A stretch of 64,000 bases of DNA from an uncultured virus (IMG/VR IMGVR_UViG_3300033571_018919). Taxonomy: Duplodnaviria; Heunggongvirae; Uroviricota; Caudoviricetes. The stretch is taken from IMG/VR virus record IMGVR_UViG_3300033571_018919, positions 1-64,000 of that record; one strand, given 5' to 3'. This document shows, piece by piece, positions 1 through 64,000 of the stretch. Below the pieces are notes generated by a model. It was given only the letters and a program-made list of their open reading frames with translations. It was not told where the DNA came from and did no database searches. The first letter of the stretch is position 1, and each line of letters opens with the position of its first letter. The position numbers and the translations under genes are program-made.

Positions 1-267
1 ATGAAATTTAATTGGCGTGGGTACACATATAATGATGAAATGCGTAATAGTGCTATTCTTCAATTAACCTACGTAGGGTTGCGATTTAACGAAGCCAAAT
101 CTCAAAACCCATTTGCATATTATACGGCAGCAATTACCAATAGTTTTTGCCGTGTACTAAACAGTGAAAAACGTAATCAAAACATACGTGATGACATATT
201 AGAAATAAATGGATTAAATCCTAGTTGGACTCGTCAAGGTCAAGTTAGCATGTCATACGAAGAATAA
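1..267 (+). CDS. gp55: T4-like late-transcription sigma factor, C-terminal part (N-terminus probably upstream of the window)
   Basis: Motif 'NPFAYYTAAITNSFCRVLNSEKR' resembles the gp55 'NPFAYFT..' motif. It lies directly upstream of gp47-gp46, as in T4-like phages. Confidence 0.8.
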   Translation: MKFNWRGYTYNDEMRNSAILQLTYVGLRFNEAKSQNPFAYYTAAITNSFCRVLNSEKRNQNIRDDILEINGLNPSWTRQGQVSMSYEE

Positions 268-276
268 CCTTTTATA

Positions 277-305
277 TTGTCATTTTACAAAATTTAGATT
301 AAACT
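277..305 (+). promoter_or_regulatory. sigma70-type promoter for the gp47 operon
   Basis: TTGTCA (277-282), 17-nt spacer, TAAACT (300-305). The ATG at 312 sits where +1 is expected. Confidence 0.6.
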
Positions 306-311
306 TACTGG

Positions 312-1325
312 ATGAATAACCTTTTTAAAAAAGCAGCACTGTTTACAGATATACATTTTGGTCTTAAGACAAATAGTTTACAACACAATCAAGATTGCGC
401 CAATTTTATCGATTGGTTCATAAGTGAGGCTAAAAAAGAAAATTGTGAAACTTGTTTCTTTTTAGGAGACTGGCATCATCATAGAGCAAGTATTAATTTA
501 CATACTCTACAGTTTAGTTTAAATGCTATCGAGAAGTTAAGTCAAAATTTTGACAGGGTATTTTTTATACCAGGTAATCACGATTTATACTATCGTGACA
601 GGCGAGACATACATTCAGTTGAGTGGGCTAAACATTTACAAAACATAACTTTAGTAAATGATTGGTACACTCAAGGAGATGTCACTATTGCGCCATGGTT
701 AGTACAAGACGATTACAAAAAACTGAAGAAATTAAATGGCAAATATTTGTTTGGTCATTTTGAATTACCACACTTCTATATGAACGCTATGGTAGAGATG
801 CCAGACCATGGTGAACTTAACGAATCTCACTTAGGCGGATTCGATAAAGTATTCAGTGGTCATTTTCACAAAAGACAAGCAAGAAAAAATATTTGGTATA
901 TGGGAAATGCTTTTCCACACAACTATGCTGATGCGGGTGATGATGCACGTGGTATGATGATATTAGAATGGGGTGAAGAACCAGTATTTAAATCATGGCC
1001 TAGACAACCATTGTATCGAGTGTATAAACTAAGTGAAGTATTAGAAAATCCAGAAGGCTTATTATTAATTGATAGTCACGTTCGTGTTCATTTAGATATC
1101 GATATTAGTTATGAAGAAGCTAATTTTATTAGAGAAACACTTATACCAGAACATAAATTAAGAGAAATGACATTAATACCTATGAAGCTTGATCAAATTG
1201 AACAACAAGGATTTGAAGGATTGCAGTTTGAATCTGTGGATCAAATTGTTATTGATCAAATTAATGCGATAGAATCCGCAGCATTTGATAAGAAAATATT
1301 GTTGGACATTTATAATAATCTATGA
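312..1325 (+). CDS. gp47: Recombination endonuclease subunit (Mre11/SbcD-like metallophosphoesterase)
   Basis: Phosphoesterase motifs DIHFG, GDWHH, GNHD and GHFH; overlaps gp46 (ATGA). Confidence 0.92.
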   Translation: MNNLFKKAALFTDIHFGLKTNSLQHNQDCANFIDWFISEAKKENCETCFFLGDWHHHRASINLHTLQFSLNAIEKLSQNFDRVFFIPGNHDLYYRDRRDIHSVEWAKHLQNITLVNDWYTQGDVTIAPWLVQDDYKKLKKLNGKYLFGHFELPHFYMNAMVEMPDHGELNESHLGGFDKVFSGHFHKRQARKNIWYMGNAFPHNYADAGDDARGMMILEWGEEPVFKSWPRQPLYRVYKLSEVLENPEGLLLIDSHVRVHLDIDISYEEANFIRETLIPEHKLREMTLIPMKLDQIEQQGFEGLQFESVDQIVIDQINAIESAAFDKKILLDIYNNL

Positions 1326-3085
1326 TAACATTAAAAAATATTACTCTCCGTAATTTTTTAAGTACGGGTCAAGTAACACAAGCAATAGATTTACATAAAC
1401 AAGAACTAACACTAATACTAGGAGAAAATCTAGATTTAGGAGGTGACGGTGCCCGTAACGGCACTGGCAAAACCACATTGATACAGGGTCTTAGCTATGC
1501 GTTGTTCGGTGTTCCTATTAATGACATTCGCAAAGACAATCTAGTTAACAGAACAAACAGTAAAGGAATGTTAGTTACATTAGAGTTTTCTGTTAACGGT
1601 ATCGATTATAAAATAGAGCGCGGTAGAAAACCAAATATATTAAAATTTTATGTAAACAACGATTTACAAAAAACGCAAGATGACACTCAAGGCGAAAATA
1701 AAGAAACACAACAAGCAATTGAAAAAGTAGTTCACATGAGCAAGGATATGTTTACGCATATCATTGCGCTTAATACGTACACGCAACCTTTTCTAGCACT
1801 TAAGTCTAATGAGCAAAGAGATATTATCGAACAGCTTTTAGGTATAACCTTATTGTCAGAAAAAGCTGAAGTAATTAAATCATTAATAAAGGATACCAAA
1901 GACGAAATTCAACAAGAAGATTTTCGCATTAAAGCCGTCGAAGAGGCAAACAAACGTGTACAAGAACAGATAGAGGCATTAAAGCGCAGGCAGAAGTTGT
2001 GGAAAACAAAATATGATCAAGATGTTTTAGAACTTAAAACTAGCTTAGAAGAATTAAGTAAGATTGACATTGAAAATGAATTGTCAATGCATAAAAAATT
2101 AGCGGAGCATACTGAAATATACAAAAAGTATACCGACTTAAACAAATTTATATCAAGAGCCGAATTGGATCTTGATAAAGAAACGAAAACAAACAATAAG
2201 CTTAAAAAAGAAATTGAATCTTTACAAAATCATAAATGTTACGCATGTGGGCAAGATTTGCATGATAAGAAACACGACGAAGTTTTAAAATTAAAAGAAT
2301 CTCAGTTAAGTGATTCTGGACTGATATGCTTGACTTTATCTGGTGAGATCCTTGAACTACAAGAACAACTAAAAGTTATCGGTGAGCCAGGACCCGCACC
2401 TAAAACGTTTTATGATGCGGAAAGTGACGCAGTAGAACATCGTAGTACAATGAACAATATATCTACTATGCTTGCTGCTAAACTAAAGGAAATAGATCCA
2501 TATCAAGAACAAATAAATGATATGGAGAGTCAGGCGTTACAAGAAATAAGTTTTGATCAAATAAACAGGCTAACAAGAACTATGGAACATCAAAAATTTC
2601 TATTAGACTTGTTAACTAGCAAAGATAGCTTTGTTCGCAAAAAGATTATCGATCAAAATCTAAGTTATCTGAATGCAAGACTAACTCACTATCTTGACAA
2701 AATTGGATTGCCCCATCAGGTTGTATTTAAAAATGATTTACAAGTAGAAATTACTGAATTGGGTAGAGAATTAGATTTCGACAATTTATCTAGAGGCGAG
2801 AGAAACAGATTAATATTAGGGTTAAGTTTCGCATTTCGTGATGTTTGGGAAAGTTTATACACACCGATCAATACGTTGTTTATCGACGAACTTATAGATT
2901 CTGGTTTAGATACTTTGGGAGTTGAAAACAGTATTGCTATTTTAAAAGATATGAGTAGACGTAGGCATAAATCTATATGGTTGGTATCACACAGAGAAGA
3001 ATTAGCAGGTAGAGTTCCTAGCGTACTTAAGGTCATTAAAGAAAACGGGTTTACAACATACAACACAGCGATTGACATAGAATGA
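1322..3085 (+). CDS. gp46: Recombination ATPase subunit (Rad50/SbcC-like)
   Basis: Walker A NGTGKT, coiled coil with CYAC zinc hook, signature LSRGE, Walker B LFIDE, H-loop VSH. Confidence 0.93.
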   Translation: MITLKNITLRNFLSTGQVTQAIDLHKQELTLILGENLDLGGDGARNGTGKTTLIQGLSYALFGVPINDIRKDNLVNRTNSKGMLVTLEFSVNGIDYKIERGRKPNILKFYVNNDLQKTQDDTQGENKETQQAIEKVVHMSKDMFTHIIALNTYTQPFLALKSNEQRDIIEQLLGITLLSEKAEVIKSLIKDTKDEIQQEDFRIKAVEEANKRVQEQIEALKRRQKLWKTKYDQDVLELKTSLEELSKIDIENELSMHKKLAEHTEIYKKYTDLNKFISRAELDLDKETKTNNKLKKEIESLQNHKCYACGQDLHDKKHDEVLKLKESQLSDSGLICLTLSGEILELQEQLKVIGEPGPAPKTFYDAESDAVEHRSTMNNISTMLAAKLKEIDPYQEQINDMESQALQEISFDQINRLTRTMEHQKFLLDLLTSKDSFVRKKIIDQNLSYLNARLTHYLDKIGLPHQVVFKNDLQVEITELGRELDFDNLSRGERNRLILGLSFAFRDVWESLYTPINTLFIDELIDSGLDTLGVENSIAILKDMSRRRHKSIWLVSHREELAGRVPSVLKVIKENGFTTYNTAIDIE

Positions 3086-3588
3086 ATACTTTATACCTTG
3101 ATATGGACGGGGTTGTTGCAGATTTTGATGCTTATGCTTATAATACATTAGGTTTAGGTCCTTCAGAAGGTATATATCCAAATAGTGAATGGGAAAAGTT
3201 ACGCAGCAATCCTAGACTCTACAGAGATTTAGAAAAAACACCTTACGCAGATGAATTAGTGTTTCAATGTAGTGTTTTTGCAAAACGTAATAATTTTAAT
3301 TTAAAGTTTTTAACAGCAGTACCAAAAGATAATGATTTACCTTGGGCTTTCTATGACAAGTTTAAATGGGTAGAAAAGAACGGTTTTAGTAATATTCCTA
3401 TCATGTTTGGCCCTTATAGTAAAGACAAACATATGCATTGTAAAACTGGTGATATCTTAATTGATGATAGAACTAGTAACATTGAAGAATGGATAGCAGC
3501 AGGTGGATATGGTATATTACATAGAACAAGTTATGAACATACATTAGAGGAGTTATTCAATTATGAAAATATTATTAACAGGTCATAA
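3082..3588 (+). CDS. HAD-family 5'(3')-deoxyribonucleotidase-like protein
   Basis: N-terminal DMDGVVADF (HAD motif I) and C-terminal ILIDDRTSNIEEWIAAGG. Confidence 0.8.
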   Translation: MNTLYLDMDGVVADFDAYAYNTLGLGPSEGIYPNSEWEKLRSNPRLYRDLEKTPYADELVFQCSVFAKRNNFNLKFLTAVPKDNDLPWAFYDKFKWVEKNGFSNIPIMFGPYSKDKHMHCKTGDILIDDRTSNIEEWIAAGGYGILHRTSYEHTLEELFNYENIINRS

Positions 3589-4384
3589 AGGTTTCATTGG
3601 TCAAAATATGCTTAAGTATCTCCAATCTAATACAGATTGGTCTATTGATACATATGACATTAAAGATGAATTCCAAGGGGTCATGTCTTATGACTGGGTA
3701 ATTCATTTAGGTGCAGTAACAAGTACAACCGAAAAAAACTTAGATAAAGTTTTAACTCAAAATTATGAGTTTTCTAAAAATCTGTTTGACGAATGCAAAA
3801 CGTTTGGGGTGAATTTACAATATGCTAGTTCTGCTAGTGTATATGGACAAAATTTAGAATTTACAGAAGAAAGTCCATTAGATCCAATAACTCCGTACGC
3901 ATGGTCAAAATATCTTTTCGAGCGACACGCCTCAAATAATATGGGAGGTAATATAGTTCAAGGGTTTAGGTATTTTAACGTTTATGGAAAGCACGAAGAT
4001 CATAAAGAAGGTCAGTCCAGTCCTATTCATCAGTTTACAAAACAAGCTAAAACAAACGGAAAAATAAAGATTTTTGATGATAGTCATAAAATGTTTAGAG
4101 ATTTTATTTGTGTTGATGATGTTTGTAGAGTACAGATTGAGTTTATTAAAAGCGTTAAAGAATCAGGCATTTGGAATTTAGGCACAGGTAGGCCGACTAG
4201 TTTTGAGAAAGTTGCCGAATATATCAAAGATATATATGGCGGAAAGTTAAAGTATGCTATGATGCCAGATCAGTTACAGAGAAGTTATCAATATTATACA
4301 TGCAGTGATAATACCAAATTAGAAAATACCATTGGCAAGCAGAGTTGGATAAAAATTAAAGATTTTTTAAAACAAGACAAGTAA
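3563..4384 (+). CDS. NAD-dependent epimerase, ADP-L-glycero-D-manno-heptose-6-epimerase (RfaD/HldD)-like
   Basis: TGHKGFIG Rossmann motif, YASSASVYG, YAWSK (YxxxK), GFRYFNVYG, RDFI.VDDV, NLGTG and C-terminal YQYYT; these resemble HldD-like extended SDRs. Confidence 0.8.
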   Translation: MKILLTGHKGFIGQNMLKYLQSNTDWSIDTYDIKDEFQGVMSYDWVIHLGAVTSTTEKNLDKVLTQNYEFSKNLFDECKTFGVNLQYASSASVYGQNLEFTEESPLDPITPYAWSKYLFERHASNNMGGNIVQGFRYFNVYGKHEDHKEGQSSPIHQFTKQAKTNGKIKIFDDSHKMFRDFICVDDVCRVQIEFIKSVKESGIWNLGTGRPTSFEKVAEYIKDIYGGKLKYAMMPDQLQRSYQYYTCSDNTKLENTIGKQSWIKIKDFLKQDK

Positions 4385-4386
4385 AG

Positions 4387-4393
4387 ATAAGTA
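4387..4393 (+). promoter_or_regulatory. Possible variant late promoter (ATAAGTA)
   Basis: One mismatch to the NTAAATA motif seen upstream of structural genes, with the same 5-nt gap to the ATG (4399) as at 11121/11133. Confidence 0.4.
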
Positions 4394-4398
4394 GATTC

Positions 4399-4959
4399 AT
4401 GCCAAGTCCACAAAAAGCAAAAGGTTCAAGTTTTGAAAGAGAAATTGCGAAATTTCTTTCAGAATTATACGGAGAAAGTTTTATACGTGCCCCAGGGTCC
4501 GGAGCGTATGTGGGCGGTACAAATCAAAGCAGGAAGCAATTTTTACACGAAGGTCAAATTCGCAGTTTTAAGGGAGACATTGTTCCAGGACAAAGTTTTT
4601 CTAAATTTAATGCGGAGTGTAAGAGTTATAAAGACTTCCCATTTCACTTATTACTTACGGGTGAGAACAAACAATTTGACCAATGGATAGCACAAATGAT
4701 AGAAGTATCAGACCAAGATGATTTTAATATTCTTTTTATGAAGTTTAATCGCATTGGTAAGTTCGTAGCAGTACAACCAAAATTTACATGGGTGTTAGAT
4801 AATTATACTTTTTATTCAAGTAAAACGGTTGGTGATTGGATACTTACAGAATTTGATAGCTTTTTCAAAAACAACAAAGACTTAGTTAAAAATTACTCAG
4901 GCTCAATAGACACAACGTCACAATCTCAAAATTTAACGAATTTACAATTAGCCGACTGA
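4399..4959 (+). CDS. PD-(D/E)xK nuclease, Holliday junction resolvase (Hjc-like)
   Basis: KAKGSSFEREIAKFL, RAPGSGA, GDI and NAECKSYK motifs typical of phage Hjc-like resolvases. Confidence 0.75.
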   Translation: MPSPQKAKGSSFEREIAKFLSELYGESFIRAPGSGAYVGGTNQSRKQFLHEGQIRSFKGDIVPGQSFSKFNAECKSYKDFPFHLLLTGENKQFDQWIAQMIEVSDQDDFNILFMKFNRIGKFVAVQPKFTWVLDNYTFYSSKTVGDWILTEFDSFFKNNKDLVKNYSGSIDTTSQSQNLTNLQLAD

Positions 4960-5292
4960 GTTGTCAGTCCTCCTTGAGGAAGTACAGGTAGTGCTGTGCC
5001 GACGGATCTGGAGTATACATGTCAGTAATGACATGGAATGTCGAGAGGGCAATCTTTGTTAGGGAACCCTCAATGAGTTTGTATCTTACTCTGTTTTGCG
5101 GATACAAAACATGCGTTGCCGAAGAGCTAAATGAAAAAATAAGTTTAGTAGCTTCACTACAGTCCCATTATACTTACAGGGCAACCGACGGCGTATAGCA
5201 ACTAAAAGTGTTAGCTATTCGGGGAATAAACAGCAAGTGGATGACGGGCATGGCAAGTTTCCAATTGGTAGTGCTGAATAGCACTACCATGG
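4954..5292 (+). ncRNA. Candidate structured non-coding RNA of unknown class (boundaries approximate)
   Basis: Intergenic and more GC-rich than its flanks. Stems: GACTGA/TCAGTC, GTACAG/CTGTGC, CATGTCA-GTAA-TGACATG (GNRA loop), GAGGG/CCCTC, TTTGTATC/GATACAAA, GTTGCC/GGCAAC, ATAGC/GCTAT and TGGTAGTGCT-GAAT-AGCACTACCA. The G-U pairs and GNRA loop favour the + strand. Confidence 0.6.
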
Positions 5293-5353
5293 CTTCAAAG
5301 CGGCAATATATAAGCCCTAAAGAAAAGTTTTCGAAAGTTATAACAGTCAATAA

Positions 5354-5416
5354 AATTCCGAACAATGCGAACGTAGTGAGCATGTGAAGGAATTAGATGA
5401 ACGAAGTTCATCTTTT
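5354..5416 (+). other. Two hairpins with C-GNA-G triloops; the second, followed by a T-run, may also act as a terminator
   Basis: AATTCC/GGAATT encloses ATGC-GA-AC-GTA-GT-GA-GCAT (5365-5383). AGATGAAC-GAA-GTTCATCT (5395-5413) is followed by TTT and an AT-rich tract. Confidence 0.55.
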
Positions 5417-5471
5417 AATAATTCTAATAATATTAATGGTAATCCTAAGTTATGATAATGAATATCTACGG

Positions 5472-5702
5472 TTAGAAGAAAGGTAACTTTGTGTTCTTTG
5501 TTGTTTCTAAGTTTTCTTCTATTAAATTGCCGATGGCTTGTCTTTCCTTAAATGACATATTGAGTATGTCTATATAAGATGCCCCACCCCTCATATACCA
5601 TGCCATTTTTAATGCATTGGCTTTAATGGCTTCACAATCTTTTTCCATATCGTCTATTAACTTCTGAACCTCATCGGGGGCTAGGGCCAGAAGTCTTAGA
5701 CG
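5472..5702 (-). CDS. Unannotated 76-codon frame, a probable -1 frameshift extension of the gp26-like protein (tail/baseplate assembly chaperone-like)
   Basis: Reads RLRLLALAPDEVQKLIDDMEKDCEAIKANALKMAWYMRGGASYIDILNMSFKERQAIGNLIEENLETTKNTKLPFF*. It is open in the -1 frame from the slippery site. The internal ATG at 5648 has no nearby Shine-Dalgarno. Confidence 0.75.
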   Translation of the reverse strand, partial: RLRLLALAPDEVQKLIDDMEKDCEAIKANALKMAWYMRGGASYIDILNMSFKERQAIGNLIEENLETTKNTKLPFF

Positions 5703-5708
5703 AAAAAA
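5660..5708 (-). promoter_or_regulatory. Candidate -1 programmed ribosomal frameshift signal
   Basis: In-frame T TTT TTC heptamer (5708-5702), 7-nt spacer, then the stem ACTTCTG/CAGAAGT (5694-5688/5666-5660) with further pairs. Confidence 0.65.
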
Positions 5709-6520
5709 TCAGATATGTTTAGATCAAATGGTTGTTCGTAATTGTGGCTACAACTTGGACAAGTAAATGCTAAAGGTTTAGCTTCAGTTGTTTTTCTTAG
5801 ATTAATACTTTGGTCTTTGATGTTATCATATTCTTTCTTTGGTATATTTTCTAAGAACTCTTTTATGTACTCTTTTTCAATGACTACGCTTTCAGGAGTT
5901 TTGACATATTCTACAATTTCTAATATCAATTCTGTTGCAATCTCATTCATTTCTTTTACCAACTCAGACATTTTATTTTCTTTGTCAGCACCTTCTTCCA
6001 TTTTTGATATTATTCCATATGCTCTTTGTAAGTCAAATTGTTTTTGACTGTTCTCATTTACTTTTGTATATGTCAATGGTTTAAATTTTATTTGCACATC
6101 GTTGTACACTGGATAAAGTTTGTTATAATCCCCTGGACTGAATTCATTAAGCATTCCAGTTAAATTTACATCGTATTTGGCGTCGTGATTGCAATTTGGG
6201 CATACAGTTAAAATTTCCATAGTAGACCCATTAGTTGCAATTTTAATTGCTAGAAGAATAGGATCTAAATCAATTTGTAGTAATTGCCATGGGTCTTTGA
6301 TATTTGGTGCGCAACTGTGAATAATTTCAACTACTGCTTGGCCATTAAAAAGTGCATCTGGTGTGCGTGTGGTAATTTCGTCTAATGCAGTCATGGGAAA
6401 AATTGGTATCTCCCCTGACTCCGGTAAATCAATGGCATTTTCTTTATATCCTATGCCTTTGCTAGGTAATTTCAAATATAATGCAGGTTTACGAAAATAA
6501 CTTTTTAGTGGGTTAGACAT
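5696..6520 (-). CDS. T4 gp26-like baseplate hub / tail assembly protein
   Basis: NPLKSYFRKP..LKLPSKG N-terminus, MTALDE, two CPxC motifs, C-terminal DFFV. Start revised to the ATG at 6520, which has a GGAG Shine-Dalgarno. Confidence 0.75.
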   Translation of the reverse strand: MSNPLKSYFRKPALYLKLPSKGIGYKENAIDLPESGEIPIFPMTALDEITTRTPDALFNGQAVVEIIHSCAPNIKDPWQLLQIDLDPILLAIKIATNGSTMEILTVCPNCNHDAKYDVNLTGMLNEFSPGDYNKLYPVYNDVQIKFKPLTYTKVNENSQKQFDLQRAYGIISKMEEGADKENKMSELVKEMNEIATELILEIVEYVKTPESVVIEKEYIKEFLENIPKKEYDNIKDQSINLRKTTEAKPLAFTCPSCSHNYEQPFDLNISDFFV

Positions 6521-6552
6521 TTTTTCTCCAAAATTTGACAGTAATTTTTCAA

Positions 6553-6572
6553 CTAAATACAAGATATTTATA
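6553..6572. promoter_or_regulatory. Face-to-face pair of gp55-type late promoters
   Basis: CTAAATA on + (6553-6559) towards 6584 and TATAAATA on - (6572-6565) towards 6520. Confidence 0.65.
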
Positions 6573-6583
6573 GGTAAAATATT

Positions 6584-9322
6584 ATGGCTGAAATTAACGA
6601 CGAAAGACTAGAACGGTTCTTCGAACTCATTGGAGATATCAATGAAGCCCTTACAGTTGAGGAGCGTGAAAAGAAACGTTTACAGAAAGAAGCGGATGAG
6701 CGAAGGGCAAAAGTAGTTACTTTGTTCAAGGGATTGGGAGATAGTCTTTCTAATTTTGGTAAAGCAATTTCAAATTCAGACCAAGGATTTTCAAAATTTA
6801 GTGGCAGCGTTAATGCAACTACGGATGCAGTAGCAGGATTCGCCTCAAATATGGGACCAGCTGGAAAGGCTGTTGCGGCATTAACTAAAGTTATTGGCGG
6901 GTTAGTAACTTTAAGTTTTGAGCAAAATGACAAATTGCTTAAAGCTTACCAAGGCTTGAGTAGAATGGGTAGTGTAACTACTGGGGGATTAGAAGAACTT
7001 CAAAGTAGGATGAATAAAATGGGTTACACAAGTGAAAAGGATTATGAAAAATTCCTTGAAGTGCTGAAACCTGTTACCAAAGAAATGGCATTGCTTGGTG
7101 GGTCTGTAACATTTGGTCGAGATAAACTAGAGCAAATTTTTCAAGGTTTTATATCATCAGATAATCAACGTGAAGCTGCCTTAAAAAGATTAGGATATAC
7201 AACAGAAGAATATCAAGCCGGTATCGCAGAATACCTACAACTGCAAACACGATTAGGTATTGCACAAACTAAAACGGTTAAAGATTTAGATAAAGAAGCA
7301 TTTAAATATCTTAGAACAATTAAAGATTTAGAAGAAATTACAGGTTTAACACGTGATGAACAAGCTAAGGCAAGAGAAAAACTTATGTCTGATGCACGTG
7401 CGGATCTATATTATACAAAACTTCAACAAGAAAATAGAGGCAAAGAAGCAGACAACTTTATGAACTTTATGGTATCTTTCAATGAAAGATACGGCGATGA
7501 AGCTGCTCAAGGTCTGCAAGACCTATTAATGAATCAAGGCAGAATAACAACTGATGCCGCCGCCGCAATATTCCAAGCAGCCCCTAATGCTTATCAAGAA
7601 GCACTTAAGGCGATGGATAAAGGTTCAGATTATTTTAATGTTGCTATGAAAAATATCGGTCAGTCCGGTATGAATAGAGTTAAGCAACTTGAAGGCACGT
7701 TTATGCTTCAAGAAAATGTCTTAAAAGATATGGGGTTAAACAATAAATTTGTAATAGGGTCTATGAAGTCTATGGGCATTAACACAGATGCAGCAGCAAA
7801 ACGTAGAGCAGCACTTAATAATATTGAAAAGAAAAACGGGGATATGTTAGAAGATAACATTAAAACCGAACAGCAAATGAGAACTATGAGAATGCTAGCT
7901 GATAATATGTTGATTGAAATTACTAAGCTAGTTACTAAAGCATTCGCATATTTGGTTAAAATTACCTATAAATTAGTCAAATCATTTGCCAAAGCCACCG
8001 ACTGGTTTATGGGTTTAATCGGCAAAAAAACTAACTTTGCAGCAGCATTTAGGGATGAAGAGGACATTGTAGAAGACCTTAAAGCAAGCAATGATATTAT
8101 TTTGGCTAAAGAAAAAATCATATCAGAAAAAGAAAAGCAACTAGCACAAGTAAAAGAAGGTAAAAAAGTTGGATATGAAGCGGTACAAGATACATTTACC
8201 GAAGAAAGAAGTCTATTTGACAGATTGAGTCGTGCAAAAACAGATGCAGAAAAAGATGAAATTAAAAAACTAATTGAATATAATTATAAATTACGAACTT
8301 TTTATCAAGACTTTGTTAATAAAAATGCTAAAGAACAAAAAGAAATTTTAGAAAAAGATTTAGAAAATGAAAAAAAATTACTAGATGCTCAGAAAAAGAA
8401 AAGTGAAGATTTAAAAAAAGAAAAAGTTAAAATTATTGATCAAGAAAAACAGTTAGATAGGTATGTTACAGGCGATTTAACAGTTGAGGGCGGGCAATTG
8501 CCTTCCACTGCAGTGGGAGGAAAGGAAAAAGAAAAATTAGGTTACAATGCGGCAGGACAAAGAGTAGATGAAGCTACTATGAAAAAACGCACATCAGCCG
8601 CAGAAGGATTAAAACTTACTACAAAAACTGAAGCAAAAGATATTATAGAAAGGCTAAACAAAAAAGGTTCTTTTGGTACTCAAAAACAATTTGAAGAAAG
8701 AATTGGGGGAGGTGATGCAGACCCGGCTTTAGTATCATTAGCGGATAAAATTATATCAAGATTTGGTGGGACAATAACTGCGCTCAACGACAAATATCAT
8801 TGGAAAAAATATGATCCAAAAACAGGTAAAGATTATAGTAGACACTTAGAAGGTAAGGCTCTTGACTTTGTATTACCTTTTCAACCTACAAAAGAAGATA
8901 TTCAGAGAATACGTGAAGAACTAAAAGATTTGGGAGCCAGCAGAGTACATGATGAATATTTTGAAGATACGTCTGGATCTGGTAGACATCTGCACGTTGA
9001 AGTGGCTAAGTATGGTGGACTGTTTAGTGGACCTGACAAGGGATATCCAGTAATGTTGCATGGAAAAAATGAAAGCGCATGGCCAGAAGCTCAACTAAAA
9101 TCTTTGTTGAAAGATGTACAAAAAAGTAGTTTAGCACAGTACAAAAATCAATTAATGAGTGAAATGGGTTTATCAACATCTACCACTGATATGGGTACAG
9201 GAACAGATAACAAATTAGTCTCTGCATTTACTAATTTTTCAAATAAATTAGACGATGTTATTAATCGTCTAGAAAGGTCTAATAGTATACAGGATGAATT
9301 ATTAACGTACACTAGAGCCTAA
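6584..9322 (+). CDS. Tape-measure-like protein with a C-terminal M15-like Zn peptidase domain
   Basis: Long helical/coiled-coil A/K/E-rich body. SRHLEGKALDF ... HLHVE fits the H-x6-D...HxH zinc motif. GGLFSGPDKGYPVMLHG..E is typical of tape-measure C-termini. Adjacent to the gp26-like gene. Confidence 0.7.
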   Translation: MAEINDERLERFFELIGDINEALTVEEREKKRLQKEADERRAKVVTLFKGLGDSLSNFGKAISNSDQGFSKFSGSVNATTDAVAGFASNMGPAGKAVAALTKVIGGLVTLSFEQNDKLLKAYQGLSRMGSVTTGGLEELQSRMNKMGYTSEKDYEKFLEVLKPVTKEMALLGGSVTFGRDKLEQIFQGFISSDNQREAALKRLGYTTEEYQAGIAEYLQLQTRLGIAQTKTVKDLDKEAFKYLRTIKDLEEITGLTRDEQAKAREKLMSDARADLYYTKLQQENRGKEADNFMNFMVSFNERYGDEAAQGLQDLLMNQGRITTDAAAAIFQAAPNAYQEALKAMDKGSDYFNVAMKNIGQSGMNRVKQLEGTFMLQENVLKDMGLNNKFVIGSMKSMGINTDAAAKRRAALNNIEKKNGDMLEDNIKTEQQMRTMRMLADNMLIEITKLVTKAFAYLVKITYKLVKSFAKATDWFMGLIGKKTNFAAAFRDEEDIVEDLKASNDIILAKEKIISEKEKQLAQVKEGKKVGYEAVQDTFTEERSLFDRLSRAKTDAEKDEIKKLIEYNYKLRTFYQDFVNKNAKEQKEILEKDLENEKKLLDAQKKKSEDLKKEKVKIIDQEKQLDRYVTGDLTVEGGQLPSTAVGGKEKEKLGYNAAGQRVDEATMKKRTSAAEGLKLTTKTEAKDIIERLNKKGSFGTQKQFEERIGGGDADPALVSLADKIISRFGGTITALNDKYHWKKYDPKTGKDYSRHLEGKALDFVLPFQPTKEDIQRIREELKDLGASRVHDEYFEDTSGSGRHLHVEVAKYGGLFSGPDKGYPVMLHGKNESAWPEAQLKSLLKDVQKSSLAQYKNQLMSEMGLSTSTTDMGTGTDNKLVSAFTNFSNKLDDVINRLERSNSIQDELLTYTRA

Positions 9323-9325
9323 TAG

Positions 9326-9332
9326 ATAAATA
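9326..9332 (+). promoter_or_regulatory. Late promoter (ATAAATA)
   Basis: T4 late-promoter core TAAATA in the short intergenic gap, 6 nt before the portal ATG. Confidence 0.65.
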
Positions 9333-9338
9333 TAAATC

Positions 9339-11117
9339 ATGTCATATAAAAAGCGTTTTACTAATTTAACAGGTCAACTAAGTCCCATATCCGGTGGTAA
9401 CAGTAATATTGGTGCATGGAACGGTGCTGGTTATAATCAAACACCTACAGGTGGTTGGAACAATGATCAATTTGGGTATAAAAATTATCAAAGCCGTTTA
9501 CCAGAAGTTTATACAGGGCATCCTAATCGCATCGAACGATATAACCAATATGAAATGATGGATGTAGACGCAGAAATTAATGCGTGTTTAGATATAATTG
9601 CTGAGTTTAGCACACAGAAAAATTTACAGAATAATACCCCTTTTGAAATAGAATTTCGTGACGATCCTACCCCACATGAAGTTGACTTAATTAAGAAGCA
9701 ATTACAACAATGGTGCAAATTAAATGAATTTGATACCAGAGCATTTAAAATTTTTAGAAATACAATCAAGTACGGAGATCAAGTTTTTATAAGAGATCCC
9801 GAAAATTTTAAATTATATTGGGTAGACATGACCAAAGTTAGCAAAGTAATTGTTAACGAAAGTGAAGGTAAAAAACCTGAACAATATGTCGTAAAAGATA
9901 TTAATCCAAACTTACAAAACTTAAGTATAGCAGAAAAAACGACAACAGATTTTCAAGCACAACCACCAACTGCTGGATATTCAGCGCCCTATAGTTATAC
10001 AGTCCCTAACGAACCATATGGTACGACTGGTAGCAGATTCAGTTTAGGGTTGAATGAAGCCGCAATTGATGCTAAACATATTGTGCATTTAAGCTTAACC
10101 GAAGGGCTAGATCGTTACTGGCCTTTTGGTCAGAGCATACTTGAAAACATTTTCAAAGTCTACAAGCAAAAAGAATTATTAGAAGATGCAATATTAATAT
10201 ATCGTATTAGTCGTGCGCCCGAACGTAGAGTTTTTAAAATTGATGTTGGTAACATGCCAAGTCATATGGCCATGGCTTTTATCGAAAGAATTAAAAACGA
10301 AATACATCAACGTAGAATACCAAGTGTACAGGGTGGTCAATCTGTACTAGATGCTACCTATAATCCATTAAGTATTAACGAAGATTACTTTTTCCCAGTT
10401 ACTGAGGGAGGCAGAGGTAGTGATGTAACTACATTGCAAGGTGGACAAAACTTAGGTGAAATTGACGATTTACGTTATTTTAATAATAGATTAGCACGTG
10501 GTTTACGTGTACCAAGTAGTTATTTGCCTACTGGGCCTGAAGATAATCCTACACCACTTAGTGATGGTCGTGTTGGTACAGCTATGATTCAGGAATTTAG
10601 ATTTAACGAATATTGCAAACGTTTACAAAACTATATTAGTCAAAAATTAAATGACGAATTTAAACTCTTTATGAGATGGCGTGGACTTAATATCGATTCT
10701 AGTTTATTTGATATTAAGTTTGGAGCCCCGCAAAACTTTGCTGCTTACAGACAAAGTGAATTAGATACCGCTAGAGTAACTGTTTTTCAAACAATGGAAG
10801 CATTTCCGTATATTAGTAAACGATTTGCAATGCAACGTTTCTTAGGATTAACCGAAGAAGAAATAGAAGAAAATAGCAGACTTTGGTTTGAAGAAAGAGA
10901 AAAACCAGAAGACCAAGAAGCGTCAGGTGGTGACTTAAGAAGTATTGGTATTAGTGCAGGTGACCTTGAATCTGATACTGAAACCGCAGAAAATCTACCT
11001 AATGAGGAAGAACAAATGGGGCAAATGCCTCCGGAAATAGGACCTGCAGTTGCTGGTCCAGAAGCAGCACCGGCAGCCGGTGGCGGTGCACCTCCTCCCC
11101 CGCCTCCTCCGGTATAA
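9339..11117 (+). CDS. gp20: Portal vertex protein
   Basis: LEDAILIYRISRAPERRVFKIDVGNMP, EDYFFP, TLQGGQNLGEIDDLRYF and LRVPSSYL are T4 gp20 family motifs. Confidence 0.96.
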   Translation: MSYKKRFTNLTGQLSPISGGNSNIGAWNGAGYNQTPTGGWNNDQFGYKNYQSRLPEVYTGHPNRIERYNQYEMMDVDAEINACLDIIAEFSTQKNLQNNTPFEIEFRDDPTPHEVDLIKKQLQQWCKLNEFDTRAFKIFRNTIKYGDQVFIRDPENFKLYWVDMTKVSKVIVNESEGKKPEQYVVKDINPNLQNLSIAEKTTTDFQAQPPTAGYSAPYSYTVPNEPYGTTGSRFSLGLNEAAIDAKHIVHLSLTEGLDRYWPFGQSILENIFKVYKQKELLEDAILIYRISRAPERRVFKIDVGNMPSHMAMAFIERIKNEIHQRRIPSVQGGQSVLDATYNPLSINEDYFFPVTEGGRGSDVTTLQGGQNLGEIDDLRYFNNRLARGLRVPSSYLPTGPEDNPTPLSDGRVGTAMIQEFRFNEYCKRLQNYISQKLNDEFKLFMRWRGLNIDSSLFDIKFGAPQNFAAYRQSELDTARVTVFQTMEAFPYISKRFAMQRFLGLTEEEIEENSRLWFEEREKPEDQEASGGDLRSIGISAGDLESDTETAENLPNEEEQMGQMPPEIGPAVAGPEAAPAAGGGAPPPPPPPV

Positions 11118-11120
11118 AAG

Positions 11121-11127
11121 ATAAATA
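11121..11127 (+). promoter_or_regulatory. Late promoter (ATAAATA)
   Basis: TAAATA core 5 nt before the ATG at 11133. Confidence 0.6.
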
Positions 11128-11132
11128 TCTTT

Positions 11133-11357
11133 ATGAAGTTATTTGAAATGTACGATGCCCCTGTCCAAGGATACCAAGATCCCGCAGAAGATCAAAGTAA
11201 ATATAAATGGACAGAAACTAGAAAAACCAAACTTACGCTAAGACAGATACGTAAGTTGCGTAAAATGCTGGATGTTCGTAATTATGAACAAGCCAAAAAT
11301 CTCAAAAAAATCCGCAAGCAGTACACCCCCGCACAGCCTGAAACCCCAGGATTATAA
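11133..11357 (+). CDS. Small basic head-module protein
   Basis: 74 aa, MKLFEM start, RKTKLTLRQIRKLRKM motif; lies between the portal and the core protein. Confidence 0.7.
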   Translation: MKLFEMYDAPVQGYQDPAEDQSKYKWTETRKTKLTLRQIRKLRKMLDVRNYEQAKNLKKIRKQYTPAQPETPGL

Positions 11358-11417
11358 TTTATTTGTAACAAAAGTGTAAAAAAATAGCACTTATTACAGT
11401 GTTTTATAGTATATTGT

Positions 11418-11424
11418 GTAAATA
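11418..11424 (+). promoter_or_regulatory. Late promoter (GTAAATA)
   Basis: TAAATA core upstream of an AGGAG Shine-Dalgarno and the ATG at 11459. Confidence 0.55.
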
Positions 11425-11458
11425 TACTACAAGCCATTTTTTATCAGGAGAAAAAACA

Positions 11459-12295
11459 ATGGATAACAAAAAATTTGAACAGCTTATTGATTTGATTATC
11501 AATGAGGACGAAGAAAAAGCACGTGCATTATTTCACGATATTGTTGTAGAAAAAAGTCGTGAAATTTATGAACACATGATGATGGATGAAGAAATGGTCG
11601 ATAGTCCTGTAGAAGGTCTATTAGACGAAATTTCTGCCGAAGAAGAAGGCATGACCGAAGAAGATGAAGAAATGGTTGACATCGATGTTGACGACGGCAT
11701 GGGCGACGAAGGCGAAATAGATATGGATTCTGACGACATGGGAGATGAAGAATCAGAAGGTGATTTGGAAGACCGTGTTGTTGATTTAGAAGATAAGCTC
11801 GATGAATTAATGGCTGAGTTTGAAGAACTAATGGGTCAAAGTGATGACGATATGGGTTCTGATGATGAAGAAATGATGGAAGCATCAGAAGATGATGAAG
11901 AATCACTTGAAGAAGCCAAAGAAGAAGATGATGATGAAGAAGAAACATTAGAAGAAGCTGTTCAGTTACAGAAAGTTTCTGTAACACATGGTGACAATGG
12001 TCAAAATACCAAAAGCCCAGTAAGCGGTGGACCTAAAGTTTCTGGTAACGGCGCAAGCGCAGCTAACTTGAACAAAGGTGGCGACGGTGGTAAAGGTGGT
12101 ACACAGGGTGGTTTGTTAAATCCTGCTACTAAAGATTTACCAGGCGCAGGATCATTTAAAAACGCACCTGGTGCAGGAAAGTTTAATGAAAAGGGTGAGG
12201 CAGCACCAAAGCCAAAGCATGGTGATGACGGCTCAAATTCAAAAAGCCCTGTAGCAGAAAGCAAAAAGATTGTAAAGAAAATCATTAAGAAGTAA
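11459..12295 (+). CDS. Highly acidic prohead core / internal protein
   Basis: D/E-rich centre and G/K-rich tail, located between portal and protease. Start revised to the ATG at 11459 (AGGAG upstream). Confidence 0.7.
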   Translation: MDNKKFEQLIDLIINEDEEKARALFHDIVVEKSREIYEHMMMDEEMVDSPVEGLLDEISAEEEGMTEEDEEMVDIDVDDGMGDEGEIDMDSDDMGDEESEGDLEDRVVDLEDKLDELMAEFEELMGQSDDDMGSDDEEMMEASEDDEESLEEAKEEDDDEEETLEEAVQLQKVSVTHGDNGQNTKSPVSGGPKVSGNGASAANLNKGGDGGKGGTQGGLLNPATKDLPGAGSFKNAPGAGKFNEKGEAAPKPKHGDDGSNSKSPVAESKKIVKKIIKK

Positions 12296-12311
12296 TTAGG
12301 ACCTGAAAATA

Positions 12312-12944
12312 ATGGCTGCATACCTAAAAGAAAACCTAACTTTCGACCGCGCTCAAATGGTGGTCGAAAGTGAAGGTGAGGGTAATAAAAAGAGTCTTTT
12401 TATGAAAGGCATTTTTATTCAGGGAGGTGTACGTAATGCAAATGAACGTGTATACCCTGTTAATGAAATAGAAAAAGCTGTTGTAACACTTAATGAACAG
12501 ATAGGCGAAGGTCTTTCTGTGTTAGGTGAAGTAGATCATCCAGATGATTTAAAAATTAATTTAGATCGTGTTAGTCACATGATTACAAACATGTGGATGG
12601 ATGGTGCTAATGGGTTTGGAAAGTTAAAGATTTTGCCTACTCCAATGGGAGAACTTGTTTCTACTATGTTACAGAGTGGTGTAAAGTTAGGTGTAAGTAG
12701 CAGAGGAAGCGGCAACGTAGATGATGCTACAGGTAAGGTAAGTGACTTTGAAATAGTCACTGTGGATATTGTCGCACAGCCTAGTGCGCCTAATGCATAT
12801 CCAAAAGCAATTTATGAAGGTATGATGAATATGCGTCATGGTCATAAAATGTTGGATATCGCTAAAGATGCACAAAACGACAAGAAAGTACAGAGATACC
12901 TGAAGGACGAAGTGGTTCGTCTTATCAAGGATCTCAAACTATAA
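12312..12944 (+). CDS. gp21: Prohead core protease
   Basis: GIFIQGGVRNANERVYP, LGEVDHP, INLDRVSH, LGVSSRGSG and DIVAQPSAPNAY. Confidence 0.95.
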   Translation: MAAYLKENLTFDRAQMVVESEGEGNKKSLFMKGIFIQGGVRNANERVYPVNEIEKAVVTLNEQIGEGLSVLGEVDHPDDLKINLDRVSHMITNMWMDGANGFGKLKILPTPMGELVSTMLQSGVKLGVSSRGSGNVDDATGKVSDFEIVTVDIVAQPSAPNAYPKAIYEGMMNMRHGHKMLDIAKDAQNDKKVQRYLKDEVVRLIKDLKL

Positions 12945-12956
12945 GGGGAATTAAGC

Positions 12957-14060
12957 ATGTTTGATGCTATTAAACCATTGCTAGAATCTGGCATCATTAA
13001 CGAAGAAACCAGCCAAGCTATAAACGAAGCCTGGGAATCTAAGTTATTTGAAGCCCGTGAGCAAATTCGTGGAGAACTGCGTGATGAGTTTGCACAGCGT
13101 TATGAACACGACAAAAATATAATGGTTGACGCCCTTGACAAAATGGTAACAGAAGGTTTATCAGCAGAAATTGAAGAATTTAATGCTGAAAGACAGGCAA
13201 TGAACGAAGACCGCGTAAAAGCAAAACAAAAGCTACGTGAAAACGCAGCTAAGTTCAATAATTTTATGGTTGAAAAACTAGCAGAAGAAATTAAAGAACT
13301 ACGTTCTGAGCGCAAACTACAAGTAGAAAGTCAGCAAAAGCTAGAGCAATTTATTGTTCATGCTCTTGCACGTGAAATCAAAGAATTTGCACAAGACAAA
13401 CAAGCTGTAGTTGAAGCTAAGGTCAAGTTAGTTGCTGAAGGCCGTAAGCAACTCGAAGCACTAAAGGCAAAATTTGTTAGTGAAAGTGCTAAGAGACTTA
13501 ATGTTGCTGTTGCGTCACAATTAAAAGGTGAAATAAGTCAACTAAAAGAAGATATCAAAATTGCACGTGAAAACGATTTTGGTCGTCGCATCTTTGAATC
13601 CTTTGCTAGTGAATATAGTGGAACTTATCTTAACGATAAGGCAGAAACACGTAAACTACTAGTACAAATGGATGAGAAGGAACAGCAATTAGCTGAAAGT
13701 ATTAAGCAAATGAATGAAGCTAAGAAATTAGTGGAATCAAAAGAACGTGAAGTACGTATTATTAAAGAAAATAACCAACGTCAGAAGGTTATGGATGAAT
13801 TACTTTCTACATTAAATGTAGAAAAGGCATCAATAATGCGTGACTTACTAGAAAGCGTCCAAACACCTCGTCTACAGGTCGCTTTTGATAAATATCTCCC
13901 AAGTGTTTTGAATACAATTACAGAAAAGAAAGAGACTAAAAAACCTGTTCTTACTGAAAGTGTAAAAGAAATTACTGGGGATAAAACTGCCGTGACACAA
14001 CATGTTGAAAGCGAAGAACGTGATAACGTTATTGAGCTTAGACGTTTGGCAGGGCTTTAA
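12957..14060 (+). CDS. gp22: Prohead core scaffold protein
   Basis: Coiled-coil E/K/A-rich protein between the protease and the capsid gene; GGGG Shine-Dalgarno. Confidence 0.85.
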   Translation: MFDAIKPLLESGIINEETSQAINEAWESKLFEAREQIRGELRDEFAQRYEHDKNIMVDALDKMVTEGLSAEIEEFNAERQAMNEDRVKAKQKLRENAAKFNNFMVEKLAEEIKELRSERKLQVESQQKLEQFIVHALAREIKEFAQDKQAVVEAKVKLVAEGRKQLEALKAKFVSESAKRLNVAVASQLKGEISQLKEDIKIARENDFGRRIFESFASEYSGTYLNDKAETRKLLVQMDEKEQQLAESIKQMNEAKKLVESKEREVRIIKENNQRQKVMDELLSTLNVEKASIMRDLLESVQTPRLQVAFDKYLPSVLNTITEKKETKKPVLTESVKEITGDKTAVTQHVESEERDNVIELRRLAGL

Positions 14061-14091
14061 TATAAAGACATATAATTTAGGAGAAATATAA

Positions 14092-15294
14092 ATGTCACAA
14101 GTTCTATTAGAAAACCGTTGGGACGAGACCAAAGAAGCCCTACTTGAAGGTCTTAAAGGTACTCGCCGTTCAACAATGAGTGTTATCTTAGAAAATACTC
14201 GCAAGCAGTTACTTTCAGAAAGTTCTGCAGGTACAACAACCGCTGGTAATATTGCTACACTAAACCGTGTAATTCTACCAGTTATTCGTCGTGTGATGCC
14301 AACAGTTATCGCTAACGAATTAGTCGGTGTTCAGCCAATGACTGGCCCAGTTGGTCAGATTCATACACTACGTGTACGCTATGCACAGTCATTAACTGAC
14401 AACAGCGCAGCAAACACAAGCGTAACAGCAGGTGAAGAAGCATTAAGCCCATTCAAGATTGCTCAAGCTTACTCACGTACACCAGGTGGTGCAGCTAACC
14501 CAACAGTAACAAGCTACACAGCTAATGATACTGCTGCAATGGAAGGCAATGGCGGTCGTCAAATCAGCGTACAAATCTTACGTCAGGCTGTTGAAGCTAA
14601 GTCACGTAAGTTACAAGCACGTTGGACATTTGAAGCAGCACAAGATGCACAAAGTCAGCATGGTATTGATGTTGAAGCAGAAATTATGGCAGCACTTGCT
14701 CAAGAAATTACTGCTGAAATTGATCAAGAAATTCTATTAAGCCTATCAACATTGGCTTCAACTGAATTTACATTCAACCAAGCTACTGTATCTGGTACTG
14801 CTACATTCGTTGGTGACGAACATGCTGCTTTAGCAGTTCTAATCAATCGTGTTGCAAACTTGATCGCACAACGTACTCGTCGTGGTGCTGGTAACTGGGC
14901 AGTTGTTTCCCCAGCAGCATTAACCGTACTACAGAGTGCTACAACTTCTGCATTTGCACGTACAACAGAAGGTACATTCGAAGCTCCAACAAATACTAAG
15001 TTCGTTGGTACACTAAATGGCGCAATGCGTATTTTTGTTAATACATATGCACCAGATACACAACCAGTATTAGTTGGTTACAAAGGTTCAAGCGAAACGG
15101 ATGCAGCAGCATTCTACTGCCCATATATTCCATTAATGAGCAGCGGTGTTGTTCTAGATCCATCAACATTCGAACCAGTAGTTAGCTTTATGACTCGTTA
15201 TGGTTATATCGAGTTAACAAATACAGCGTCATCATTCGGTAACGCTGCTGACTACTTAGGTGAGATTGCTGTTCAGAACCTAACATTCCAATAA
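14092..15294 (+). CDS. gp23: Major capsid protein
   Basis: VIRRVMPTVIANELVGVQPMTGPVGQI, SRKLQARWTFEAAQD, EITAEIDQEI, FYCPYIPL and TRYG. Strong codon bias and AGGAG Shine-Dalgarno. Confidence 0.97.
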   Translation: MSQVLLENRWDETKEALLEGLKGTRRSTMSVILENTRKQLLSESSAGTTTAGNIATLNRVILPVIRRVMPTVIANELVGVQPMTGPVGQIHTLRVRYAQSLTDNSAANTSVTAGEEALSPFKIAQAYSRTPGGAANPTVTSYTANDTAAMEGNGGRQISVQILRQAVEAKSRKLQARWTFEAAQDAQSQHGIDVEAEIMAALAQEITAEIDQEILLSLSTLASTEFTFNQATVSGTATFVGDEHAALAVLINRVANLIAQRTRRGAGNWAVVSPAALTVLQSATTSAFARTTEGTFEAPTNTKFVGTLNGAMRIFVNTYAPDTQPVLVGYKGSSETDAAAFYCPYIPLMSSGVVLDPSTFEPVVSFMTRYGYIELTNTASSFGNAADYLGEIAVQNLTFQ

Positions 15295-15319
15295 TTCTCA
15301 ATCGGGATGGGAAAACATT

Positions 15320-15342
15320 AAACCGCCGAAAGGCGGTTTTTT
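15320..15342 (+). terminator. Rho-independent terminator after the capsid gene
   Basis: AAACCGCC-GAAA-GGCGGTTT followed by further Ts. Confidence 0.9.
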
Positions 15343-15384
15343 GTTACATACATTGAATGCCAAAACTACAATTGTTAAAAAATG

Positions 15385-15391
15385 ATAAATA
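15385..15391 (+). promoter_or_regulatory. Late promoter for the fibre array (ATAAATA)
   Basis: TAAATA core just after the terminator and before the first fibre gene. Confidence 0.6.
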
Positions 15392-15421
15392 ACTAATAAA
15401 AGAAAATATTTGGAACCATAC

Positions 15422-16111
15422 ATGGCGGCAGACCCATTTAACAGTAAAAGTGGCTACACAGTTGGCATACCTCCAATAGAAGTTATTGATGCTAATGGAA
15501 ATATATATGCTGGTTATGCAGAGATTGGTAACGTAACAATAAGCGGAGACCAGGTTGTTACCGGCACAATTTCAGCAAACTTGTTTACAGGCACTTTCGA
15601 AGGTAATATAACAGGTAATTTTGTTGTACCAGGATTAAACACATATGTAATTTATAATGATAATGGCAATGCAGGAGCCAGTCAGTTTTTTACATTTGAT
15701 AGCGCAGATAAACTTCTTACAATAGATGGCGACCTAGTAGCAAATTCAATTACTTTAGGATCACAAAGTTTAGAATTTTCTACACAAAGAGTATTTTTTG
15801 CAACAACTAACAGTAATGCACCTGATCAGGTATTGTATACGATTAATGCTAATACCATAATTTCTGTTGATTTTACTGTCATAGCGACAGATGCTACAGG
15901 TAACAATAGACAAACAAGTAAATTGTTTGCAAGTATTTTAGGAACTGAAGTCGGATATTACGAAATTGCTACAATTGATGTACCATATTTAGGTCCAGGC
16001 GTAGGCGATTTTGTAGTAAGATATAACGCAGGAAATATTGAACTAACTGTTCAGCCCGTTACATCTTCTTTAGTCGATTATAGAATTATGGTAACAAGTT
16101 ATAAAGAATAA
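15422..16111 (+). CDS. Short virion fibre/structural protein (FN-type N-terminus, C-terminal beta domain)
   Basis: MAADPFNSKSGY start (ATG 15422), NTYVIYND motif, and a C-terminal domain similar to those of the next three genes. Confidence 0.7.
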   Translation: MAADPFNSKSGYTVGIPPIEVIDANGNIYAGYAEIGNVTISGDQVVTGTISANLFTGTFEGNITGNFVVPGLNTYVIYNDNGNAGASQFFTFDSADKLLTIDGDLVANSITLGSQSLEFSTQRVFFATTNSNAPDQVLYTINANTIISVDFTVIATDATGNNRQTSKLFASILGTEVGYYEIATIDVPYLGPGVGDFVVRYNAGNIELTVQPVTSSLVDYRIMVTSYKE

Positions 16112-16123
16112 GGAAAACAAAAA

Positions 16124-18280
16124 ATGGCAATTAGAACATTTAACTCGGTAGGCGGATTTTCAGTAGGTGAAACACCTACTACGATTATTTTAGCCAATGG
16201 AGATATCACTACTGCTAACGGTACTTTTACTGCAAACGTAGGCGCATTAAGAGTTTTAACTGATAATTTATTATATGCAAATGGTGTACCTTGGGATTTT
16301 CAACAAGCCGCTGGTACAGGCAATTATCAAATTCAATATAACAGCAATAATGATTTTGGTGCTAGTGCTAATTTTACATTTGATCCTACAACCAATTTAT
16401 TAAATCTAAGCAATGGTAATGCAATTGTTTCTGGTAATATTACCTCATCAACATTCGTAGGTAATTTATCAGGTAATATTATTGGTAATATTACAGCAGC
16501 AGGTTCTAATACACAAGTTCAATATAATAGTAATGGCATACTTGGTGGTAGTTCTGCATTTGTTTTTGATTATACAACAAATGCGTTAACAGTATCAGGA
16601 AATATTACAAGTTTAAATGCCAATTTAGGTAACATTGCAACAGCTAACTACTTTACAGGTACTCTAACTACAAATGCACAACCAAATGTAACAAGTCTTG
16701 GTACATTAAGTAGCTTAACAATTTCAGGCACAGGTGCGATAACAGGTGCTAATTCAGTAAGTGCTAACTTTTTAACAGGAACACTAACAACAGCACTACA
16801 ACCAAACATTACGCAAGTAGGTACTTTAGGTAGTTTGAGTGTTCTTGGAAATGCTGTAGTTGGTAATCTAACTGGTGCTAATATTGTAATAGGTAATTTT
16901 TTAGATGGCACACTAGTTACTGCGGCACAACCAAATATCACAAGTTTAGGTAACTTAACATCACTGCGTGTAACTGGAAATGCAAATATTGATGGTAATA
17001 TTAATGGTGGTAATTTAAGCTTAACCGGTAAAGTATTGACATCAGTAATTCCAGGAACAAATGATACACTAACATTAGGCAATACAGGTAATGTTTGGAA
17101 CAGCTTATTTGTAAGTAACATTAACATAGGATCCACTTATATTAGGTCAAGTGCTAATGTAATATTAATGGATGCCGCTAACATAGCAAACAATATATCG
17201 ACAGGAACATTGACAGTTAGAAACGATGGGTCAGTTCAAGGTAACTTGACAGTATCAGGTAATTTAACGGTTTCTGGTAATACAACTTACATTAATGTAA
17301 CTAACTTAGATATTGTTGACCCGTTAATTTCAATGGGTGGTTCAGGTAACGGTGGAAACGCAACTGCATATGACGGCAAAGATCGAGGTATGGTTCTTCT
17401 TAACTACTATAGCAATGGTAGTGGACCAGTCAATGAAGCATTTATTTGGAAGACAGGTAATAGTGAATTCCAAGCAATCAGTCAAATTAATAGTATAACC
17501 AATGAAGTTGTAACTGCCAGTGCATTTGCAAATATTCGCGGTGATACATTTATAGGTAATTTAAGCGGAACAATATTAACCGCTGCGCAACCCAATATTA
17601 CTAGTTTAGGTACATTAGGTAATCTAACAATTAGTGGTAACTTAAAAGTTAACACTACAGCTAACTTAAATGCTTTAGTTGCAGGTGGACTTACATATCC
17701 AGTAATTGACGGAACAACATCACAAGTATTATCTACATATGGTAACGGACAACTCTATTGGGCTACAATTAGCACAAGTAGTTTGTCAAATGGAAACAGT
17801 AATATTGTTGTTTATTCTAGCGGTAATGTTGCAATTAGTGCTATAGGTACAGCGAACGTACTTAACATTTCTAATACTACTGCTACAGTTAACGGTATAT
17901 TAAATGTTACAGGTAACTTAACGTCAGGTAATGCTGATGTATCGAACCTAATTATAAGTAATTCTACTATTAGGTCAGTAACAGTAACAACAACTAGCAC
18001 AGGCGCAAATCAAACTATAGCAAGTTTATCAACAACTGGAGTAAGAGGAGCTGTGTTTGATATAAGCGGTCAAGAAACTGCAGGTGGAAAATATAGTATA
18101 GCGACCGTGTATTGTGTACATGATGGGGTTAATGTAGATTATTCAGTTTCGGGTACAGTATTATTAGGTGGTGCAACAGGTACTTTAGTAGTTAATTTAG
18201 TGGGATCAACATTATTTTTAAGTGTTACTCCTACAAGTAGTAATTCTACAAGATGGACTACACAATATAGAACAATTTAA
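16124..18280 (+). CDS. Virion fibre protein with QPNITS repeats
   Basis: N/G/T-rich with few charged residues; repeated AQPNITSLGTL and a DPLI..DGKDRG module. Confidence 0.75.
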   Translation: MAIRTFNSVGGFSVGETPTTIILANGDITTANGTFTANVGALRVLTDNLLYANGVPWDFQQAAGTGNYQIQYNSNNDFGASANFTFDPTTNLLNLSNGNAIVSGNITSSTFVGNLSGNIIGNITAAGSNTQVQYNSNGILGGSSAFVFDYTTNALTVSGNITSLNANLGNIATANYFTGTLTTNAQPNVTSLGTLSSLTISGTGAITGANSVSANFLTGTLTTALQPNITQVGTLGSLSVLGNAVVGNLTGANIVIGNFLDGTLVTAAQPNITSLGNLTSLRVTGNANIDGNINGGNLSLTGKVLTSVIPGTNDTLTLGNTGNVWNSLFVSNINIGSTYIRSSANVILMDAANIANNISTGTLTVRNDGSVQGNLTVSGNLTVSGNTTYINVTNLDIVDPLISMGGSGNGGNATAYDGKDRGMVLLNYYSNGSGPVNEAFIWKTGNSEFQAISQINSITNEVVTASAFANIRGDTFIGNLSGTILTAAQPNITSLGTLGNLTISGNLKVNTTANLNALVAGGLTYPVIDGTTSQVLSTYGNGQLYWATISTSSLSNGNSNIVVYSSGNVAISAIGTANVLNISNTTATVNGILNVTGNLTSGNADVSNLIISNSTIRSVTVTTTSTGANQTIASLSTTGVRGAVFDISGQETAGGKYSIATVYCVHDGVNVDYSVSGTVLLGGATGTLVVNLVGSTLFLSVTPTSSNSTRWTTQYRTI

Positions 18281-18304
18281 AAGGCCAATTGACGGAAAAC
18301 TATA

Positions 18305-21300
18305 ATGGCAATAACAAAGTTTAATGTAGTTGAAGGTCTTACGGTTGGTGGTCTTGTTCAAATACCTGTCATTGACAATACTGCAAACGTCAGTGCTAAC
18401 AACTTAAATGTACAAGGTGACTCTAACTTAGGTAACCTAGCCACTGCTAATTATTTTACTGGTAATGGTAGATTACTATCTGGTATAACTCTTGCCAACA
18501 CAATCGCTGATGTATCAATAACGTCACCTACCAATGGTCAAACTTTAATCTACAACGGGTTAGTTTGGGTAAACACTAATACAGGTGCGGTGTCTGCAGG
18601 ACAGGGTGTTAGCTTTTGGCTTTCTACTCCGATAATAAACGCAATAAATGCTAACAATGCTATTCAAGTTGATTCATTAAGTAGTACACCAAATACCTCA
18701 GCACAAACATATGCAAACGTTACAGTTAACGGTACGGCAGCTATTGCTGGATTTGTTTCACCACCATTAAACAGAACTAGTTGGGATGCAGGTAATTGGG
18801 ACTTTTCAATTTGGGCTAATATTAGTGCTACAGGTGGCACTAACACGTTGAATGCGGGCATTCATCAAATATTGCCTAATGCTGGAACAGTAACTACTAC
18901 AGGTACAGGTACCACAAGAACAGCAACAGCTAGCACTGGTACACCATTTGCTAATGTAGTAGCTGGGTCAAACGTAATATTATCTAGTTACATACAAACA
19001 CCTCAAGGTTTATATCGTATTACTGCTAAAACTAGTGACACAGTAGTAAGTATTAATGTTCCCACTACGTACACGAATGAAACAACTGTGTCTGCGAGTG
19101 TGTGGGTACCGTTGTTTAATATTGGTTCAGCAGATATGTCTACAACATCGCTGTTTGAATATAATTTTACCACAACAGAACCTGCTTGGCCTGTTACTAC
19201 CAATTCATCAATGGGTTTATTATTGGCGGCAACTACGTCATCATCAAAATCTGTATATGTTACAATAAATGGTACAAATCAAGCAAGTCATTTTACAACG
19301 CCATTAGCAACATTACACGATCAATTGGCAGGATTGCAAGGCGGTCAGATTGATGAATATTACCATTTAACATACAATGAATATGCAGGCACAGGCACGG
19401 GTAATTTTGTAAGACAAAGTAATGCAAACTTAATTAATCCCAACATCGATAGTGCAACGGGGTTGAGTTTAACACTAACAGGTAATTTAGTATCAGGTAA
19501 TGCGAATTTAGGTAATTTAGCAGTAGCAAATTATGTTACTGGAACACTTACTACAGGTAATCAACCAAACATAACTAGTTTAGGTACACTAAGTGGCTTG
19601 ACAAGTAATGGCATCGTTAATTTTACAACTGCAAGTAACGTATCGTTGGGTGATGTTTCTAATTTAAAAATACTAGGCGGTACTGCAGGATACGTTTTAA
19701 AAACAGACGGTACTGGTAATTTAAGTTGGGGTATAGATACAACAGCAGCGGCAGGCAATAACACATACGTACAGTTTAATGATGGTGGATCATTAGGCGG
19801 TAACGCAAACTTTACGTTTGATAAATCTACTTCATTATTAACAGTTACAGGTAATGTCAATGCATTGAATGCAGACTTAGGTAATCTAGTTGCTGCAAAC
19901 TTCTTTAGCGGTAATGGTTCATTACTAAGTTCTATTACTGGTGGCAACGTTACTGGTCAAGTAGGAAATGCATTAGTCGCTGGTACTGTTTATACTAATG
20001 CACAGCCAAATATAACAAGTTTAGGTACGCTAACTTCTTTATCTGTTTCGGGTAATGCTTCTTTTACAGGAGCAAATACATATTTTTCTAATATTGCAAA
20101 TGTTAAAATACCAGGCGGAAGTAATGGATATGTATTAAAAACAGATGGTGCTGGAAACTTAAGTTGGGGCATCGACGTAACAGACTATAGTAATACAAAC
20201 GTTGCAGCATATCTCCCTACGTATACTGGAAACTTTACTGCGGGTAACGCTAATATTTCAGGTAATATCATTTCTGGTAATGCAAGTTTAGGTAACTTAG
20301 CAACAGCAAATTATTTTAGTGGTGATGGATCATTATTATCTAACATCACAGGCGGCAATGTTGTAGGACAAGTAGGTAATGCACTGGTTGCTGGTACGGT
20401 CTACACTAACGCACAACCAAATATAACAAGTTTAGGAACATTAACGTCATTAAGTGTTACAGGCAATATTACATCAGGTAATGCAAGTTTAGGAAACTTA
20501 GCAACAGCAAACTATTTTAGTGGTGATGGGTCGCTACTTACATCAATAACCGGTGGTAACGTTACTGGTCAGGTTGCAAATGCACTCATAGCCGGCACAG
20601 TATATACAAATGCACAGCCTAATATAACTTCAGTTGGTAATCTTTCAAGCCTAACAGTTAGTGGTAATATCACATCAGGCAACGCAAGTTTAGGTAACTT
20701 AGCAGTAGCTAATTATTTTAACGGTGATGGGTCATTATTATCAAGTCTAACCGGTAGTAATGTAACAGGTCAAGTAGCTAATGCATTAATAGCTGGTACC
20801 GTATATACGAATGCACAACCAAACATCACTAGTGTTGGTACATTAACAAGCCTAAATATAACAGGTAATGTTAGTTCAGGTAATGCGAATTTAGGTAATT
20901 TAGTATTAGCAAATTATTTCAGTGGTGATGGTTCTTTACTCAGTAATTTAAATGTTGCAAATATTGGTACTGTAGCAAATGCAAATTATGCAGCATTTGC
21001 AGGTAATGTTACACTCGCATCACAACCTAATATTACTAGTGTTGGTAATTTATCGAGCCTGACTGTTAGTGGTAATACAACAATAGCAGGAAACTTAACT
21101 GTATCTGGTACAACTGTTTACGCTAATGTTACAACGTTAAATGTTAAAGATCCGATAATTGAATTAGGTGGCACAGGCAATAATGATCCACTAAGTTCTA
21201 ATGATGGCAAAGACAGAGGCACATTACTACATTACTATACAACTACTCCAATTGATGCGTTTATGGGTTGGGACAACTCGAACGGTGAGTTTGGGTTCGG

Positions 21301-24300
21301 TAGTAACGTCACAGCTACAAATGAAGTAATTACGTGGAACAGCTACGGTAATATTAGAGCAGGTTATATTATTGCTGATGGAAGTCTGTTAACATCAATT
21401 ACAGGCGGTAATGTCACTGGACAAGTAGGCAATGCATTAATTGCTGGTACAGTTTACACTAATGCGCAACCAAATATTACAAGTTTAGGTACACTTAGTA
21501 GTTTAAGTGTTACTGGTAATATTAGTGCAGGTAATGCGAATTTAGGTAATTTAGTAACAGCAAATTATTTTATTGGTGATGGTTCTTTACTCAGCAATTT
21601 AAATACTGCAAATATAGGAACCGTTGCTAATGCAAACTATGCAGCTTTTGCCGGCAACGTAGTGCTTGCGAGTCAACCCAACATAACAAGTTTAGGAACT
21701 TTAGTAAGTTTATCTGTTACAGGTAATATTACTTCAGGTAATGCGAATTTAGGTAATTTAGCAGTAGCAAACTATTTTAGTGGCAATGGATCACTACTTA
21801 CATCAATAACCGGTGGTAATGTTACAGGACAAGTAGGCAACGCATTAATTGCAGGCACAGTGTACACTAATGCACAACCAAATATTACAAGTGTTGGTAC
21901 ATTACAAAGTACTACACTAGCAGCAAACGCCAACCTAACTTTAAGTGGCAGTTTATCTCAAATAACCGGTGCTAATTTAGTAAGTGCGTCATTGTTGACT
22001 GGTACATTAACTACAGCAGCACAACCAAATATTACTAGCCTTGGTACTTTAGGAAATTTAACTGTTACAGCAAACGCAAGTGCGGGTAATATATTAACTA
22101 ACAATTTATTATATTCTAACGGTACTCCTTGGAATCTTAACGGAACATATTCAAATACAAATGTAGCTGCCTATTTACCGACTTATACAGGGAACTTGAC
22201 AGCAGGTAATGCGAACATTTCAGGTAACATTTTTGGTAACAATGGAACACTAACCGGTGCCTTACTATTGGGTTCAGGTTCAGGCGGAAATATATCAGGA
22301 GCAAATGTTGTTACTGCTAATCTGTTTACAGGTACTTTAACAACAGGCGCCCAACCAAACATTACAAGTTTAGGTACCTTAGCTAGTTTAACCGTAACCG
22401 CTAATATTAGTTCTGGTAACGCTAATTTGGGTAATTTAGTAGTAGCAAACTTCTTCTCAGGTAATGGAGCATTACTAACATCAATTACAGGTGCTAATGT
22501 TACAGGTCAAGTAGGTAATGCATTGGTTTCAGGTACAGTATATACAAATGCACAACCAAACATAACATCAGTTGGTACATTAACGTCTTTATCTGTTACA
22601 GGTAATGTTAGTGCAGGTAATGCTAACTTAGGTAATTTAGCTAGAGCAAACTTCTTTAGCGGAGATGGTGGCTTTTTATCAAATATAAATCCTAGTAATA
22701 TTGGTACAGTCGCAAATGCAAACTATGCGGCATTTGCAGGAAACGTAACATTAGCATCACAACCAAATATTACAAGTGTTGGTAATCTAGCAAGCCTAAC
22801 AGTTAGTGGCAATACAACGATTGCAGGAAATCTAACAGTTTCAGGAACAACAATTTATGCTAATGTATCTACATTAAATGTTAAAGATCCAATCATTGAA
22901 TTAGGTGGTACAGGTAATAACGATCCATTAACAAGTAATGACGGTAAAGACAGAGGTACATTATTACATTATTATACTACTGCTCCAGTTGACGCATTTA
23001 TGGGTTGGGACAACTCAAACGCTGAATTTGGGTTCGGTAGTAATGTTACAGTTACAAATGAAGTAGTTACATGGAATAGTTACGGTAATATACGTGCCAA
23101 TTATTTTATTGGTAATGGTGCATTATTAACAGGAATGTATTCTAATACAAATGTTGCTGCCTACTTACCTACATATACTGGTAATGTTGCGGCAAACTAC
23201 TTTATTGGAAATGGTAGTGCATTAACTTCAATAACAGGTGCTAATGTTACAGGTCAAGTAGCAAATGCATTGATTGCTGGTACTGTTTACACTGCTGCTC
23301 AACCTAATATTACAAGCGTTGGTACCCTCTCATCGTTGACTGTATCAGGATTAATTACAGCGACTGGTACAGGTATAAAAGTTGCTAACATTTATGATAG
23401 TACTACAACACTTACTATTGAAACAAAATACGGTAATATAGCGGGTGATGCAGGTGTCTATGGAAATCTAACGGTAGGAACCAGTGGTGCAGGAAATATT
23501 ACTGCATACAACGCTAATTTAGGTAACTTAGTTATTGGTAATTTCTTACAGGGAACATTAACAACAGGTGCTCAACCAAATATAACAAGTGTTGGTACTT
23601 TAGGAAATTTATCCGTAACAGCAAATGCAAGTGCAGGTAATATATTAACTAATAATTTGTTATATGCAAATGGAACTCCGTGGAGTTTTGGAGATGTGTA
23701 CTCTAATGCCAACGTAGCTAATTACTTACCTACATACACTGGAAACTTTACAGCGGGTAATATTTCAGTTACAGGATCAGTAATAGGAAATGCCGTTACG
23801 GCAAATTATGTAATGGTTACTGAGCGTACAACTGGAAATTATTATCCAACGTTCGTTTCAAGTAATAGTTCAGGTAATTATGCGTTAGGTGCTAATGCAG
23901 ACATATCTTATGATGCTGGTAACAGTACATTATACATATCTAAGCTTTCAAGTGGTTCAGGCAACGGCGGAACTATATCCGGTGCAAACTTAGTAAGTGC
24001 AAACTTCTTCCAAGGTGACGGTGGATTACTTTCTAACATATCTGCAAGTAACGTAGCTAGCGCAAACTATTCAAATTTTGCAGGTACCGTTATAACAGCA
24101 GCACAACCAAATATCACAAGTTTAGGAACATTAAGTAATTTAAGTGTAACAGGAAATGTAAGTGCTGGTAACATATTAACGGACAGTTTACTTTATGCTA
24201 ATGGAGTTGCATGGAGTTTTGGTAGTACCTATTCGAATGCAAACGTAGCGAATTATTTACCAACATATACAGGTAATTTACAAGCTGGTAACTTTACATT

Positions 24301-26233
24301 AAATTCATTAGGTACAGGACAAATAGCAATATCATCAAGTGGCTTAATAGTTGGTGGTCCTGATTTAATTTGGGATTTTGCTAATTCAGCGTTAACTATT
24401 ACTAATCTAAAAGCTAACGGTGTAATCAGCACAACATCTAATGTAACCGCAAGTAATGCTAACTTAGGCAACTTAGTAACAGCAAATTATTTCACAGGTA
24501 ATGCTTCATTATTAAGTTCGATCACAGGTGGCAATGTAACCGGTCAAGTAGGTAATGCATTGTTAGCGGGTACAGTATATACAAATGCACAACCAAATAT
24601 TACGAGTCTTGGTAACTTAAGTGGTTTAACAAGTAATGGCGTTATTGATTTTAACAATTCAAGTAATGTAACTTTAGGTAACGTAAGTAATTTACATATA
24701 GCAGGTGGTAGTTTAGGCTACGTCTTAAAAACAGACGGCGCTGGAAATTTAAGTTGGGGTATTGATTCAGCAGCAGCAGGTGGTAGTAATACAGAGGTTC
24801 AGTTTAATGATAATAATAGTCTTGCCGGTAGTGCAAACTTTACATTTAACAAAACCACAAACACGTTAAGTGTAACAAACATCATAGGTAATGGCGCTGG
24901 CATCACTTATATCACAGGTAGCAATGTAAATGGTCAAGTAGGGAACGCATTAGTAGCCGGAACAGTGTATACTAATGCGCAACCAAACATCACAAGTTTA
25001 GGTACTTTAAGTAGTTTATCAGTAACAGCAAACGTTAGCGCAGGAAACATTAAATCGGATAATCTATTATATGCTAATGGTACTCCATACGTCTTTACTA
25101 CAAATGCAGCTGGAAGTAATACACAAATTCAATTTAATGACGGTAATGCTTTTGCCGGAAGTGCAAATCTAACATTCAATAAAGCGACCAACACACTTAC
25201 AGCATATAACTTTGTAACTACAAATGCAAATGTTAATGGTATAGCTAATTTAGGATCTGTAAGTAATGTTAAGATAACCGGCGGTTCAGCTGGCTATACA
25301 CTAACAACAGATGGATTAGGTAACTTAAGTTGGCAAGTTGGTGCAGGTGGTGGTGCAGGGTTTGTTAATATTAATAAAGATAATTTTGTTGGTAACGGAG
25401 TACAAACTAATTTTACATTATCAACAGTACCTTCTGCTGAAGCAGCATTACAAGTTAACATCGACGGTTTAATTCAGCAGGATTGGGTTTACTCATTGTC
25501 AGGTAGTACTTTAATATTCTCTGATCCGCCTGCTAATAATGCTAATATTGAAGTAACTATATACGGGGCAATAACTATATCCGGTGCAAATACACAGGTT
25601 CTGTTTATAGATGGTTCAAACGTAAATTCAAATAGTAACTTTACGTTCAACAAAACCACTAGCACGTTATCAGTATCTAACCTTTCTGTTACCGGTAATG
25701 TTTCAAGTGGTAATTTATCAGCTACTTCTGGTTTATTAACATTAGGATCAGGAACTATTGAGGTATCCGGTAGTAATGCTGGTATCTTTACAGTTGGTAT
25801 AGGAAACACTAATATTGGTCTAGCCGGTAATGTGACATTAGGGAGTGCGTCAGGAAATGTTACGGTTCAGGGCAATTTATCAGTTGCTAATACAGCGACT
25901 ATAACAAATCTAAAAGTAAATGATTTTTACAGCAATAGAACTCCTATTGTTGTTACAACTGGTACTGTTGTGGATAGCTTCAGTACCACAAAATATAGAT
26001 CAGCTAAATACACTATGCGGGTTAATAGTGATGACGGTTATCAGGCTGTAGAAGTATTGCTGATTCACAACGGTACTAACAGTTTTGTAACAATCTATGG
26101 TAGTTTGTCTACAATCGGTTCTGATATTATTACTTTAAGCACAGATATTAATTCTGGAAATGTCAGAATGTTAGCAACAACATTGTCAGCTAATACTACG
26201 GTAAATTTATTAGGTACTTATGTATCAGATTAA
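18305..26233 (+). CDS. Giant (2642 aa) virion fibre protein built from repeated modules
   Basis: About 18 QPNITS repeats by eye, two DPIIELGG..DGKDRGTLLHYY modules, YSN(T/A)NVAxYLPTYTG repeats, an HDQLAGLQGG..EYYHLT motif and a C-terminal YRSAKY domain. Confidence 0.8.
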   Translation: MAITKFNVVEGLTVGGLVQIPVIDNTANVSANNLNVQGDSNLGNLATANYFTGNGRLLSGITLANTIADVSITSPTNGQTLIYNGLVWVNTNTGAVSAGQGVSFWLSTPIINAINANNAIQVDSLSSTPNTSAQTYANVTVNGTAAIAGFVSPPLNRTSWDAGNWDFSIWANISATGGTNTLNAGIHQILPNAGTVTTTGTGTTRTATASTGTPFANVVAGSNVILSSYIQTPQGLYRITAKTSDTVVSINVPTTYTNETTVSASVWVPLFNIGSADMSTTSLFEYNFTTTEPAWPVTTNSSMGLLLAATTSSSKSVYVTINGTNQASHFTTPLATLHDQLAGLQGGQIDEYYHLTYNEYAGTGTGNFVRQSNANLINPNIDSATGLSLTLTGNLVSGNANLGNLAVANYVTGTLTTGNQPNITSLGTLSGLTSNGIVNFTTASNVSLGDVSNLKILGGTAGYVLKTDGTGNLSWGIDTTAAAGNNTYVQFNDGGSLGGNANFTFDKSTSLLTVTGNVNALNADLGNLVAANFFSGNGSLLSSITGGNVTGQVGNALVAGTVYTNAQPNITSLGTLTSLSVSGNASFTGANTYFSNIANVKIPGGSNGYVLKTDGAGNLSWGIDVTDYSNTNVAAYLPTYTGNFTAGNANISGNIISGNASLGNLATANYFSGDGSLLSNITGGNVVGQVGNALVAGTVYTNAQPNITSLGTLTSLSVTGNITSGNASLGNLATANYFSGDGSLLTSITGGNVTGQVANALIAGTVYTNAQPNITSVGNLSSLTVSGNITSGNASLGNLAVANYFNGDGSLLSSLTGSNVTGQVANALIAGTVYTNAQPNITSVGTLTSLNITGNVSSGNANLGNLVLANYFSGDGSLLSNLNVANIGTVANANYAAFAGNVTLASQPNITSVGNLSSLTVSGNTTIAGNLTVSGTTVYANVTTLNVKDPIIELGGTGNNDPLSSNDGKDRGTLLHYYTTTPIDAFMGWDNSNGEFGFGSNVTATNEVITWNSYGNIRAGYIIADGSLLTSITGGNVTGQVGNALIAGTVYTNAQPNITSLGTLSSLSVTGNISAGNANLGNLVTANYFIGDGSLLSNLNTANIGTVANANYAAFAGNVVLASQPNITSLGTLVSLSVTGNITSGNANLGNLAVANYFSGNGSLLTSITGGNVTGQVGNALIAGTVYTNAQPNITSVGTLQSTTLAANANLTLSGSLSQITGANLVSASLLTGTLTTAAQPNITSLGTLGNLTVTANASAGNILTNNLLYSNGTPWNLNGTYSNTNVAAYLPTYTGNLTAGNANISGNIFGNNGTLTGALLLGSGSGGNISGANVVTANLFTGTLTTGAQPNITSLGTLASLTVTANISSGNANLGNLVVANFFSGNGALLTSITGANVTGQVGNALVSGTVYTNAQPNITSVGTLTSLSVTGNVSAGNANLGNLARANFFSGDGGFLSNINPSNIGTVANANYAAFAGNVTLASQPNITSVGNLASLTVSGNTTIAGNLTVSGTTIYANVSTLNVKDPIIELGGTGNNDPLTSNDGKDRGTLLHYYTTAPVDAFMGWDNSNAEFGFGSNVTVTNEVVTWNSYGNIRANYFIGNGALLTGMYSNTNVAAYLPTYTGNVAANYFIGNGSALTSITGANVTGQVANALIAGTVYTAAQPNITSVGTLSSLTVSGLITATGTGIKVANIYDSTTTLTIETKYGNIAGDAGVYGNLTVGTSGAGNITAYNANLGNLVIGNFLQGTLTTGAQPNITSVGTLGNLSVTANASAGNILTNNLLYANGTPWSFGDVYSNANVANYLPTYTGNFTAGNISVTGSVIGNAVTANYVMVTERTTGNYYPTFVSSNSSGNYALGANADISYDAGNSTLYISKLSSGSGNGGTISGANLVSANFFQGDGGLLSNISASNVASANYSNFAGTVITAAQPNITSLGTLSNLSVTGNVSAGNILTDSLLYANGVAWSFGSTYSNANVANYLPTYTGNLQAGNFTLNSLGTGQIAISSSGLIVGGPDLIWDFANSALTITNLKANGVISTTSNVTASNANLGNLVTANYFTGNASLLSSITGGNVTGQVGNALLAGTVYTNAQPNITSLGNLSGLTSNGVIDFNNSSNVTLGNVSNLHIAGGSLGYVLKTDGAGNLSWGIDSAAAGGSNTEVQFNDNNSLAGSANFTFNKTTNTLSVTNIIGNGAGITYITGSNVNGQVGNALVAGTVYTNAQPNITSLGTLSSLSVTANVSAGNIKSDNLLYANGTPYVFTTNAAGSNTQIQFNDGNAFAGSANLTFNKATNTLTAYNFVTTNANVNGIANLGSVSNVKITGGSAGYTLTTDGLGNLSWQVGAGGGAGFVNINKDNFVGNGVQTNFTLSTVPSAEAALQVNIDGLIQQDWVYSLSGSTLIFSDPPANNANIEVTIYGAITISGANTQVLFIDGSNVNSNSNFTFNKTTSTLSVSNLSVTGNVSSGNLSATSGLLTLGSGTIEVSGSNAGIFTVGIGNTNIGLAGNVTLGSASGNVTVQGNLSVANTATITNLKVNDFYSNRTPIVVTTGTVVDSFSTTKYRSAKYTMRVNSDDGYQAVEVLLIHNGTNSFVTIYGSLSTIGSDIITLSTDINSGNVRMLATTLSANTTVNLLGTYVSD

Positions 26234-26251
26234 GATTAAGGAAAATTTAAA

Positions 26252-28792
26252 ATGACAACAAAATATTTTAACGTCAAACAGGGTATAACAACTGGTAATG
26301 TTGTTATTGACGCAGCTACTGGTAACCTAGCTAATGTAGGGAATATAACTGCGCTAACCGGAATTACAGCAAACTTAGGTAATTTAGTAATTTCGAATCA
26401 CTTTCAAGGTAATGGTAGTCAGTTATCAGGTTTAGCTGGGGCGAATATTACTGGGCAAGTAGGTAATGCATTAATATCTGGTACAGTTTACACAAATGCT
26501 CAACCCAACATCACTAGTTTAGGTACATTAAGTTCTGTTGATATTACTGGTAATGCGACTGCAGGTAATATTACTGGTGCTAATTTAATTTCAGGTAATT
26601 TTATTACAGGTACACTAACAACAAATGCGCAACCAAATATTACAAGCGTTGGGTTGTTATCGAGTCTAACTGTCGGGAATAGTACAGCAAATGTAGAAAT
26701 TTCAGTAGGAGTTAATGGCACACTAAACGCTACTGCTAATATCACAGCACCTTATTTTATTGGTAACGTTCAAGGTAATATAAGTGGTAATATTGTTGTA
26801 CCGGGTAATAACACTGCTGTATTGTTTAATAATTCAGGAAATGCAGGTGCAAGTGATGCATTTACGTTTAATCAATCTACGAATGTAGTAACAATTAGTG
26901 GTAATTTAACATCAGTAAATGCAAATTTAGGAAACTTAACGGTATCAAATTACTTTCAAGGTAATGGATATTTAATTACTAATATAAATGGAAGTAATGT
27001 TTCTGGTGACGTATCAGGTGCAAATCATGCAAACGTTGCTGATAGTGCAAACAGTGTTGCTGGAGGTAATGTATCAGGTCAAGTAGGCAATGCATTACTT
27101 GCTGGAACGGTTTATACAAATGCACAGCCTAATATTACAAGCTTAGGTACTCTAGCTAATCTTGTAGTGACAGGTACAGCGAATACAGGTGATGCACTTA
27201 TAAGTGGTAATGCAACCGTTACTGGTAACTTAACTGTTCAAGGCAATACGATTTATGCGAATGTAGAAACTCTTGTTGTTGAAGATCCAATCATTGAACT
27301 TGGCGGCGGTCCAAATGGTGCACCACTTACCACAAATGACGGCAAAGATAGAGGTACATTATTACATTACTATACAACAGCTCCGATTGATGCATTTATG
27401 GGTTGGGATAATAGTAATGGGGAATTTGGTTTCGGTAGTAACGTAACAAATTCAAGTGAGGTGATGACCTTCAACAGTTACGGTAATATTAGAGCAGGAT
27501 ACTTCTTAGGAAACGGTAGTCTATTAACTGGTGTTGCTACATCAGCGACAGCTAATACCGTAACTGATGGGTCACAGCCAAATATTACTAGTGTAGGTAC
27601 ATTGACTACACTCACAGTTTCAGGTAATGTTACCTCAGGTAATGCAAGCTTAGGAAATTTAGTTGTAGGTAATTATTTCAGTGGTGACGGTAGTTTACTT
27701 ACTAACTTAAACGGTAGTAATGTAACTGGGACCGTAGCAAATGCTAACTATGCAACTTATGCAGGAACAGTACTAACAAACGCACAACCTAACATTACAA
27801 GCGTTGGCACACTAACAAGCTTAGATGTAACCGGTAATGTAAGCGCAGGCAATATTAAGTCAGATAACTTATTATATGCAAATGGTACCCCATACGTATT
27901 CACTACAAATGCAGCAGGTAGCAATACACAAGTTCAGTTTAATGATGGTAATGCATTTGCTGGTAGTGCAAACTTTACATTTAATAAGGGAACAAACACA
28001 TTAAGTGTAACTAATATTGTTGCCAATGGTGCAGGGTTAACAAGCGTCCCAGGTGGTAATATAACAGGTCAGGTAGCAAATGCATTAGTAGCCGGTACCG
28101 TGTATACAGCAGCACAACCAAACATCACTAGTGTTGGCACACTAAGTAGCTTAACGGTTACTGGTTTAATTACTGCAACAGCAAATGGTGTAAAAACTGC
28201 AAACATCTACGACAGTACAGGTACACTAACATTAGAAACCAAATATGGTAATAATGCAGGTGACTTAGGTGTATATGGTAATTTAGTTGTAGGAACAAGC
28301 GGTACTGGTAATGTAACAGCATATAATGCTAACTTGGGTAACTTAGTACTCGCTAACTTTATTACAGGAACACTAACAACAGGTGCTCAGCCAAATATTA
28401 CTAGTGTTGGTACATTAAGCTCATTAAATGTTTCTGGTAATACAACAACAGGTAATTTATTATTAAATGGTGGATTAACAAGTAATCGTAGTAATGTAAG
28501 TGTAACTACAAATACGGTTATCGATCAATTTGCTCCAACAACATATCGTACTGCTAAGTATATAATTAGTGCAAGCGGTGACGATGGTTATCAATCGGTT
28601 GAAACATTATTAGTGCATGATGGTACAAATTCATATATAACAATATATGGTAGTATTTGTAGTAATAATAGTGCTGATATTATTGATTTATCTAGCAACA
28701 TTAACGGTATTTCTGGTAATGTAAGTGTATATGCAACATCAACAAGTGCTAATGCAAAGGTAAACATGGTAGTGAGTTATATTAAAACATAA
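26252..28792 (+). CDS. Virion fibre protein, paralog of 18305-26233
   Basis: Same modules and a C-terminal YRTAKY...DDGYQ..E.LLVHDG domain. Confidence 0.8.
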   Translation: MTTKYFNVKQGITTGNVVIDAATGNLANVGNITALTGITANLGNLVISNHFQGNGSQLSGLAGANITGQVGNALISGTVYTNAQPNITSLGTLSSVDITGNATAGNITGANLISGNFITGTLTTNAQPNITSVGLLSSLTVGNSTANVEISVGVNGTLNATANITAPYFIGNVQGNISGNIVVPGNNTAVLFNNSGNAGASDAFTFNQSTNVVTISGNLTSVNANLGNLTVSNYFQGNGYLITNINGSNVSGDVSGANHANVADSANSVAGGNVSGQVGNALLAGTVYTNAQPNITSLGTLANLVVTGTANTGDALISGNATVTGNLTVQGNTIYANVETLVVEDPIIELGGGPNGAPLTTNDGKDRGTLLHYYTTAPIDAFMGWDNSNGEFGFGSNVTNSSEVMTFNSYGNIRAGYFLGNGSLLTGVATSATANTVTDGSQPNITSVGTLTTLTVSGNVTSGNASLGNLVVGNYFSGDGSLLTNLNGSNVTGTVANANYATYAGTVLTNAQPNITSVGTLTSLDVTGNVSAGNIKSDNLLYANGTPYVFTTNAAGSNTQVQFNDGNAFAGSANFTFNKGTNTLSVTNIVANGAGLTSVPGGNITGQVANALVAGTVYTAAQPNITSVGTLSSLTVTGLITATANGVKTANIYDSTGTLTLETKYGNNAGDLGVYGNLVVGTSGTGNVTAYNANLGNLVLANFITGTLTTGAQPNITSVGTLSSLNVSGNTTTGNLLLNGGLTSNRSNVSVTTNTVIDQFAPTTYRTAKYIISASGDDGYQSVETLLVHDGTNSYITIYGSICSNNSADIIDLSSNINGISGNVSVYATSTSANAKVNMVVSYIKT

Positions 28793-28830
28793 TTTATAAA
28801 AATTAGTAAACAAACAGGGATAATGGAACT

Positions 28831-30036
28831 GTGACATTAAAGTATTTTAACGTTAAGAACGGCTTAACGACCGGCAATATTACGCTTAATTCTGGTAACA
28901 GTAATATTACGGCTAATAACTATAGTGGCACAGGAGTAATATTAACTGGTAATATAACTTCCGGTAACGCTAATTTAGGAAATCTTGCTACCGCAAACTA
29001 TTTTAGCGGAGATGGATCACTTCTCACATCAATTACAGCAGGTAATGTAACAGGTCAAGTAGGCAATGCATTAGTTGCTGGTACTGTTTACACTAATGCA
29101 CAACCTAATATCACTTCAGTTGGTACGCTGACTAGTCTAACAGTATCAGGTAACTTATCTTTTACTGGGGCCAATGCGTATTTTTCTAATATCGCAAACG
29201 TTAAAATACCAGGTGGTTCAGCCAATTATGTAATTGTAACTGATGGATCTGGAAATTTAAGTTGGGCTGCACAATCAGGCGGTGGAGGTGGTGGCACACC
29301 TGGTGGTAGTAATACACAACTACAGTTTAATGACGGCGGCAGTTTTGGTGGTACTAGTAATGTAACATATGATAAAACAACTAATACGTTATCGGTTACT
29401 GGAAATCTTGCAGTTAGTGGTGGTAATGTAAGTTTAGGTGATATTTCTAATATACACATTACCGGCGGCGCCAATGGTCAAGTAATTACTACAGATGGAT
29501 CAGGTAATTTAAGTTTTGTAAGTGCAGGTTCTACTACATATAGTACAGTTTTTGTCGATGCGTTTACAGGTAACGGTGTACAAACAAGCTTTACATTGAG
29601 TACATCACCAACAAGCATCAATACTACTCAGGTTAATTATAATGGTGTCATTGTATTACGTTCTGATTATAGTATTACAGGCAACACACTTTCTTTTACA
29701 AATGCTCCAGCTAATAATTCAAGCATTGAAGTTACTACTACTAATTTAGTTTCAGGTGGTGCCGGAAGTTTTGTAGTAAGAACATATACTGGTAATGGTA
29801 GTACTGTAAATTATAGTGTAACGAATGGAGCAACTGTAAGTAGTGTATTGGTAACACTAGACGGTGTATTACAAACACCAACAGCAGATTATACAATTAC
29901 AGGAACGACATTAACCTTTACAACAGCGCCGGGTGATAGTGTAGCAATACAAATAAGAGAATTAGCTGTAGTTCAATCTACTAGTGACGTAACAACAGGA
30001 AAAGCGATAGCAATGGCAATCGTTTTTGGATTTTAA
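28831..30036 (+). CDS. Virion fibre protein with two (F/Y)TGNG domains and a hydrophobic C-terminal tail (GTG start)
   Basis: N-terminus TLKYFNVKNGL matches MTTKYFNVKQGI of the previous gene; ends TTGKAIAMAIVFGF. Confidence 0.75.
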   Translation: MTLKYFNVKNGLTTGNITLNSGNSNITANNYSGTGVILTGNITSGNANLGNLATANYFSGDGSLLTSITAGNVTGQVGNALVAGTVYTNAQPNITSVGTLTSLTVSGNLSFTGANAYFSNIANVKIPGGSANYVIVTDGSGNLSWAAQSGGGGGGTPGGSNTQLQFNDGGSFGGTSNVTYDKTTNTLSVTGNLAVSGGNVSLGDISNIHITGGANGQVITTDGSGNLSFVSAGSTTYSTVFVDAFTGNGVQTSFTLSTSPTSINTTQVNYNGVIVLRSDYSITGNTLSFTNAPANNSSIEVTTTNLVSGGAGSFVVRTYTGNGSTVNYSVTNGATVSSVLVTLDGVLQTPTADYTITGTTLTFTTAPGDSVAIQIRELAVVQSTSDVTTGKAIAMAIVFGF

Positions 30037-30045
30037 GGAAAGAAT

Positions 30046-30405
30046 ATGGCAAACCCAAATATAGTAAATGTAACTACAATTTATGGAAATACAGCAGTCG
30101 CTAACGTAACTACAAGTGCGTCAGCAATTGTTACTAACAATTCTTCAAGTGGTAAAATATATAAGGTAAATATGTTGGTAGTAGCTAATATAGACACAAG
30201 TAACAGTGCAACACTTACAGTGGATTTATATAGAGGTAGTGTTGCAACTCAAATAATAAGTAACGTTGCAATTGCAATAAACACGGCTTACACACCAATA
30301 GATAAAACATTAAGTTTATATTTGTTAGAAGGTGACAGCGTAAGAGTCACTGCAAACGCAAATAGTAGATTGCAAGCAGTATGTAGCTGGGAAGAAATTA
30401 ATTAA
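30046..30405 (+). CDS. Small beta-rich adaptor-like structural protein
   Basis: MANPNIVNVTTIYG ... YLLEGD ... SWEEI; paralog of 52887-53243. Confidence 0.7.
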   Translation: MANPNIVNVTTIYGNTAVANVTTSASAIVTNNSSSGKIYKVNMLVVANIDTSNSATLTVDLYRGSVATQIISNVAIAINTAYTPIDKTLSLYLLEGDSVRVTANANSRLQAVCSWEEIN

Positions 30406-30407
30406 AA

Positions 30408-33400
30408 ATGTTTAATAGTGGGTTTAGGGGTAAAAGAGCTTCCGATAATACAGGTACAGTTGACAAACAAAGTCAGTTTGTGCAACAGAAGTACCCACAA
30501 CCTAGTATTACTGGGTATAGTATTCAGGGCAGTGACGATACAGCATTAAACCCAGCCGGTGGACAAACAGTATTAGTAAATGGTACTGGTTTTGCAAGCG
30601 GCGCCGCAGTTACAGTAAATGGTGTAACAATTAGCCCAGTTACAGTTATAAGTCCAACACAATTAAGTTTTACAAGTACAGCATTAGCAGGTGGAAGTTA
30701 TACACTAATCGTTTATAATAGTACAGGCGGCGCAGCTATATTAGTACCGGGTTTGGTTTACTCTAGTGTGCCTACATATACTACTCCAGCTGGAAGTATT
30801 GGTACAAGCTATGAAACTAGACCAATTAATACTAGTGTAGTTGCAACCAGCGATAGTCCCATTACTTATAGTTTAGCAAGTGGAAGTTTGCCTAGTGGTG
30901 CAACACTTTATGCAAATGGTGTAATTACAGGAACAAGTCCTATTGAAAGTGGCAGCACAACATATACTTTTGCTATCAAAGCAGAAGATGCAGAATTACA
31001 GGACGTTACTCGCACCTTCACATTAACAGTTAATACTGATGTAGTGACATGGAGTAGTCCGGCAAGTGGTGCAGTAATTTCTACTTACGAATATCTACCA
31101 ATAGCTAACACTACATTAACAGCAACAAGTGCAGCAGGGTATGGTGTTCAATATAGTGGAACAAACTTACCTACTGGTATTAATATAAGCGGCAATTTAT
31201 TAGTCGGTACAGCAAACACAGTAGCAAATACAAACATAACATTAACAGCAACAGCAAATACAACAAATAGAACTGCAAACAGAACGGCTTATATAAATGT
31301 GCAACAGGATGCAGTAACATGGAATAGTCCCGCTGACAATACGACATATACGGTGGCTGCAAATACAGCAATTAGTAACGTATCATTAAATGCAACTAGT
31401 GCTGCAGGTTTTGGTGTAGTATATGCAGCAAATACATTACCCACTGGATTAACTTTATCGGGAAATATAATTGCTGGAACACCAACTGCTGTAGCAAATA
31501 CTTCTTCATTATTAACTGCAACAGCGAATACATCTAATAGAACTGCTACAAGAACAATTAATTGGGTAGTACAATTAGGAAATGATCCATATTTTAATTT
31601 AACTACACTCTTATTATCAGGGGAAACAACAAGTCCTTACTGGATACAGGATGCAAGTACGAATGGTTTCGCATTAACAGTAAATGGCGATACAAGACCA
31701 GTTGCTTTGAGTCCATATAATGTAAGCTGGAGTAATTATTTTGATGGCAATGGTGATTATTTAAGTACACCTGCAAATACTGCATTTTCATTTGGTACAG
31801 GTGATTTTACTATAGAATGTTGGATAAACACAAGCGTTGGTGGTCTTGCGCCCGGTCCCGGATATTCACGTAGTATTATGTCAATGGGTGATTTAGTTTT
31901 TTATTTAAGAGTATCACAATATCATGGCGGAACTAACGGAGCTTTAAGAGTAAGCGGATTGACTCCAATAGATGGATCTACTGTTACACTAACTGATGGA
32001 TTTTGGCATCACATTGCAGTTGTTAGACAATCAAGTGTAGTAAGATATTGGATAGATGGGGTTTATCAAACAGAAGCATCTGGGTCAACTGTAACAACTA
32101 ACTTTACTAATAATAATTTAAATGTAATAGGAGCACAAAGTAATCCAGTAGAAGGTTGGTTTAATGGATATATTAGTAATGTAAGAGTAGTTAAAGGTAC
32201 AGCAGTATATATAGGAACAGCTAACTTTGTTCCTAGCACATCTCCATTAACTGCTGTATCAGGTACAAGTTTATTAACATGTCAAAGTAATAGATTTATT
32301 GATAATAGTACAAATAGTTTTACGATATCTGTGTTTGGCAATACGTTTATTTCAAATTACGGGGGTGTAACAGAAACAGATTTAACAACAGGTAGTGGTT
32401 ATTTTGATGGATCAACAGATTATATTACGCAAACCACAAATTCAAGTTATGGTTTTGGTACTGGAGATTTTACAATTGAATTTTGGTTGTATTTGAATAG
32501 TACGGGGCTACAAACTATTTACAGTAACTTAGCTTCTGCATCTAGTACTAATCCTCATATCTATATTAGTAGTACTATACGATATTTTACTGCCAGTGCT
32601 GATAGAATTACTGGAAGTTCGTTAAGCACTAGTATATGGTATCATATTGCGGTAGCTCGTGCCTCAGGATCAACCAAACTTTTCATAAATGGCACACAAT
32701 CTGGATCGACTTATACCGATGGAAATAATTATGGGGCAACTGCACCTTTAGGTATTGGAACTTATTGGGAAGGTGGTTCACCGTATACGTCAAGTACATT
32801 ATTTGGATATATAAACAATTTGCGTGTTGTAAAGGGAACCGCAGTCTATACTTCAAACTTCACCCCGCCGGCATCACCTCTTACCGCAGTTGCAAATACA
32901 AGTCTATTAACATTGCAAAATAGATTTGGTGAAAACAACAATCGTTTTGTTGATACATCTGGTATTAATAATATTATTACACGCAATGGTAATCCAACGC
33001 AAGGTACATTTAGTCCATTTAGTCAAACAGGTTGGAGTAATTATTTTGATGGAAATAGTGATTATATTTCAACAACACTACCTACTGCAATAGGTACAAG
33101 TAATTTTACATTTGAGGCGTGGGTTTACAGAGCAGCTCAAGCCAGTAATGATAGTATTTTTACTATTGGGGGTACTGGTAATTTATATGTACAATTTTAT
33201 TTAACGTATTTTAGATGTTGGGTCGGAGGTTTAAGTTCATCATTTCTTGAGTATGACGGAGTTGTAAATAATACATGGTACCATGTTGCCTGTACAAGAT
33301 CAGGTTCTACTGTTAGATTATTTTTAAATGGTACACTAAGAGCTTCAGGATCAACATCACAGAATTTAACAGATACAACTACTAGAATAGGTGCATTAGA

Positions 33401-35489
33401 TTTAAGTGCTGGAACTTGGTGGACAGGATATATTAGTAATTTACGACTTGTTATAGGAACGGCTCTTTATACTGCAACATTTACTCCGTCAACTACTCCA
33501 CTTGCACCGGTCACAAATACTGCATTATTAACCTGTCAAACATATAGAATAATAGACAATAGTGGTAATAGACTAACATTAACAAGAAATGGTGATGTCA
33601 GTACTCATTCGTTTGGGCCATTTGGACCATCAATAACTACACCAGTAAGTTACAGTGGCTATTTTGATGGAAATGATTCTTTAACTTATACACATGGTTC
33701 AGAGTTGGCTTTTGGCACAGGTGATTTCACAATAGAATATTGGTTGTATGCTAACAGTGCCGTACATCAAGGTATCCTGCAGGGTGATATCAACGTAGGT
33801 TGGGGATTATTTGTTTTAAGTGGAACTCTTTATTGGCAAAGTGTGGTTAATCAAGTCAATCGGTTAACTGCGAGTGTGGCTGCATATTTAACAGCCATAT
33901 GGAGGCACTGGGCACTAGTGCGGTCGAGCGGAACCCTAAGTTTATATATTGATGGGCAGTTGATTACATCAGTAGCGGACAGCACAAACTATTCTGATGC
34001 ATCAGGCACTTTCTATATTGGTCAGGCTCCGGTACTCGCCATATACATAAATGGATACTTATCAAATTTAAGAATAGTAAAAGGCACCGCAGTATACACT
34101 TCTAATTTTACACCACCAACTAGCCCATTAACTGCAATTGCAAATACAAGTTTATTGACATGTCAATCAAGTACATTTATCGATAACAGTGCAAACTATT
34201 TTACAATAACTGCGAGTGGTAATACAATACCATCAGAATTTAATCCATTTGGAATAACTTCTGCAACAGGTGGAAGTGCAACGTATTCAGTAGCCACTAT
34301 TGGTGGAAGTTCATACTTTGATGGCACAGGAGATTATTTGACTGTACTTGATAATGTTGGATTTCACTTTACAGGTAATTTTACAATTGAAGCATGGGTA
34401 TATAGAAGCAGTACAGCATATGGATGTATAGCAGCACAGTGGGTGGCAAATTCGCCGTCAGATACATCATGGATATTCAGTGTTAACGCCAATGGTACAA
34501 TTTATTTTGCATATAATATATCCGGCGCAGTTGGCACTTCGGGTACCACTGCAATTGCCACTCCGTTTCAATGGAATCACGTAGCGGTTACACGGTTGGG
34601 AACTACTCTAAGATTTTTTGTAAACGGAGTTGTTGATGCAAGTACTTTTACTGTCTCTGGTTCATTTGTGAATTCAGCCGGAGCCGTAACTGTTGGAATT
34701 GTTAATACTAGTGACGGCGGTGCATTTAACGGATTCATTCATGGTCCTAGAATAGTACAAGGTAAAGCACTATACACAACGTCATTCTCACCTAGTACTA
34801 CACCTTTACAATCTATTAATGCAACTTCGTTGTTAGTGACGGGAACTAACGCAGGCATATTTGATTATACAAGTAGAATGAGTTTAGAAACTGTAGGTAG
34901 TAGTACTCAACTCTCTACATTAGTTAAAAAGTTTGGTAATTCTAGTATGTCGTTTAATGGATCGACAACCAGCTTAACTAGTTCAGCAACGATAACTTCG
35001 CCTCAATTATCGTTTGGTGCCGGCAACTTTACAATAGAAGGATGGTTTTATTTTAACAGTGTTGCATCAAGAGCAGCAATAATAAATCAAGGTTGGGGCG
35101 AAACAGGATATAATACCCAAGGTGGTTTTACATTCGATATAGCAGGAAATACTGGTGGCGCACTTTCATTAGCTGTAGGAACTGAAAATTCAGGTGCGTT
35201 TTGGTTACAGAGTATGGGATCATTTACAACTGGCGTGTGGTATCATATAGCATTGGTTAGAAATGGAGTTAATATTAGCGTATATTCTAATGGAACATCT
35301 ATAGGATCAGGTAATTTATCTGGAGGAGCAAGCACACTTGTAGGTAATATGGGAAGAATAACTATAGGCTCATATCAAAATGGCGGTTTCCCATTCAATG
35401 GTTATGTTGACGATTTTAGAATAACTAAAGGATATGCAAGATATACAGGTAATTTTACAGCACCAACAAGTGCATTTAGTCTATTTTAA
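30408..35489 (+). CDS. Adhesin-like protein: IPT/Ig-like domains followed by about six LamG/ConA-like domains
   Basis: YSLASGSLPSG Ig-like repeats, then repeated YFDG..GDFTIExW..WxHIA..R...GYISNxRxVKGTAVY units. Confidence 0.85.
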   Translation: MFNSGFRGKRASDNTGTVDKQSQFVQQKYPQPSITGYSIQGSDDTALNPAGGQTVLVNGTGFASGAAVTVNGVTISPVTVISPTQLSFTSTALAGGSYTLIVYNSTGGAAILVPGLVYSSVPTYTTPAGSIGTSYETRPINTSVVATSDSPITYSLASGSLPSGATLYANGVITGTSPIESGSTTYTFAIKAEDAELQDVTRTFTLTVNTDVVTWSSPASGAVISTYEYLPIANTTLTATSAAGYGVQYSGTNLPTGINISGNLLVGTANTVANTNITLTATANTTNRTANRTAYINVQQDAVTWNSPADNTTYTVAANTAISNVSLNATSAAGFGVVYAANTLPTGLTLSGNIIAGTPTAVANTSSLLTATANTSNRTATRTINWVVQLGNDPYFNLTTLLLSGETTSPYWIQDASTNGFALTVNGDTRPVALSPYNVSWSNYFDGNGDYLSTPANTAFSFGTGDFTIECWINTSVGGLAPGPGYSRSIMSMGDLVFYLRVSQYHGGTNGALRVSGLTPIDGSTVTLTDGFWHHIAVVRQSSVVRYWIDGVYQTEASGSTVTTNFTNNNLNVIGAQSNPVEGWFNGYISNVRVVKGTAVYIGTANFVPSTSPLTAVSGTSLLTCQSNRFIDNSTNSFTISVFGNTFISNYGGVTETDLTTGSGYFDGSTDYITQTTNSSYGFGTGDFTIEFWLYLNSTGLQTIYSNLASASSTNPHIYISSTIRYFTASADRITGSSLSTSIWYHIAVARASGSTKLFINGTQSGSTYTDGNNYGATAPLGIGTYWEGGSPYTSSTLFGYINNLRVVKGTAVYTSNFTPPASPLTAVANTSLLTLQNRFGENNNRFVDTSGINNIITRNGNPTQGTFSPFSQTGWSNYFDGNSDYISTTLPTAIGTSNFTFEAWVYRAAQASNDSIFTIGGTGNLYVQFYLTYFRCWVGGLSSSFLEYDGVVNNTWYHVACTRSGSTVRLFLNGTLRASGSTSQNLTDTTTRIGALDLSAGTWWTGYISNLRLVIGTALYTATFTPSTTPLAPVTNTALLTCQTYRIIDNSGNRLTLTRNGDVSTHSFGPFGPSITTPVSYSGYFDGNDSLTYTHGSELAFGTGDFTIEYWLYANSAVHQGILQGDINVGWGLFVLSGTLYWQSVVNQVNRLTASVAAYLTAIWRHWALVRSSGTLSLYIDGQLITSVADSTNYSDASGTFYIGQAPVLAIYINGYLSNLRIVKGTAVYTSNFTPPTSPLTAIANTSLLTCQSSTFIDNSANYFTITASGNTIPSEFNPFGITSATGGSATYSVATIGGSSYFDGTGDYLTVLDNVGFHFTGNFTIEAWVYRSSTAYGCIAAQWVANSPSDTSWIFSVNANGTIYFAYNISGAVGTSGTTAIATPFQWNHVAVTRLGTTLRFFVNGVVDASTFTVSGSFVNSAGAVTVGIVNTSDGGAFNGFIHGPRIVQGKALYTTSFSPSTTPLQSINATSLLVTGTNAGIFDYTSRMSLETVGSSTQLSTLVKKFGNSSMSFNGSTTSLTSSATITSPQLSFGAGNFTIEGWFYFNSVASRAAIINQGWGETGYNTQGGFTFDIAGNTGGALSLAVGTENSGAFWLQSMGSFTTGVWYHIALVRNGVNISVYSNGTSIGSGNLSGGASTLVGNMGRITIGSYQNGGFPFNGYVDDFRITKGYARYTGNFTAPTSAFSLF

Positions 35490-35501
35490 GGATTATAAAT
35501 A

Positions 35502-35963
35502 ATGACAACAAAAGTTTCAACATTAATGATTAATCAAACCGGTAATGTAAATTTTACCGGGTCAAACGTAAGTTTGGGTAATGTTGCAAACTTACATATT
35601 AGTGGTGGTAACAGTGGACAAGCATTAACAACTGATGGTAGTGGTAATTTAAGTTTTGGCAATGTTGCAAGTTATACATATTCAAGTGTTAGTGGTAATA
35701 CTAGCTTAGTTGCATCAACTAGATATATTGTTGATACGTCAACTGCAAACATTACATTAACATTACCATCTAGTCCAACATTTGGAGATGAAATAGGTAT
35801 AATAGACGGTACTGGAAATGCAAACACTAATGCAATTACTATTAATAGAAATGGTTCTAATATACAAGGGGATGCAAGTAATTTAACGGTTACTACTAAT
35901 AGAGCAGCATTTGTCCTAGTTTATTACAATGCAGCACAAGGTTGGATATTAACACAGGTATAA
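35502..35963 (+). CDS. Short fibre/adaptor protein
   Basis: GQALTTDGSGNLSF motif. Its C-terminal YIVDTS..TLP..GD.I.I.D..G..INRNG.NIQG..LVY...GW domain is shared with 42434-45505. Confidence 0.7.
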   Translation: MTTKVSTLMINQTGNVNFTGSNVSLGNVANLHISGGNSGQALTTDGSGNLSFGNVASYTYSSVSGNTSLVASTRYIVDTSTANITLTLPSSPTFGDEIGIIDGTGNANTNAITINRNGSNIQGDASNLTVTTNRAAFVLVYYNAAQGWILTQV

Positions 35964-35967
35964 TAAA

Positions 35968-38900
35968 ATGGCAGATTATTTTCAAATTAAAAATCAAAGT
36001 ATCTTAAACCCGCCGGCTAATACTAATTTAGGTAATTCTACGAACCAGTTTAATACTGCCTATATCCAAAGTAACTTAGTCGTTTCTAATACTACGTTTA
36101 CGTCATCAACATTAGGTGCTCCTAAAATTACTACAATTACATACCCTGGCGACGATACTGCCGCAGATACAGCAGGTGGTCAAACAATTACATTAACTGG
36201 TAGTGGTTTTCTAAATGGAGCTAGTGTATTAATCAATGGGAGTGCGGTTGGTGTTGTTACAGTAGTTAATAATACAACAATAACCTTTACAAGCCCTGCT
36301 AACAATGCAGGTAGTTATGTTCTTTATGTGATTAATACAGATGGTAGCACAGCTATTGCTATACCAGGTATACAATATAGTGGCACACCAAATTGGACTA
36401 CAGCAGCAGGAACTTTAGGTACAGTCTATGAAACACAAAGTTTTAGTAATACAGTTGTTGCTACAGGTGATGCTCCGATAAGTTATAGTTTGTTTAGTGG
36501 CACGCTACCAACGGGTGCTACACTAAACAGTAACGGTACAATAACTGGAACAAGCAGTAGTACCGCAAATTCAACGACCTATACATTTACTATTCGTGCA
36601 ACCGATAACGAACAACAGGATACTAACAGACAATTTAGTTTAACAATTAATCCAGACGTGGTTACATGGAGTAACCCAGCTAATGCCTCAGTTATCAACT
36701 CATATGAATATGTTGCCATAAGCAATACAACATTAAGTGCAACAAACTTAGTTGGTGGCAACATCAGTTATACTGGTGCAAATTTACCAGCTGGTATTAC
36801 TGTTACTGGTAATTTATTAACCGGAACATCAAACACTGTTGCTAATACAACGGTTACTCTAACTGCTACTTCAAATACATCAACTAGAAGTGCTGATAGA
36901 ACAACTTTTATCAATGTACAACAGGATGTTGTAACATGGAACAGTCCTGCAAACAACAATACATATACATCCGATGTTAATAGTGCGATTAGTAACGTTA
37001 CACTAAATGCAACCAGCGCCGCTGGTTTTAGTGTTAGTTATAGTGCAAATACATTACCAACAGGCTTAACAATAACTGGTAACGTAATTGCTGGAACTCC
37101 AACTGTTGCAGCAAATTCTAGTTCACTAATTACTGCAACAGCGGCGACAACAAATAGAAGTGCTACAAGAACTTTTAACTGGGTAATACAAGTTGGCAAC
37201 GATCCGTATTTTAATTTAGTTACGTTATTGTTAAATGGCGAAACAAGTAGTAATTATTGGACACAAGATGCAAGTACAAATAAATTCGCAGTTACAGTAG
37301 TTGGTGATACAAGACCTATGGCATTTAGTCCATATGAAACTGTTTGGAGTAATTATTTTGATGGCACTGGGGATTATCTATCTTCGACTGCCACATCTGC
37401 GACTCAAATGGGTTCTTCAACATTTACAACGGAACTTTGGTATTACTGCAATTCGTTGGCAGCAGATCAGTGTCTTTATATTCAGCAAGATGCAGATGTA
37501 CAAAATAATAGCAGTTTGTCCTACGGATTCTTTGTTGCCCCAACTAGTGGTACATTAACGGTTCTTCTTGCTCAATCAAATAGTAGATATGACTTTGCCG
37601 TTACTAATGCAATAAAGACAGGAACTTGGTATCACATTGCCCTTGTCAGAAACGGAAATGTATTTACTTTGTATATTAACGGAGTAAGTGCTGGCACAAC
37701 TACGCAAGCAATTACCCTCAACTCAAACGCCCTAAATTACATCGGCACTTATATCAACGCTGGCGCAGGCCAGAACATGTCGGTTAATGGGTACATCAGC
37801 AATTTTAGAATTGTAAAAGGCACTGCACTTTACACATCAAACTTTACACCACCAACATCACCACTCACAGCGATAGCAAATACAAGTTTATTAACATGTC
37901 AAACAAACAGATTAATAGATAACAGTACAAATAATTTTACACTAACAAGAAACGGAGATGTAAGTGTACGTAATTTTGGTCCATTCACAGAAACAGATTT
38001 AACAACAGGTAGTGGTTATTTTGATGGTACCGGCGACTACATTTCTGCACCGTATTCAGCTAGCACAGCTAATTGGTACAGCTCTAATACTACTATAGAA
38101 ATGTGGGTTTATCCTTTTTCTATAACAGTTAGCGGTACTAATTCTGCACCCCTCCAAATTTCTCATGGTCAATTTAATTCTGATGTATTATATTGGAGTT
38201 TTGGTTATAACGCTTCAGGTCGTGTGGGGTTATATTATTTCAACGGTGGAACACAAAACGTTACTGCTACTTCTGGAACGGTTTTAGTAAATCAGTGGAA
38301 TCATCTTGCTATGACACATAACAATTCTTCGGGAGAAATCAGATTATATTTAAATGGAACTTTAGTAGGTACAGGTACTAAATCTGGAACTCCGCAGTCA
38401 AGTGCTTCTTTCCCAATAAACATAGGTGTTGCTCAATCAACTTATTACACTGGTTATATTTCTAATTTAAGAATAGTTAATGGTACATTAGTTTACACCG
38501 CTAACTTTACCCCACCTACTGCACCACTTACAGCAATTACAAATACAAGCCTATTAACATTACAAAATCGATTTGGTGAAAACAATAATCGTTTTGTCGA
38601 TACATCTGGCATCGGTAATTTTATTACCCGTAACGGTAACACAACGCAGGGTGCGTTATCGCCGTTTAGTCAGACAGGATGGAGTTACTATCAAGATGGT
38701 ACTTCAACATATCTATCATATGGTTCAAGTGCAGATTTTACTTTTGGTACAGGCGATTTTACAGTTGAAGCTTGGATTTTTGTAACAAGTATAGGAACCG
38801 GTTTTAGTATGTTTAATGTTGGTAGTGCAAATGCCGGAGCTTATAGTTTGTATGTTAACGGTTCTGGTAATATTGAAAGCACAAGATACGGTGATGGTGC

Positions 38901-41130
38901 CGGAGCAGGAAGAACGACATCAACAATAACTACAAATACTTGGGTTCACATTGCAGCTGTCCGTGCCAGCGGCACTGCTAGAGTTTATATAAATGGAACT
39001 TCAGACTCCGGTGCAACTTATAGTATGGGTAATATTACTGCCACAGTAGCAGAAACAGGTCGTATTTGGCAAACAGGATACACAGGAACAAGTTATATTT
39101 CTAATCTTAGAGTTTGTAAGGGTACAGCGGTGTATACGAATAACTTTACACCAGCTACATCACCTTTAACTATAACAAGTCAAAGTGCGTCAAATTGCGT
39201 ATTACTTACATTCCAAAATAATAGATTCGTTGATGCATCTAGTTCTCCAAAAACCTGCACACCAAGTGGAACACCATCTGTACAATCTTTCAGTCCATTC
39301 GTATCAGCAATCATAACACCAACAAGTTATAGTGGTTATTTTGATGGCAATGGAGATTATTTAAGTGGCCCACAAAACGCAGCATTTGCATTTGGGACAG
39401 GTAGCTTTACAGTTGAATTTTTTGTTTATACAATAAGTACAACAGCGCAAATGGTATTTGATACTTTGCAACCAAATACACCCGGTGGCGGATCAAATAG
39501 ATTTTATGTTTATATTAAGTCCGATCAGAAAATAGTTACTGGACCTGCCACACAAGAATTAACTAGCACAGGTACTATACAACTTGGTGCATGGACCCAC
39601 GTAGCTGTCGTTCGTAATGGAACATCAAGAATAATTTATATTAATGGTGTTGCAAATGGTTCTGATACCTTTAATAATAATTTAACTGAAAACTATTGCA
39701 CTATTGGTTTTGACGCAGCAACAAACGGCACCATTATTATTAATGGATATTTAAGTAACTTGCGGGTCGTGAAGGGTACAGCAGTTTATACTTCAGCATT
39801 TACCTCACCAACCTCACCATTAACTGCAATATCAGGTACAAGTTTATTAACATGTGAGTCAAATAGATTTATCGATAACAGTACAAACAATTTTACAATC
39901 ACAGTAAACGGAAATTCAATACCAAGACAATTTAATCCGTTTGGTAATACATCAACTACAGGAACTAATTCAGTTTATGGAATAACTACAGTAGGCGGTA
40001 GTGGATACTTTGACGGATCTAGTAATTACTTACTAGTACCAGACAATACGGCGTTAGAATCCTTTAATGATTTTACAATTGAATTTTGGGTATATTTTAC
40101 TTCTGTTTCAACAGCGCAGATTATAATAGATAAGGGCTGGAACAACGGAGGCGGTTATAGCCCTTATTTCATACTTCTATCTGGTGGGAATTTATTAGCA
40201 TATGCTTCTTCTTCAGGTACAGTTAACGACGTACTATCTGGTGCGTCTTTTGGAGCCATGGTGGCGGGTCAATGGTATCATATTGCTTTGACTAGATCGG
40301 GTTCTGCTATTAAATTATTTACCAATGGTGCTGTAATTACTTCTGCTACAAATTCATCTACACTTATGAGTAACAGTACTAATTTGGGAGTAGGATCCGT
40401 TCCATTAACAGGTGCTTTCTTACTTAATGGTTATCTATCAAATTTGAGAATAATCAAAGGCTCTGCTGTTTATACTTCAGCATTTGTGCCTCCGGTTGCA
40501 CCAGTCTCTGCAATCAGTAACACAGTTTTATTGTTGAACTTTACAAATAGTGGTATCGTTGATTATACAAGTAAAAATAATTTACAGACTGTAGGCAATA
40601 CGCAATTAAGTACAACACAAACTAAGTTTGGCAATGCGAGTATGAGTTTTGACGGTAGTGGGGATTACGTTGCTGCTCTATCAAATCAAACAGGTGTATT
40701 TGGAACAGGCAATTTTACTATTGAGGGGTGGTTTTATTGGAATTCACTTGCAAGTGAATCTGCTATTGTTTTTAACAATGATGGAGCCACTTTTCGTTTT
40801 TGGACTTTTTACATATTTCCAGCAAGCAAATTGCAGTGGGGCAAATGGGACGCAAACTTGATAACCGGCGCAACAACTTTAGTAACTGGACAGTGGTATC
40901 ATATCGCCGTGACACGGGCCAGCGGCACAGTTAGATTGTTTGTGAATGGCGTAGTTGATGGCTCCGCAACTGATACCACCAATTACAATTCAACTGGATT
41001 CGTGGAACTTGGTAAAAGTCATAGCGGTAATTTTTTCAATGGGTATGTGGATGATTTTCGCATCACCAGAGGTTTCGCACGTTATACTGCTAACTTTACG
41101 CCACCAACAACGGCGTTTTTAACTTATTAA
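35968..41130 (+). CDS. Adhesin-like protein: IPT/Ig-like domains followed by about six LamG/ConA-like domains
   Basis: Paralog of 30408-35489 with the same repeat framework. Confidence 0.85.
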   Translation: MADYFQIKNQSILNPPANTNLGNSTNQFNTAYIQSNLVVSNTTFTSSTLGAPKITTITYPGDDTAADTAGGQTITLTGSGFLNGASVLINGSAVGVVTVVNNTTITFTSPANNAGSYVLYVINTDGSTAIAIPGIQYSGTPNWTTAAGTLGTVYETQSFSNTVVATGDAPISYSLFSGTLPTGATLNSNGTITGTSSSTANSTTYTFTIRATDNEQQDTNRQFSLTINPDVVTWSNPANASVINSYEYVAISNTTLSATNLVGGNISYTGANLPAGITVTGNLLTGTSNTVANTTVTLTATSNTSTRSADRTTFINVQQDVVTWNSPANNNTYTSDVNSAISNVTLNATSAAGFSVSYSANTLPTGLTITGNVIAGTPTVAANSSSLITATAATTNRSATRTFNWVIQVGNDPYFNLVTLLLNGETSSNYWTQDASTNKFAVTVVGDTRPMAFSPYETVWSNYFDGTGDYLSSTATSATQMGSSTFTTELWYYCNSLAADQCLYIQQDADVQNNSSLSYGFFVAPTSGTLTVLLAQSNSRYDFAVTNAIKTGTWYHIALVRNGNVFTLYINGVSAGTTTQAITLNSNALNYIGTYINAGAGQNMSVNGYISNFRIVKGTALYTSNFTPPTSPLTAIANTSLLTCQTNRLIDNSTNNFTLTRNGDVSVRNFGPFTETDLTTGSGYFDGTGDYISAPYSASTANWYSSNTTIEMWVYPFSITVSGTNSAPLQISHGQFNSDVLYWSFGYNASGRVGLYYFNGGTQNVTATSGTVLVNQWNHLAMTHNNSSGEIRLYLNGTLVGTGTKSGTPQSSASFPINIGVAQSTYYTGYISNLRIVNGTLVYTANFTPPTAPLTAITNTSLLTLQNRFGENNNRFVDTSGIGNFITRNGNTTQGALSPFSQTGWSYYQDGTSTYLSYGSSADFTFGTGDFTVEAWIFVTSIGTGFSMFNVGSANAGAYSLYVNGSGNIESTRYGDGAGAGRTTSTITTNTWVHIAAVRASGTARVYINGTSDSGATYSMGNITATVAETGRIWQTGYTGTSYISNLRVCKGTAVYTNNFTPATSPLTITSQSASNCVLLTFQNNRFVDASSSPKTCTPSGTPSVQSFSPFVSAIITPTSYSGYFDGNGDYLSGPQNAAFAFGTGSFTVEFFVYTISTTAQMVFDTLQPNTPGGGSNRFYVYIKSDQKIVTGPATQELTSTGTIQLGAWTHVAVVRNGTSRIIYINGVANGSDTFNNNLTENYCTIGFDAATNGTIIINGYLSNLRVVKGTAVYTSAFTSPTSPLTAISGTSLLTCESNRFIDNSTNNFTITVNGNSIPRQFNPFGNTSTTGTNSVYGITTVGGSGYFDGSSNYLLVPDNTALESFNDFTIEFWVYFTSVSTAQIIIDKGWNNGGGYSPYFILLSGGNLLAYASSSGTVNDVLSGASFGAMVAGQWYHIALTRSGSAIKLFTNGAVITSATNSSTLMSNSTNLGVGSVPLTGAFLLNGYLSNLRIIKGSAVYTSAFVPPVAPVSAISNTVLLLNFTNSGIVDYTSKNNLQTVGNTQLSTTQTKFGNASMSFDGSGDYVAALSNQTGVFGTGNFTIEGWFYWNSLASESAIVFNNDGATFRFWTFYIFPASKLQWGKWDANLITGATTLVTGQWYHIAVTRASGTVRLFVNGVVDGSATDTTNYNSTGFVELGKSHSGNFFNGYVDDFRITRGFARYTANFTPPTTAFLTY
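36625..36659 (+). repeat. 35-bp exact repeat shared by two LamG paralogs (copy at 47419-47453)
   Basis: AACAGACAATTTAGTTTAACAATTAATCCAGACGT occurs at both positions. Confidence 0.85.
37924..37973 (+). repeat. 50-bp exact repeat shared by two LamG paralogs (copy at 48412-48461)
   Basis: AGTACAAATAATTTTACACTAACAAGAAACGGAGATGTAAGTGTACGTAA occurs at both positions. Confidence 0.85.
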
Positions 41131-41152
41131 TTTTACAAAGAAAGGAAACAAA

Positions 41153-41521
41153 ATGGCACATTTTGCAAAATTAGATGAAAATAATGTTGTATTAGAAGTT
41201 CACGTAGTTCATAACAATGAACTATTAGATGAAAACGGTCAAGAAAGTGAACAGAAAGGTATCGACTTTCTAACGTCTTGGTCAGGAGGATATACCATGT
41301 GGAAACAAACAAGCTATAATGGTACTTTTAGAAAAAACTACGCAGGCCAAGGATATACATATAATGCAGAACTCGATGCATTCATTCCACCTAAACCATT
41401 CAATAGTTGGATATTAAATGAAACAACTTGCATTTGGGAAAGTCCAGTGCCGTATCCAAATGATGATGGTAGATATGTTTGGGATGAAGAAACAACTAAT
41501 TGGGTAGAGGTACCAGCGTAA
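41153..41521 (+). CDS. Conserved small phage protein (possible adhesin adaptor/chaperone)
   Basis: MAHFAKLDENNVV..WKQTSYN..RKNYAG.GYTY...DAFIPPKPFNSW; AGGA Shine-Dalgarno; coupled to the next gene by TAATG. Confidence 0.75.
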   Translation: MAHFAKLDENNVVLEVHVVHNNELLDENGQESEQKGIDFLTSWSGGYTMWKQTSYNGTFRKNYAGQGYTYNAELDAFIPPKPFNSWILNETTCIWESPVPYPNDDGRYVWDEETTNWVEVPA

Positions 41522-42402
41522 TGCCATTAGATATAGGTCCTGGGATTACGATTGGCGGTGGTATTTCAATTACAACGCCTCCATCAGTCACAGCAGTTGA
41601 TTATCTAGTTGTTGCTGGTGGTGGCGGTGGCGCAGCAGATGATGGCGGCGGGGGCGGCGCCGGCGGATTTAGAACAGGAGATTCATTTTCTGTAACACCA
41701 GAAACAACCTACTCAATTACTGTGGGCGGAGGAGGATCCGGTGCACCAAGAGCAGATGCAGACAGCGCAACTAAAGGGTCAGATTCAATCTTTAGTACGA
41801 TAACTTCTACTGGAGGTGGCGCCGGACATAAAGCTGGCGCGGCACCTTCAAAATCAAACGGGGGTTCCGGCGGAGGCGGCGGATATGATTTAGGTATAGG
41901 TGGTTTAGGAAATACTCCCTCTACATCTCCTAGTCAAGGTAATAATGGTGGTAATAATAATTATACAGGCGCGGGCGGTGGCGGTGGCGCAGGCAGTGCT
42001 GGTACGAATGGTCAAGGACCGAATCCTAATACGGAAACTGCTGCTGGTAATGGTGGTGCAGGAGCAGCTTCTTCTATGTCAGGATCATCAGTAACATATG
42101 CTGGCGGAGGTGGAGGAGGTGGTAGATCATCTGCAGGCGGTACAGGTGGCACAGGAGGTGGAGGTAACGGTCAACGCAATGGACAAACCGGAAGTGCCGG
42201 TACAGCAAATACCGGAGGCGGTGGGGGTGGGTGCGGGGATGTCGGGACAGTCAGAAACTCATTCAGCGGCGGATCCGGAATAGTTATTATTCGTTACCCT
42301 GATTCATTTACGGCTGCAACAACTACAGGAAGCCCAACATACACTGTTACAGGTGGCTATAGAATTTACACATTTACCGGCAATGGGTCAATAACTTTCT
42401 AA
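41521..42402 (+). CDS. Glycine-rich (polyglycine-II type) adhesin-like protein
   Basis: YLVVAGGGGG ... GGSGIVIIRY ... GGYRIYTFTGNGSITF. Start revised to the ATG at 41521. Confidence 0.75.
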   Translation: MPLDIGPGITIGGGISITTPPSVTAVDYLVVAGGGGGAADDGGGGGAGGFRTGDSFSVTPETTYSITVGGGGSGAPRADADSATKGSDSIFSTITSTGGGAGHKAGAAPSKSNGGSGGGGGYDLGIGGLGNTPSTSPSQGNNGGNNNYTGAGGGGGAGSAGTNGQGPNPNTETAAGNGGAGAASSMSGSSVTYAGGGGGGGRSSAGGTGGTGGGGNGQRNGQTGSAGTANTGGGGGGCGDVGTVRNSFSGGSGIVIIRYPDSFTAATTTGSPTYTVTGGYRIYTFTGNGSITF

Positions 42403-42405
42403 TAG

Positions 42406-42412
42406 CTAAATA
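42406..42412 (+). promoter_or_regulatory. Late promoter (CTAAATA)
   Basis: TAAATA core in the intergenic gap before the ATG at 42434. Confidence 0.55.
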
Positions 42413-42433
42413 CTATAATTAGAATAAAAAATT

Positions 42434-45400
42434 ATGGCAATTACATTATTACAACCGTTTAATTTAGATACAGCAGGTAATTACACTTTCAATACCTTAA
42501 CGGCTAACATTAAAACGGATAATTTAATGTATGCTAATGGTAGTCCATACGTATTTTCAGGTAATCCTGCAGGTACTAATACACAAGTTCAATTTAACGA
42601 TGCTAATAGTTTTGGTGCTAGTGCAGCGTTTACGTTTAATAAATCATCAAACGTATTAACAATATCAGGTAATTTAACAAGTACTAATGCTAATTTAGGT
42701 AACTTAGTTACAGCTAACTTTGTTACAGGTACATTAACAACAGGTGCTCAACCTAATATTACAAGTACAGGTACACTATCAAGTTTAACTGTTACTGGAT
42801 TAGTTATTGCAACAGCAAATGGTGTTAAAACTGCAAATATCTATGATAGTACAGGTACACTTACTATAGAAACAAAATATGGTAATAGTGCAGGTGACGC
42901 TGGTGTTTACGGAAATCTAACAGTTGGTACAAGTGGTACTGGCAACATAACAGCATATAACGCTAATTTAGGTAACTTAGTTATTGGTAACTTCTTGCAA
43001 GGTACACTAACAACACAAGCACAACCAAACATAACAAGTGTTGGAACTTTAAGCAGTTTAAGTGTTACGGCTAATGTAAGTGCCGGTAATGTTTTAACAA
43101 ACAATTTATTATATGCAAATGGAGTTGCATGGAGTTTTGGAAGCACGTATTCAAACACAAATGTTGCTGCATATCTTCCAACTTATACAGGTAACATTGC
43201 AGCTAATTATTTTATAGGAAATGGTGCTACACTAACAAATTTAACAGGCGGTAACGTAACTGGTCAAGTAGCTAATGCACTAATAGCCGGTACTGTTTAT
43301 ACTAATGCACAACCTAATATTACTTCAGTTGGTACATTAGCAAGTCTAACTGTGAGTGGTAATGCTAACGTTTCTACAAATTTAAATGTTACAGGTAATG
43401 CATTGGTTAGTGGTAATTTAACTGTTCAAGGTAACACAAATTATATAAACGTTGATACACTGGTTGTTGAAGATCCAATTATTGAATTAGGTGGAGGCCC
43501 AAATGGTGCACCACTAACAACTAATGACGGCAAAGATAGAGGCACACTACTACATTATTATACAACTGCACCCGTTGATGCATTTATGGGTTGGGATAAT
43601 AGTAATGGCGAGTTTGCGTTTGGTAGCAATGTAAGCCTGAGTAGCGAAGTCGTTACATTTAATAGTTTTGGTAATGTACGTGCAAGTTATTTTATAGGAA
43701 ACGGTAGTCAATTAACTGGTGTCGTTGGTAGCGCAAACTATTCTACATTTGCTGGTACAGTATTAACCAATGCACAACCTAATATTACAAGTGTTGGTAC
43801 ACTTGCAAGCCTTACCGTAACCGGTAATTTAACCGCCGGTAATGCCAATTTAGGTAATTTAGTTATTGCTAATTTCTTCTCAGGTAACGGAAGTTTATTG
43901 ACTTCAATTACCGGTGGCAATGTAAGTGGTCAAGTAGGTAACGCATTAATAGCGGGAACAGTTTACACAAATGCGCAACCTAATATTACAAGCGTAGGAA
44001 CGTTAAGTAGTTTAACCGTTACAGCAAACATTAGTTCAGGTAATGCGAACTTAGGTAATTTAGTTACATCTAATTATTTTGTTGGTGATGGCTCATTATT
44101 AAGTTCTATCGCTGCTGGTAATATTACTGGTCAAGTTGCAAATGCGTTAATAGCTGGCACTGTTTATACTAACGCACAGCCTAACATTACTAGTGTTGGA
44201 ACATTAACTAGCACTACATTAGCAGCTAATAGTAATATTACAATGAGTGGTAGTTTATCTCAGATTAGCGGTGCTAATTTAATAGATGCAACTTATCTAA
44301 CCGGTACGTTAACAACAGCAGCACAGCCAAACGTTACAAGTTTAGGCACGTTAACTGGTTTAACTGTATCAGGCAATTTATCATTTACTGGTGCTAATGC
44401 ATACTTTTCAAATATTAGTAATGTTAAAATACCAGGTGGTTCAGCGAACTATGTAATCATTACTGATGGGTCTGGTAATTTAAGTTGGGCAGCACAAACC
44501 GGCGGTGGCGGAGGTGGCACACCTGGTGGCAGTAATACACAATTACAATTTAACGATGGTGGCAGTTTTGCCGGTACTGCAAACGTTACATATGATAAAA
44601 CAACAAATACATTAAGTGTCACAGGTAATGCAAGTTTTACTGGAGCTAATGTAAGTTTAGGTAATATAGCAAATCTTAAGATCACCGGTGGTTCTAATGG
44701 TTATTTCCTTAGCACAGATGGTGCAGGTAATTTAAGTTGGACACAAGAAAGTGTATCAGCACTTAATATAACTGTAGATGACTTTACCGGTAATGGCGTA
44801 CAGTCTAACTTTACATTAAGCACGACACCAGTCAGCGAAGATTTCACGATTGTTAGTTTGGCAGGTACATTCCAACCACGCACAACATATACGGTTTCAG
44901 GTAATGTAATATCGTTTAGCTCTGCGCCACCAAATAATGCTCCAATTGAAGTTACAACATTTGCTGGATATGCAGCTACACCAGCAGTTTATACAACAAG
45001 AACATATACAGGTAATGGATCACAAACTGTGTTTACTGTCACTAGTGGATCTAGTGTTGATAGTTTACTTGTAACAGAAAACGGTGTATTACAAGTACCA
45101 ACAACTGATTATACAGTAGCAGGTGCGTCACTCACATTTACTACAGCACCATCAAGTAATGTAGCAATTCAAGTACGTGAGTTACCAACAAGTTTAGGTG
45201 GTGCAGGTGGATTAACATGGAATATTGCAAACGCTAACGCAACGATGTCAGCAAGCAACGGGTACTTTGTTGATACATCAGCTGGTGCAAAAACGATGAC
45301 ATTGCCGGCTAGTGCAAGTTTAGGTGATACAATTAGAATTAATGATTTAGCAGGTACATTTGGTAGTAATGCATGTACTATAAACAGAAATGGACATAAC

Positions 45401-45505
45401 ATTCAAGGTGTTGCAGATGATTTAGTTGCAAATACGGCACAGGCTAGCTTTGGTTTAGTGTACAGTAATAGCACATATGGTTGGAAGATATTAGAGGTAG
45501 TATAA
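42434..45505 (+). CDS. Virion fibre protein with QPNITS repeats, two (F/Y)TGNG domains and a C-terminal adaptor domain
   Basis: Shares modules with 18305, 26252 and 28831; its C-terminus is shared with 35502. Confidence 0.8.
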   Translation: MAITLLQPFNLDTAGNYTFNTLTANIKTDNLMYANGSPYVFSGNPAGTNTQVQFNDANSFGASAAFTFNKSSNVLTISGNLTSTNANLGNLVTANFVTGTLTTGAQPNITSTGTLSSLTVTGLVIATANGVKTANIYDSTGTLTIETKYGNSAGDAGVYGNLTVGTSGTGNITAYNANLGNLVIGNFLQGTLTTQAQPNITSVGTLSSLSVTANVSAGNVLTNNLLYANGVAWSFGSTYSNTNVAAYLPTYTGNIAANYFIGNGATLTNLTGGNVTGQVANALIAGTVYTNAQPNITSVGTLASLTVSGNANVSTNLNVTGNALVSGNLTVQGNTNYINVDTLVVEDPIIELGGGPNGAPLTTNDGKDRGTLLHYYTTAPVDAFMGWDNSNGEFAFGSNVSLSSEVVTFNSFGNVRASYFIGNGSQLTGVVGSANYSTFAGTVLTNAQPNITSVGTLASLTVTGNLTAGNANLGNLVIANFFSGNGSLLTSITGGNVSGQVGNALIAGTVYTNAQPNITSVGTLSSLTVTANISSGNANLGNLVTSNYFVGDGSLLSSIAAGNITGQVANALIAGTVYTNAQPNITSVGTLTSTTLAANSNITMSGSLSQISGANLIDATYLTGTLTTAAQPNVTSLGTLTGLTVSGNLSFTGANAYFSNISNVKIPGGSANYVIITDGSGNLSWAAQTGGGGGGTPGGSNTQLQFNDGGSFAGTANVTYDKTTNTLSVTGNASFTGANVSLGNIANLKITGGSNGYFLSTDGAGNLSWTQESVSALNITVDDFTGNGVQSNFTLSTTPVSEDFTIVSLAGTFQPRTTYTVSGNVISFSSAPPNNAPIEVTTFAGYAATPAVYTTRTYTGNGSQTVFTVTSGSSVDSLLVTENGVLQVPTTDYTVAGASLTFTTAPSSNVAIQVRELPTSLGGAGGLTWNIANANATMSASNGYFVDTSAGAKTMTLPASASLGDTIRINDLAGTFGSNACTINRNGHNIQGVADDLVANTAQASFGLVYSNSTYGWKILEVV

Positions 45506-46836
45506 TGCCACAGAATTTAAAAAGTTTAGTTACACAATCATTATATCCTAAAATTACAACAGTCACTACCGAAAGTGCTACTGCTGTTATACCAGCCGGC
45601 GGCGAAACAGTTACAGTTACAGGTAGTGGTTTTTTAAGTGGTGCAGTTGTTTGGATAAACAATAGCAATGTATCTACCACATTTACTAGCTCAACAACGT
45701 TAACTTTTACTTCTCCTGCACAAAGTGCTGGATTTTATCAATTATTTGTATATAACACCGATGGGTCAGTTGCTACTAAACCAGGTGGATTAATTTATAA
45801 TGCAGCTCCTGTTTGGTCAACTGCAAGTGGAGCGTTACTTCCTCTTGTAACTAATGTTGCATATAGTACAACTTTAGTTGCTACAAGCGGAACAATAACA
45901 TATTCAATAACTTCAGGAAGTTTGCCTTCAGGAATTTCATTAAATTCTAGTACTGGAGTAATATCGGGCACCTCTTCAGTCACTACCGGTACTTTTAGTT
46001 TTACTGTTGCGGCGACTAATGAATACAATCAAGTTACAACAAGAAATTTTAGCATCACAGTATCAGCATTAATAGTAGAAACATTATTAGTAGCTGGTGG
46101 TGGAGCCGGCTCCGGTGGCGGCGGTGGAGCAGGTGGGTTATTATATTATGGATCTGAAACACCAAAAACACCTAACGGTAGTGCTTTAGGATTACAAACA
46201 GGTGTTACATACAGTATTACAGTGGGCGGTGGAGGCACAAGTTCAAGTAATGGATCTAATAGTGTAATGTCAGGTACAAACTTTACAACATTAACCGCAG
46301 TAGGTGGCGGAGCCGGCGGTGGCGGCTCAAATGGCGGGAACGGTGGATCAGGAGGTGGTGCTCCGAGAATTATTCCAACTGGCATAGGATTAGGCACGAC
46401 AGGGCAAGGTAATAACGGTGGAACAGGTGTTGATGCAAACAATGCTTCAGGTGGCGGTGGTGGAGCCGGCGCGGTTGGTGGTAATGCTGGCGGAGCCGGC
46501 GGTAATGGTGGTGCTGGATTAAATTATAGTATATCAGGATCCTCAGTAGGATACGCTGGTGGAGGAGGTGGTGGTGGTGCTAACGGCGGTGGTTCGGCCG
46601 CACAAGGGGGTGGCGCAGGTGCCAGTGGTGGCGCAGCCTCAGGCACTACAAACACAGGTGGAGGTGGTGGAGGTATTTACACTAATGGTCCGGGTGCCGG
46701 TGGTTCCGGAGTAGTAATATTACGATATTCTGACAGTCTAGCAGCAGCCACTAGTACAACAGGATCTCCAACATACACAGTGACAGGTGGCTACAGAATT
46801 TATAGGTTTACCGGCAACGGATCAATAACATTTTAA
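45505..46836 (+). CDS. IPT/Ig-like plus glycine-rich adhesin-like protein
   Basis: Start revised to the ATG at 45505 (TAATG overlap). GGETVTVTGSGF and YSITSGSLPSG motifs, a polyglycine domain and the GGYRIYRFTGNGSITF end. Confidence 0.75.
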   Translation: MPQNLKSLVTQSLYPKITTVTTESATAVIPAGGETVTVTGSGFLSGAVVWINNSNVSTTFTSSTTLTFTSPAQSAGFYQLFVYNTDGSVATKPGGLIYNAAPVWSTASGALLPLVTNVAYSTTLVATSGTITYSITSGSLPSGISLNSSTGVISGTSSVTTGTFSFTVAATNEYNQVTTRNFSITVSALIVETLLVAGGGAGSGGGGGAGGLLYYGSETPKTPNGSALGLQTGVTYSITVGGGGTSSSNGSNSVMSGTNFTTLTAVGGGAGGGGSNGGNGGSGGGAPRIIPTGIGLGTTGQGNNGGTGVDANNASGGGGGAGAVGGNAGGAGGNGGAGLNYSISGSSVGYAGGGGGGGANGGGSAAQGGGAGASGGAASGTTNTGGGGGGIYTNGPGAGGSGVVILRYSDSLAAATSTTGSPTYTVTGGYRIYRFTGNGSITF

Positions 46837-46851
46837 TTAAATTGTAATAAC

Positions 46852-49800
46852 ATGACTACAAAAATTTCTAGTGATAACATACAAACAGCAACACTTAATA
46901 CATTAGGTGGACCTAAAATACAAACGATTACTTATCCAGGTGATGATACTGCTGCTGATCCAGCCGGCGGGCAAACGATTACATTGACTGGTTCAGGTTT
47001 TGAAGCAAGTGCAAGTGTTGTTATTAATACAACAGCAGTTGGTGTTGTTACAGTCGTAAGTTCTACTACAATTACTTTTACAACTCCGGCATTAAGTGCT
47101 GGTAGTTATACTCTTTACGTGATTAATCCAAATGGTGGAACTGCGATTGCAGTGCCGGGTATACAATATAGTGGTACGCCAACTTGGAGTACTGCTGCTG
47201 GTAGTTTGGGTAACGTATACGAAGCTGCTGCAATCAATAATACATTAGTTGCTACTGGTGATGCACCCATTACATATAGTTTGTTTAGTGGTACACTTCC
47301 ACTTACATCAACATTAAACAGTTCTACTGGTGTATTAAGTGGTACAGCAGATGCAACAGCAAGCCCAACTACATATACATTTACAATTCGTGCGACTGAT
47401 GCAGAAAGTCAAGATACAAACAGACAATTTAGTTTAACAATTAATCCAGACGTAGTTACATGGAATAGTCCTGCAAATAATATCACATATACTAGTAATG
47501 TAAATCAGGCTATCTCTAATGTTACAATGAGTGCTACAAGTGCTGCAGGGTATGGTATCACATATACAGCTAATAGTTTACCAACTGGTTTAAGCATTAG
47601 TGGAGCAAACATTACAGGTACACCAACGGTTGTCGCAAATAGTAGTTCATTAATTACTGCAACAGCAAGTACATCGAATAGAACTGCAACCAGAACATTT
47701 AATTGGGTAGTACAGTTAGGCACTGACCCATATTTTAATTTAACTACATTATTATTAAACTCTGAAGCATCTGCAAACGCATGGATAAGTGATAGTAGCA
47801 CAAATAGTTTTGCAATTACTGTTAACGGTGATACAAGACCTGCTGCATTTAGTCCATATGAAACAGTGTATAGTAATCAATTTGATGGCACTGGTGATTA
47901 TTTAACTGTACCAACTAATGCTGCTTTGGATTTTGGTACTGGGGATTTTACAGTTGAACTTTGGTGGTATCCAACTTCATTAGCAGCCGATCATGGATTT
48001 TTAGGAGCGACTGTTGGCGCTGGTTACGATTTTGTTTATAGAACATCTACCGGTTTTAATATAGCAAGGATTAATGTAGCATTTGACAATACATTTGCTT
48101 ATACCGCAGTTGTTAATACCTGGTATCATGTAGCGTATTCTCGCTCAGGAACTAATTTAAGAGTATTTGTTAATGGTGTACAAATTGGCAGTACCGCTAC
48201 AAATAGTATTTCGTATGGTACGAATGGAGGCACCGCAGTTATAGGTGGATCAACAAACGCAGACCGTTTACTAGCAGGATATATGTCTAACATGCGACTA
48301 GTCAAAGGCACTGCACTTTACACATCAAACTTTATACCATCAACAACACCTTTAACAGCAGTGTCAGGTACAAGTTTATTAACATGTCAAAGTAATAGAT
48401 TAATTGATAATAGTACAAATAATTTTACACTAACAAGAAACGGAGATGTAAGTGTACGTAACTTTGGCCCATTTGTAGAAACAGATTTAACAACTGGTAG
48501 TGGTTATTTTGATGGCACTGGAGATTGGTTAACGGCAACGGCTAATTCTGCGTTTGCATTGGGGTCTGGGAATTTTACTATTGACGGTTGGATATATCCA
48601 ACAGCATCAAATGGTATGATTATCGACACTAGAAATACTAATGGAAGTGCAAGTGGATTCGCAGTAGAAACTGATTCATCTAACCAATTTTTAATTTATA
48701 CAGATAGTGCTAAACTAACAGCAGGTACAGCACCTTTAAATATTTGGACTTTTTTTGCTATTGTAAGATCAGGTAGCACTATAACCGTATATGTTAATGG
48801 TGTTAGTGCAGGATCTTATTCTAGTTCACAAAATTTTTCAGATAATGCATTGGTTATTGCTAGTAATGAACCTAAAAATAAATCGTTGACTGGCTATCTA
48901 AGTAATGTTCGTATAGTAAAAGGTACAGCAGTTTATACCACAACCTTTACCCCACCAACAAGTCCACTAACAGCAATTGCAAATACAAGTTTACTGACAT
49001 TACAAAACAGATTTGGTGAAAACAATAATCGTTTTGTTGATACATCCGGTATTAATAATATTATTACACGTAATGGTAATACTACACAAGGTACATTTAG
49101 TCCGTTCAGTCAGACCGGTTGGAGTAATTATTTTGATGGTAGCAGCACACTGTATTTCGCAGGAACACCTATCTCAACAACACAAACAAATTTTACAATT
49201 GAAGCTTGGGTTTATTTAACAGCAGATCCAACATTTGGTGGCGGCGTAGGTCAGGTGGTAGTCGATGGCGGCGGCTTGGCGGGAGGATCATTTTGGGGCT
49301 TCGGTTTAAATACATCAAGAAATATAGTATTCAGATGGTATGACGGAGCATCCGGTTTTAATTGTACTTCTACTAGTGCAGTTTCTCTCAACCAATGGGC
49401 TCACATTGCAGTATCAGTAAGTTCAAATGCAATTAAACTATTTATAAATGGTAATTTACAAAGCACTACAGGAACATCTACCTTAACAAATCGTGGAGGT
49501 AATCAAGGTAACATTAACGTAGGAAGATACGCTACCTCAGATGCTTTGTATGGTTATATTTCCAATGCCAGAATTGTTACTGGTGCCGGCCTTTATTCTA
49601 CCTCATTCACACCAAGCACAACTCCATTAACGACTACTGTTCCTTCCGGAACAGTGGCATTTCTTACTGCCCAGTCAAATAGATTTGTCGATACTAGTAC
49701 AAGTAATAGAACACCTGTTTTAGCTGGATCTACTTCTGTACAGGCATTTAGTCCATTCGTACCTACTACTGAGTATAGCGCAGCTACAGTGGGGGGTAGT

Positions 49801-50937
49801 ATGTATTTTGATGGTACTGGAGATTATTTAACCGTAGCTTCTTCTACTGTATTTGGTTTGGGAACTGAAAATTTTACCTTTGAATGCTGGTTATACCCTA
49901 CAGCAAATCCTGCAAATGGACCAGGTACTATTTTTGATGCTCGTTCGGGAGTAGTAGCTGAAGGTTATGTAATTCGTGCGTTTAATGACAGAACGATTGG
50001 AATTTATACGTCTACAAATTCTTATGTTTATTCTACTGGAACTATTACTTTAAATGCGTGGAATCATATAGCACTAGTTCGAACATCAACGTCTACCAAC
50101 GGTTTAGCTTTCTATATTAACGGAGCGGCTGCCGGAACTGTTACTGTTAGTAGTAATTTGGGAACCTCATGGTCACCATTAATAGGTTACAATAGAGCAG
50201 GTTCAGGATTTGAATGGAATGGTTATATAAGTAATTTAAGACTTATTAAAGGTTCAGCATTCTATACATCCTCATTTTCGGCACCGGTTGCGCCACTAAC
50301 TACTGTTGGAGCAACATTATTACTTAATGGCACTAATAGTGGTATCATTGATTATACTAGCAAAAATAATTTAGAAACAGCTGGTAACGCACAACTATCA
50401 TATAGTGTAAAAAAGTTTGGCAATGCGAGTATGAGTTTTGATGGAACGGGAGATTGGCTAATAATACCAAACAGCCAAAATTTTGTATTCGGCTTTGGTA
50501 ATTGGACAATTGAACTGTGGGTAAGACCAGGAGCAACAGGAAGACAGGGGTTTGTAGCATTAGAAAATGCTGCTGGTACAATCGTCCCATGGGAGTTAGG
50601 AATAAACAATGGAAACACATTCCGAGTGCTTGTGCAAACATCTAGTGGACAGTATATAGTTGATGGAACAACATCTGTATCTACGAACACTTGGTATCAC
50701 GTTGCAGCCGTAAGAAACGGATCTACAGTCACGCTTTATGTGAACGGTACATCAGAGGGAACCCCGGCAAATGTTTCTACCAATGCTTTGGTTTCTGAAA
50801 CATCTCCTATTTACGTCGGAACTTATAACTATGGATTTCCGTTGACCGGCTACATAGATGATCTACGTATCACTAAAGGCTATGCACGTTATACAAGTAA
50901 TTTTACACCACCGACCTCAGCGTTCATTACGTATTAA
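46852..50937 (+). CDS. Adhesin-like protein: IPT/Ig-like domains followed by about five LamG/ConA-like domains
   Basis: Third paralog, one Ig-like and one LamG unit shorter than the other two. Confidence 0.85.
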   Translation: MTTKISSDNIQTATLNTLGGPKIQTITYPGDDTAADPAGGQTITLTGSGFEASASVVINTTAVGVVTVVSSTTITFTTPALSAGSYTLYVINPNGGTAIAVPGIQYSGTPTWSTAAGSLGNVYEAAAINNTLVATGDAPITYSLFSGTLPLTSTLNSSTGVLSGTADATASPTTYTFTIRATDAESQDTNRQFSLTINPDVVTWNSPANNITYTSNVNQAISNVTMSATSAAGYGITYTANSLPTGLSISGANITGTPTVVANSSSLITATASTSNRTATRTFNWVVQLGTDPYFNLTTLLLNSEASANAWISDSSTNSFAITVNGDTRPAAFSPYETVYSNQFDGTGDYLTVPTNAALDFGTGDFTVELWWYPTSLAADHGFLGATVGAGYDFVYRTSTGFNIARINVAFDNTFAYTAVVNTWYHVAYSRSGTNLRVFVNGVQIGSTATNSISYGTNGGTAVIGGSTNADRLLAGYMSNMRLVKGTALYTSNFIPSTTPLTAVSGTSLLTCQSNRLIDNSTNNFTLTRNGDVSVRNFGPFVETDLTTGSGYFDGTGDWLTATANSAFALGSGNFTIDGWIYPTASNGMIIDTRNTNGSASGFAVETDSSNQFLIYTDSAKLTAGTAPLNIWTFFAIVRSGSTITVYVNGVSAGSYSSSQNFSDNALVIASNEPKNKSLTGYLSNVRIVKGTAVYTTTFTPPTSPLTAIANTSLLTLQNRFGENNNRFVDTSGINNIITRNGNTTQGTFSPFSQTGWSNYFDGSSTLYFAGTPISTTQTNFTIEAWVYLTADPTFGGGVGQVVVDGGGLAGGSFWGFGLNTSRNIVFRWYDGASGFNCTSTSAVSLNQWAHIAVSVSSNAIKLFINGNLQSTTGTSTLTNRGGNQGNINVGRYATSDALYGYISNARIVTGAGLYSTSFTPSTTPLTTTVPSGTVAFLTAQSNRFVDTSTSNRTPVLAGSTSVQAFSPFVPTTEYSAATVGGSMYFDGTGDYLTVASSTVFGLGTENFTFECWLYPTANPANGPGTIFDARSGVVAEGYVIRAFNDRTIGIYTSTNSYVYSTGTITLNAWNHIALVRTSTSTNGLAFYINGAAAGTVTVSSNLGTSWSPLIGYNRAGSGFEWNGYISNLRLIKGSAFYTSSFSAPVAPLTTVGATLLLNGTNSGIIDYTSKNNLETAGNAQLSYSVKKFGNASMSFDGTGDWLIIPNSQNFVFGFGNWTIELWVRPGATGRQGFVALENAAGTIVPWELGINNGNTFRVLVQTSSGQYIVDGTTSVSTNTWYHVAAVRNGSTVTLYVNGTSEGTPANVSTNALVSETSPIYVGTYNYGFPLTGYIDDLRITKGYARYTSNFTPPTSAFITY

Positions 50938-50945
50938 GTAATAGA

Positions 50946-50952
50946 CTAAATA
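50946..50952 (+). promoter_or_regulatory. Late promoter (CTAAATA)
   Basis: TAAATA core before an AAGG Shine-Dalgarno and the ATG at 50972. Confidence 0.55.
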
Positions 50953-50971
50953 TTAAAAAGGCATAAAATAA

Positions 50972-52885
50972 ATGGCAATTATCAAGATTCAACCGTATAT
51001 ACTAGACGAAACGCAAAATTTTACTTTTGCTAACGTTACTATTACGGCGAATACAACTTCAGGTAATGCTAATTTAGGTAATGCCGCTACAGCAAACTTC
51101 TTCATAGGAAATGGTAGTTTACTTACAGGTATAGCAGGAACTTATAGTAATGCTGATGTTGCAAACTATCTTCCAACTTATACAGGTAATGTTGCTGCTG
51201 GCAATGTTTTAACAAATAATTTATTATACGCAAATGGAGTTGCATGGAGCTTTGGTAGTTCGTATTCAAACACAAATGTCGCTGCATATCTCCCTACATA
51301 CACCAGTAATTTAACTGCCGGTAATATATTAGGTGCTAATTTAATTAGTGGTAATTTCTTAACTGGAACACTAACAACAGCAGCACAACCTAATATTACT
51401 TCAGTTGGAACATTATCTAGTTTAAGTGTTACTGCTAATGTAAGTGCCGGTAACATCTTAACAGACAATTTATTATATGCTAACGGAACATTATGGAATC
51501 TTTCAGGTAGTTATTCTAATACAAACGTTGCTGCATACCTTCCAACTTACACTGGTAATTTTACAGCAGGCAATGCTAATGTAACAGGAAACATCACAGC
51601 CGGTAATTTAATTACATCAGGAAGTGGTGGAAATATTACAGGTGCAAATGTTATTTCCGCTACAACATTTACTGCGACAGGAAATATAAGTTCTGGGAAC
51701 GCTAATTTAGGTAATGCAGTAACAGCAAACTTCTTTATAGGAAATGGTAGTTTATTAACTGGACTTCCTGCAAGTTATAGTAACACGAATGTTGCTGCTT
51801 ACTTACCTACTTATACAGGAAATTTAACAGCAGGTAATGCTAACTTAGGTAATGCAGTAACAGCAAACTTCTTTATGGGAAATGGTAGCTTATTAACTGG
51901 ACTACCAGCAAGCTACAGCAATACGAATGTTGCTGCATATCTACCAACTTACACAGGTAACTTTACTGCTAATAATATTGTAGCATCAAATAATATTAAT
52001 GCAAGTAGCATCACAACTACTGGAAGTAGTGGAAATATAAGTGGCGCTAATTATGTAATAGCTAATTTCTTTAGTGGTAACGGAAGTCTACTTACAAGTA
52101 TTGCCGGAGGTAATATAACTGGTCAAGTAGCTAATGCACTAGTTGCTGGTACCGTATATACTAACGCACAACCAAACATAACAAGTGTTGGAACTTTAAG
52201 TAGTCTAAGTGTAACCGCTAATGTAAGTGCTGGTAATATTTTAACAGACAATTTACTTTATGCTAATGGAGTTACATGGACTTTTGGTAGTACATATTCT
52301 AACACTAATGTTGCAGCATATCTACCAACTTATACAGGTAACATCAGTGCAAATTATTATACCGGCGATGGATCATTATTGACTGGTATTACAGCTACAG
52401 TTGCGCAAACTGTAAGTAATGCCGCACAACCAAATATTACAAGTGTTGGTACACTAAGTGGGTTAACTGTTTCAGGTAACTTATCGTTTACTGGAGCTAA
52501 TGCGTATTTTTCTAATGTAGGTAATTTAAAAATACTTGGTGGAAATAATAATCAGGTGTTGAGTACAGATGGTACCGGTAATCTATCTTGGATCACCTCT
52601 ACGTCAGCAAACATGACGGTAGACACTTTTAGTGCAAACGGTAATGCAAATAGCTTCACGCTTTCTACTTCCCCAACAGATGCAAATTATGTTTTTGTAA
52701 ACATTAATGGAGTATTTCAATTTAGGGATGCATATTCATTAGCAGGAAATGTGATAACGTTAGGTAGTACTCCTACTAATGGAAGTACAATAGAAGTAAG
52801 TGCAATGAATGTAGGTGCGAGTTCAGGCGGTGGAGGAACTAATACCTCAGTAGTATATACAATGGGATTAATATTCGGAGGATAA
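50972..52885 (+). CDS. Virion fibre protein rich in YSNTNVAAYLPTYTGN repeats
   Basis: Repeated YLPTYT units, one FxxNG domain, hydrophobic end VVYTMGLIFGG. Confidence 0.75.
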   Translation: MAIIKIQPYILDETQNFTFANVTITANTTSGNANLGNAATANFFIGNGSLLTGIAGTYSNADVANYLPTYTGNVAAGNVLTNNLLYANGVAWSFGSSYSNTNVAAYLPTYTSNLTAGNILGANLISGNFLTGTLTTAAQPNITSVGTLSSLSVTANVSAGNILTDNLLYANGTLWNLSGSYSNTNVAAYLPTYTGNFTAGNANVTGNITAGNLITSGSGGNITGANVISATTFTATGNISSGNANLGNAVTANFFIGNGSLLTGLPASYSNTNVAAYLPTYTGNLTAGNANLGNAVTANFFMGNGSLLTGLPASYSNTNVAAYLPTYTGNFTANNIVASNNINASSITTTGSSGNISGANYVIANFFSGNGSLLTSIAGGNITGQVANALVAGTVYTNAQPNITSVGTLSSLSVTANVSAGNILTDNLLYANGVTWTFGSTYSNTNVAAYLPTYTGNISANYYTGDGSLLTGITATVAQTVSNAAQPNITSVGTLSGLTVSGNLSFTGANAYFSNVGNLKILGGNNNQVLSTDGTGNLSWITSTSANMTVDTFSANGNANSFTLSTSPTDANYVFVNINGVFQFRDAYSLAGNVITLGSTPTNGSTIEVSAMNVGASSGGGGTNTSVVYTMGLIFGG

Positions 52886-52886
52886 A

Positions 52887-53243
52887 ATGGCAGCGCCAAA
52901 CACATTAAATTTAACAACAGTGACACTTAAAACATCGTTTGCGGCGTTGACTACGGTTACAGGTAACATTATAACTAATAGCACATCTAGTAATACGGTA
53001 GATAAAATCAATGATGTAATTGTTTGTAATTATTCTGGATCAGCAATTACAGCTAATGTAATGGTAAATAGAAGTTCAACCGCGTATTATTTGGCAGGTA
53101 ATATAAGTGTTCCTGCGTATTCAACATTGGTAGTGTTAGGAAAAGATACAGCAATATATTTAGAAGAAGGTGATGTATTACAAGCAAATGTAAGTGCAAA
53201 TAGTGCAGCACACATTTCTGCTGCGTATGAGTTAATAACGTAA
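52887..53243 (+). CDS. Small beta-rich adaptor-like structural protein
   Basis: MAAPNTLNLTTV ... IYLEEGD ... YELI; paralog of 30046-30405. Confidence 0.7.
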   Translation: MAAPNTLNLTTVTLKTSFAALTTVTGNIITNSTSSNTVDKINDVIVCNYSGSAITANVMVNRSSTAYYLAGNISVPAYSTLVVLGKDTAIYLEEGDVLQANVSANSAAHISAAYELIT

Positions 53244-53245
53244 TT

Positions 53246-54208
53246 ATGACTAGACAAAGAACAAATTATGGTATAACAGGTTCGGAACAGACTGTTACTC
53301 AAGGTTCAAAGAATGGCCTCTATACTATTGTTGATGCACAAATAGCTCAAGGAGCTGGCAAGTGGCCAGCTCCTGGCATAGATGTAAACTATTTAGTAAT
53401 TGCAGGTGGAGGCAGTGCAGGTAAGGGACAATCCGGCGGCGGCGGCGCCGGAGGATATAGATCAAACTTAATAGGTCAAGCTTCAGGTGGGGGTGCAAGC
53501 GCAGAAGCACCACTTATTGTAAGTTATAATACTACTTTTAATGTAACAGTTGGTGCAGGAGGTGCAGCGCAAACAACTTTAGACCTTCAAGGTAATAACG
53601 GAAGTGACTCAAGTTTTGGTAGTATAACTTCTACTGGAGGAGGCGGTGGCGGCGCATATGGAACTCCAGCTGGTAAAAATGGAGGCTCTGGTGGAGGACA
53701 GGGAAATAACACAGGAGCCACTGGAGGAAGTGGAACTTCAGGTCAGGGCTATAACGGCGGTAATGTAGCTGTTTATTCTTCGCCTTATCGAGGCGCAGGG
53801 GGCGGCGGTGCCGGCGCGGTAGGTGCCAATGGATATACCGGTACTGGCGAGGGAGGTACCGGTGTAGCATCATCGATTACCGGAAGTTCAGTGACTAGAG
53901 CAGGTGGTGGAGGAGGAGGTATATTTGGTAGCAGTACTCCTGCAGCGGGCGGCGCGGGTGGCGGCGGCGCCGGCACTGGCTCAGGTAACGGCGGCGATGG
54001 TAGTGCTAACACAGGCGGCGGCGGTGGAGGAACGACTTACCCAGGAGGAAACTCGGGCGCTGGCGGTTCTGGTGTTGTAATTATTCGTTATTCTGATACA
54101 CATGCTAATGCCTCAGCAACTACAGGATCACCTACATTATCTGTTACTGGTGGCTACAGAATCTATACTTTTACTGGTAACGGATCAATAACTTTTCCAG
54201 CCAGCTAA
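53246..54208 (+). CDS. Glycine-rich (polyglycine-II type) adhesin-like protein
   Basis: YLVIAGGG ... GGSGVVIIRY ... GGYRIYTFTGNGSITF. Confidence 0.75.
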   Translation: MTRQRTNYGITGSEQTVTQGSKNGLYTIVDAQIAQGAGKWPAPGIDVNYLVIAGGGSAGKGQSGGGGAGGYRSNLIGQASGGGASAEAPLIVSYNTTFNVTVGAGGAAQTTLDLQGNNGSDSSFGSITSTGGGGGGAYGTPAGKNGGSGGGQGNNTGATGGSGTSGQGYNGGNVAVYSSPYRGAGGGGAGAVGANGYTGTGEGGTGVASSITGSSVTRAGGGGGGIFGSSTPAAGGAGGGGAGTGSGNGGDGSANTGGGGGGTTYPGGNSGAGGSGVVIIRYSDTHANASATTGSPTLSVTGGYRIYTFTGNGSITFPAS

Positions 54209-54242
54209 GTTACAATTAAAGAATTTTTAAGAGAATTAAACT

Positions 54243-55622
54243 ATGGCAGCAATAACAAAAATTACACCAATAGCGTTAGATGAAACAGCTAACTATACAG
54301 TTAATAATTTAACTGTAACATCTAACGTCAGTTTTGGTAACAGTAATTTAGGTAATTTATCAGTTGCTAATTTCTTTTCAGGCAATGGATCATTATTAAC
54401 TTCACTTACAGGCGGTAATGTAACAGGACAAGTAGGTAATGCATTAATCGCTGGTACAGTGTACACTAATGCACAGCCAAATATTACAAGCGTTGGTACA
54501 TTAAGTAGTCTAAGTGTAACTGCTAATGCAAGTGCTGGTAATATTTTAACAGATAACTTGTTATACGCTAATGGCACAGCATGGACTTTTGGTAGTGGAT
54601 CATATTCAAATACAAATGTTGCTGCGTACTTACCTACGTATACTGGTAATTTTACTGCTGGTAATGTTTCAGGCGCTAATTTAATCAGTGGTAATTTCTT
54701 AACCGGTACATTAACTACAGCAGCACAACCGAATATTACTAGTGTTGGTACATTATCATCACTAACAGTTACTGGACTAATTACTGCAACAGCAAATGGT
54801 GTTAAAGCTGCAAATATTTACGATAGTACCGGTACATTAACAATTGAAACAAAATACGGTAACTTAGCGGGTGATGCAGGAGTATATGGCAATTTAACTG
54901 TTGGTACAAGTGGTACCGGAAATATTACAGCGTATAATGCTAACTTAGGTAATTTAGTTATTGGTAACTTCTTGCAAGGAACATTAACAACAGCACTACA
55001 ACCAAATATTACTTCAGTTGGCACATTGTCTAATCTTACAGTATCAGGTAATGTCTCATTGACTGGAGCAAATGTTTATGTAAGCAACGTAGCTAATTTA
55101 AAAATACCCGGCGGAACTGCTAATTATGTATTATCAACTGATGGGACAGGTAACTTAAGTTGGGCAGCGCAAACTGGTGGCGGAGGTGGCGGCACACCTG
55201 GTGGTAGTAATACACAACTACAGTTTAACAATTCAAATGCGTTTGGCGGTACAACTGGTTTAACATTTGATTCAGTTAATAATAGATTATCGATTACTAA
55301 TTACACATTACCAACAAACGCATTAGGTAATATAAGTGGTAATACAACCATAAATTTAAATGCTGGTATGTATGTTACTGCTACTGTAACTGGTTCGGTA
55401 ACTTGGACTTTTAGTAATTCAGCAACTTCGTCAAATGCTTCAGGCTTTATTTTAGAATTAACAAATGGTGGTAGCAGTACTCAAATTTGGCCTACTTCAG
55501 TTAGATGGCCAAGTGGTGTAGCACCTGCTCTCACAGTAACAGGTGTCGATTTACTTGCTTTTGTTACTGACGATAATGGCACTAATTGGCGTGGTGTCGC
55601 TTCAATGATTGATAGTAAATAA
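54243..55622 (+). CDS. Virion fibre protein with a C-terminal WP...WP tip/adaptor domain
   Basis: Shared shaft modules; C-terminal LELTNGGS..QIWPTSVRWPSGVAP.LT..GVDLL.F.TDDNGTNWRG. Confidence 0.75.
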   Translation: MAAITKITPIALDETANYTVNNLTVTSNVSFGNSNLGNLSVANFFSGNGSLLTSLTGGNVTGQVGNALIAGTVYTNAQPNITSVGTLSSLSVTANASAGNILTDNLLYANGTAWTFGSGSYSNTNVAAYLPTYTGNFTAGNVSGANLISGNFLTGTLTTAAQPNITSVGTLSSLTVTGLITATANGVKAANIYDSTGTLTIETKYGNLAGDAGVYGNLTVGTSGTGNITAYNANLGNLVIGNFLQGTLTTALQPNITSVGTLSNLTVSGNVSLTGANVYVSNVANLKIPGGTANYVLSTDGTGNLSWAAQTGGGGGGTPGGSNTQLQFNNSNAFGGTTGLTFDSVNNRLSITNYTLPTNALGNISGNTTINLNAGMYVTATVTGSVTWTFSNSATSSNASGFILELTNGGSSTQIWPTSVRWPSGVAPALTVTGVDLLAFVTDDNGTNWRGVASMIDSK

Positions 55623-55626
55623 TATT

Positions 55627-56115
55627 ATGGCAAATTTTGCATTAGTTGAAAATAACGTAATTATAGAAAGACATGATTTACTTCCAACAACATGGAGAAA
55701 TGTTAGTGGATTAAGTTTGTTGAAAGATGATGAAGAATTATTAAATAATTTAGGTTGGTATACAGTTACTAAAGTATATCCTAATTATGATATATCAACT
55801 CAGTATATCGACGGATATGAGTATTCTTTTGTTGATAATAAAGTCTTAGAAACACCTATACTTAAAAACATTGAGATTGTTGTAATTTCTGAGGAAGAAC
55901 GTTTTGCAACTTTATTAGCAGAATTAAGACTTAAAAGAGATAGCTTGTTAATTGAATCTGATTGGACACAATTAGCAGACGTACAAGCAAGTCACACAAA
56001 TGATTGGAAAACAGCTTGGGCTAATTATAGGCAACAACTTCGTGATTTACCAAACCTATGCATAGTGGGTCAGATAAATATATATGAAGTTATATGGCCT
56101 ACTAAACCCGAGTAA
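55627..56115 (+). CDS. Tail fibre assembly chaperone-like protein
   Basis: LRLKRDSLLIESDWTQLAD...WANYRQQLRDLP...WPTKP is the characteristic phage tail assembly chaperone motif. Start revised to the ATG at 55627. Confidence 0.85.
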   Translation: MANFALVENNVIIERHDLLPTTWRNVSGLSLLKDDEELLNNLGWYTVTKVYPNYDISTQYIDGYEYSFVDNKVLETPILKNIEIVVISEEERFATLLAELRLKRDSLLIESDWTQLADVQASHTNDWKTAWANYRQQLRDLPNLCIVGQINIYEVIWPTKPE

Positions 56116-56117
56116 AC

Positions 56118-59100
56118 ATGTTTTTCAAAGAATTTTTATACAAAGCACAAACTCAAACTTTCACCTCCAATAAGCTTTTTACTTGGGGATTAGGCACATC
56201 TGGTCAATTAGGCTCTTACGGTGAATCAAATTTATCACTAGTACAAGCAAGTGCCGGACAATCACACGTGCTTGCTATTACTAGTGATAGTAGATTGTTA
56301 TCGTGGGGAGTTAACAGTGATGGTCAATTGGGCGATGGCACTACTATCAATAAATCTAATCCTGTACAGGTAGGTCAACCTGGTTGGAAAAAAGTAGCAG
56401 CAGGATTACTTCATAGTGTTGCAATTAGAAGTGACGGAACATTATTTTCATGGGGCTCAAATAGCGTTGGTCAATTAGGATTAAATTTAGGAACAGCGGC
56501 TACAGCTCGCCGGTCTAATCCAACACAAATTGGTTCATTAGCAAACTGGATAGATATAAGTGGTAAAGCAACTACAACAATAGCATTAAATGAAGCTAGA
56601 GAACTGTATGCTTGGGGAAATAATAACTTAGGCCAAATAGGTGTTAACGACACAATCAATAGATCAAGCCCCGTACAAATTGGAATAGGATTAAGTTGGT
56701 ATAAAGTTTCTGTTGGTAGTCATGTTATGGGTGTTACAGTGACTGGTGAACTATATGGTTGGGGAGCTAATGGGGCTGGTCAATTAGGAATAAATGCAAC
56801 AAATAATAGAAGTAGCCCAACTCTAGTTGCTAATTCTGGTTATACTGATGTAAGCATAGGTGAAGGCCATACATTAGGATTAGCGTCAGGTAATTTATTG
56901 TTTGCTTGGGGAAATAACCTTGAAGGACAATTGGGTGACGGTACAACTATATTAAAATCTAGTCCAGTACAAATAGGTTCAAGTTCTTTTACTTTTATTA
57001 GTGCAGCTTCTAGATTTAGTCAAGCAATAAGATTAGATGGGGGATTGTTTGCTTGGGGATTAAACACAAGTGGTCAAATTGGAACTAATAATCAAATAGG
57101 TAGGTCAAGCCCAGTACAAGTAGGAACGAGTAGTTGGTCGCTAGTGGCAAGTAGTTTAGTGAGTGGTTGGGTTATAGGAACCACTTCTGACAAAACTGCA
57201 TATGGATGGGGGGCGAACGGTTCAGGACAATTAGGTAATAATACTACCATTACACGATCAAGCCCGACTTTAGTTGCAAGTTCAATTGTTGGTAATTATA
57301 GTGTGCCAATACAAGTAGGGACACTTTCATGGAATGCAATTTCAACTGGGGGTACACATACAATTGCATTAAGAAGTGATAATTTATTATTTGCATGGGG
57401 TTTAAACACTTCAGGCCAATTAGGTGACAATACAGCGATAAGCAAGTCAAGCCCAGTGCAGATAGGTACAAGTAGTTGGACAGCAGTAACAGCAGGTGAA
57501 GCTGATAGTTCTTTTGCCATTAGAAGTGACAATACATTATGGACTTGGGGTAACGTTACAACAAACTTAACTGGTGGAAATATATTAACAGAAAGTTGGC
57601 AACAGGTAACCAATAATGCAAACAGTTCAATTGGATTAAGAGCAGACGGTACATTATGGACATGGGGAGAAAATAGTTTTGGTCAAATTGGTAATAATAC
57701 CACAATTAATAGATCAAGCCCTGTACAAATTGCAAGTGATAAGAGTTGGTTAAAATTAGGTGAAAATAACAATGTAAATAATGCGGTTGCGGCAATAGAC
57801 TCAAATTATAAACTTTGGGTATGGGGTCGCAATAACACTGGTCAACTAGCCACAGGTGATACGATTAATAGATCAAGTCCTGTATTAGTAATGAGTGATA
57901 AAAGCTGGAGTATGGTATCAGCAAGTAAAGGTATTACTACTGATGGTAAACTTTGGAGTTGGGGAGCAGGTGCTACCGGTTTAATTGGAGACAACACCAC
58001 CGTTGATAAATCAAGCCCAGTGCAGTTAAGTGTTGGTACAAGTTTTACATTGGTTTCCGGAGCTTCAGACTCTAATCGTCATACATTTGCTATAAGCACA
58101 ACTGGATTGTTGTATGGTTGGGGATTTAATAACACAGGACAATTAGGTTTAGGTAATACACTAAACAGATCCCAACCTACTTTATTGGCCTCCCCGTTCG
58201 ACACGTTTTCGTGGAATTTCGTTAGTGTTGGCGGCACTGATGGTACTGGCTCAACAGGTGGCCATACATTAGCTTTAAGAAATGATAATACTTTATATGT
58301 TTGGGGATTAAACAACGTAGGACAATTAGGTAATAATACTACTATCAACCGAAGCTCACCATTACAAGTATCATTTGTTAATATTCCACTAAGTTGGGCT
58401 ACAGTGGCAGCTGCTGCTTCAAGATCAACTGCTTTAGATTTTGATGGAAAATTATGGGGTTGGGGTATTAATACGACCTACGGCGCAGTTGGTGACTCTA
58501 CAACAGTTAACAGATCATCCCCCGTAATATTAACAAGCACTGGTGTTACTTTTGCAAAAATTACGTCAGGATATTTTCACAGTAATGGAATAAGAGATGA
58601 TGGATATTTATATGCATGGGGCGCAAATAATTTAGGAAACTTAGGAAATAATACAACAATTAATAGATCCTCACCGGCACTAATAAGTTCTATTCCAACA
58701 AACTTATCAAGTCCAGTGCAACTAGGTGTAGGTAAATCAAATTGGAGTGCTATCCATTCTGGAACTTCAACACATGCAGCAATCGATGCGACAGGCGCGT
58801 TATACATTTGGGGAAGTAATGCGACAGGTCAATTAGGAAATAATAGTGTTTTTACTCGAACAGGATTAAGAGTACTTGACAATAATAGTTGGAATAGTGT
58901 CAGTGTTGGTGCAAGTCATGTGTTAGCCATACGAAATAATAATCAATTGTATGCATGGGGCGGTAATGCAAGTTTTCAAATTGGCGATAATTCCAGTATT
59001 AATAAATCAAGTCCGATTCTCATTGATTCGGCTAGCTGGCTAAGTGTAAGTGCAGGTATTAACCACTCTCTTGCAATTAAATCCGGGGGAGGTTTATATG

Positions 59101-62063
59101 CATGGGGTAGTGGTTTATTTGGTCAAACCGGTATTATTACAGACATTTATTCTTGGACACAAATAAATGCTGGTACAAACTTTGTTTTAGGTGTAAGACA
59201 AGATAGTACATTATGGGGTTATGGACTAAACACTAGTGGTCAACTAGGAGATAGCACTGCCGCTACAAAATCTAGCCCCACTCAAGTAGGTACGACTAGT
59301 TGGAGTAAAATTAGTGCAGGAGGCTCAAATGCACTTGGTATCACTATAGATGGTAAATTATTTTCTTGGGGTTCTGGATCAACATTTCAACTCGGTGATG
59401 GCACAACAATAAACAAATCTAGTCCAGTACAAATAGGAACCAGTAGCTGGTCACAAATTACTACAGGTACAGCACATAGTTTAGCTATTGACATAAATGG
59501 CAGATTATTTGGTTGGGGTACATCTACAGCATTAAATGCTAGCACAGCTCCATTTAGTTGGACAGTTGTATCTGAAAATACATCACATGTAGCAGCAGTT
59601 CGAAGTGACGGATTGTTGTTTGTATGGGGTCTCAATAGTTCAGGACAAGTTGGAGACAATACAACTATTAATAAATCAAGTCCAGTACAAATAGGTACAA
59701 GTAGTTGGTTAACTGTAAGTAGTGGTGTCGATCATACATTAGCTATAACAAGCGATTATAGATTATTTGCCTGGGGCGGTAACACAGGTTTCCAACTAGG
59801 TGATAACACTACTATAAGTAAATCAAGTCCGGTATTATTGTCAGGTCCTAGTTGGACAACGGTAGTCGCTGCAAATAGTTATAGTATGGCATTAAAATCT
59901 AATAATACATTATGGGCGTGGGGTTTAGGAACTTCAGGTCAATTAGGTACACTAACTGAACCTAAGTCATGGATAGAATTAAGTGCAGGCAATAGTACAA
60001 GTTTAGCGATCCGCAGTGATAATACCTTATGGGGATGGGGATTAAACACTAGTTTTCAAATTGGAAATGGCGCAAGTGTAACACAATCTAGTCCAGTACA
60101 AGTAGATAGTTCATTGAGTTGGATAAAAGTAAGCTCAGGCAATAATCATGGCTTAGCAATTACTAATACAGGAGTTTTATATGGCTGGGGAACAAATGCT
60201 CAAGGTCAAGTCGGGAATAATACATCAGTAAATCGTAGTTTACCTACCCTAGTTGATTCATCCGGTAGTTGGAGTGTAGTGAGTGCAGGTAACAGTTTCT
60301 CATTGGGAATAAAAGAAAATAAATTATACACTTGGGGACAAAATAGCTTAGGTCAGTTAGGACAGGGTGATACTATAACAAGATTAAGCCCAACTCAAGT
60401 AGGATTGAACAATTGGACTGTAATAACTTCAAGCGAAACTAATAATTATGCAGGTGCGATTGATAGTAGTAATAGATTATTTTTATGGGGAGTAAACACT
60501 AATTACCAATTAGGTGATGGCACAACAACAAATAGAAATAGCCCTGTTGCAGTATTTGCTACTGGTACAAGTAGTTATGTTCAAGTAAGTGTAGGAGCAA
60601 GTCATACATTAGCAGTTCAAAGTGATGGCACATTGTGGGCCTGGGGGTCAAATACAAATTACATATTAGGATTAGGTGATACGAATATACGTTCAATACC
60701 AACACAAATGGGTTCAAGTAGTTGGACAAGTGTAAGTGCAGGAACAGATCATAGTATGGCAATCAAGTCTGACGGCACACTTTGGGGTTGGGGATTTAAT
60801 CTTTTTGGACAAGTTGGTCTTGCAACAACTGTGTATTCTTGGACTCAAGTTGCAAACACTGGCCTCACAACACACGCTATTAGAAGTGATGGTTTACTAT
60901 TTGGCTGGGGTTTAAATACTTCAGGGGAAATAGGGGATAACTCGATTATTAATAAATCGAGTCCTGTACAAGTAGGAATCAAAACATGGAAAAAAGTTTA
61001 TAATTTTACGGCTCTAGTTGGAAATCTTGCTTCTGTATTAGCCATTGACAATAACGACAATTTGTTTGCTTGGGGCAATAACACATCCGGAAATTTAGGG
61101 GACAATACAGTAATTAGTAGATCCTCACCTGTTGCGGTGGTGATTAAAGGAACAGGTAGCTATACACAAGTCTTTGTTGGTCCGGCTACAGTTGCAATAC
61201 AAAATGATGGAACACTTTGGTCATGGGGTGCTGGATCCTTTGTCGGAGACAACACAACCATTAGTAGATCAAGTCCAGTGCAGATAGGTTCTAGTACATG
61301 GTCTGCAGTAGGAGGTGCTTTATCCACTATTGCTGCTATAGATGCAACTGGTAGATTATTTACTTGGGGTAACCAATCAGCATCGGGTAGTGGCTCGTTA
61401 GGCACAAACGATCTTATAAATAGATCAAGTCCTACACTAGTTGCAGGCGCACCAGGTGCATTTAGTTGGACAAGTGTAAGTTCTGGTGGGGCTAATCATG
61501 TTTTAGCTATTCGTGAAAATGGAGCTGCGTACGGAACGGGTTTAAATGCTCAAGGTCAGTTAGGTGACAACACTGCAACTAGCAAGTCAACTTTTACTTT
61601 AGTTTCTGGGACAACAAGTTTTACTCAAGTAAGGTGTGGATTTAGTTTTACAATAGCATCAGCAAGTGACGGCACGCTTTGGGGTTGGGGGAACAATGAT
61701 TGGGGGCAACTTACTACTACTTTACCAATTGCTGCTAACAGATCAAATCCGGTTCAAATAGTAGCGCCAGGCCCAACAGTGTATTCTACTGGTCAATATA
61801 ATTTAGCCACAATCTATTCTAATGGTTTATTGTATAATCAAGGATACAATTTAAATGGGATGCTAGGAGATGGAACAACAACTAGTAAGTCGCTACCTGT
61901 TCAAATCGGAAACAATCCGATCATAAATATATCAGTACCCGTACAAATTGGTACCGGCAGCTGGAATCAAGTAAATGCAGGTACTCAATATACATTAGCA
62001 AGAGATACTAATAATGTTCTTTATGCTTGGGGTCAGGATACATCAGGACAATTAGGTTTTTAA
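56118..62063 (+). CDS. RCC1/BLIP-II-like repeat protein (multiple beta-propellers), part 1
   Basis: About 40 repeats of SW..VSAG..H.LAI..D..L..WG.N..GQLGD.T...RSSPVQIG. Confidence 0.9.
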   Translation: MFFKEFLYKAQTQTFTSNKLFTWGLGTSGQLGSYGESNLSLVQASAGQSHVLAITSDSRLLSWGVNSDGQLGDGTTINKSNPVQVGQPGWKKVAAGLLHSVAIRSDGTLFSWGSNSVGQLGLNLGTAATARRSNPTQIGSLANWIDISGKATTTIALNEARELYAWGNNNLGQIGVNDTINRSSPVQIGIGLSWYKVSVGSHVMGVTVTGELYGWGANGAGQLGINATNNRSSPTLVANSGYTDVSIGEGHTLGLASGNLLFAWGNNLEGQLGDGTTILKSSPVQIGSSSFTFISAASRFSQAIRLDGGLFAWGLNTSGQIGTNNQIGRSSPVQVGTSSWSLVASSLVSGWVIGTTSDKTAYGWGANGSGQLGNNTTITRSSPTLVASSIVGNYSVPIQVGTLSWNAISTGGTHTIALRSDNLLFAWGLNTSGQLGDNTAISKSSPVQIGTSSWTAVTAGEADSSFAIRSDNTLWTWGNVTTNLTGGNILTESWQQVTNNANSSIGLRADGTLWTWGENSFGQIGNNTTINRSSPVQIASDKSWLKLGENNNVNNAVAAIDSNYKLWVWGRNNTGQLATGDTINRSSPVLVMSDKSWSMVSASKGITTDGKLWSWGAGATGLIGDNTTVDKSSPVQLSVGTSFTLVSGASDSNRHTFAISTTGLLYGWGFNNTGQLGLGNTLNRSQPTLLASPFDTFSWNFVSVGGTDGTGSTGGHTLALRNDNTLYVWGLNNVGQLGNNTTINRSSPLQVSFVNIPLSWATVAAAASRSTALDFDGKLWGWGINTTYGAVGDSTTVNRSSPVILTSTGVTFAKITSGYFHSNGIRDDGYLYAWGANNLGNLGNNTTINRSSPALISSIPTNLSSPVQLGVGKSNWSAIHSGTSTHAAIDATGALYIWGSNATGQLGNNSVFTRTGLRVLDNNSWNSVSVGASHVLAIRNNNQLYAWGGNASFQIGDNSSINKSSPILIDSASWLSVSAGINHSLAIKSGGGLYAWGSGLFGQTGIITDIYSWTQINAGTNFVLGVRQDSTLWGYGLNTSGQLGDSTAATKSSPTQVGTTSWSKISAGGSNALGITIDGKLFSWGSGSTFQLGDGTTINKSSPVQIGTSSWSQITTGTAHSLAIDINGRLFGWGTSTALNASTAPFSWTVVSENTSHVAAVRSDGLLFVWGLNSSGQVGDNTTINKSSPVQIGTSSWLTVSSGVDHTLAITSDYRLFAWGGNTGFQLGDNTTISKSSPVLLSGPSWTTVVAANSYSMALKSNNTLWAWGLGTSGQLGTLTEPKSWIELSAGNSTSLAIRSDNTLWGWGLNTSFQIGNGASVTQSSPVQVDSSLSWIKVSSGNNHGLAITNTGVLYGWGTNAQGQVGNNTSVNRSLPTLVDSSGSWSVVSAGNSFSLGIKENKLYTWGQNSLGQLGQGDTITRLSPTQVGLNNWTVITSSETNNYAGAIDSSNRLFLWGVNTNYQLGDGTTTNRNSPVAVFATGTSSYVQVSVGASHTLAVQSDGTLWAWGSNTNYILGLGDTNIRSIPTQMGSSSWTSVSAGTDHSMAIKSDGTLWGWGFNLFGQVGLATTVYSWTQVANTGLTTHAIRSDGLLFGWGLNTSGEIGDNSIINKSSPVQVGIKTWKKVYNFTALVGNLASVLAIDNNDNLFAWGNNTSGNLGDNTVISRSSPVAVVIKGTGSYTQVFVGPATVAIQNDGTLWSWGAGSFVGDNTTISRSSPVQIGSSTWSAVGGALSTIAAIDATGRLFTWGNQSASGSGSLGTNDLINRSSPTLVAGAPGAFSWTSVSSGGANHVLAIRENGAAYGTGLNAQGQLGDNTATSKSTFTLVSGTTSFTQVRCGFSFTIASASDGTLWGWGNNDWGQLTTTLPIAANRSNPVQIVAPGPTVYSTGQYNLATIYSNGLLYNQGYNLNGMLGDGTTTSKSLPVQIGNNPIINISVPVQIGTGSWNQVNAGTQYTLARDTNNVLYAWGQDTSGQLGF

Positions 62064-64000
62064 ATGCCAACGAATTCACCAGTTTTATTAGGAAACAAAT
62101 TACCATATAATTTACCAGAGCCTCAAAAAGTTGACAACAATAGTTGGACACAAGTTAGTGCATTTAACGACTTTACAGTAGGGTTGAGGTCTAACAGTAT
62201 CTTGTATGCATGGGGCACAAATAATTCTTACCAAATTGGTGATGGTACTACACTAAACAAATCAACACCAACTCAAATTTCAAATAGTAGTTTCTTAGTG
62301 GTAAGTGCGGGCTTTGATCATAGTGCTGCGATTACCACTAACAATACACTATTTGTTTGGGGAAACAGTGCTAGTACTTTTGTTCAAACTATTAATTTCT
62401 CATGGACTAAAGTTGCAAGTTCAGGTAACCACACATTAGCTATTCGTAATGATAATACATTATGGACTTGGGGATTAAACACCGCAGGTCAATTAGGTGA
62501 CGGTACAACTATTAATAAATCAAGTCCAGTACAAATTGGTTCAGGTACATGGAATGATATTAGTGCAGCAGTAAGTCATTCTGTAGCAATTGACAGTGAT
62601 TACAAACTTTATGTTTGGGGTCAAAACAATGCCGGACAAATAGGCGACAATACATCGATTAACAAATCTAGTCCCGTTCAAATAGGTTCGAATAGTTGGC
62701 TACAAGTTGCATCTGGTAATAGTTATACTGTTTCAATAAACTCATTAAATGAAATGTTTGCGTGGGGTTTAAACACAAGTTATCAACTTGGGGATAGAAC
62801 AGTTATTAACAAATCTAGCCCTGTACAAATAGGTTCTACTTTTAGTTGGTCAAGTGTCAGTGCAGGCGTAGATCATAGTTTAGCAATAACAACCGATAAT
62901 CAATTATATATTTGGGGTAATCCAGCTGGTGCAGGTATACAAGAACCAACTACAATATATTCATGGACGCAAGTAACCGCAGGTAATATTTACACAACTG
63001 CTATTAGAAGTGATGGCAGTCTTTGGACATGGGGTAGGAACACTGAAGGACAATTAGGTCAAAACAATGTTATACTTCAAAGTAGTCCTGTACAGGTAGG
63101 TAATAGTAGTTACACACAAGTATCAGGCAAATGGAGTCATACAAGTGCAATTAAAGCTGACAGTACAATAATAGGATACGGTAGCAATACATACGGGGAG
63201 CTTGGTGATGGCACAACTATTGCAAAATCAAATCCAGTTACATTATCTTCTAGCTTTACAAACACAAGCTGGACTTCAGTTAGTGCAAGTGTAAATCACA
63301 CAGCAGCAATTAGAAATGATGGTAGAATTTATATTTGGGGTTTAAATACATCAGGTCAATTAGGTGACAATACTGCAATAAGCAAATCAAATCCTGTTAG
63401 TTTAGCAAGCCCATTTGACACAAGTAGTTGGACACAAGTAGATTTAGGAAGAGACTTCGCCCTTGCAAGAAGATTAGATGGTAAATTATATGCATGGGGA
63501 TTTAATGATTTAGGACAATTGGGAATTGTAAATTCTACTTTCCCAATTGGTGGCGATACTTTAAACAGAAGCAATCCAGTATTAATCAGTGATAGTAGTT
63601 GGATTCAAGTAAGTGCAGGCTTTGATCATAGTTTAGCTATACGCTCGGACAATACATTGTGGACATGGGGTAGCAGTGTGGCCATAGGATTAGTGACAGA
63701 ACCAATGTCATGGCTCGCTGTGTCAGGTGGTGCAACACACACATTAGGTATAAGAGATAATGGCACGTTATGGACATGGGGTACTAATGATCAAGGTCAA
63801 TTAGGCAATTCAACAACTGTTATACGCTTAAGCCCAGTTCAAATCGGATTAACTAGATGGGCAAGTGTAAGTGCAGGTAGTAGTTATTCTCACGCTATTG
63901 ATCAAGCTGGTTTATTATATGCATGGGGTTTAAATTCAAGTGGACAGTTAGGCGATAATTCATCGATTAATAAATCAAGCCCAGTACAGATAGGATCTAG
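62064..64000 (+). CDS. RCC1-repeat protein, part 2 (absent from the ORF track; open to the window end)
   Basis: ATG immediately after the TAA of part 1, in the same frame. Manual translation MPTNSPVLLGNKLPYNLPEPQKVDNNSWTQVSAF... shows no stop to 64000 and continues the RCC1 repeats. Confidence 0.9.
   Translation, partial: MPTNSPVLLGNKLPYNLPEPQKVDNNSWTQVSAFNDFTVGLRSNSILYAWGTNNSYQIGDGTTLNKSTPTQISNSSFLVVSAGFDHSAAITTNNTLFVWGNSASTFVQTINFSWTKVASSGNHTLAIRNDNTLWTWGLNTAGQLGDGTTINKSSPVQIGSGTWNDISAAVSHSVAIDSDYKLYVWGQNNAGQIGDNTSINKSSPVQIGSNSWLQVASGNSYTVSINSLNEMFAWGLNTSYQLGDRTVINKSSPVQIGSTFSWSSVSAGVDHSLAITTDNQLYIWGNPAGAGIQEPTTIYSWTQVTAGNIYTTAIRSDGSLWTWGRNTEGQLGQNNVILQSSPVQVGNSSYTQVSGKWSHTSAIKADSTIIGYGSNTYGELGDGTTIAKSNPVTLSSSFTNTSWTSVSASVNHTAAIRNDGRIYIWGLNTSGQLGDNTAISKSNPVSLASPFDTSSWTQVDLGRDFALARRLDGKLYAWGFNDLGQLGIVNSTFPIGGDTLNRSNPVLISDSSWIQVSAGFDHSLAIRSDNTLWTWGSSVAIGLVTEPMSWLAVSGGATHTLGIRDNGTLWTWGTNDQGQLGNSTTVIRLSPVQIGLTRWASVSAGSSYSHAIDQAGLLYAWGLNSSGQLGDNSSINKSSPVQIGS

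What the first reader, a model, noticed from the sequence alone, without database searches (positions are those of the whole stretch)
4954..5292. Unannotated highly structured element (~340 nt) behind the resolvase: candidate new phage ncRNA
Seen: the only long non-coding stretch in a tightly packed window, more GC-rich than other intergenic gaps and filled with nested stems. These are 4954-4969, 4982-4999, CGAC/GTCG (5000-5003/5040-5043) enclosing a 7-bp GNRA-capped hairpin (5018-5035), 5045-5071, 5078-5108, GTTGCC/GGCAAC (5115-5120/5180-5185) enclosing 5121-5155, 5195-5218, and a perfect 10-bp hairpin at 5266-5289. It does not match tRNA, tmRNA, RNase P or intron cores that I recognise. Inference: a multi-domain structured RNA co-transcribed with the resolvase gene. 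It could be a ribozyme, a scaffold, or a primer RNA for replication.
Basis: partly seen in the sequence, partly recalled or inferred. Interest (0 to 1): 0.85.

Follow-up and report, generated by a model that had tools for sequence, protein, structure and literature searches.

The report
Folded RNA, probable jumbo-phage replication starter
The gene-free gap in this uncultured giant phage holds a real, intricately folded 350-base RNA followed by DNA hairpins built like a plasmid replication signal, so it may be the unmapped place where these phages start copying their DNA.

Summary
The element is real, and it is larger than reported. An RNA at 4954-5306 (+) has two covarying pseudoknots (44 homologues, 93.6% of cells paired, 71 of 98 pairs with two-sided changes). 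It has no Rfam match. Only the 5' domain of a sister subclass is catalogued (Polynucleobacter-1, function unknown), and the scan met this family before on other genomes.

Three features point to a function:
(1) The RNA ends in two short direct repeats around a hairpin. They stay identical to each other while the sequence changes (259 of 262 sites), and no complementary site exists in the RNA.
(2) An AT-rich tract and two DNA-type hairpins (5356-5413) follow. The first has the same build as the hairpin behind the ColE1 origin.
(3) The whole unit also sits in small integrative islands of Rhodobacteraceae and Burkholderiales.

Best reading (about 50%): a ColE1-like, RNA-primed replication origin, also carried by satellite-like islands. 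Against it: no transcript was shown, the promoter is late-type, there is no replication skew, the phages have no RNase H, and the PAS hexamer is missing at the matching place.

The parts
4386..4393 (+). GATAAGTA, a variant of the GATAAATA/TAAATA motif found before virion genes; probable phage-sigma ('late') promoter for the resolvase and the RNA
   Evidence: motif before portal and other virion genes; promoter function inferred from likeness to the T4 late promoter (recalled)
4399..4959 (+). Holliday-junction-resolvase-like PD-(D/E)XK gene; its stop codon overlaps the first RNA hairpin
   Evidence: PHROG 244; Pfam PDDEXK_15
4954..5306 (+). Structured RNA, class A, about 353 nt
   Evidence: alignment A2; covariation; loop and G-U statistics
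4954..5035 (+). 5' domain: P1 (4954-4969), P2 (4970-5013, with a tandem G-A pair and hairpin 4982-4999), P3 (5018-5035, GNRA loop, variable length); shared with class B
   Evidence: nhmmer of class A against class B loci, best E 1.5e-7
5039..5233 (+). Core: P4 (5039-43/5186-90) closing P5 (5045-71), P6 (5073-5112) and P7 (5115-20/5180-85, holding P8 5121-55); P9 (5192-5221); pseudoknots PK1 (5091-96/5228-33) and PK2 (5163-66/5222-25)
   Evidence: an equivalent PK1 covaries in classes B and C
5248..5256 (+). Direct repeat copy 1 (proposed internal guide for the DNA template)
   Evidence: 5248 and 5300 carry the same base in 43 of 44 sequences; wholesale co-changes in variants
5266..5289 (+). 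Hairpin between the two repeat copies
   Evidence: outer 8 pairs 99% paired, nearly invariant
5300..5306 (+). Direct repeat copy 2, at the conserved 3' end of the RNA
5307..5355 (+). AT-rich tract (76% A+T), sequence not conserved; candidate unwinding element
   Evidence: alignment ends
5356..5392 (+). Nested single-strand-DNA-type hairpin with two tandem G-A units and a GTA triloop; same build as ColE1 1320-1352
5395..5413 (+). 8-bp hairpin AG-N5-C-GAA-G-N5-CT with a DNA-type triloop
5472..6562 (-). Convergent baseplate-hub (gp26-like) gene 5696-6562 and short downstream ORF 5472-5648; flanking context, not part of the unit
   Evidence: convergent in 52 of 52 class A loci with enough flank

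Best explanation
The gap is an RNA-primed replication origin that works like ColE1's. Steps: (1) RNA polymerase with the phage sigma factor transcribes the 350-nt RNA [inferred]. (2) The RNA folds into a doubly pseudoknotted core [fold shown by covariation]. (3) Its 3' hairpin brings repeat copy 1 next to the DNA at copy 2; copy 1 pairs with the template strand there and nucleates a lasting RNA-DNA hybrid over the AT-rich tract [the identity constraint is shown, the hybrid is inferred]. (4) The RNA 3' end, trimmed by host RNase H or used as it is, primes the leading strand [inferred]. (5) The displaced + strand folds into the GNA-loop hairpins, which load a helicase/primase, either the host PriA primosome or phage proteins [hairpins shown, reader unknown]. 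Small integrative islands of aquatic Proteobacteria carry the same unit behind the same promoter motif, probably so that a helper jumbo phage switches on their replication [inferred].
For: Layout: RNA, then an AT tract, then a nested tandem-GA/GNA hairpin on the same strand in 141 of 182 distinct loci, against 2 of 1399 coding control windows. The second hairpin is in 146 of 182 against 17 of 1399. The same detector finds one site in all of ColE1 (1331, RNA II strand, about 135 nt past the origin). With a 4-bp flank it finds 1 site in G000, 1 in G002 and 2 in G003. Loops switch from RNA type to DNA type at the RNA's end: class A has 63 GNRA and 6 GNA triloops inside, 5 and 65 downstream. Repeats: three free positions are identical in 78-79 of 79 class B and 29-30 of 30 class C sequences found by the core motif. 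7-mers are identical at 259 of 262 distinct sites (shuffle mean 51.5, max 71), against 2 of 38 pattern hits without the RNA. New 7-mers in Burkholderiales islands are again identical in 4 of 4. No complementary third site was found in the RNA, the linker or downstream. Spacing is 48-61 nt, not helically phased. ColE1 has the same logic: a G run in RNA II pairs with a C run of the template (PMC4412123, passages), and G6 runs lie at 927 and about 1175 in the fetched record. The unit persists in islands with integrase, small tyrosine recombinase, ParB-like and toxin-antitoxin genes; no Rep, primase or replicative helicase was recognised in the L802-type island. One copy per complete genome, 5.4-6.6 kb from the point where gene directions diverge.
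Against: No transcript was shown: the one RNA run gave a contig at 4708-4953 and nothing over the element. The promoter motif is the one used by virion genes, which fits a late function; PA5oct is reported to express replication and virion genes together (PMC7318152, section 6), which softens this. Fourfold-site skew follows gene direction and shows no leading/lagging asymmetry. Co-direction at the site (0.73-0.75) is matched by 12% of positions, and the genomes are syntenic, so this is one observation. No RNase H and no PriA domain in 5 phage records. The recalled PAS hexamer GAAGCGG does not follow the hairpin. Mismatches between copies do not clearly favour the predicted wobble: G/A in L062, L064, L117 and L471, but A/G in L761 and L706, A/T in L592, C/T in L709, L724 and L805. 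Class A copy 1 has a 2-nt insertion, and its repeat signal is weaker (common substring 4.9 against 4.35 shuffled). The RNA was not found on any plasmid. One island (L806) encodes a protein with a HUH-like motif (seen by eye; no family hit), which could be its own initiator. A doubly pseudoknotted, highly invariant core is more than ColE1 RNA II is known (recalled) to need.
Confidence: 0.5

Rival explanations
1. A cis-acting site for late DNA metabolism other than initiation. A late transcript opens an R-loop that marks where packaging starts or where recombination-dependent forks are launched or resolved; islands copy it to be packaged by the helper phage.
For: Late-type promoter in the phages and in the islands. 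Position at the end of the sigma-SbcD-SbcC-resolvase cluster. It explains the same repeat and hairpin anatomy. Satellites need packaging signals (established for PICI and PLE, recalled).
Against: The hairpin has the build of the site behind the ColE1 origin. The resolvase is often separated from the RNA. No terminase gene was recognised in the islands.
Confidence: 0.17
2. A trans-acting ribozyme or ribonucleoprotein scaffold. The repeats are two binding sites for one protein, and the downstream hairpins are separate terminators or processing signals between convergent operons.
For: Ribozyme-like size, two pseudoknots and many invariant bases. An A-run before the first hairpin in classes B and C would read as a U-run for the convergent gp26 transcript. 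Earlier scan notes read the hairpins as terminators or as a regulatory cassette (e1-6082046, e1-5913457).
Against: No terminator was called in 4300-5800. Loops are GNA triloops and GNYA, and the tandem G-A units would be pyrimidine mismatches on the convergent strand. The hairpins stay with the RNA in islands that have no gp26 gene. A protein would be expected to tolerate mixed copies, yet single-base variants are matched at 259 of 262 sites.
Confidence: 0.22
3. The whole element works as single-stranded DNA (a large single-strand origin) and is never needed as RNA.
For: No transcript was shown. G-T pairs and GNNA loops also form in DNA (established).
Against: Loop types split sharply at the RNA's end. 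Island copies keep a promoter motif just upstream.
Confidence: 0.05
4. An anti-phage or regulatory RNA that bacteria took over: the island copy is transcribed on infection and acts as a decoy against the phage's own copy.
For: One island lies next to a Zorya type I system. Island copies have the phage promoter motif.
Against: It does not say what the phage copy does. Islands keep the cis hairpins and matched repeats, which a decoy RNA would not need.
Confidence: 0.06

Closest known systems
ColE1/pMB1 origin: RNA II primer, persistent hybrid, downstream n'-pas (ssiA)
   Same: Order and strand of the parts: structured RNA, a repeat shared between the RNA and origin-proximal DNA, then a nested tandem-GA/GNA hairpin on the displaced strand (mechanism from PMC4412123 and PMC3167613, passages).
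   Different: No sequence match to any plasmid. The RNA is about 350 nt with two pseudoknots. The repeat is a variable 6-7-mer about 50 nt apart, not a G run about 250 nt apart. A second hairpin is present, GAAGCGG is absent after the first, no antisense RNA I or Rop was identified, and the promoter is of phage type.
Polynucleobacter-1 RNA motif (Rfam RF01718; Weinberg et al. 2010, PMC2864571)
   Same: It is the 5' domain of class C at the same genomic site (120.5 bits) and of Burkholderiales island copies that end in the same repeat-and-hairpin module.
   Different: The window's class A RNA does not match the model. The model covers 141 nt only and lacks the core, the repeats and the DNA hairpins. 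I saw no function given for it in the table row and supplement passages read.
Phage T4 origins oriF and oriG
   Same: Promoter plus downstream unwinding element forming an R-loop in a T4-like phage (PMC4412123, passages).
   Different: T4 uses middle promoters, and no conserved RNA fold is described for it in the passages read. No gp59 match was found here, but that search had no positive control.
Large orphan RNAs (GOLLD, ROOL, raiA, OLE) and large ribozymes (group I, RNase P)
   Same: Size, multi-pseudoknot fold, phage association (recalled).
   Different: No Rfam match at the gathering score or at E up to 10. Here the RNA is tied to downstream DNA hairpins.
Phage satellites (P4-like, PICI, PLE)
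   Same: The island copies are small, integrase-bearing elements without recognised capsid genes, carry a phage promoter motif and sometimes lie beside defence genes.
   Different: No primase, Rep or terminase was recognised; no helper dependence was tested.

Membership tests
ColE1-type RNA-primed origin | Structured pre-primer RNA upstream of the start site | tested here: met
   Covariation and RNA-type loops; transcription itself not shown
ColE1-type RNA-primed origin | Sequence homology to RNA II / RNA I | tested here: not met
   No plasmid match; no Rfam hit of any family, RNAI included
ColE1-type RNA-primed origin | RNA segment able to pair with the template strand near the 3' end | tested here: met
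   Identity-covarying repeats and no RNA complement; the pairing itself is inferred
ColE1-type RNA-primed origin | Persistent hybrid, RNase H cleavage and Pol I extension | not testable with these tools
   Needs biochemistry; no phage RNase H in 5 records
ColE1-type RNA-primed origin | Strand asymmetry marking an origin | tested here: inconclusive
   Skew follows gene direction; site in the top 12% of positions for co-direction
n'-pas / ssiA primosome assembly site | Single-strand hairpin on the displaced strand just past the primer | tested here: met
   Same nested build as ColE1 1320-1352. That this ColE1 stretch is the pas is recalled; searches gave no coordinates
n'-pas / ssiA primosome assembly site | GAAGCGG consensus beside the hairpin (recalled) | tested here: not met
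   Present in ColE1 and phiX174, absent after the phage hairpin
n'-pas / ssiA primosome assembly site | Strand-specific PriA binding and ATPase stimulation | not testable with these tools
   Needs biochemistry
Polynucleobacter-1 (RF01718) | Score above the gathering threshold | tested here: not met
   Window: no hit. Class C locus L058: 120.5 bits
Group I / group II intron, RNase P, tmRNA, tRNA | Rfam or ARAGORN match | tested here: not met
Retron / DRT / DGR non-coding RNA | Linked reverse transcriptase | tested here: not met
   0 of 5 phage records, two of them rated complete
Intrinsic terminator (downstream hairpins) | GC-rich stem followed by a U tract | tested here: not met
   0 called in 4300-5800; flanks vary across loci
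Phage satellite (island copies) | Helper-dependent excision, replication and packaging | not testable with these tools
   Only gene content and promoter motif seen

The most novel reading that the evidence does not exclude
A widespread group of T4-like jumbo phages starts DNA replication from a ribozyme-sized, doubly pseudoknotted RNA. The RNA carries a short, freely variable internal guide matched to its own DNA template and forms a site-specific R-loop in front of primosome-type hairpins. An undescribed family of integrative islands in aquatic Proteobacteria carries this origin under the phage's sigma promoter. This would give a function to the orphan Polynucleobacter-1 RNA family.
Probability: 0.4. 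Interest if true: 0.92.

Novelty: new variant of a known kind. Interest (0 to 1): 0.78.

Why it matters
Large orphan RNAs rarely come with a testable mechanism. Here the matched repeats predict a clean compensatory-mutation test, and cultured bacteria (Nereida ignava, Polynucleobacter) carry island copies. If true, it places the replication origin of an abundant group of aquatic jumbo phages, explains an RNA motif catalogued in 2010 without a function, extends RNA-primed origins from small plasmids to 360-kb phages, and points to a new satellite family. If the origin idea fails, an RNA whose end must match a DNA site 50 bases on is still unusual.

Tried and rejected
Rfam: window at the gathering score and at E up to 10, no credible hit. 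ARAGORN: none. blastn against cultured phages and plasmids: no relevant hit for class A, class B (phages only) or class E, nor for the hairpins alone. Class A core pattern: 0 hits in GTDB genomes. RNA run X1: a 246-nt identical contig ends at 4953, one base before P1, and nothing covers the element; contigs cannot show ends or levels, so this is no evidence either way. GC/AT skew: explained by gene direction. A third complementary site for the repeats: none. Reverse transcriptase, RNase H, PriA: none in 5 phage records; DnaB-type helicase in 3 of 5; gp59 search uninformative. Cultured relatives PA5oct and Phosso have a 1-1.5-kb gap at the same site, but profile searches found no homology to classes A-C, the strict hairpin detector did not fire there, and none of the four ncRNAs published for PA5oct maps to the gap. 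The class A repeat count was mis-anchored by my pattern and is not used; replace it. The wobble-asymmetry argument looked good at first and is now mixed. Class C DNA search: 0 of 401 genomes in the family of G410. ESM Atlas gave no named family for two island proteins. No covariance model was built; homology between classes rests on nhmmer, shared motifs and the shared 3' module.

Full report
Context. The window is part of an uncultured T4-like jumbo phage: late sigma factor, SbcD, SbcC, nucleotidase, epimerase and resolvase on +, a baseplate-hub gene on -, then portal and head genes. The closest cultured resolvases are those of SCTP-2, PA5oct-like phages and Phosso, at 40-45% identity. Complete relatives are about 360 kb. 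The host is unknown.

Observation. It is the only long gap. Rfam and ARAGORN give nothing.

Homologues. Of 80 resolvase loci, 32 carry the same RNA (class A), 39 carry related forms (classes B, C, D), 1 is cut off and 8 have none within the flank held. Five pattern scans of viral and metagenome contigs each stopped at about 120 hits, so the family is larger.

Structure. On 44 class A sequences (70% mean identity; from 48 representatives I left out 4 longer ones) a 98-pair structure is 93.6% paired, with two-sided changes in 71 pairs; slid controls are 33-43% paired. I derived the structure from the same alignment, so the per-pair counts matter more than the shuffle test. Two pseudoknots covary: 5091-96/5228-33 (100%) and 5163-66/5222-25 (93%). 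The strand from 5039 to 5043 pairs with 5186-90, not with 5000-03. G-U outnumbers A-C 100 to 13, and GNRA loops dominate, which gives + strand RNA. Classes B (79 sequences) and C (30) show an equivalent pseudoknot. Class A shares its 5' domain with B. B and C share the 3' half. L706 is a class A RNA with B-like repeats. The 5' domain of C is Rfam Polynucleobacter-1. The family is therefore mosaic, and only one domain of one class is catalogued.

Matched repeats. The strongest non-pairing signal is identity between two short segments either side of the last hairpin. Class A: 5248 equals 5300 in 43 of 44, and divergent members change both copies together (six or more different 6-mers among 40 variant sites; mean common substring 4.9 against 4.35 shuffled). 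Classes B and C: three positions are identical in 78-79 of 79 and 29-30 of 30 sequences. In the larger set, 259 of 262 distinct sites have identical 7-mers; the pattern fixed four of the seven letters in both copies, so three were free, and 8 rows without a detected core were dropped first. The same pattern in GTDB gave 52 hits: 13 of the 14 that carry the RNA have identical copies, against 2 of the other 38. Counts are sequences, not events, but at least 13 different 7-mers occur matched. Spacing is 48-61 nt in 112 of 114. Each locus's own repeat pairs no better than other variants with its 5' region, linker or downstream DNA (165 sites). The simplest shared partner is the DNA template strand at copy 2. 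This is inference. Mismatch types are mixed and do not prove the direction.

DNA hairpins. After an AT-rich tract come a nested hairpin with tandem G-A units and an 8-bp hairpin, both with GNA or GNNA loops. They occur within 190 nt of the RNA end in 141 and 146 of 182 loci, against 2 and 17 of 1399 control windows. Loop types switch from GNRA to GNA triloop at the RNA end; that such loops are DNA-stable is established knowledge, recalled. The detector, which I built after seeing both sequences, finds a single site in ColE1, on the RNA II strand about 135 nt past the origin. That this is the ColE1 pas is recalled: PMC3167613 and PMC5778457 (passages) describe the site but gave no coordinates. 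The recalled GAAGCGG consensus does not follow the phage hairpin, so I claim likeness of build, not membership.

Island copies. The repeat pattern also found a class E in Rhodobacteraceae contigs: 5 of 5 source genomes confirmed, and 3 of 401 in a family sample. They lie in low-GC islands with an integrase, a 188-aa tyrosine recombinase, a ParB-like gene and toxin-antitoxin pairs. GATAAATA stands just before the RNA in the nine aligned copies other than L753, L761 and the cut L392, that is 8 of 11. The same motif precedes virion genes in the window. RF01718 found 3 of 151 genomes over the cut-off, and a fourth weak one, in the order of G410. All four have TAAATA upstream, matched repeats and the tandem-GA hairpin. 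One region has DUF6641 upstream, the small recombinase downstream and a Zorya system nearby. So promoter, RNA, repeats and hairpins travel as one unit, without the resolvase or gp26.

Mechanism. This anatomy is that of ColE1: transcript, RNA segment that pairs with the template near the start, displaced strand exposing a helicase/primase site (PMC4412123, passages). I put an RNA-primed origin at 0.5. The fold, the repeat constraint, the hairpins and the linkage are shown by comparison; transcription, hybrid, priming and the reading proteins are inferred. Supporting but weak: one copy per complete genome, 5.4-6.6 kb from the divergence of gene directions, and an RNase HI gene beside the equivalent gap in Phosso. 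Against: no transcript, late-type promoter, no replication skew, no phage RNase H or PriA, no plasmid copies, and no detectable homology of the PA5oct and Phosso gaps. The rivals are a packaging or recombination site (0.17), a trans-acting RNA with unrelated terminators (0.22), pure ssDNA (0.05) and a defence decoy (0.06).

Novelty. Ten literature searches showed no description of the full RNA, its repeats or an origin role; I saw most results only as listings. 'Polynucleobacter-1' occurs in one paper of the library (table row and supplement passages read). Term searches in two 2026 preprints found no mention; their supplements are closed. PMC10690425 lists viral candidates of up to 151 nt (passages); six motif terms were absent from 6 supplement files, but files 1, 2 and 4 could not be searched, so fragments may be listed there. 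PMC7318152: passages and section 6 read. Earlier notes of this scan found the family on other genomes and left its function open; the listings I saw do not propose the matched-repeat or origin reading for it.

Verdict. A real RNA of a partly catalogued family, not a member of RF01718 or of the ColE1 family by sequence, which probably works like a ColE1 primer origin. New variant of a known kind; interest 0.78.

Noticed in passing
L800, L802, L803, L804 (Rhodobacteraceae islands): A low-GC island of roughly 10-14 kb recurs at 91-99% identity in three genomes, twice in G243. It has an integrase, a small tyrosine recombinase, a ParB-like gene, DUF6626, several unknown ORFs and two GATAAATA motifs on opposite strands. 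Candidate satellite of jumbo phages.
   Followed up: partly
L806:6619-7260 (-): Island ORF behind a GATAAATA motif with a HUH-like motif seen by eye; no Pfam or PDB hit. Possible rolling-circle initiator or relaxase.
   Followed up: partly
L815:10262-17947: Zorya type I genes (ZorA-D) next to a Polynucleobacter-1-bearing element.
   Followed up: partly
L081:2480-3990 and L083:2990-4000 (PA5oct, Phosso): Gaps of 1-1.5 kb with the resolvase inverted. PA5oct has a consensus sigma-70 promoter and GATAAATA pointing into the gap. Tandem-GA-like hairpins are visible by eye at the far end, on both strands in Phosso, which has an RNase HI gene next. Best cultured test cases.
   Followed up: partly
window 5472-6562 (-): gp26-like gene followed by a short ORF without its own clear start; earlier scan notes report a -1 frameshift here in relatives.
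   Followed up: no
classes B and C, between repeat copy 2 and the + strand hairpin (e.g. L042, L048, L059): An extra tandem-GA/GNA motif on the opposite strand in 13 of 115 loci, which could serve the other fork direction.
   Followed up: partly
L756, L757, L758, L764, L768, L770, L778: Class B/C elements inside bacterial MAG contigs, probably phage contigs binned with the genomes; not evidence of host.
   Followed up: no
window 5055 and 5172: These two positions covary (G-C 35, T-A 7 of 44) although 5055 is already paired; possible base triple or a lineage effect.
   Followed up: no
G000 62064-75641: A 4,525-aa ORF begins at the end of the window, after several virion ORFs of 1,300-2,600 aa.
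   Followed up: no

Follow-up and report, generated by a model that had tools for sequence, protein, structure and literature searches.

RCC1-like domains, such as those of human RCC1 (1a12), plant UVR8 (4dnv), HERC2 (RLDs 3kci and 7q40), RPGR (4jhp) and BLIP-II (1jtd), are among the closest described systems to the proteins studied here, with which they share the repeat family and, going by the parse of the sequence, the count of seven blades per unit. In other propellers, a blade can be donated by another chain, as in Sec13 with Nup145C or Sec31, a domain can be inserted between blades, as is the I-domain of integrin alpha, and several propellers can be intertwined in one protein, as in the triple propellers of DDB1 and SF3B3. 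To our knowledge, none of these systems contains a recursive insertion of propellers into propellers, and none has four rings that extend across two chains. According to the part of the UBR5 study drawn on here, two inserts are present in the RCC1-like propeller of human UBR5: one of about 270 residues with a UBA inside blade 2, which retains three strands, and a dSBB of more than 220 residues that separates blade 5 from blade 6 (PMC10830417). In the jumbo phage phAPEC6, eleven RCC1-like proteins of unknown function were counted, for which a DNA-ordering role was proposed, and the sections of that report drawn on here make no mention of nesting (PMC7247149). No account of propellers nested in propellers was found in the literature searched.

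The locus described here begins near the end of the window, by which we mean the whole stretch of 64,000 nucleotides of viral DNA that was analysed, and continues downstream on the same contig. The RCC1 frame, at positions 56118-75641 of the contig, comprises 6507 codons and 105 blades, and all 88 matches in the contig to the RCC1 signature PF00415 above Pfam cut-offs are located inside positions 56172-75611. The frame is occupied by two neighbouring genes of giant size (Table 1), which belong to a jumbo phage; of these, ORF1 scores 1109 bits to WD40_RLD, 816 bits to RCC1 and 585 bits to RCC1_2, and the Pfam listing for the ORF2 product (P0001) includes the LamG families PF13385 and PF02210. 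We estimate the probability at roughly two in three that the product of the locus is a tree-shaped assembly of two chains, with 15 seven-bladed RCC1-like propellers and five LamG domains. Nesting is strongly supported as an architecture of the sequence, and we infer that each bracketed unit folds as a ring of its own and that the two chains fold together.

Table 1. Positions of the genes, propellers and bracket elements at the RCC1 locus (nucleotides unless given as aa).
Feature	Position	Strand	Details
Tail-fibre assembly chaperone gene	55609..56115	+	168 aa; Pfam Phage_tail_APC, E 5.6e-15
ORF1	56118..62063	+	1981 aa; units u1-u40; Pfam WD40_RLD, RCC1
Leaf propeller 1, brackets	opening 56175-56213; closing strand 57300-57320	+	closing strand SVPIQVG
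Leaf propeller 1	56235..57278	+	u2-u8, 7 blades, after strand C of root blade 1
Leaf propeller 2, brackets	opening 57537-57575; closing strand 58707-58727	+	closing strand SSPVQLG
Leaf propeller 2	57594..58688	+	u11-u17, in root blade 3
Opening u20	59094..59132	+	in root blade 6; start of propeller 3
Openings u23 and u26	59505..59948	+	from 59505 (propeller 3 blade 3) and 59910 (propeller 4 blade 3); two full blades between
Propeller 5	59967..62093	+	u27-u32 and u40; blade 7 spans the gene boundary
Leaf propeller 6, brackets	opening 60780-60818; closing strand 61932-61952	+	closing strand SVPVQIG
Leaf propeller 6	60837-61910	+	u33-u39, in propeller 5 blade 6
ORF1 stop and ORF2 start	62061..62066	+	TAA 62061-62063, then in-frame ATG; between strands C and D of one blade
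ORF2	62064..64000 in the window, on to 75641 of the contig	+	4525 aa; equal to P0001
Closing strand of propeller 4 blade 3	62112..62132	+	LPEPQKV, in ORF2; strands A-C of the blade in ORF1
Openings u42, u46 and u51	62349-62387, 62904-62942, 63657-63695 (within 62349..63695)	+	
Opening u80 and its closing strand	aa 3931-3935 (u80 strand C); aa 4305-4311 (closing strand)		bracketed blades u81-u87

In the proposed architecture, a parent blade would stop after its strand C (an "open" unit), a child of seven complete blades (strands ABCD, seven times) would be placed in the C-D loop of that one blade, and the parent blade's own strand D would arrive only past the last blade of the child (a "close" unit). 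Among the 105 units, 14 blades lack strand D and 14 carry a second strand D, the remainder being 72 normal units and five normal units with a LamG domain. The 105 C strands are matched by 77 + 28 = 105 D strands, with one spare D strand for each D-less blade. Across the 105 units, the distance between a strand C and the strand A that follows it has three modes, with 14-22 aa in opens, 26-38 aa in normal units and 41-50 aa in closes, and exceeds 240 aa in the units with a LamG insert. By the D-core score, 10 of the 14 closing segments qualify as D strands; an eleventh can be read by eye as KSPTLVA, and the other three are degenerate.

The 105 strand C anchors represent a hand-curated list, in which five units without an automatic anchor were classed by length and the automatic anchor of u54 was fixed by hand. 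An identical token string was obtained with a semi-Markov tokenizer that had been written separately and trained on curated units of the same protein. A widened regular expression for strand C yielded 144 anchors, many of them false, and was dropped. Classing the units by hmmalign insertions and deletions misplaced the insertion in five of the 14 closings (u17, u39, u61, u91 and u93) and also labelled the closing u61 an opening, and the C-to-A spacing was used instead. Unit length as the sole criterion nearly separated the classes, yet u14, which is 61 aa long and carries an insertion in its A-B hairpin, lands among the closings.

The brackets balance exactly, and a valid parse is obtained only with seven blades per unit, resulting in 15 propellers nested to nine levels and five LamG domains. 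Parses with five, six or eight blades all fail, and none of 300,000 shuffles of the 105 tokens gave a valid parse (6655 of 100,000 were merely balanced), which excludes chance. The first-pass annotation of the window had marked nine openings and four closings, all of which were recovered at the positions in Table 1, the openings being short units without the GQLG..SSPVQ hairpin. It had also counted seven blades in each of the four bracket pairs that close in the window, three of them leaves and one a unit with a leaf in its sixth blade, and six levels still open at position 64000, and both counts hold. The forecast that these levels would need 5, 2, 3, 2, 4 and 1 further blades beyond the window, plus closing strands, matches the downstream sequence exactly.

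In the resulting tree, the root has propellers 1, 2 and 3 in its blades 1, 3 and 6, respectively. Propeller 3, which closes at aa 6424-6431 downstream of the window, holds propeller 4 in blade 3; propeller 4 holds propeller 5 in blade 3 and propeller 7 in blade 5; and propeller 5 holds propeller 6 in blade 6. From propeller 7 (propeller 8 in blade 4), the tree extends through propeller 8 (9 in blade 5), propeller 9 (10 in blade 3, 11 in blade 5) and propeller 11 (12 in blade 3, 13 in blade 5) to propeller 13 (14 in blade 5). The openings u42, u46 and u51 are the starts of propellers 7, 8 and 9, all three of which close beyond the window. The five LamG domains are located downstream of the window, between blades 6 and 7 of propellers 4, 8, 9, 11 and 13. 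These five propellers form a paralogous spine with mutual best matches in register, and propellers 8, 9, 11 and 13 are placed in blade 5 of the preceding spine propeller, except that propeller 8 sits in blade 4 of propeller 7. Such a pattern suggests that the sequence grew as propellers were duplicated and inserted into one another.

We also considered the possibility that the locus encodes 15 tandem RCC1-like domains, like beads on a string, with the short and long units representing variable linkers between blades, and find it very unlikely. The total of 105 = 15 x 7 is also compatible with tandem propellers, and four relatives with 70-80 units and at most one open or close (P0009, P0020, P0021 and P0063) look like simple arrays. 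However, the short and long units do not recur at intervals of seven, yet they balance as brackets around seven. Blades with the same index in the nested numbering have a higher similarity (score excess +3.9, z = 7.8-8.0 versus rotations and permutations), whereas sequential numbering modulo seven gives a score of -0.96 (z = -2). Furthermore, the orthologues P0003 and P0005 have 72 units versus 65 in ORF2, and their units 9 (open) and 10-16 plus a closing strand stand in place of the intact unit 9 of ORF2. The blades that flank this indel are clearly orthologous to ORF2 blades, and the extra piece is exactly one bracketed unit of seven blades, which speaks against a string of tandem domains. 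Together with the brackets, the indel places the insertion in the C-D loop.

The giant RCC1 family is large: a single search gave 805 giant relatives at E <= 1e-10. Of the 584 brackets that close inside one protein among 119 further giant RCC1 proteins, 324 hold exactly seven blades and 260 do not. Perfect seven-blade parses were obtained for P0003 (9/9), P0031 (8/8), P0060 and P0065 (7/7 each) and five proteins with 6/6. Joining the tokens of ORF1-type and ORF2-type proteins gave no complete parse in 11 joins, of which about three are likely to be true neighbours and most are not, and the tokenizer errs in diverged proteins. The joined totals were 112 = 16 x 7 units for both P0061+P0086 and P0054+P0100, 138 for P0018+P0014 and 160 for P0047+P0004. 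We consider it fairly probable that recursive self-insertion accounts for 15 propellers of one family, nested up to nine levels as a branched tree, in which the N-terminus of one chain and the C-terminus of the other meet to close the outermost ring and the two giant chains are locked via four shared propellers, and that the same grammar is used in hundreds of uncultured jumbo-phage genes, some of which are split into three genes.

The first-pass annotation had treated the repeats as a single protein and overlooked the in-frame TAA at position 62061, which is immediately followed by an ATG and therefore gives two ORFs, not one. ORF1 ends with ..WGQDTSGQLGF, directly past strand C of blade 7 in propeller 5, and ORF2 starts with strand D of propeller 5 (NSPVLLG), followed by the closing strand of propeller 4. 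That there is nevertheless one chain of 6507 aa, the stop being an error of sequencing, a nonsense mutation of recent origin or a site of readthrough, is very unlikely. The stop and the ATG share a frame both here and in L065, where the TAA+ATG junction is of the identical type, and one Pfam RCC1 match runs across the TAA. Against a single chain, many relatives have their gene boundary at the corresponding place in the blade: a strand D is found within the first 12 aa in 32 of the 119 relatives, and 22 of the 119 end directly past the strand C block. A start of the type MP.NSP..LGN, as in ORF2, is seen in P0003, P0004, P0005, P0012, P0014 and P0033, the start sequences being MANTSSPTLLGN in P0012 and MRSLPTILGN in P0033. 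Furthermore, the ATG of ORF2 abuts the stop and has an AGG 7-10 nt upstream, and the junction is identical in the record G001, which was perhaps not assembled independently. In L111 and L063, the genes overlap by ATGA and TAATG, respectively, so that the start codon is out of frame with the stop codon, and for this reason readthrough or recoding of the stop at 62061 was rejected. The split is real and conserved and, given the out-of-frame overlaps in two relatives, the product consists of two chains of 1981 and 4525 aa.

Since the split falls past strand C of blade 7 in propeller 5, ORF1 leaves the root and propellers 3, 4 and 5 unfinished. ORF2 would provide the missing strands and blades of these four propellers, which the two chains should share. 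ORF1 starts with 19 aa, after which strand C of the root propeller follows at aa 20, and no N-terminal attachment domain was recognised in it. ORF2 ends with strands A and B (..YSEVSAGNSFTGARAII), which together with this strand C of ORF1 would close the root in a 2+2 arrangement. Such a closure, where the start supplies C-D and the end A-B of one blade, is seen in the root only, across the two chains, and the 14 inserted units lack it, each beginning at strand A and finishing at strand D.

An AlphaFold2 model of aa 3695-4655 (propellers 13 and 14 plus LamG), based on 82 sequences, reached a pLDDT of 77.4 and a pTM of 0.50, and the model A1 from a four-sequence alignment (pLDDT 40.7) was unusable. 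In the search for relatives of the 961-aa module, 12 loci covered it in one HSP, including the query's own sequence (L006), and 91 of 137 loci end before LamG. The modelled leaf is folded as an RCC1-like domain, with matches to UVR8 (4dnv_A; Z 39.3, rmsd 3.7 A, 354 of 370 residues aligned) and RCC1 (1a12_A; Z 31.0, rmsd 4.2 A, 351 residues aligned). In the model of aa 3695-4655, the closing strand (model residues 607-618) is coil with a pLDDT below 50. In the VIA alignment, RCC1-like domain matches span model residues 246..671, 299..671 or 249..571, and chains of the WD40-repeat propellers ODA16, Rsa4 and Cdc4, which have eight blades, align over residues 247..649. These alignment ranges suggest that the model contains a contiguous ring, over residues 253-668, of the seven child blades and the next blade, which is the parent's according to the parse. 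The sole confident model seems to form a contiguous eight-blade ring, the kind of result that the first-pass annotation had named as refuting its claim. We weigh this modelled result below the sequence evidence, yet it stands. The tree of nested propellers that had been proposed holds at the level of the sequence, through the exact parse, the blade-index similarity and the orthologue indel, but the single fragment model suggests a contiguous ring.

In an alternative to which this model and its alignment ranges point, the insertions are real in the gene but the fold ignores the brackets; neighbouring blades would form unequal rings (for example 8 + 6), with only three strands in the D-less blades and with the spare D strands as loops. 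A precedent is the three-stranded blade at the site of the insert in UBR5, as described in the part of that study drawn on here (PMC10830417). We regard such a fold as unlikely. It leaves the count of seven in 14 of 14 brackets, and in the majority of those in the relatives, unexplained, and the root would keep about four blades, most of them three-stranded. The D-strand scores of the closing segments also speak against loops. Unit 17 of P0003, which follows the insertion, is a clear orthologue of unit 10 of ORF2, which follows the intact blade, and so should keep its ring. Finally, the parent halves modelled without the child (A2 residues 18-246 and 606-961) gave a fragment complementation score of 0.56 versus 0.00 for the best of three controls, on a mark that 116 of 157 solved complexes attain, as do 2 of 215 mismatched pairs; at <=0.60 it is attained by 18 of the 157 solved complexes and both mismatches. 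The runs agreed in at least 87% of contacts, with a partner pLDDT of at least 74. This weakly suggests that the parent halves dock without the child and gives a weak indication of a parent ring that is intact around the inserted child, and the score may reflect likeness to solved RCC1-like domains.

The RCC1 locus sits in a tail-fibre gene cluster, in which the product of the chaperone gene directly upstream also matches the PHROG tail fibre assembly and chaperone families, and PHROG tail-fibre families match ORFs between positions 16124 and 55622. Judging from this context, the nested assembly is probably a branched host-binding fibre, and may act in the virion as a fibre or adhesin on which numerous propeller and LamG surfaces face the host envelope. 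A role in chromatin or DNA ordering, as suggested for phAPEC6, would be less likely because of the tail-fibre context. If the fold obeys the brackets, it would represent a route to very large proteins that appears in none of the literature searched, with a tree of identical domains formed by repeated self-insertion, rather than a string of beads, and a simple grammar that can be checked. This would raise the questions of how a ring folds when thousands of residues separate its two halves or each half belongs to a different chain, how phages make and vary their host-binding surfaces, and whether such scaffolds could rigidly display many binding modules. For annotation, gene boundaries within blades should be accepted as real in the giant RCC1 family, and adjacent RCC1 genes as parts of one assembly.

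Compared with known systems, the modelled leaf aligns to solved single RCC1-like domains at Z 20-39, and the root resembles these domains, in which a 2+2 closure is usual, in having a strand C first and strands A and B last. Whereas each known RCC1-like domain is one uninterrupted propeller, 14 of the 15 units here would be bracketed inside the blades of other units; unlike them, the inserted units would lack their own velcro closure, and four units would be common to two chains. UBR5, as far as described in the part of the study drawn on here, is similar in that an RCC1-like propeller tolerates large insertions within and between blades, but the inserts there are unrelated small domains at one level, whereas whole propellers of the same family appear to be inserted here to nine levels, with LamG between blades 6 and 7 as a second type of insert beside the propellers (PMC10830417). 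Many RCC1-like proteins are also encoded by jumbo phages related by capsid, such as phAPEC6 (PMC7247149), and the genes in our locus are placed in a tail-fibre cluster.

The RCC1-like repeats of this virus are arranged according to a nesting grammar that is conserved in relatives and split over two genes, ORF1 (1981 aa) and ORF2 (4525 aa), which together account for every one of the contig's 88 Pfam RCC1 matches. Their translation was cut at the strand C motif (..WG..), with 105 hand-curated anchors, and the resulting blades fall into separate classes by the distance between their strand C and the strand A that follows. Normal units (n = 72) have spacings of 26-38 aa, while 14 open units have 14-22 aa and are without the GQLG..SSPVQ hairpin, 14 close units have 41-50 aa and carry a second SPVQ-like strand, and in five units a LamG domain separates strand D from the following strand A and the spacing exceeds 240 aa. 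Length was the criterion for five units that had no automatic anchor, and one anchor was set right manually. The first-pass annotation listed nine openings and four closings, and each of them is where it was said to be. In about five of the 14 cases, the strand A that follows an opening reads (I/V)YSWTQ(V/I), for example at window positions 59148-59165, 60834-60851 and 62958-62975, unlike the usual SSWSxVSAG. The GQLG loop is often missing from the open units (..WGSSVAIGLV..), and judged from the sequence these two features look like a dedicated entry joint.

With each open unit read as an opening bracket and each extra strand D as a closing bracket, so that a pair encloses one inserted propeller, a stack parser accepts the string of 105 tokens only at seven blades per propeller; five, six and eight all fail. 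None of 300000 shuffled token strings could be parsed, and 6655 of 100000 were balanced at all. A semi-Markov tokenizer, written later and trained on the same protein, returned an identical token string. The parse contains 15 propellers at nine levels: a root (units 1, 9, 10, 18, 19, 20 and 105), six leaves (propellers 1, 2, 6, 10, 12 and 14) and a chain in which propellers 3, 4, 7, 8, 9, 11 and 13 are nested successively within one another, with propeller 5 as a branch of propeller 4. Six levels are open at nt 64000, as had been proposed from the window alone, and the forecast that these would take a further 5, 2, 3, 2, 4 and 1 blades of their own was matched exactly by the downstream sequence, where a closing strand follows each of them. 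The strand tally is balanced (105 C and 105 D), so that there is one spare strand D for each blade that lacks one. The root could also close by two strands from either end, as ORF1 starts with strand C after 19 aa and strands A and B form the end of ORF2.

Scores of all pairs of A-B-C segments, with random rotations or permutations as null models, showed that blades with the same nested index are more alike (+3.9 score units, z = 7.8-8.0), a signal that may be inflated by the degenerate C blocks common to open units and by the concentration of these units at blades 3 and 5. Sequential mod-7 numbering gave no similarity excess among the A-B-C segments (-0.96, z = -2). The LamG-bearing propellers 8, 9, 11 and 13 are mutual best matches in register, and the best match of propeller 4 is propeller 11. 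The suggestion is that the LamG-bearing propellers may have grown by duplication and self-insertion.

Two related giant RCC1 proteins, P0003 and P0005, share 55-61% identity with ORF2 and comprise 72 units compared to its 65. Where ORF2 has an intact unit 9, they have an open unit 9, units 10-16 and a closing strand, and the blades flanking this insert are clear orthologs of ORF2 blades (..GLVTEPxSWLAV..). A bracketed unit thus acts as a single insertion module in the C-D loop. With an E-value limit of 1e-10, one search retrieved 805 giant proteins of the RCC1 type. In the 119 other proteins among the matches listed, several of which parse fully correctly, 324 of the 584 uncurated brackets that close in the same protein enclose seven blades exactly; the remaining 260 have other counts, mostly attributed to tokenizer errors in diverged sequences. 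Four giant RCC1 proteins with 70-80 units (P0009, P0020, P0021 and P0063) have none or one open/close signal. These are either plain tandem propellers or contain a junction type invisible to the tokenizer; insertions in the B-C loop would leave no visible sign in the sequence.

The stop codon that separates the two genes interrupts a blade (..WGQDTSGQLGF*MPTNSPVLLG..), so that the root and propellers 3, 4 and 5 are incomplete in ORF1 and completed by ORF2. Its placement is not accidental. Six relatives have their N-terminus at the same point of a blade as ORF2, four of them (P0003, P0004, P0005 and P0014) with an MP.NSP..LGN start and two (P0012 and P0033) without it, and P0006 and P0018 combine an ORF1-like start with a ..WGQD..GQLG end. 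Among the 119 relatives in the matches listed, strand D lies at most 12 aa from the N-terminus in 32, and the C-terminus falls just past the strand C block in 22. Both ends are seen in two of these, P0035 and P0075, which we therefore interpret as products of the central gene in a set of three. A strand C start and an A-B end, as expected of a self-contained single chain, are present in 26 of the same 119. At the DNA level, one other locus (L065) has the same TAA+ATG junction. At two more, L111 (ATGA) and L063 (TAATG), the stop and start codons overlap out of frame, which rules out readthrough there.

AlphaFold2 models of aa 3695-4655, covering propellers 13 and 14 and a LamG domain, reached a pLDDT of 40.7 with a 4-sequence alignment and 77.4 (pTM 0.50) with 82 sequences. 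In the latter model, confidence is >90 across most blades but drops to <50 in the open linker (model residues 243-249) and in the closing strand (607-618), the second of which lacks strand form. The repeats are bona fide RCC1-like: UVR8 aligns to the model with Z 39.3 (rmsd 3.7 A, 354 aligned), and alignments of RCC1-like domains cover residues 246..671, 299..671 or 249..571. ODA16, Rsa4 and Cdc4, which we take to be 8-bladed WD40 propellers, align over residues 247..649. The simplest reading of these ranges is that the model places the seven child blades and the next blade (622-668), which is the parent's blade 6 under the nested parse, in one contiguous ring. On this reading, fragment modeling, put forward in the first-pass annotation as a check on nested propellers, speaks against nesting. 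We give the contiguous ring less weight because it cannot extend to the whole protein, where about four blades would be left to the root, because the 622-668 blade is orthologous to the one after the intact blade in the leafless variant, and because the alignment is shallow over the LamG domain and blade 7. When the parent halves were folded for complementation without the child (residues 18-246 and 606-961), they scored 0.56 compared to 0.00 for the best of three controls, with contact agreement of at least 87% between runs and partner pLDDT of at least 74, which lends weak support. The tool's mark is attained for 116 of 157 solved complexes and for 2 of 215 mismatches, but with a score of 0.60 or lower for only 18 of the 157 and for both mismatches. 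This result adds little, since partial propellers may complete through their likeness to solved domains.

For the propeller tree as first proposed, the grammar is thus upheld by the parse and the relatives, while the single usable model does not confirm nesting in three dimensions. A three-dimensional tree is still the best-supported reading, with a probability of about 0.68. In a ring of seven ABCD blades, strand A1 should begin close to where strand D7 stops, since the D-to-A links are just 2-4 residues, and the end of the parent's strand C and the start of its strand D would be neighbors within one sheet. From standard blade topology, the C-D loop could therefore hold a whole ring unstrained. 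Each bracketed unit would fold as a separate ring clamped by the parent blade, and together the 15 propellers and five LamG domains would make up a rigid, branched body held by two chains. Such a body could be a putative virion fiber or adhesin with many glycan-binding faces, a role supported by its place at the end of the tail-fiber module, beside a chaperone gene.

The window covers the initial 64 kb of a 127168-bp record with a CheckV completeness of about 25%. A second record of the same virus, of 220867 bp, is 61% complete, and the virus is therefore a jumbo phage. All large ORFs are on the + strand. Upstream of the RCC1 frame are a T4-like portal, a Gp23-type capsid protein (65-68% identical to jumbo-phage counterparts) and several giant LamG/Ig-rich proteins, and there are ORFs at 16-56 kb that match PHROG tail-fiber families. 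The LamG type of the RCC1 pair (GYLSNVRIVKG motif) is that of the three giant Laminin_G_3 proteins, and LamG modules may have been shuffled among the fiber genes. The 2642-aa ORF, with no Pfam family and only weak PHROG tail-fiber matches, is another giant structural gene. A ribonucleotide reductase gene follows the methyltransferase/oxygenase group.

Coordinates of the RCC1 frame and of neighboring genes (window positions unless indicated).
Feature	Position	Length	Description
Gene pair	312-3085		Metallophos + AAA_23/SMC_N, SbcCD-like in look; start of window
Large ORF	18305-26233	2642 aa	
Giant protein	30408-35489	1693 aa	5-6 Laminin_G_3 + He_PIG/TIG Ig-like domains
Giant protein	35968-41130	1720 aa	5-6 Laminin_G_3 + He_PIG/TIG Ig-like domains
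Giant protein	46852-50937	1361 aa	5-6 Laminin_G_3 + He_PIG/TIG Ig-like domains
Tail-fiber assembly chaperone gene	55609-56115		Directly 5' of RCC1 frame
RCC1 frame	56118-75641 (contig)	6507 codons	ORF1 and ORF2
In-frame TAA	62061-62063		ATG directly after
Gene group	75702-81472 (contig); L002 702-6472		Two methyltransferase-like, one 2OG-Fe(II) oxygenase-like and two unknown genes; directly after RCC1 pair

Full-text searches of the openly accessible literature turned up no account of one propeller nested inside another. Eleven RCC1-like proteins of unknown function are reported for the jumbo phage phAPEC6 (PMC7247149), and RCC1-only giant proteins are described as simple repeats in a preprint on giant genes (10.1101/2023.11.21.568195). 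The RCC1-like propeller of UBR5 is known to take up domain insertions, with one blade left three-stranded (PMC10830417).
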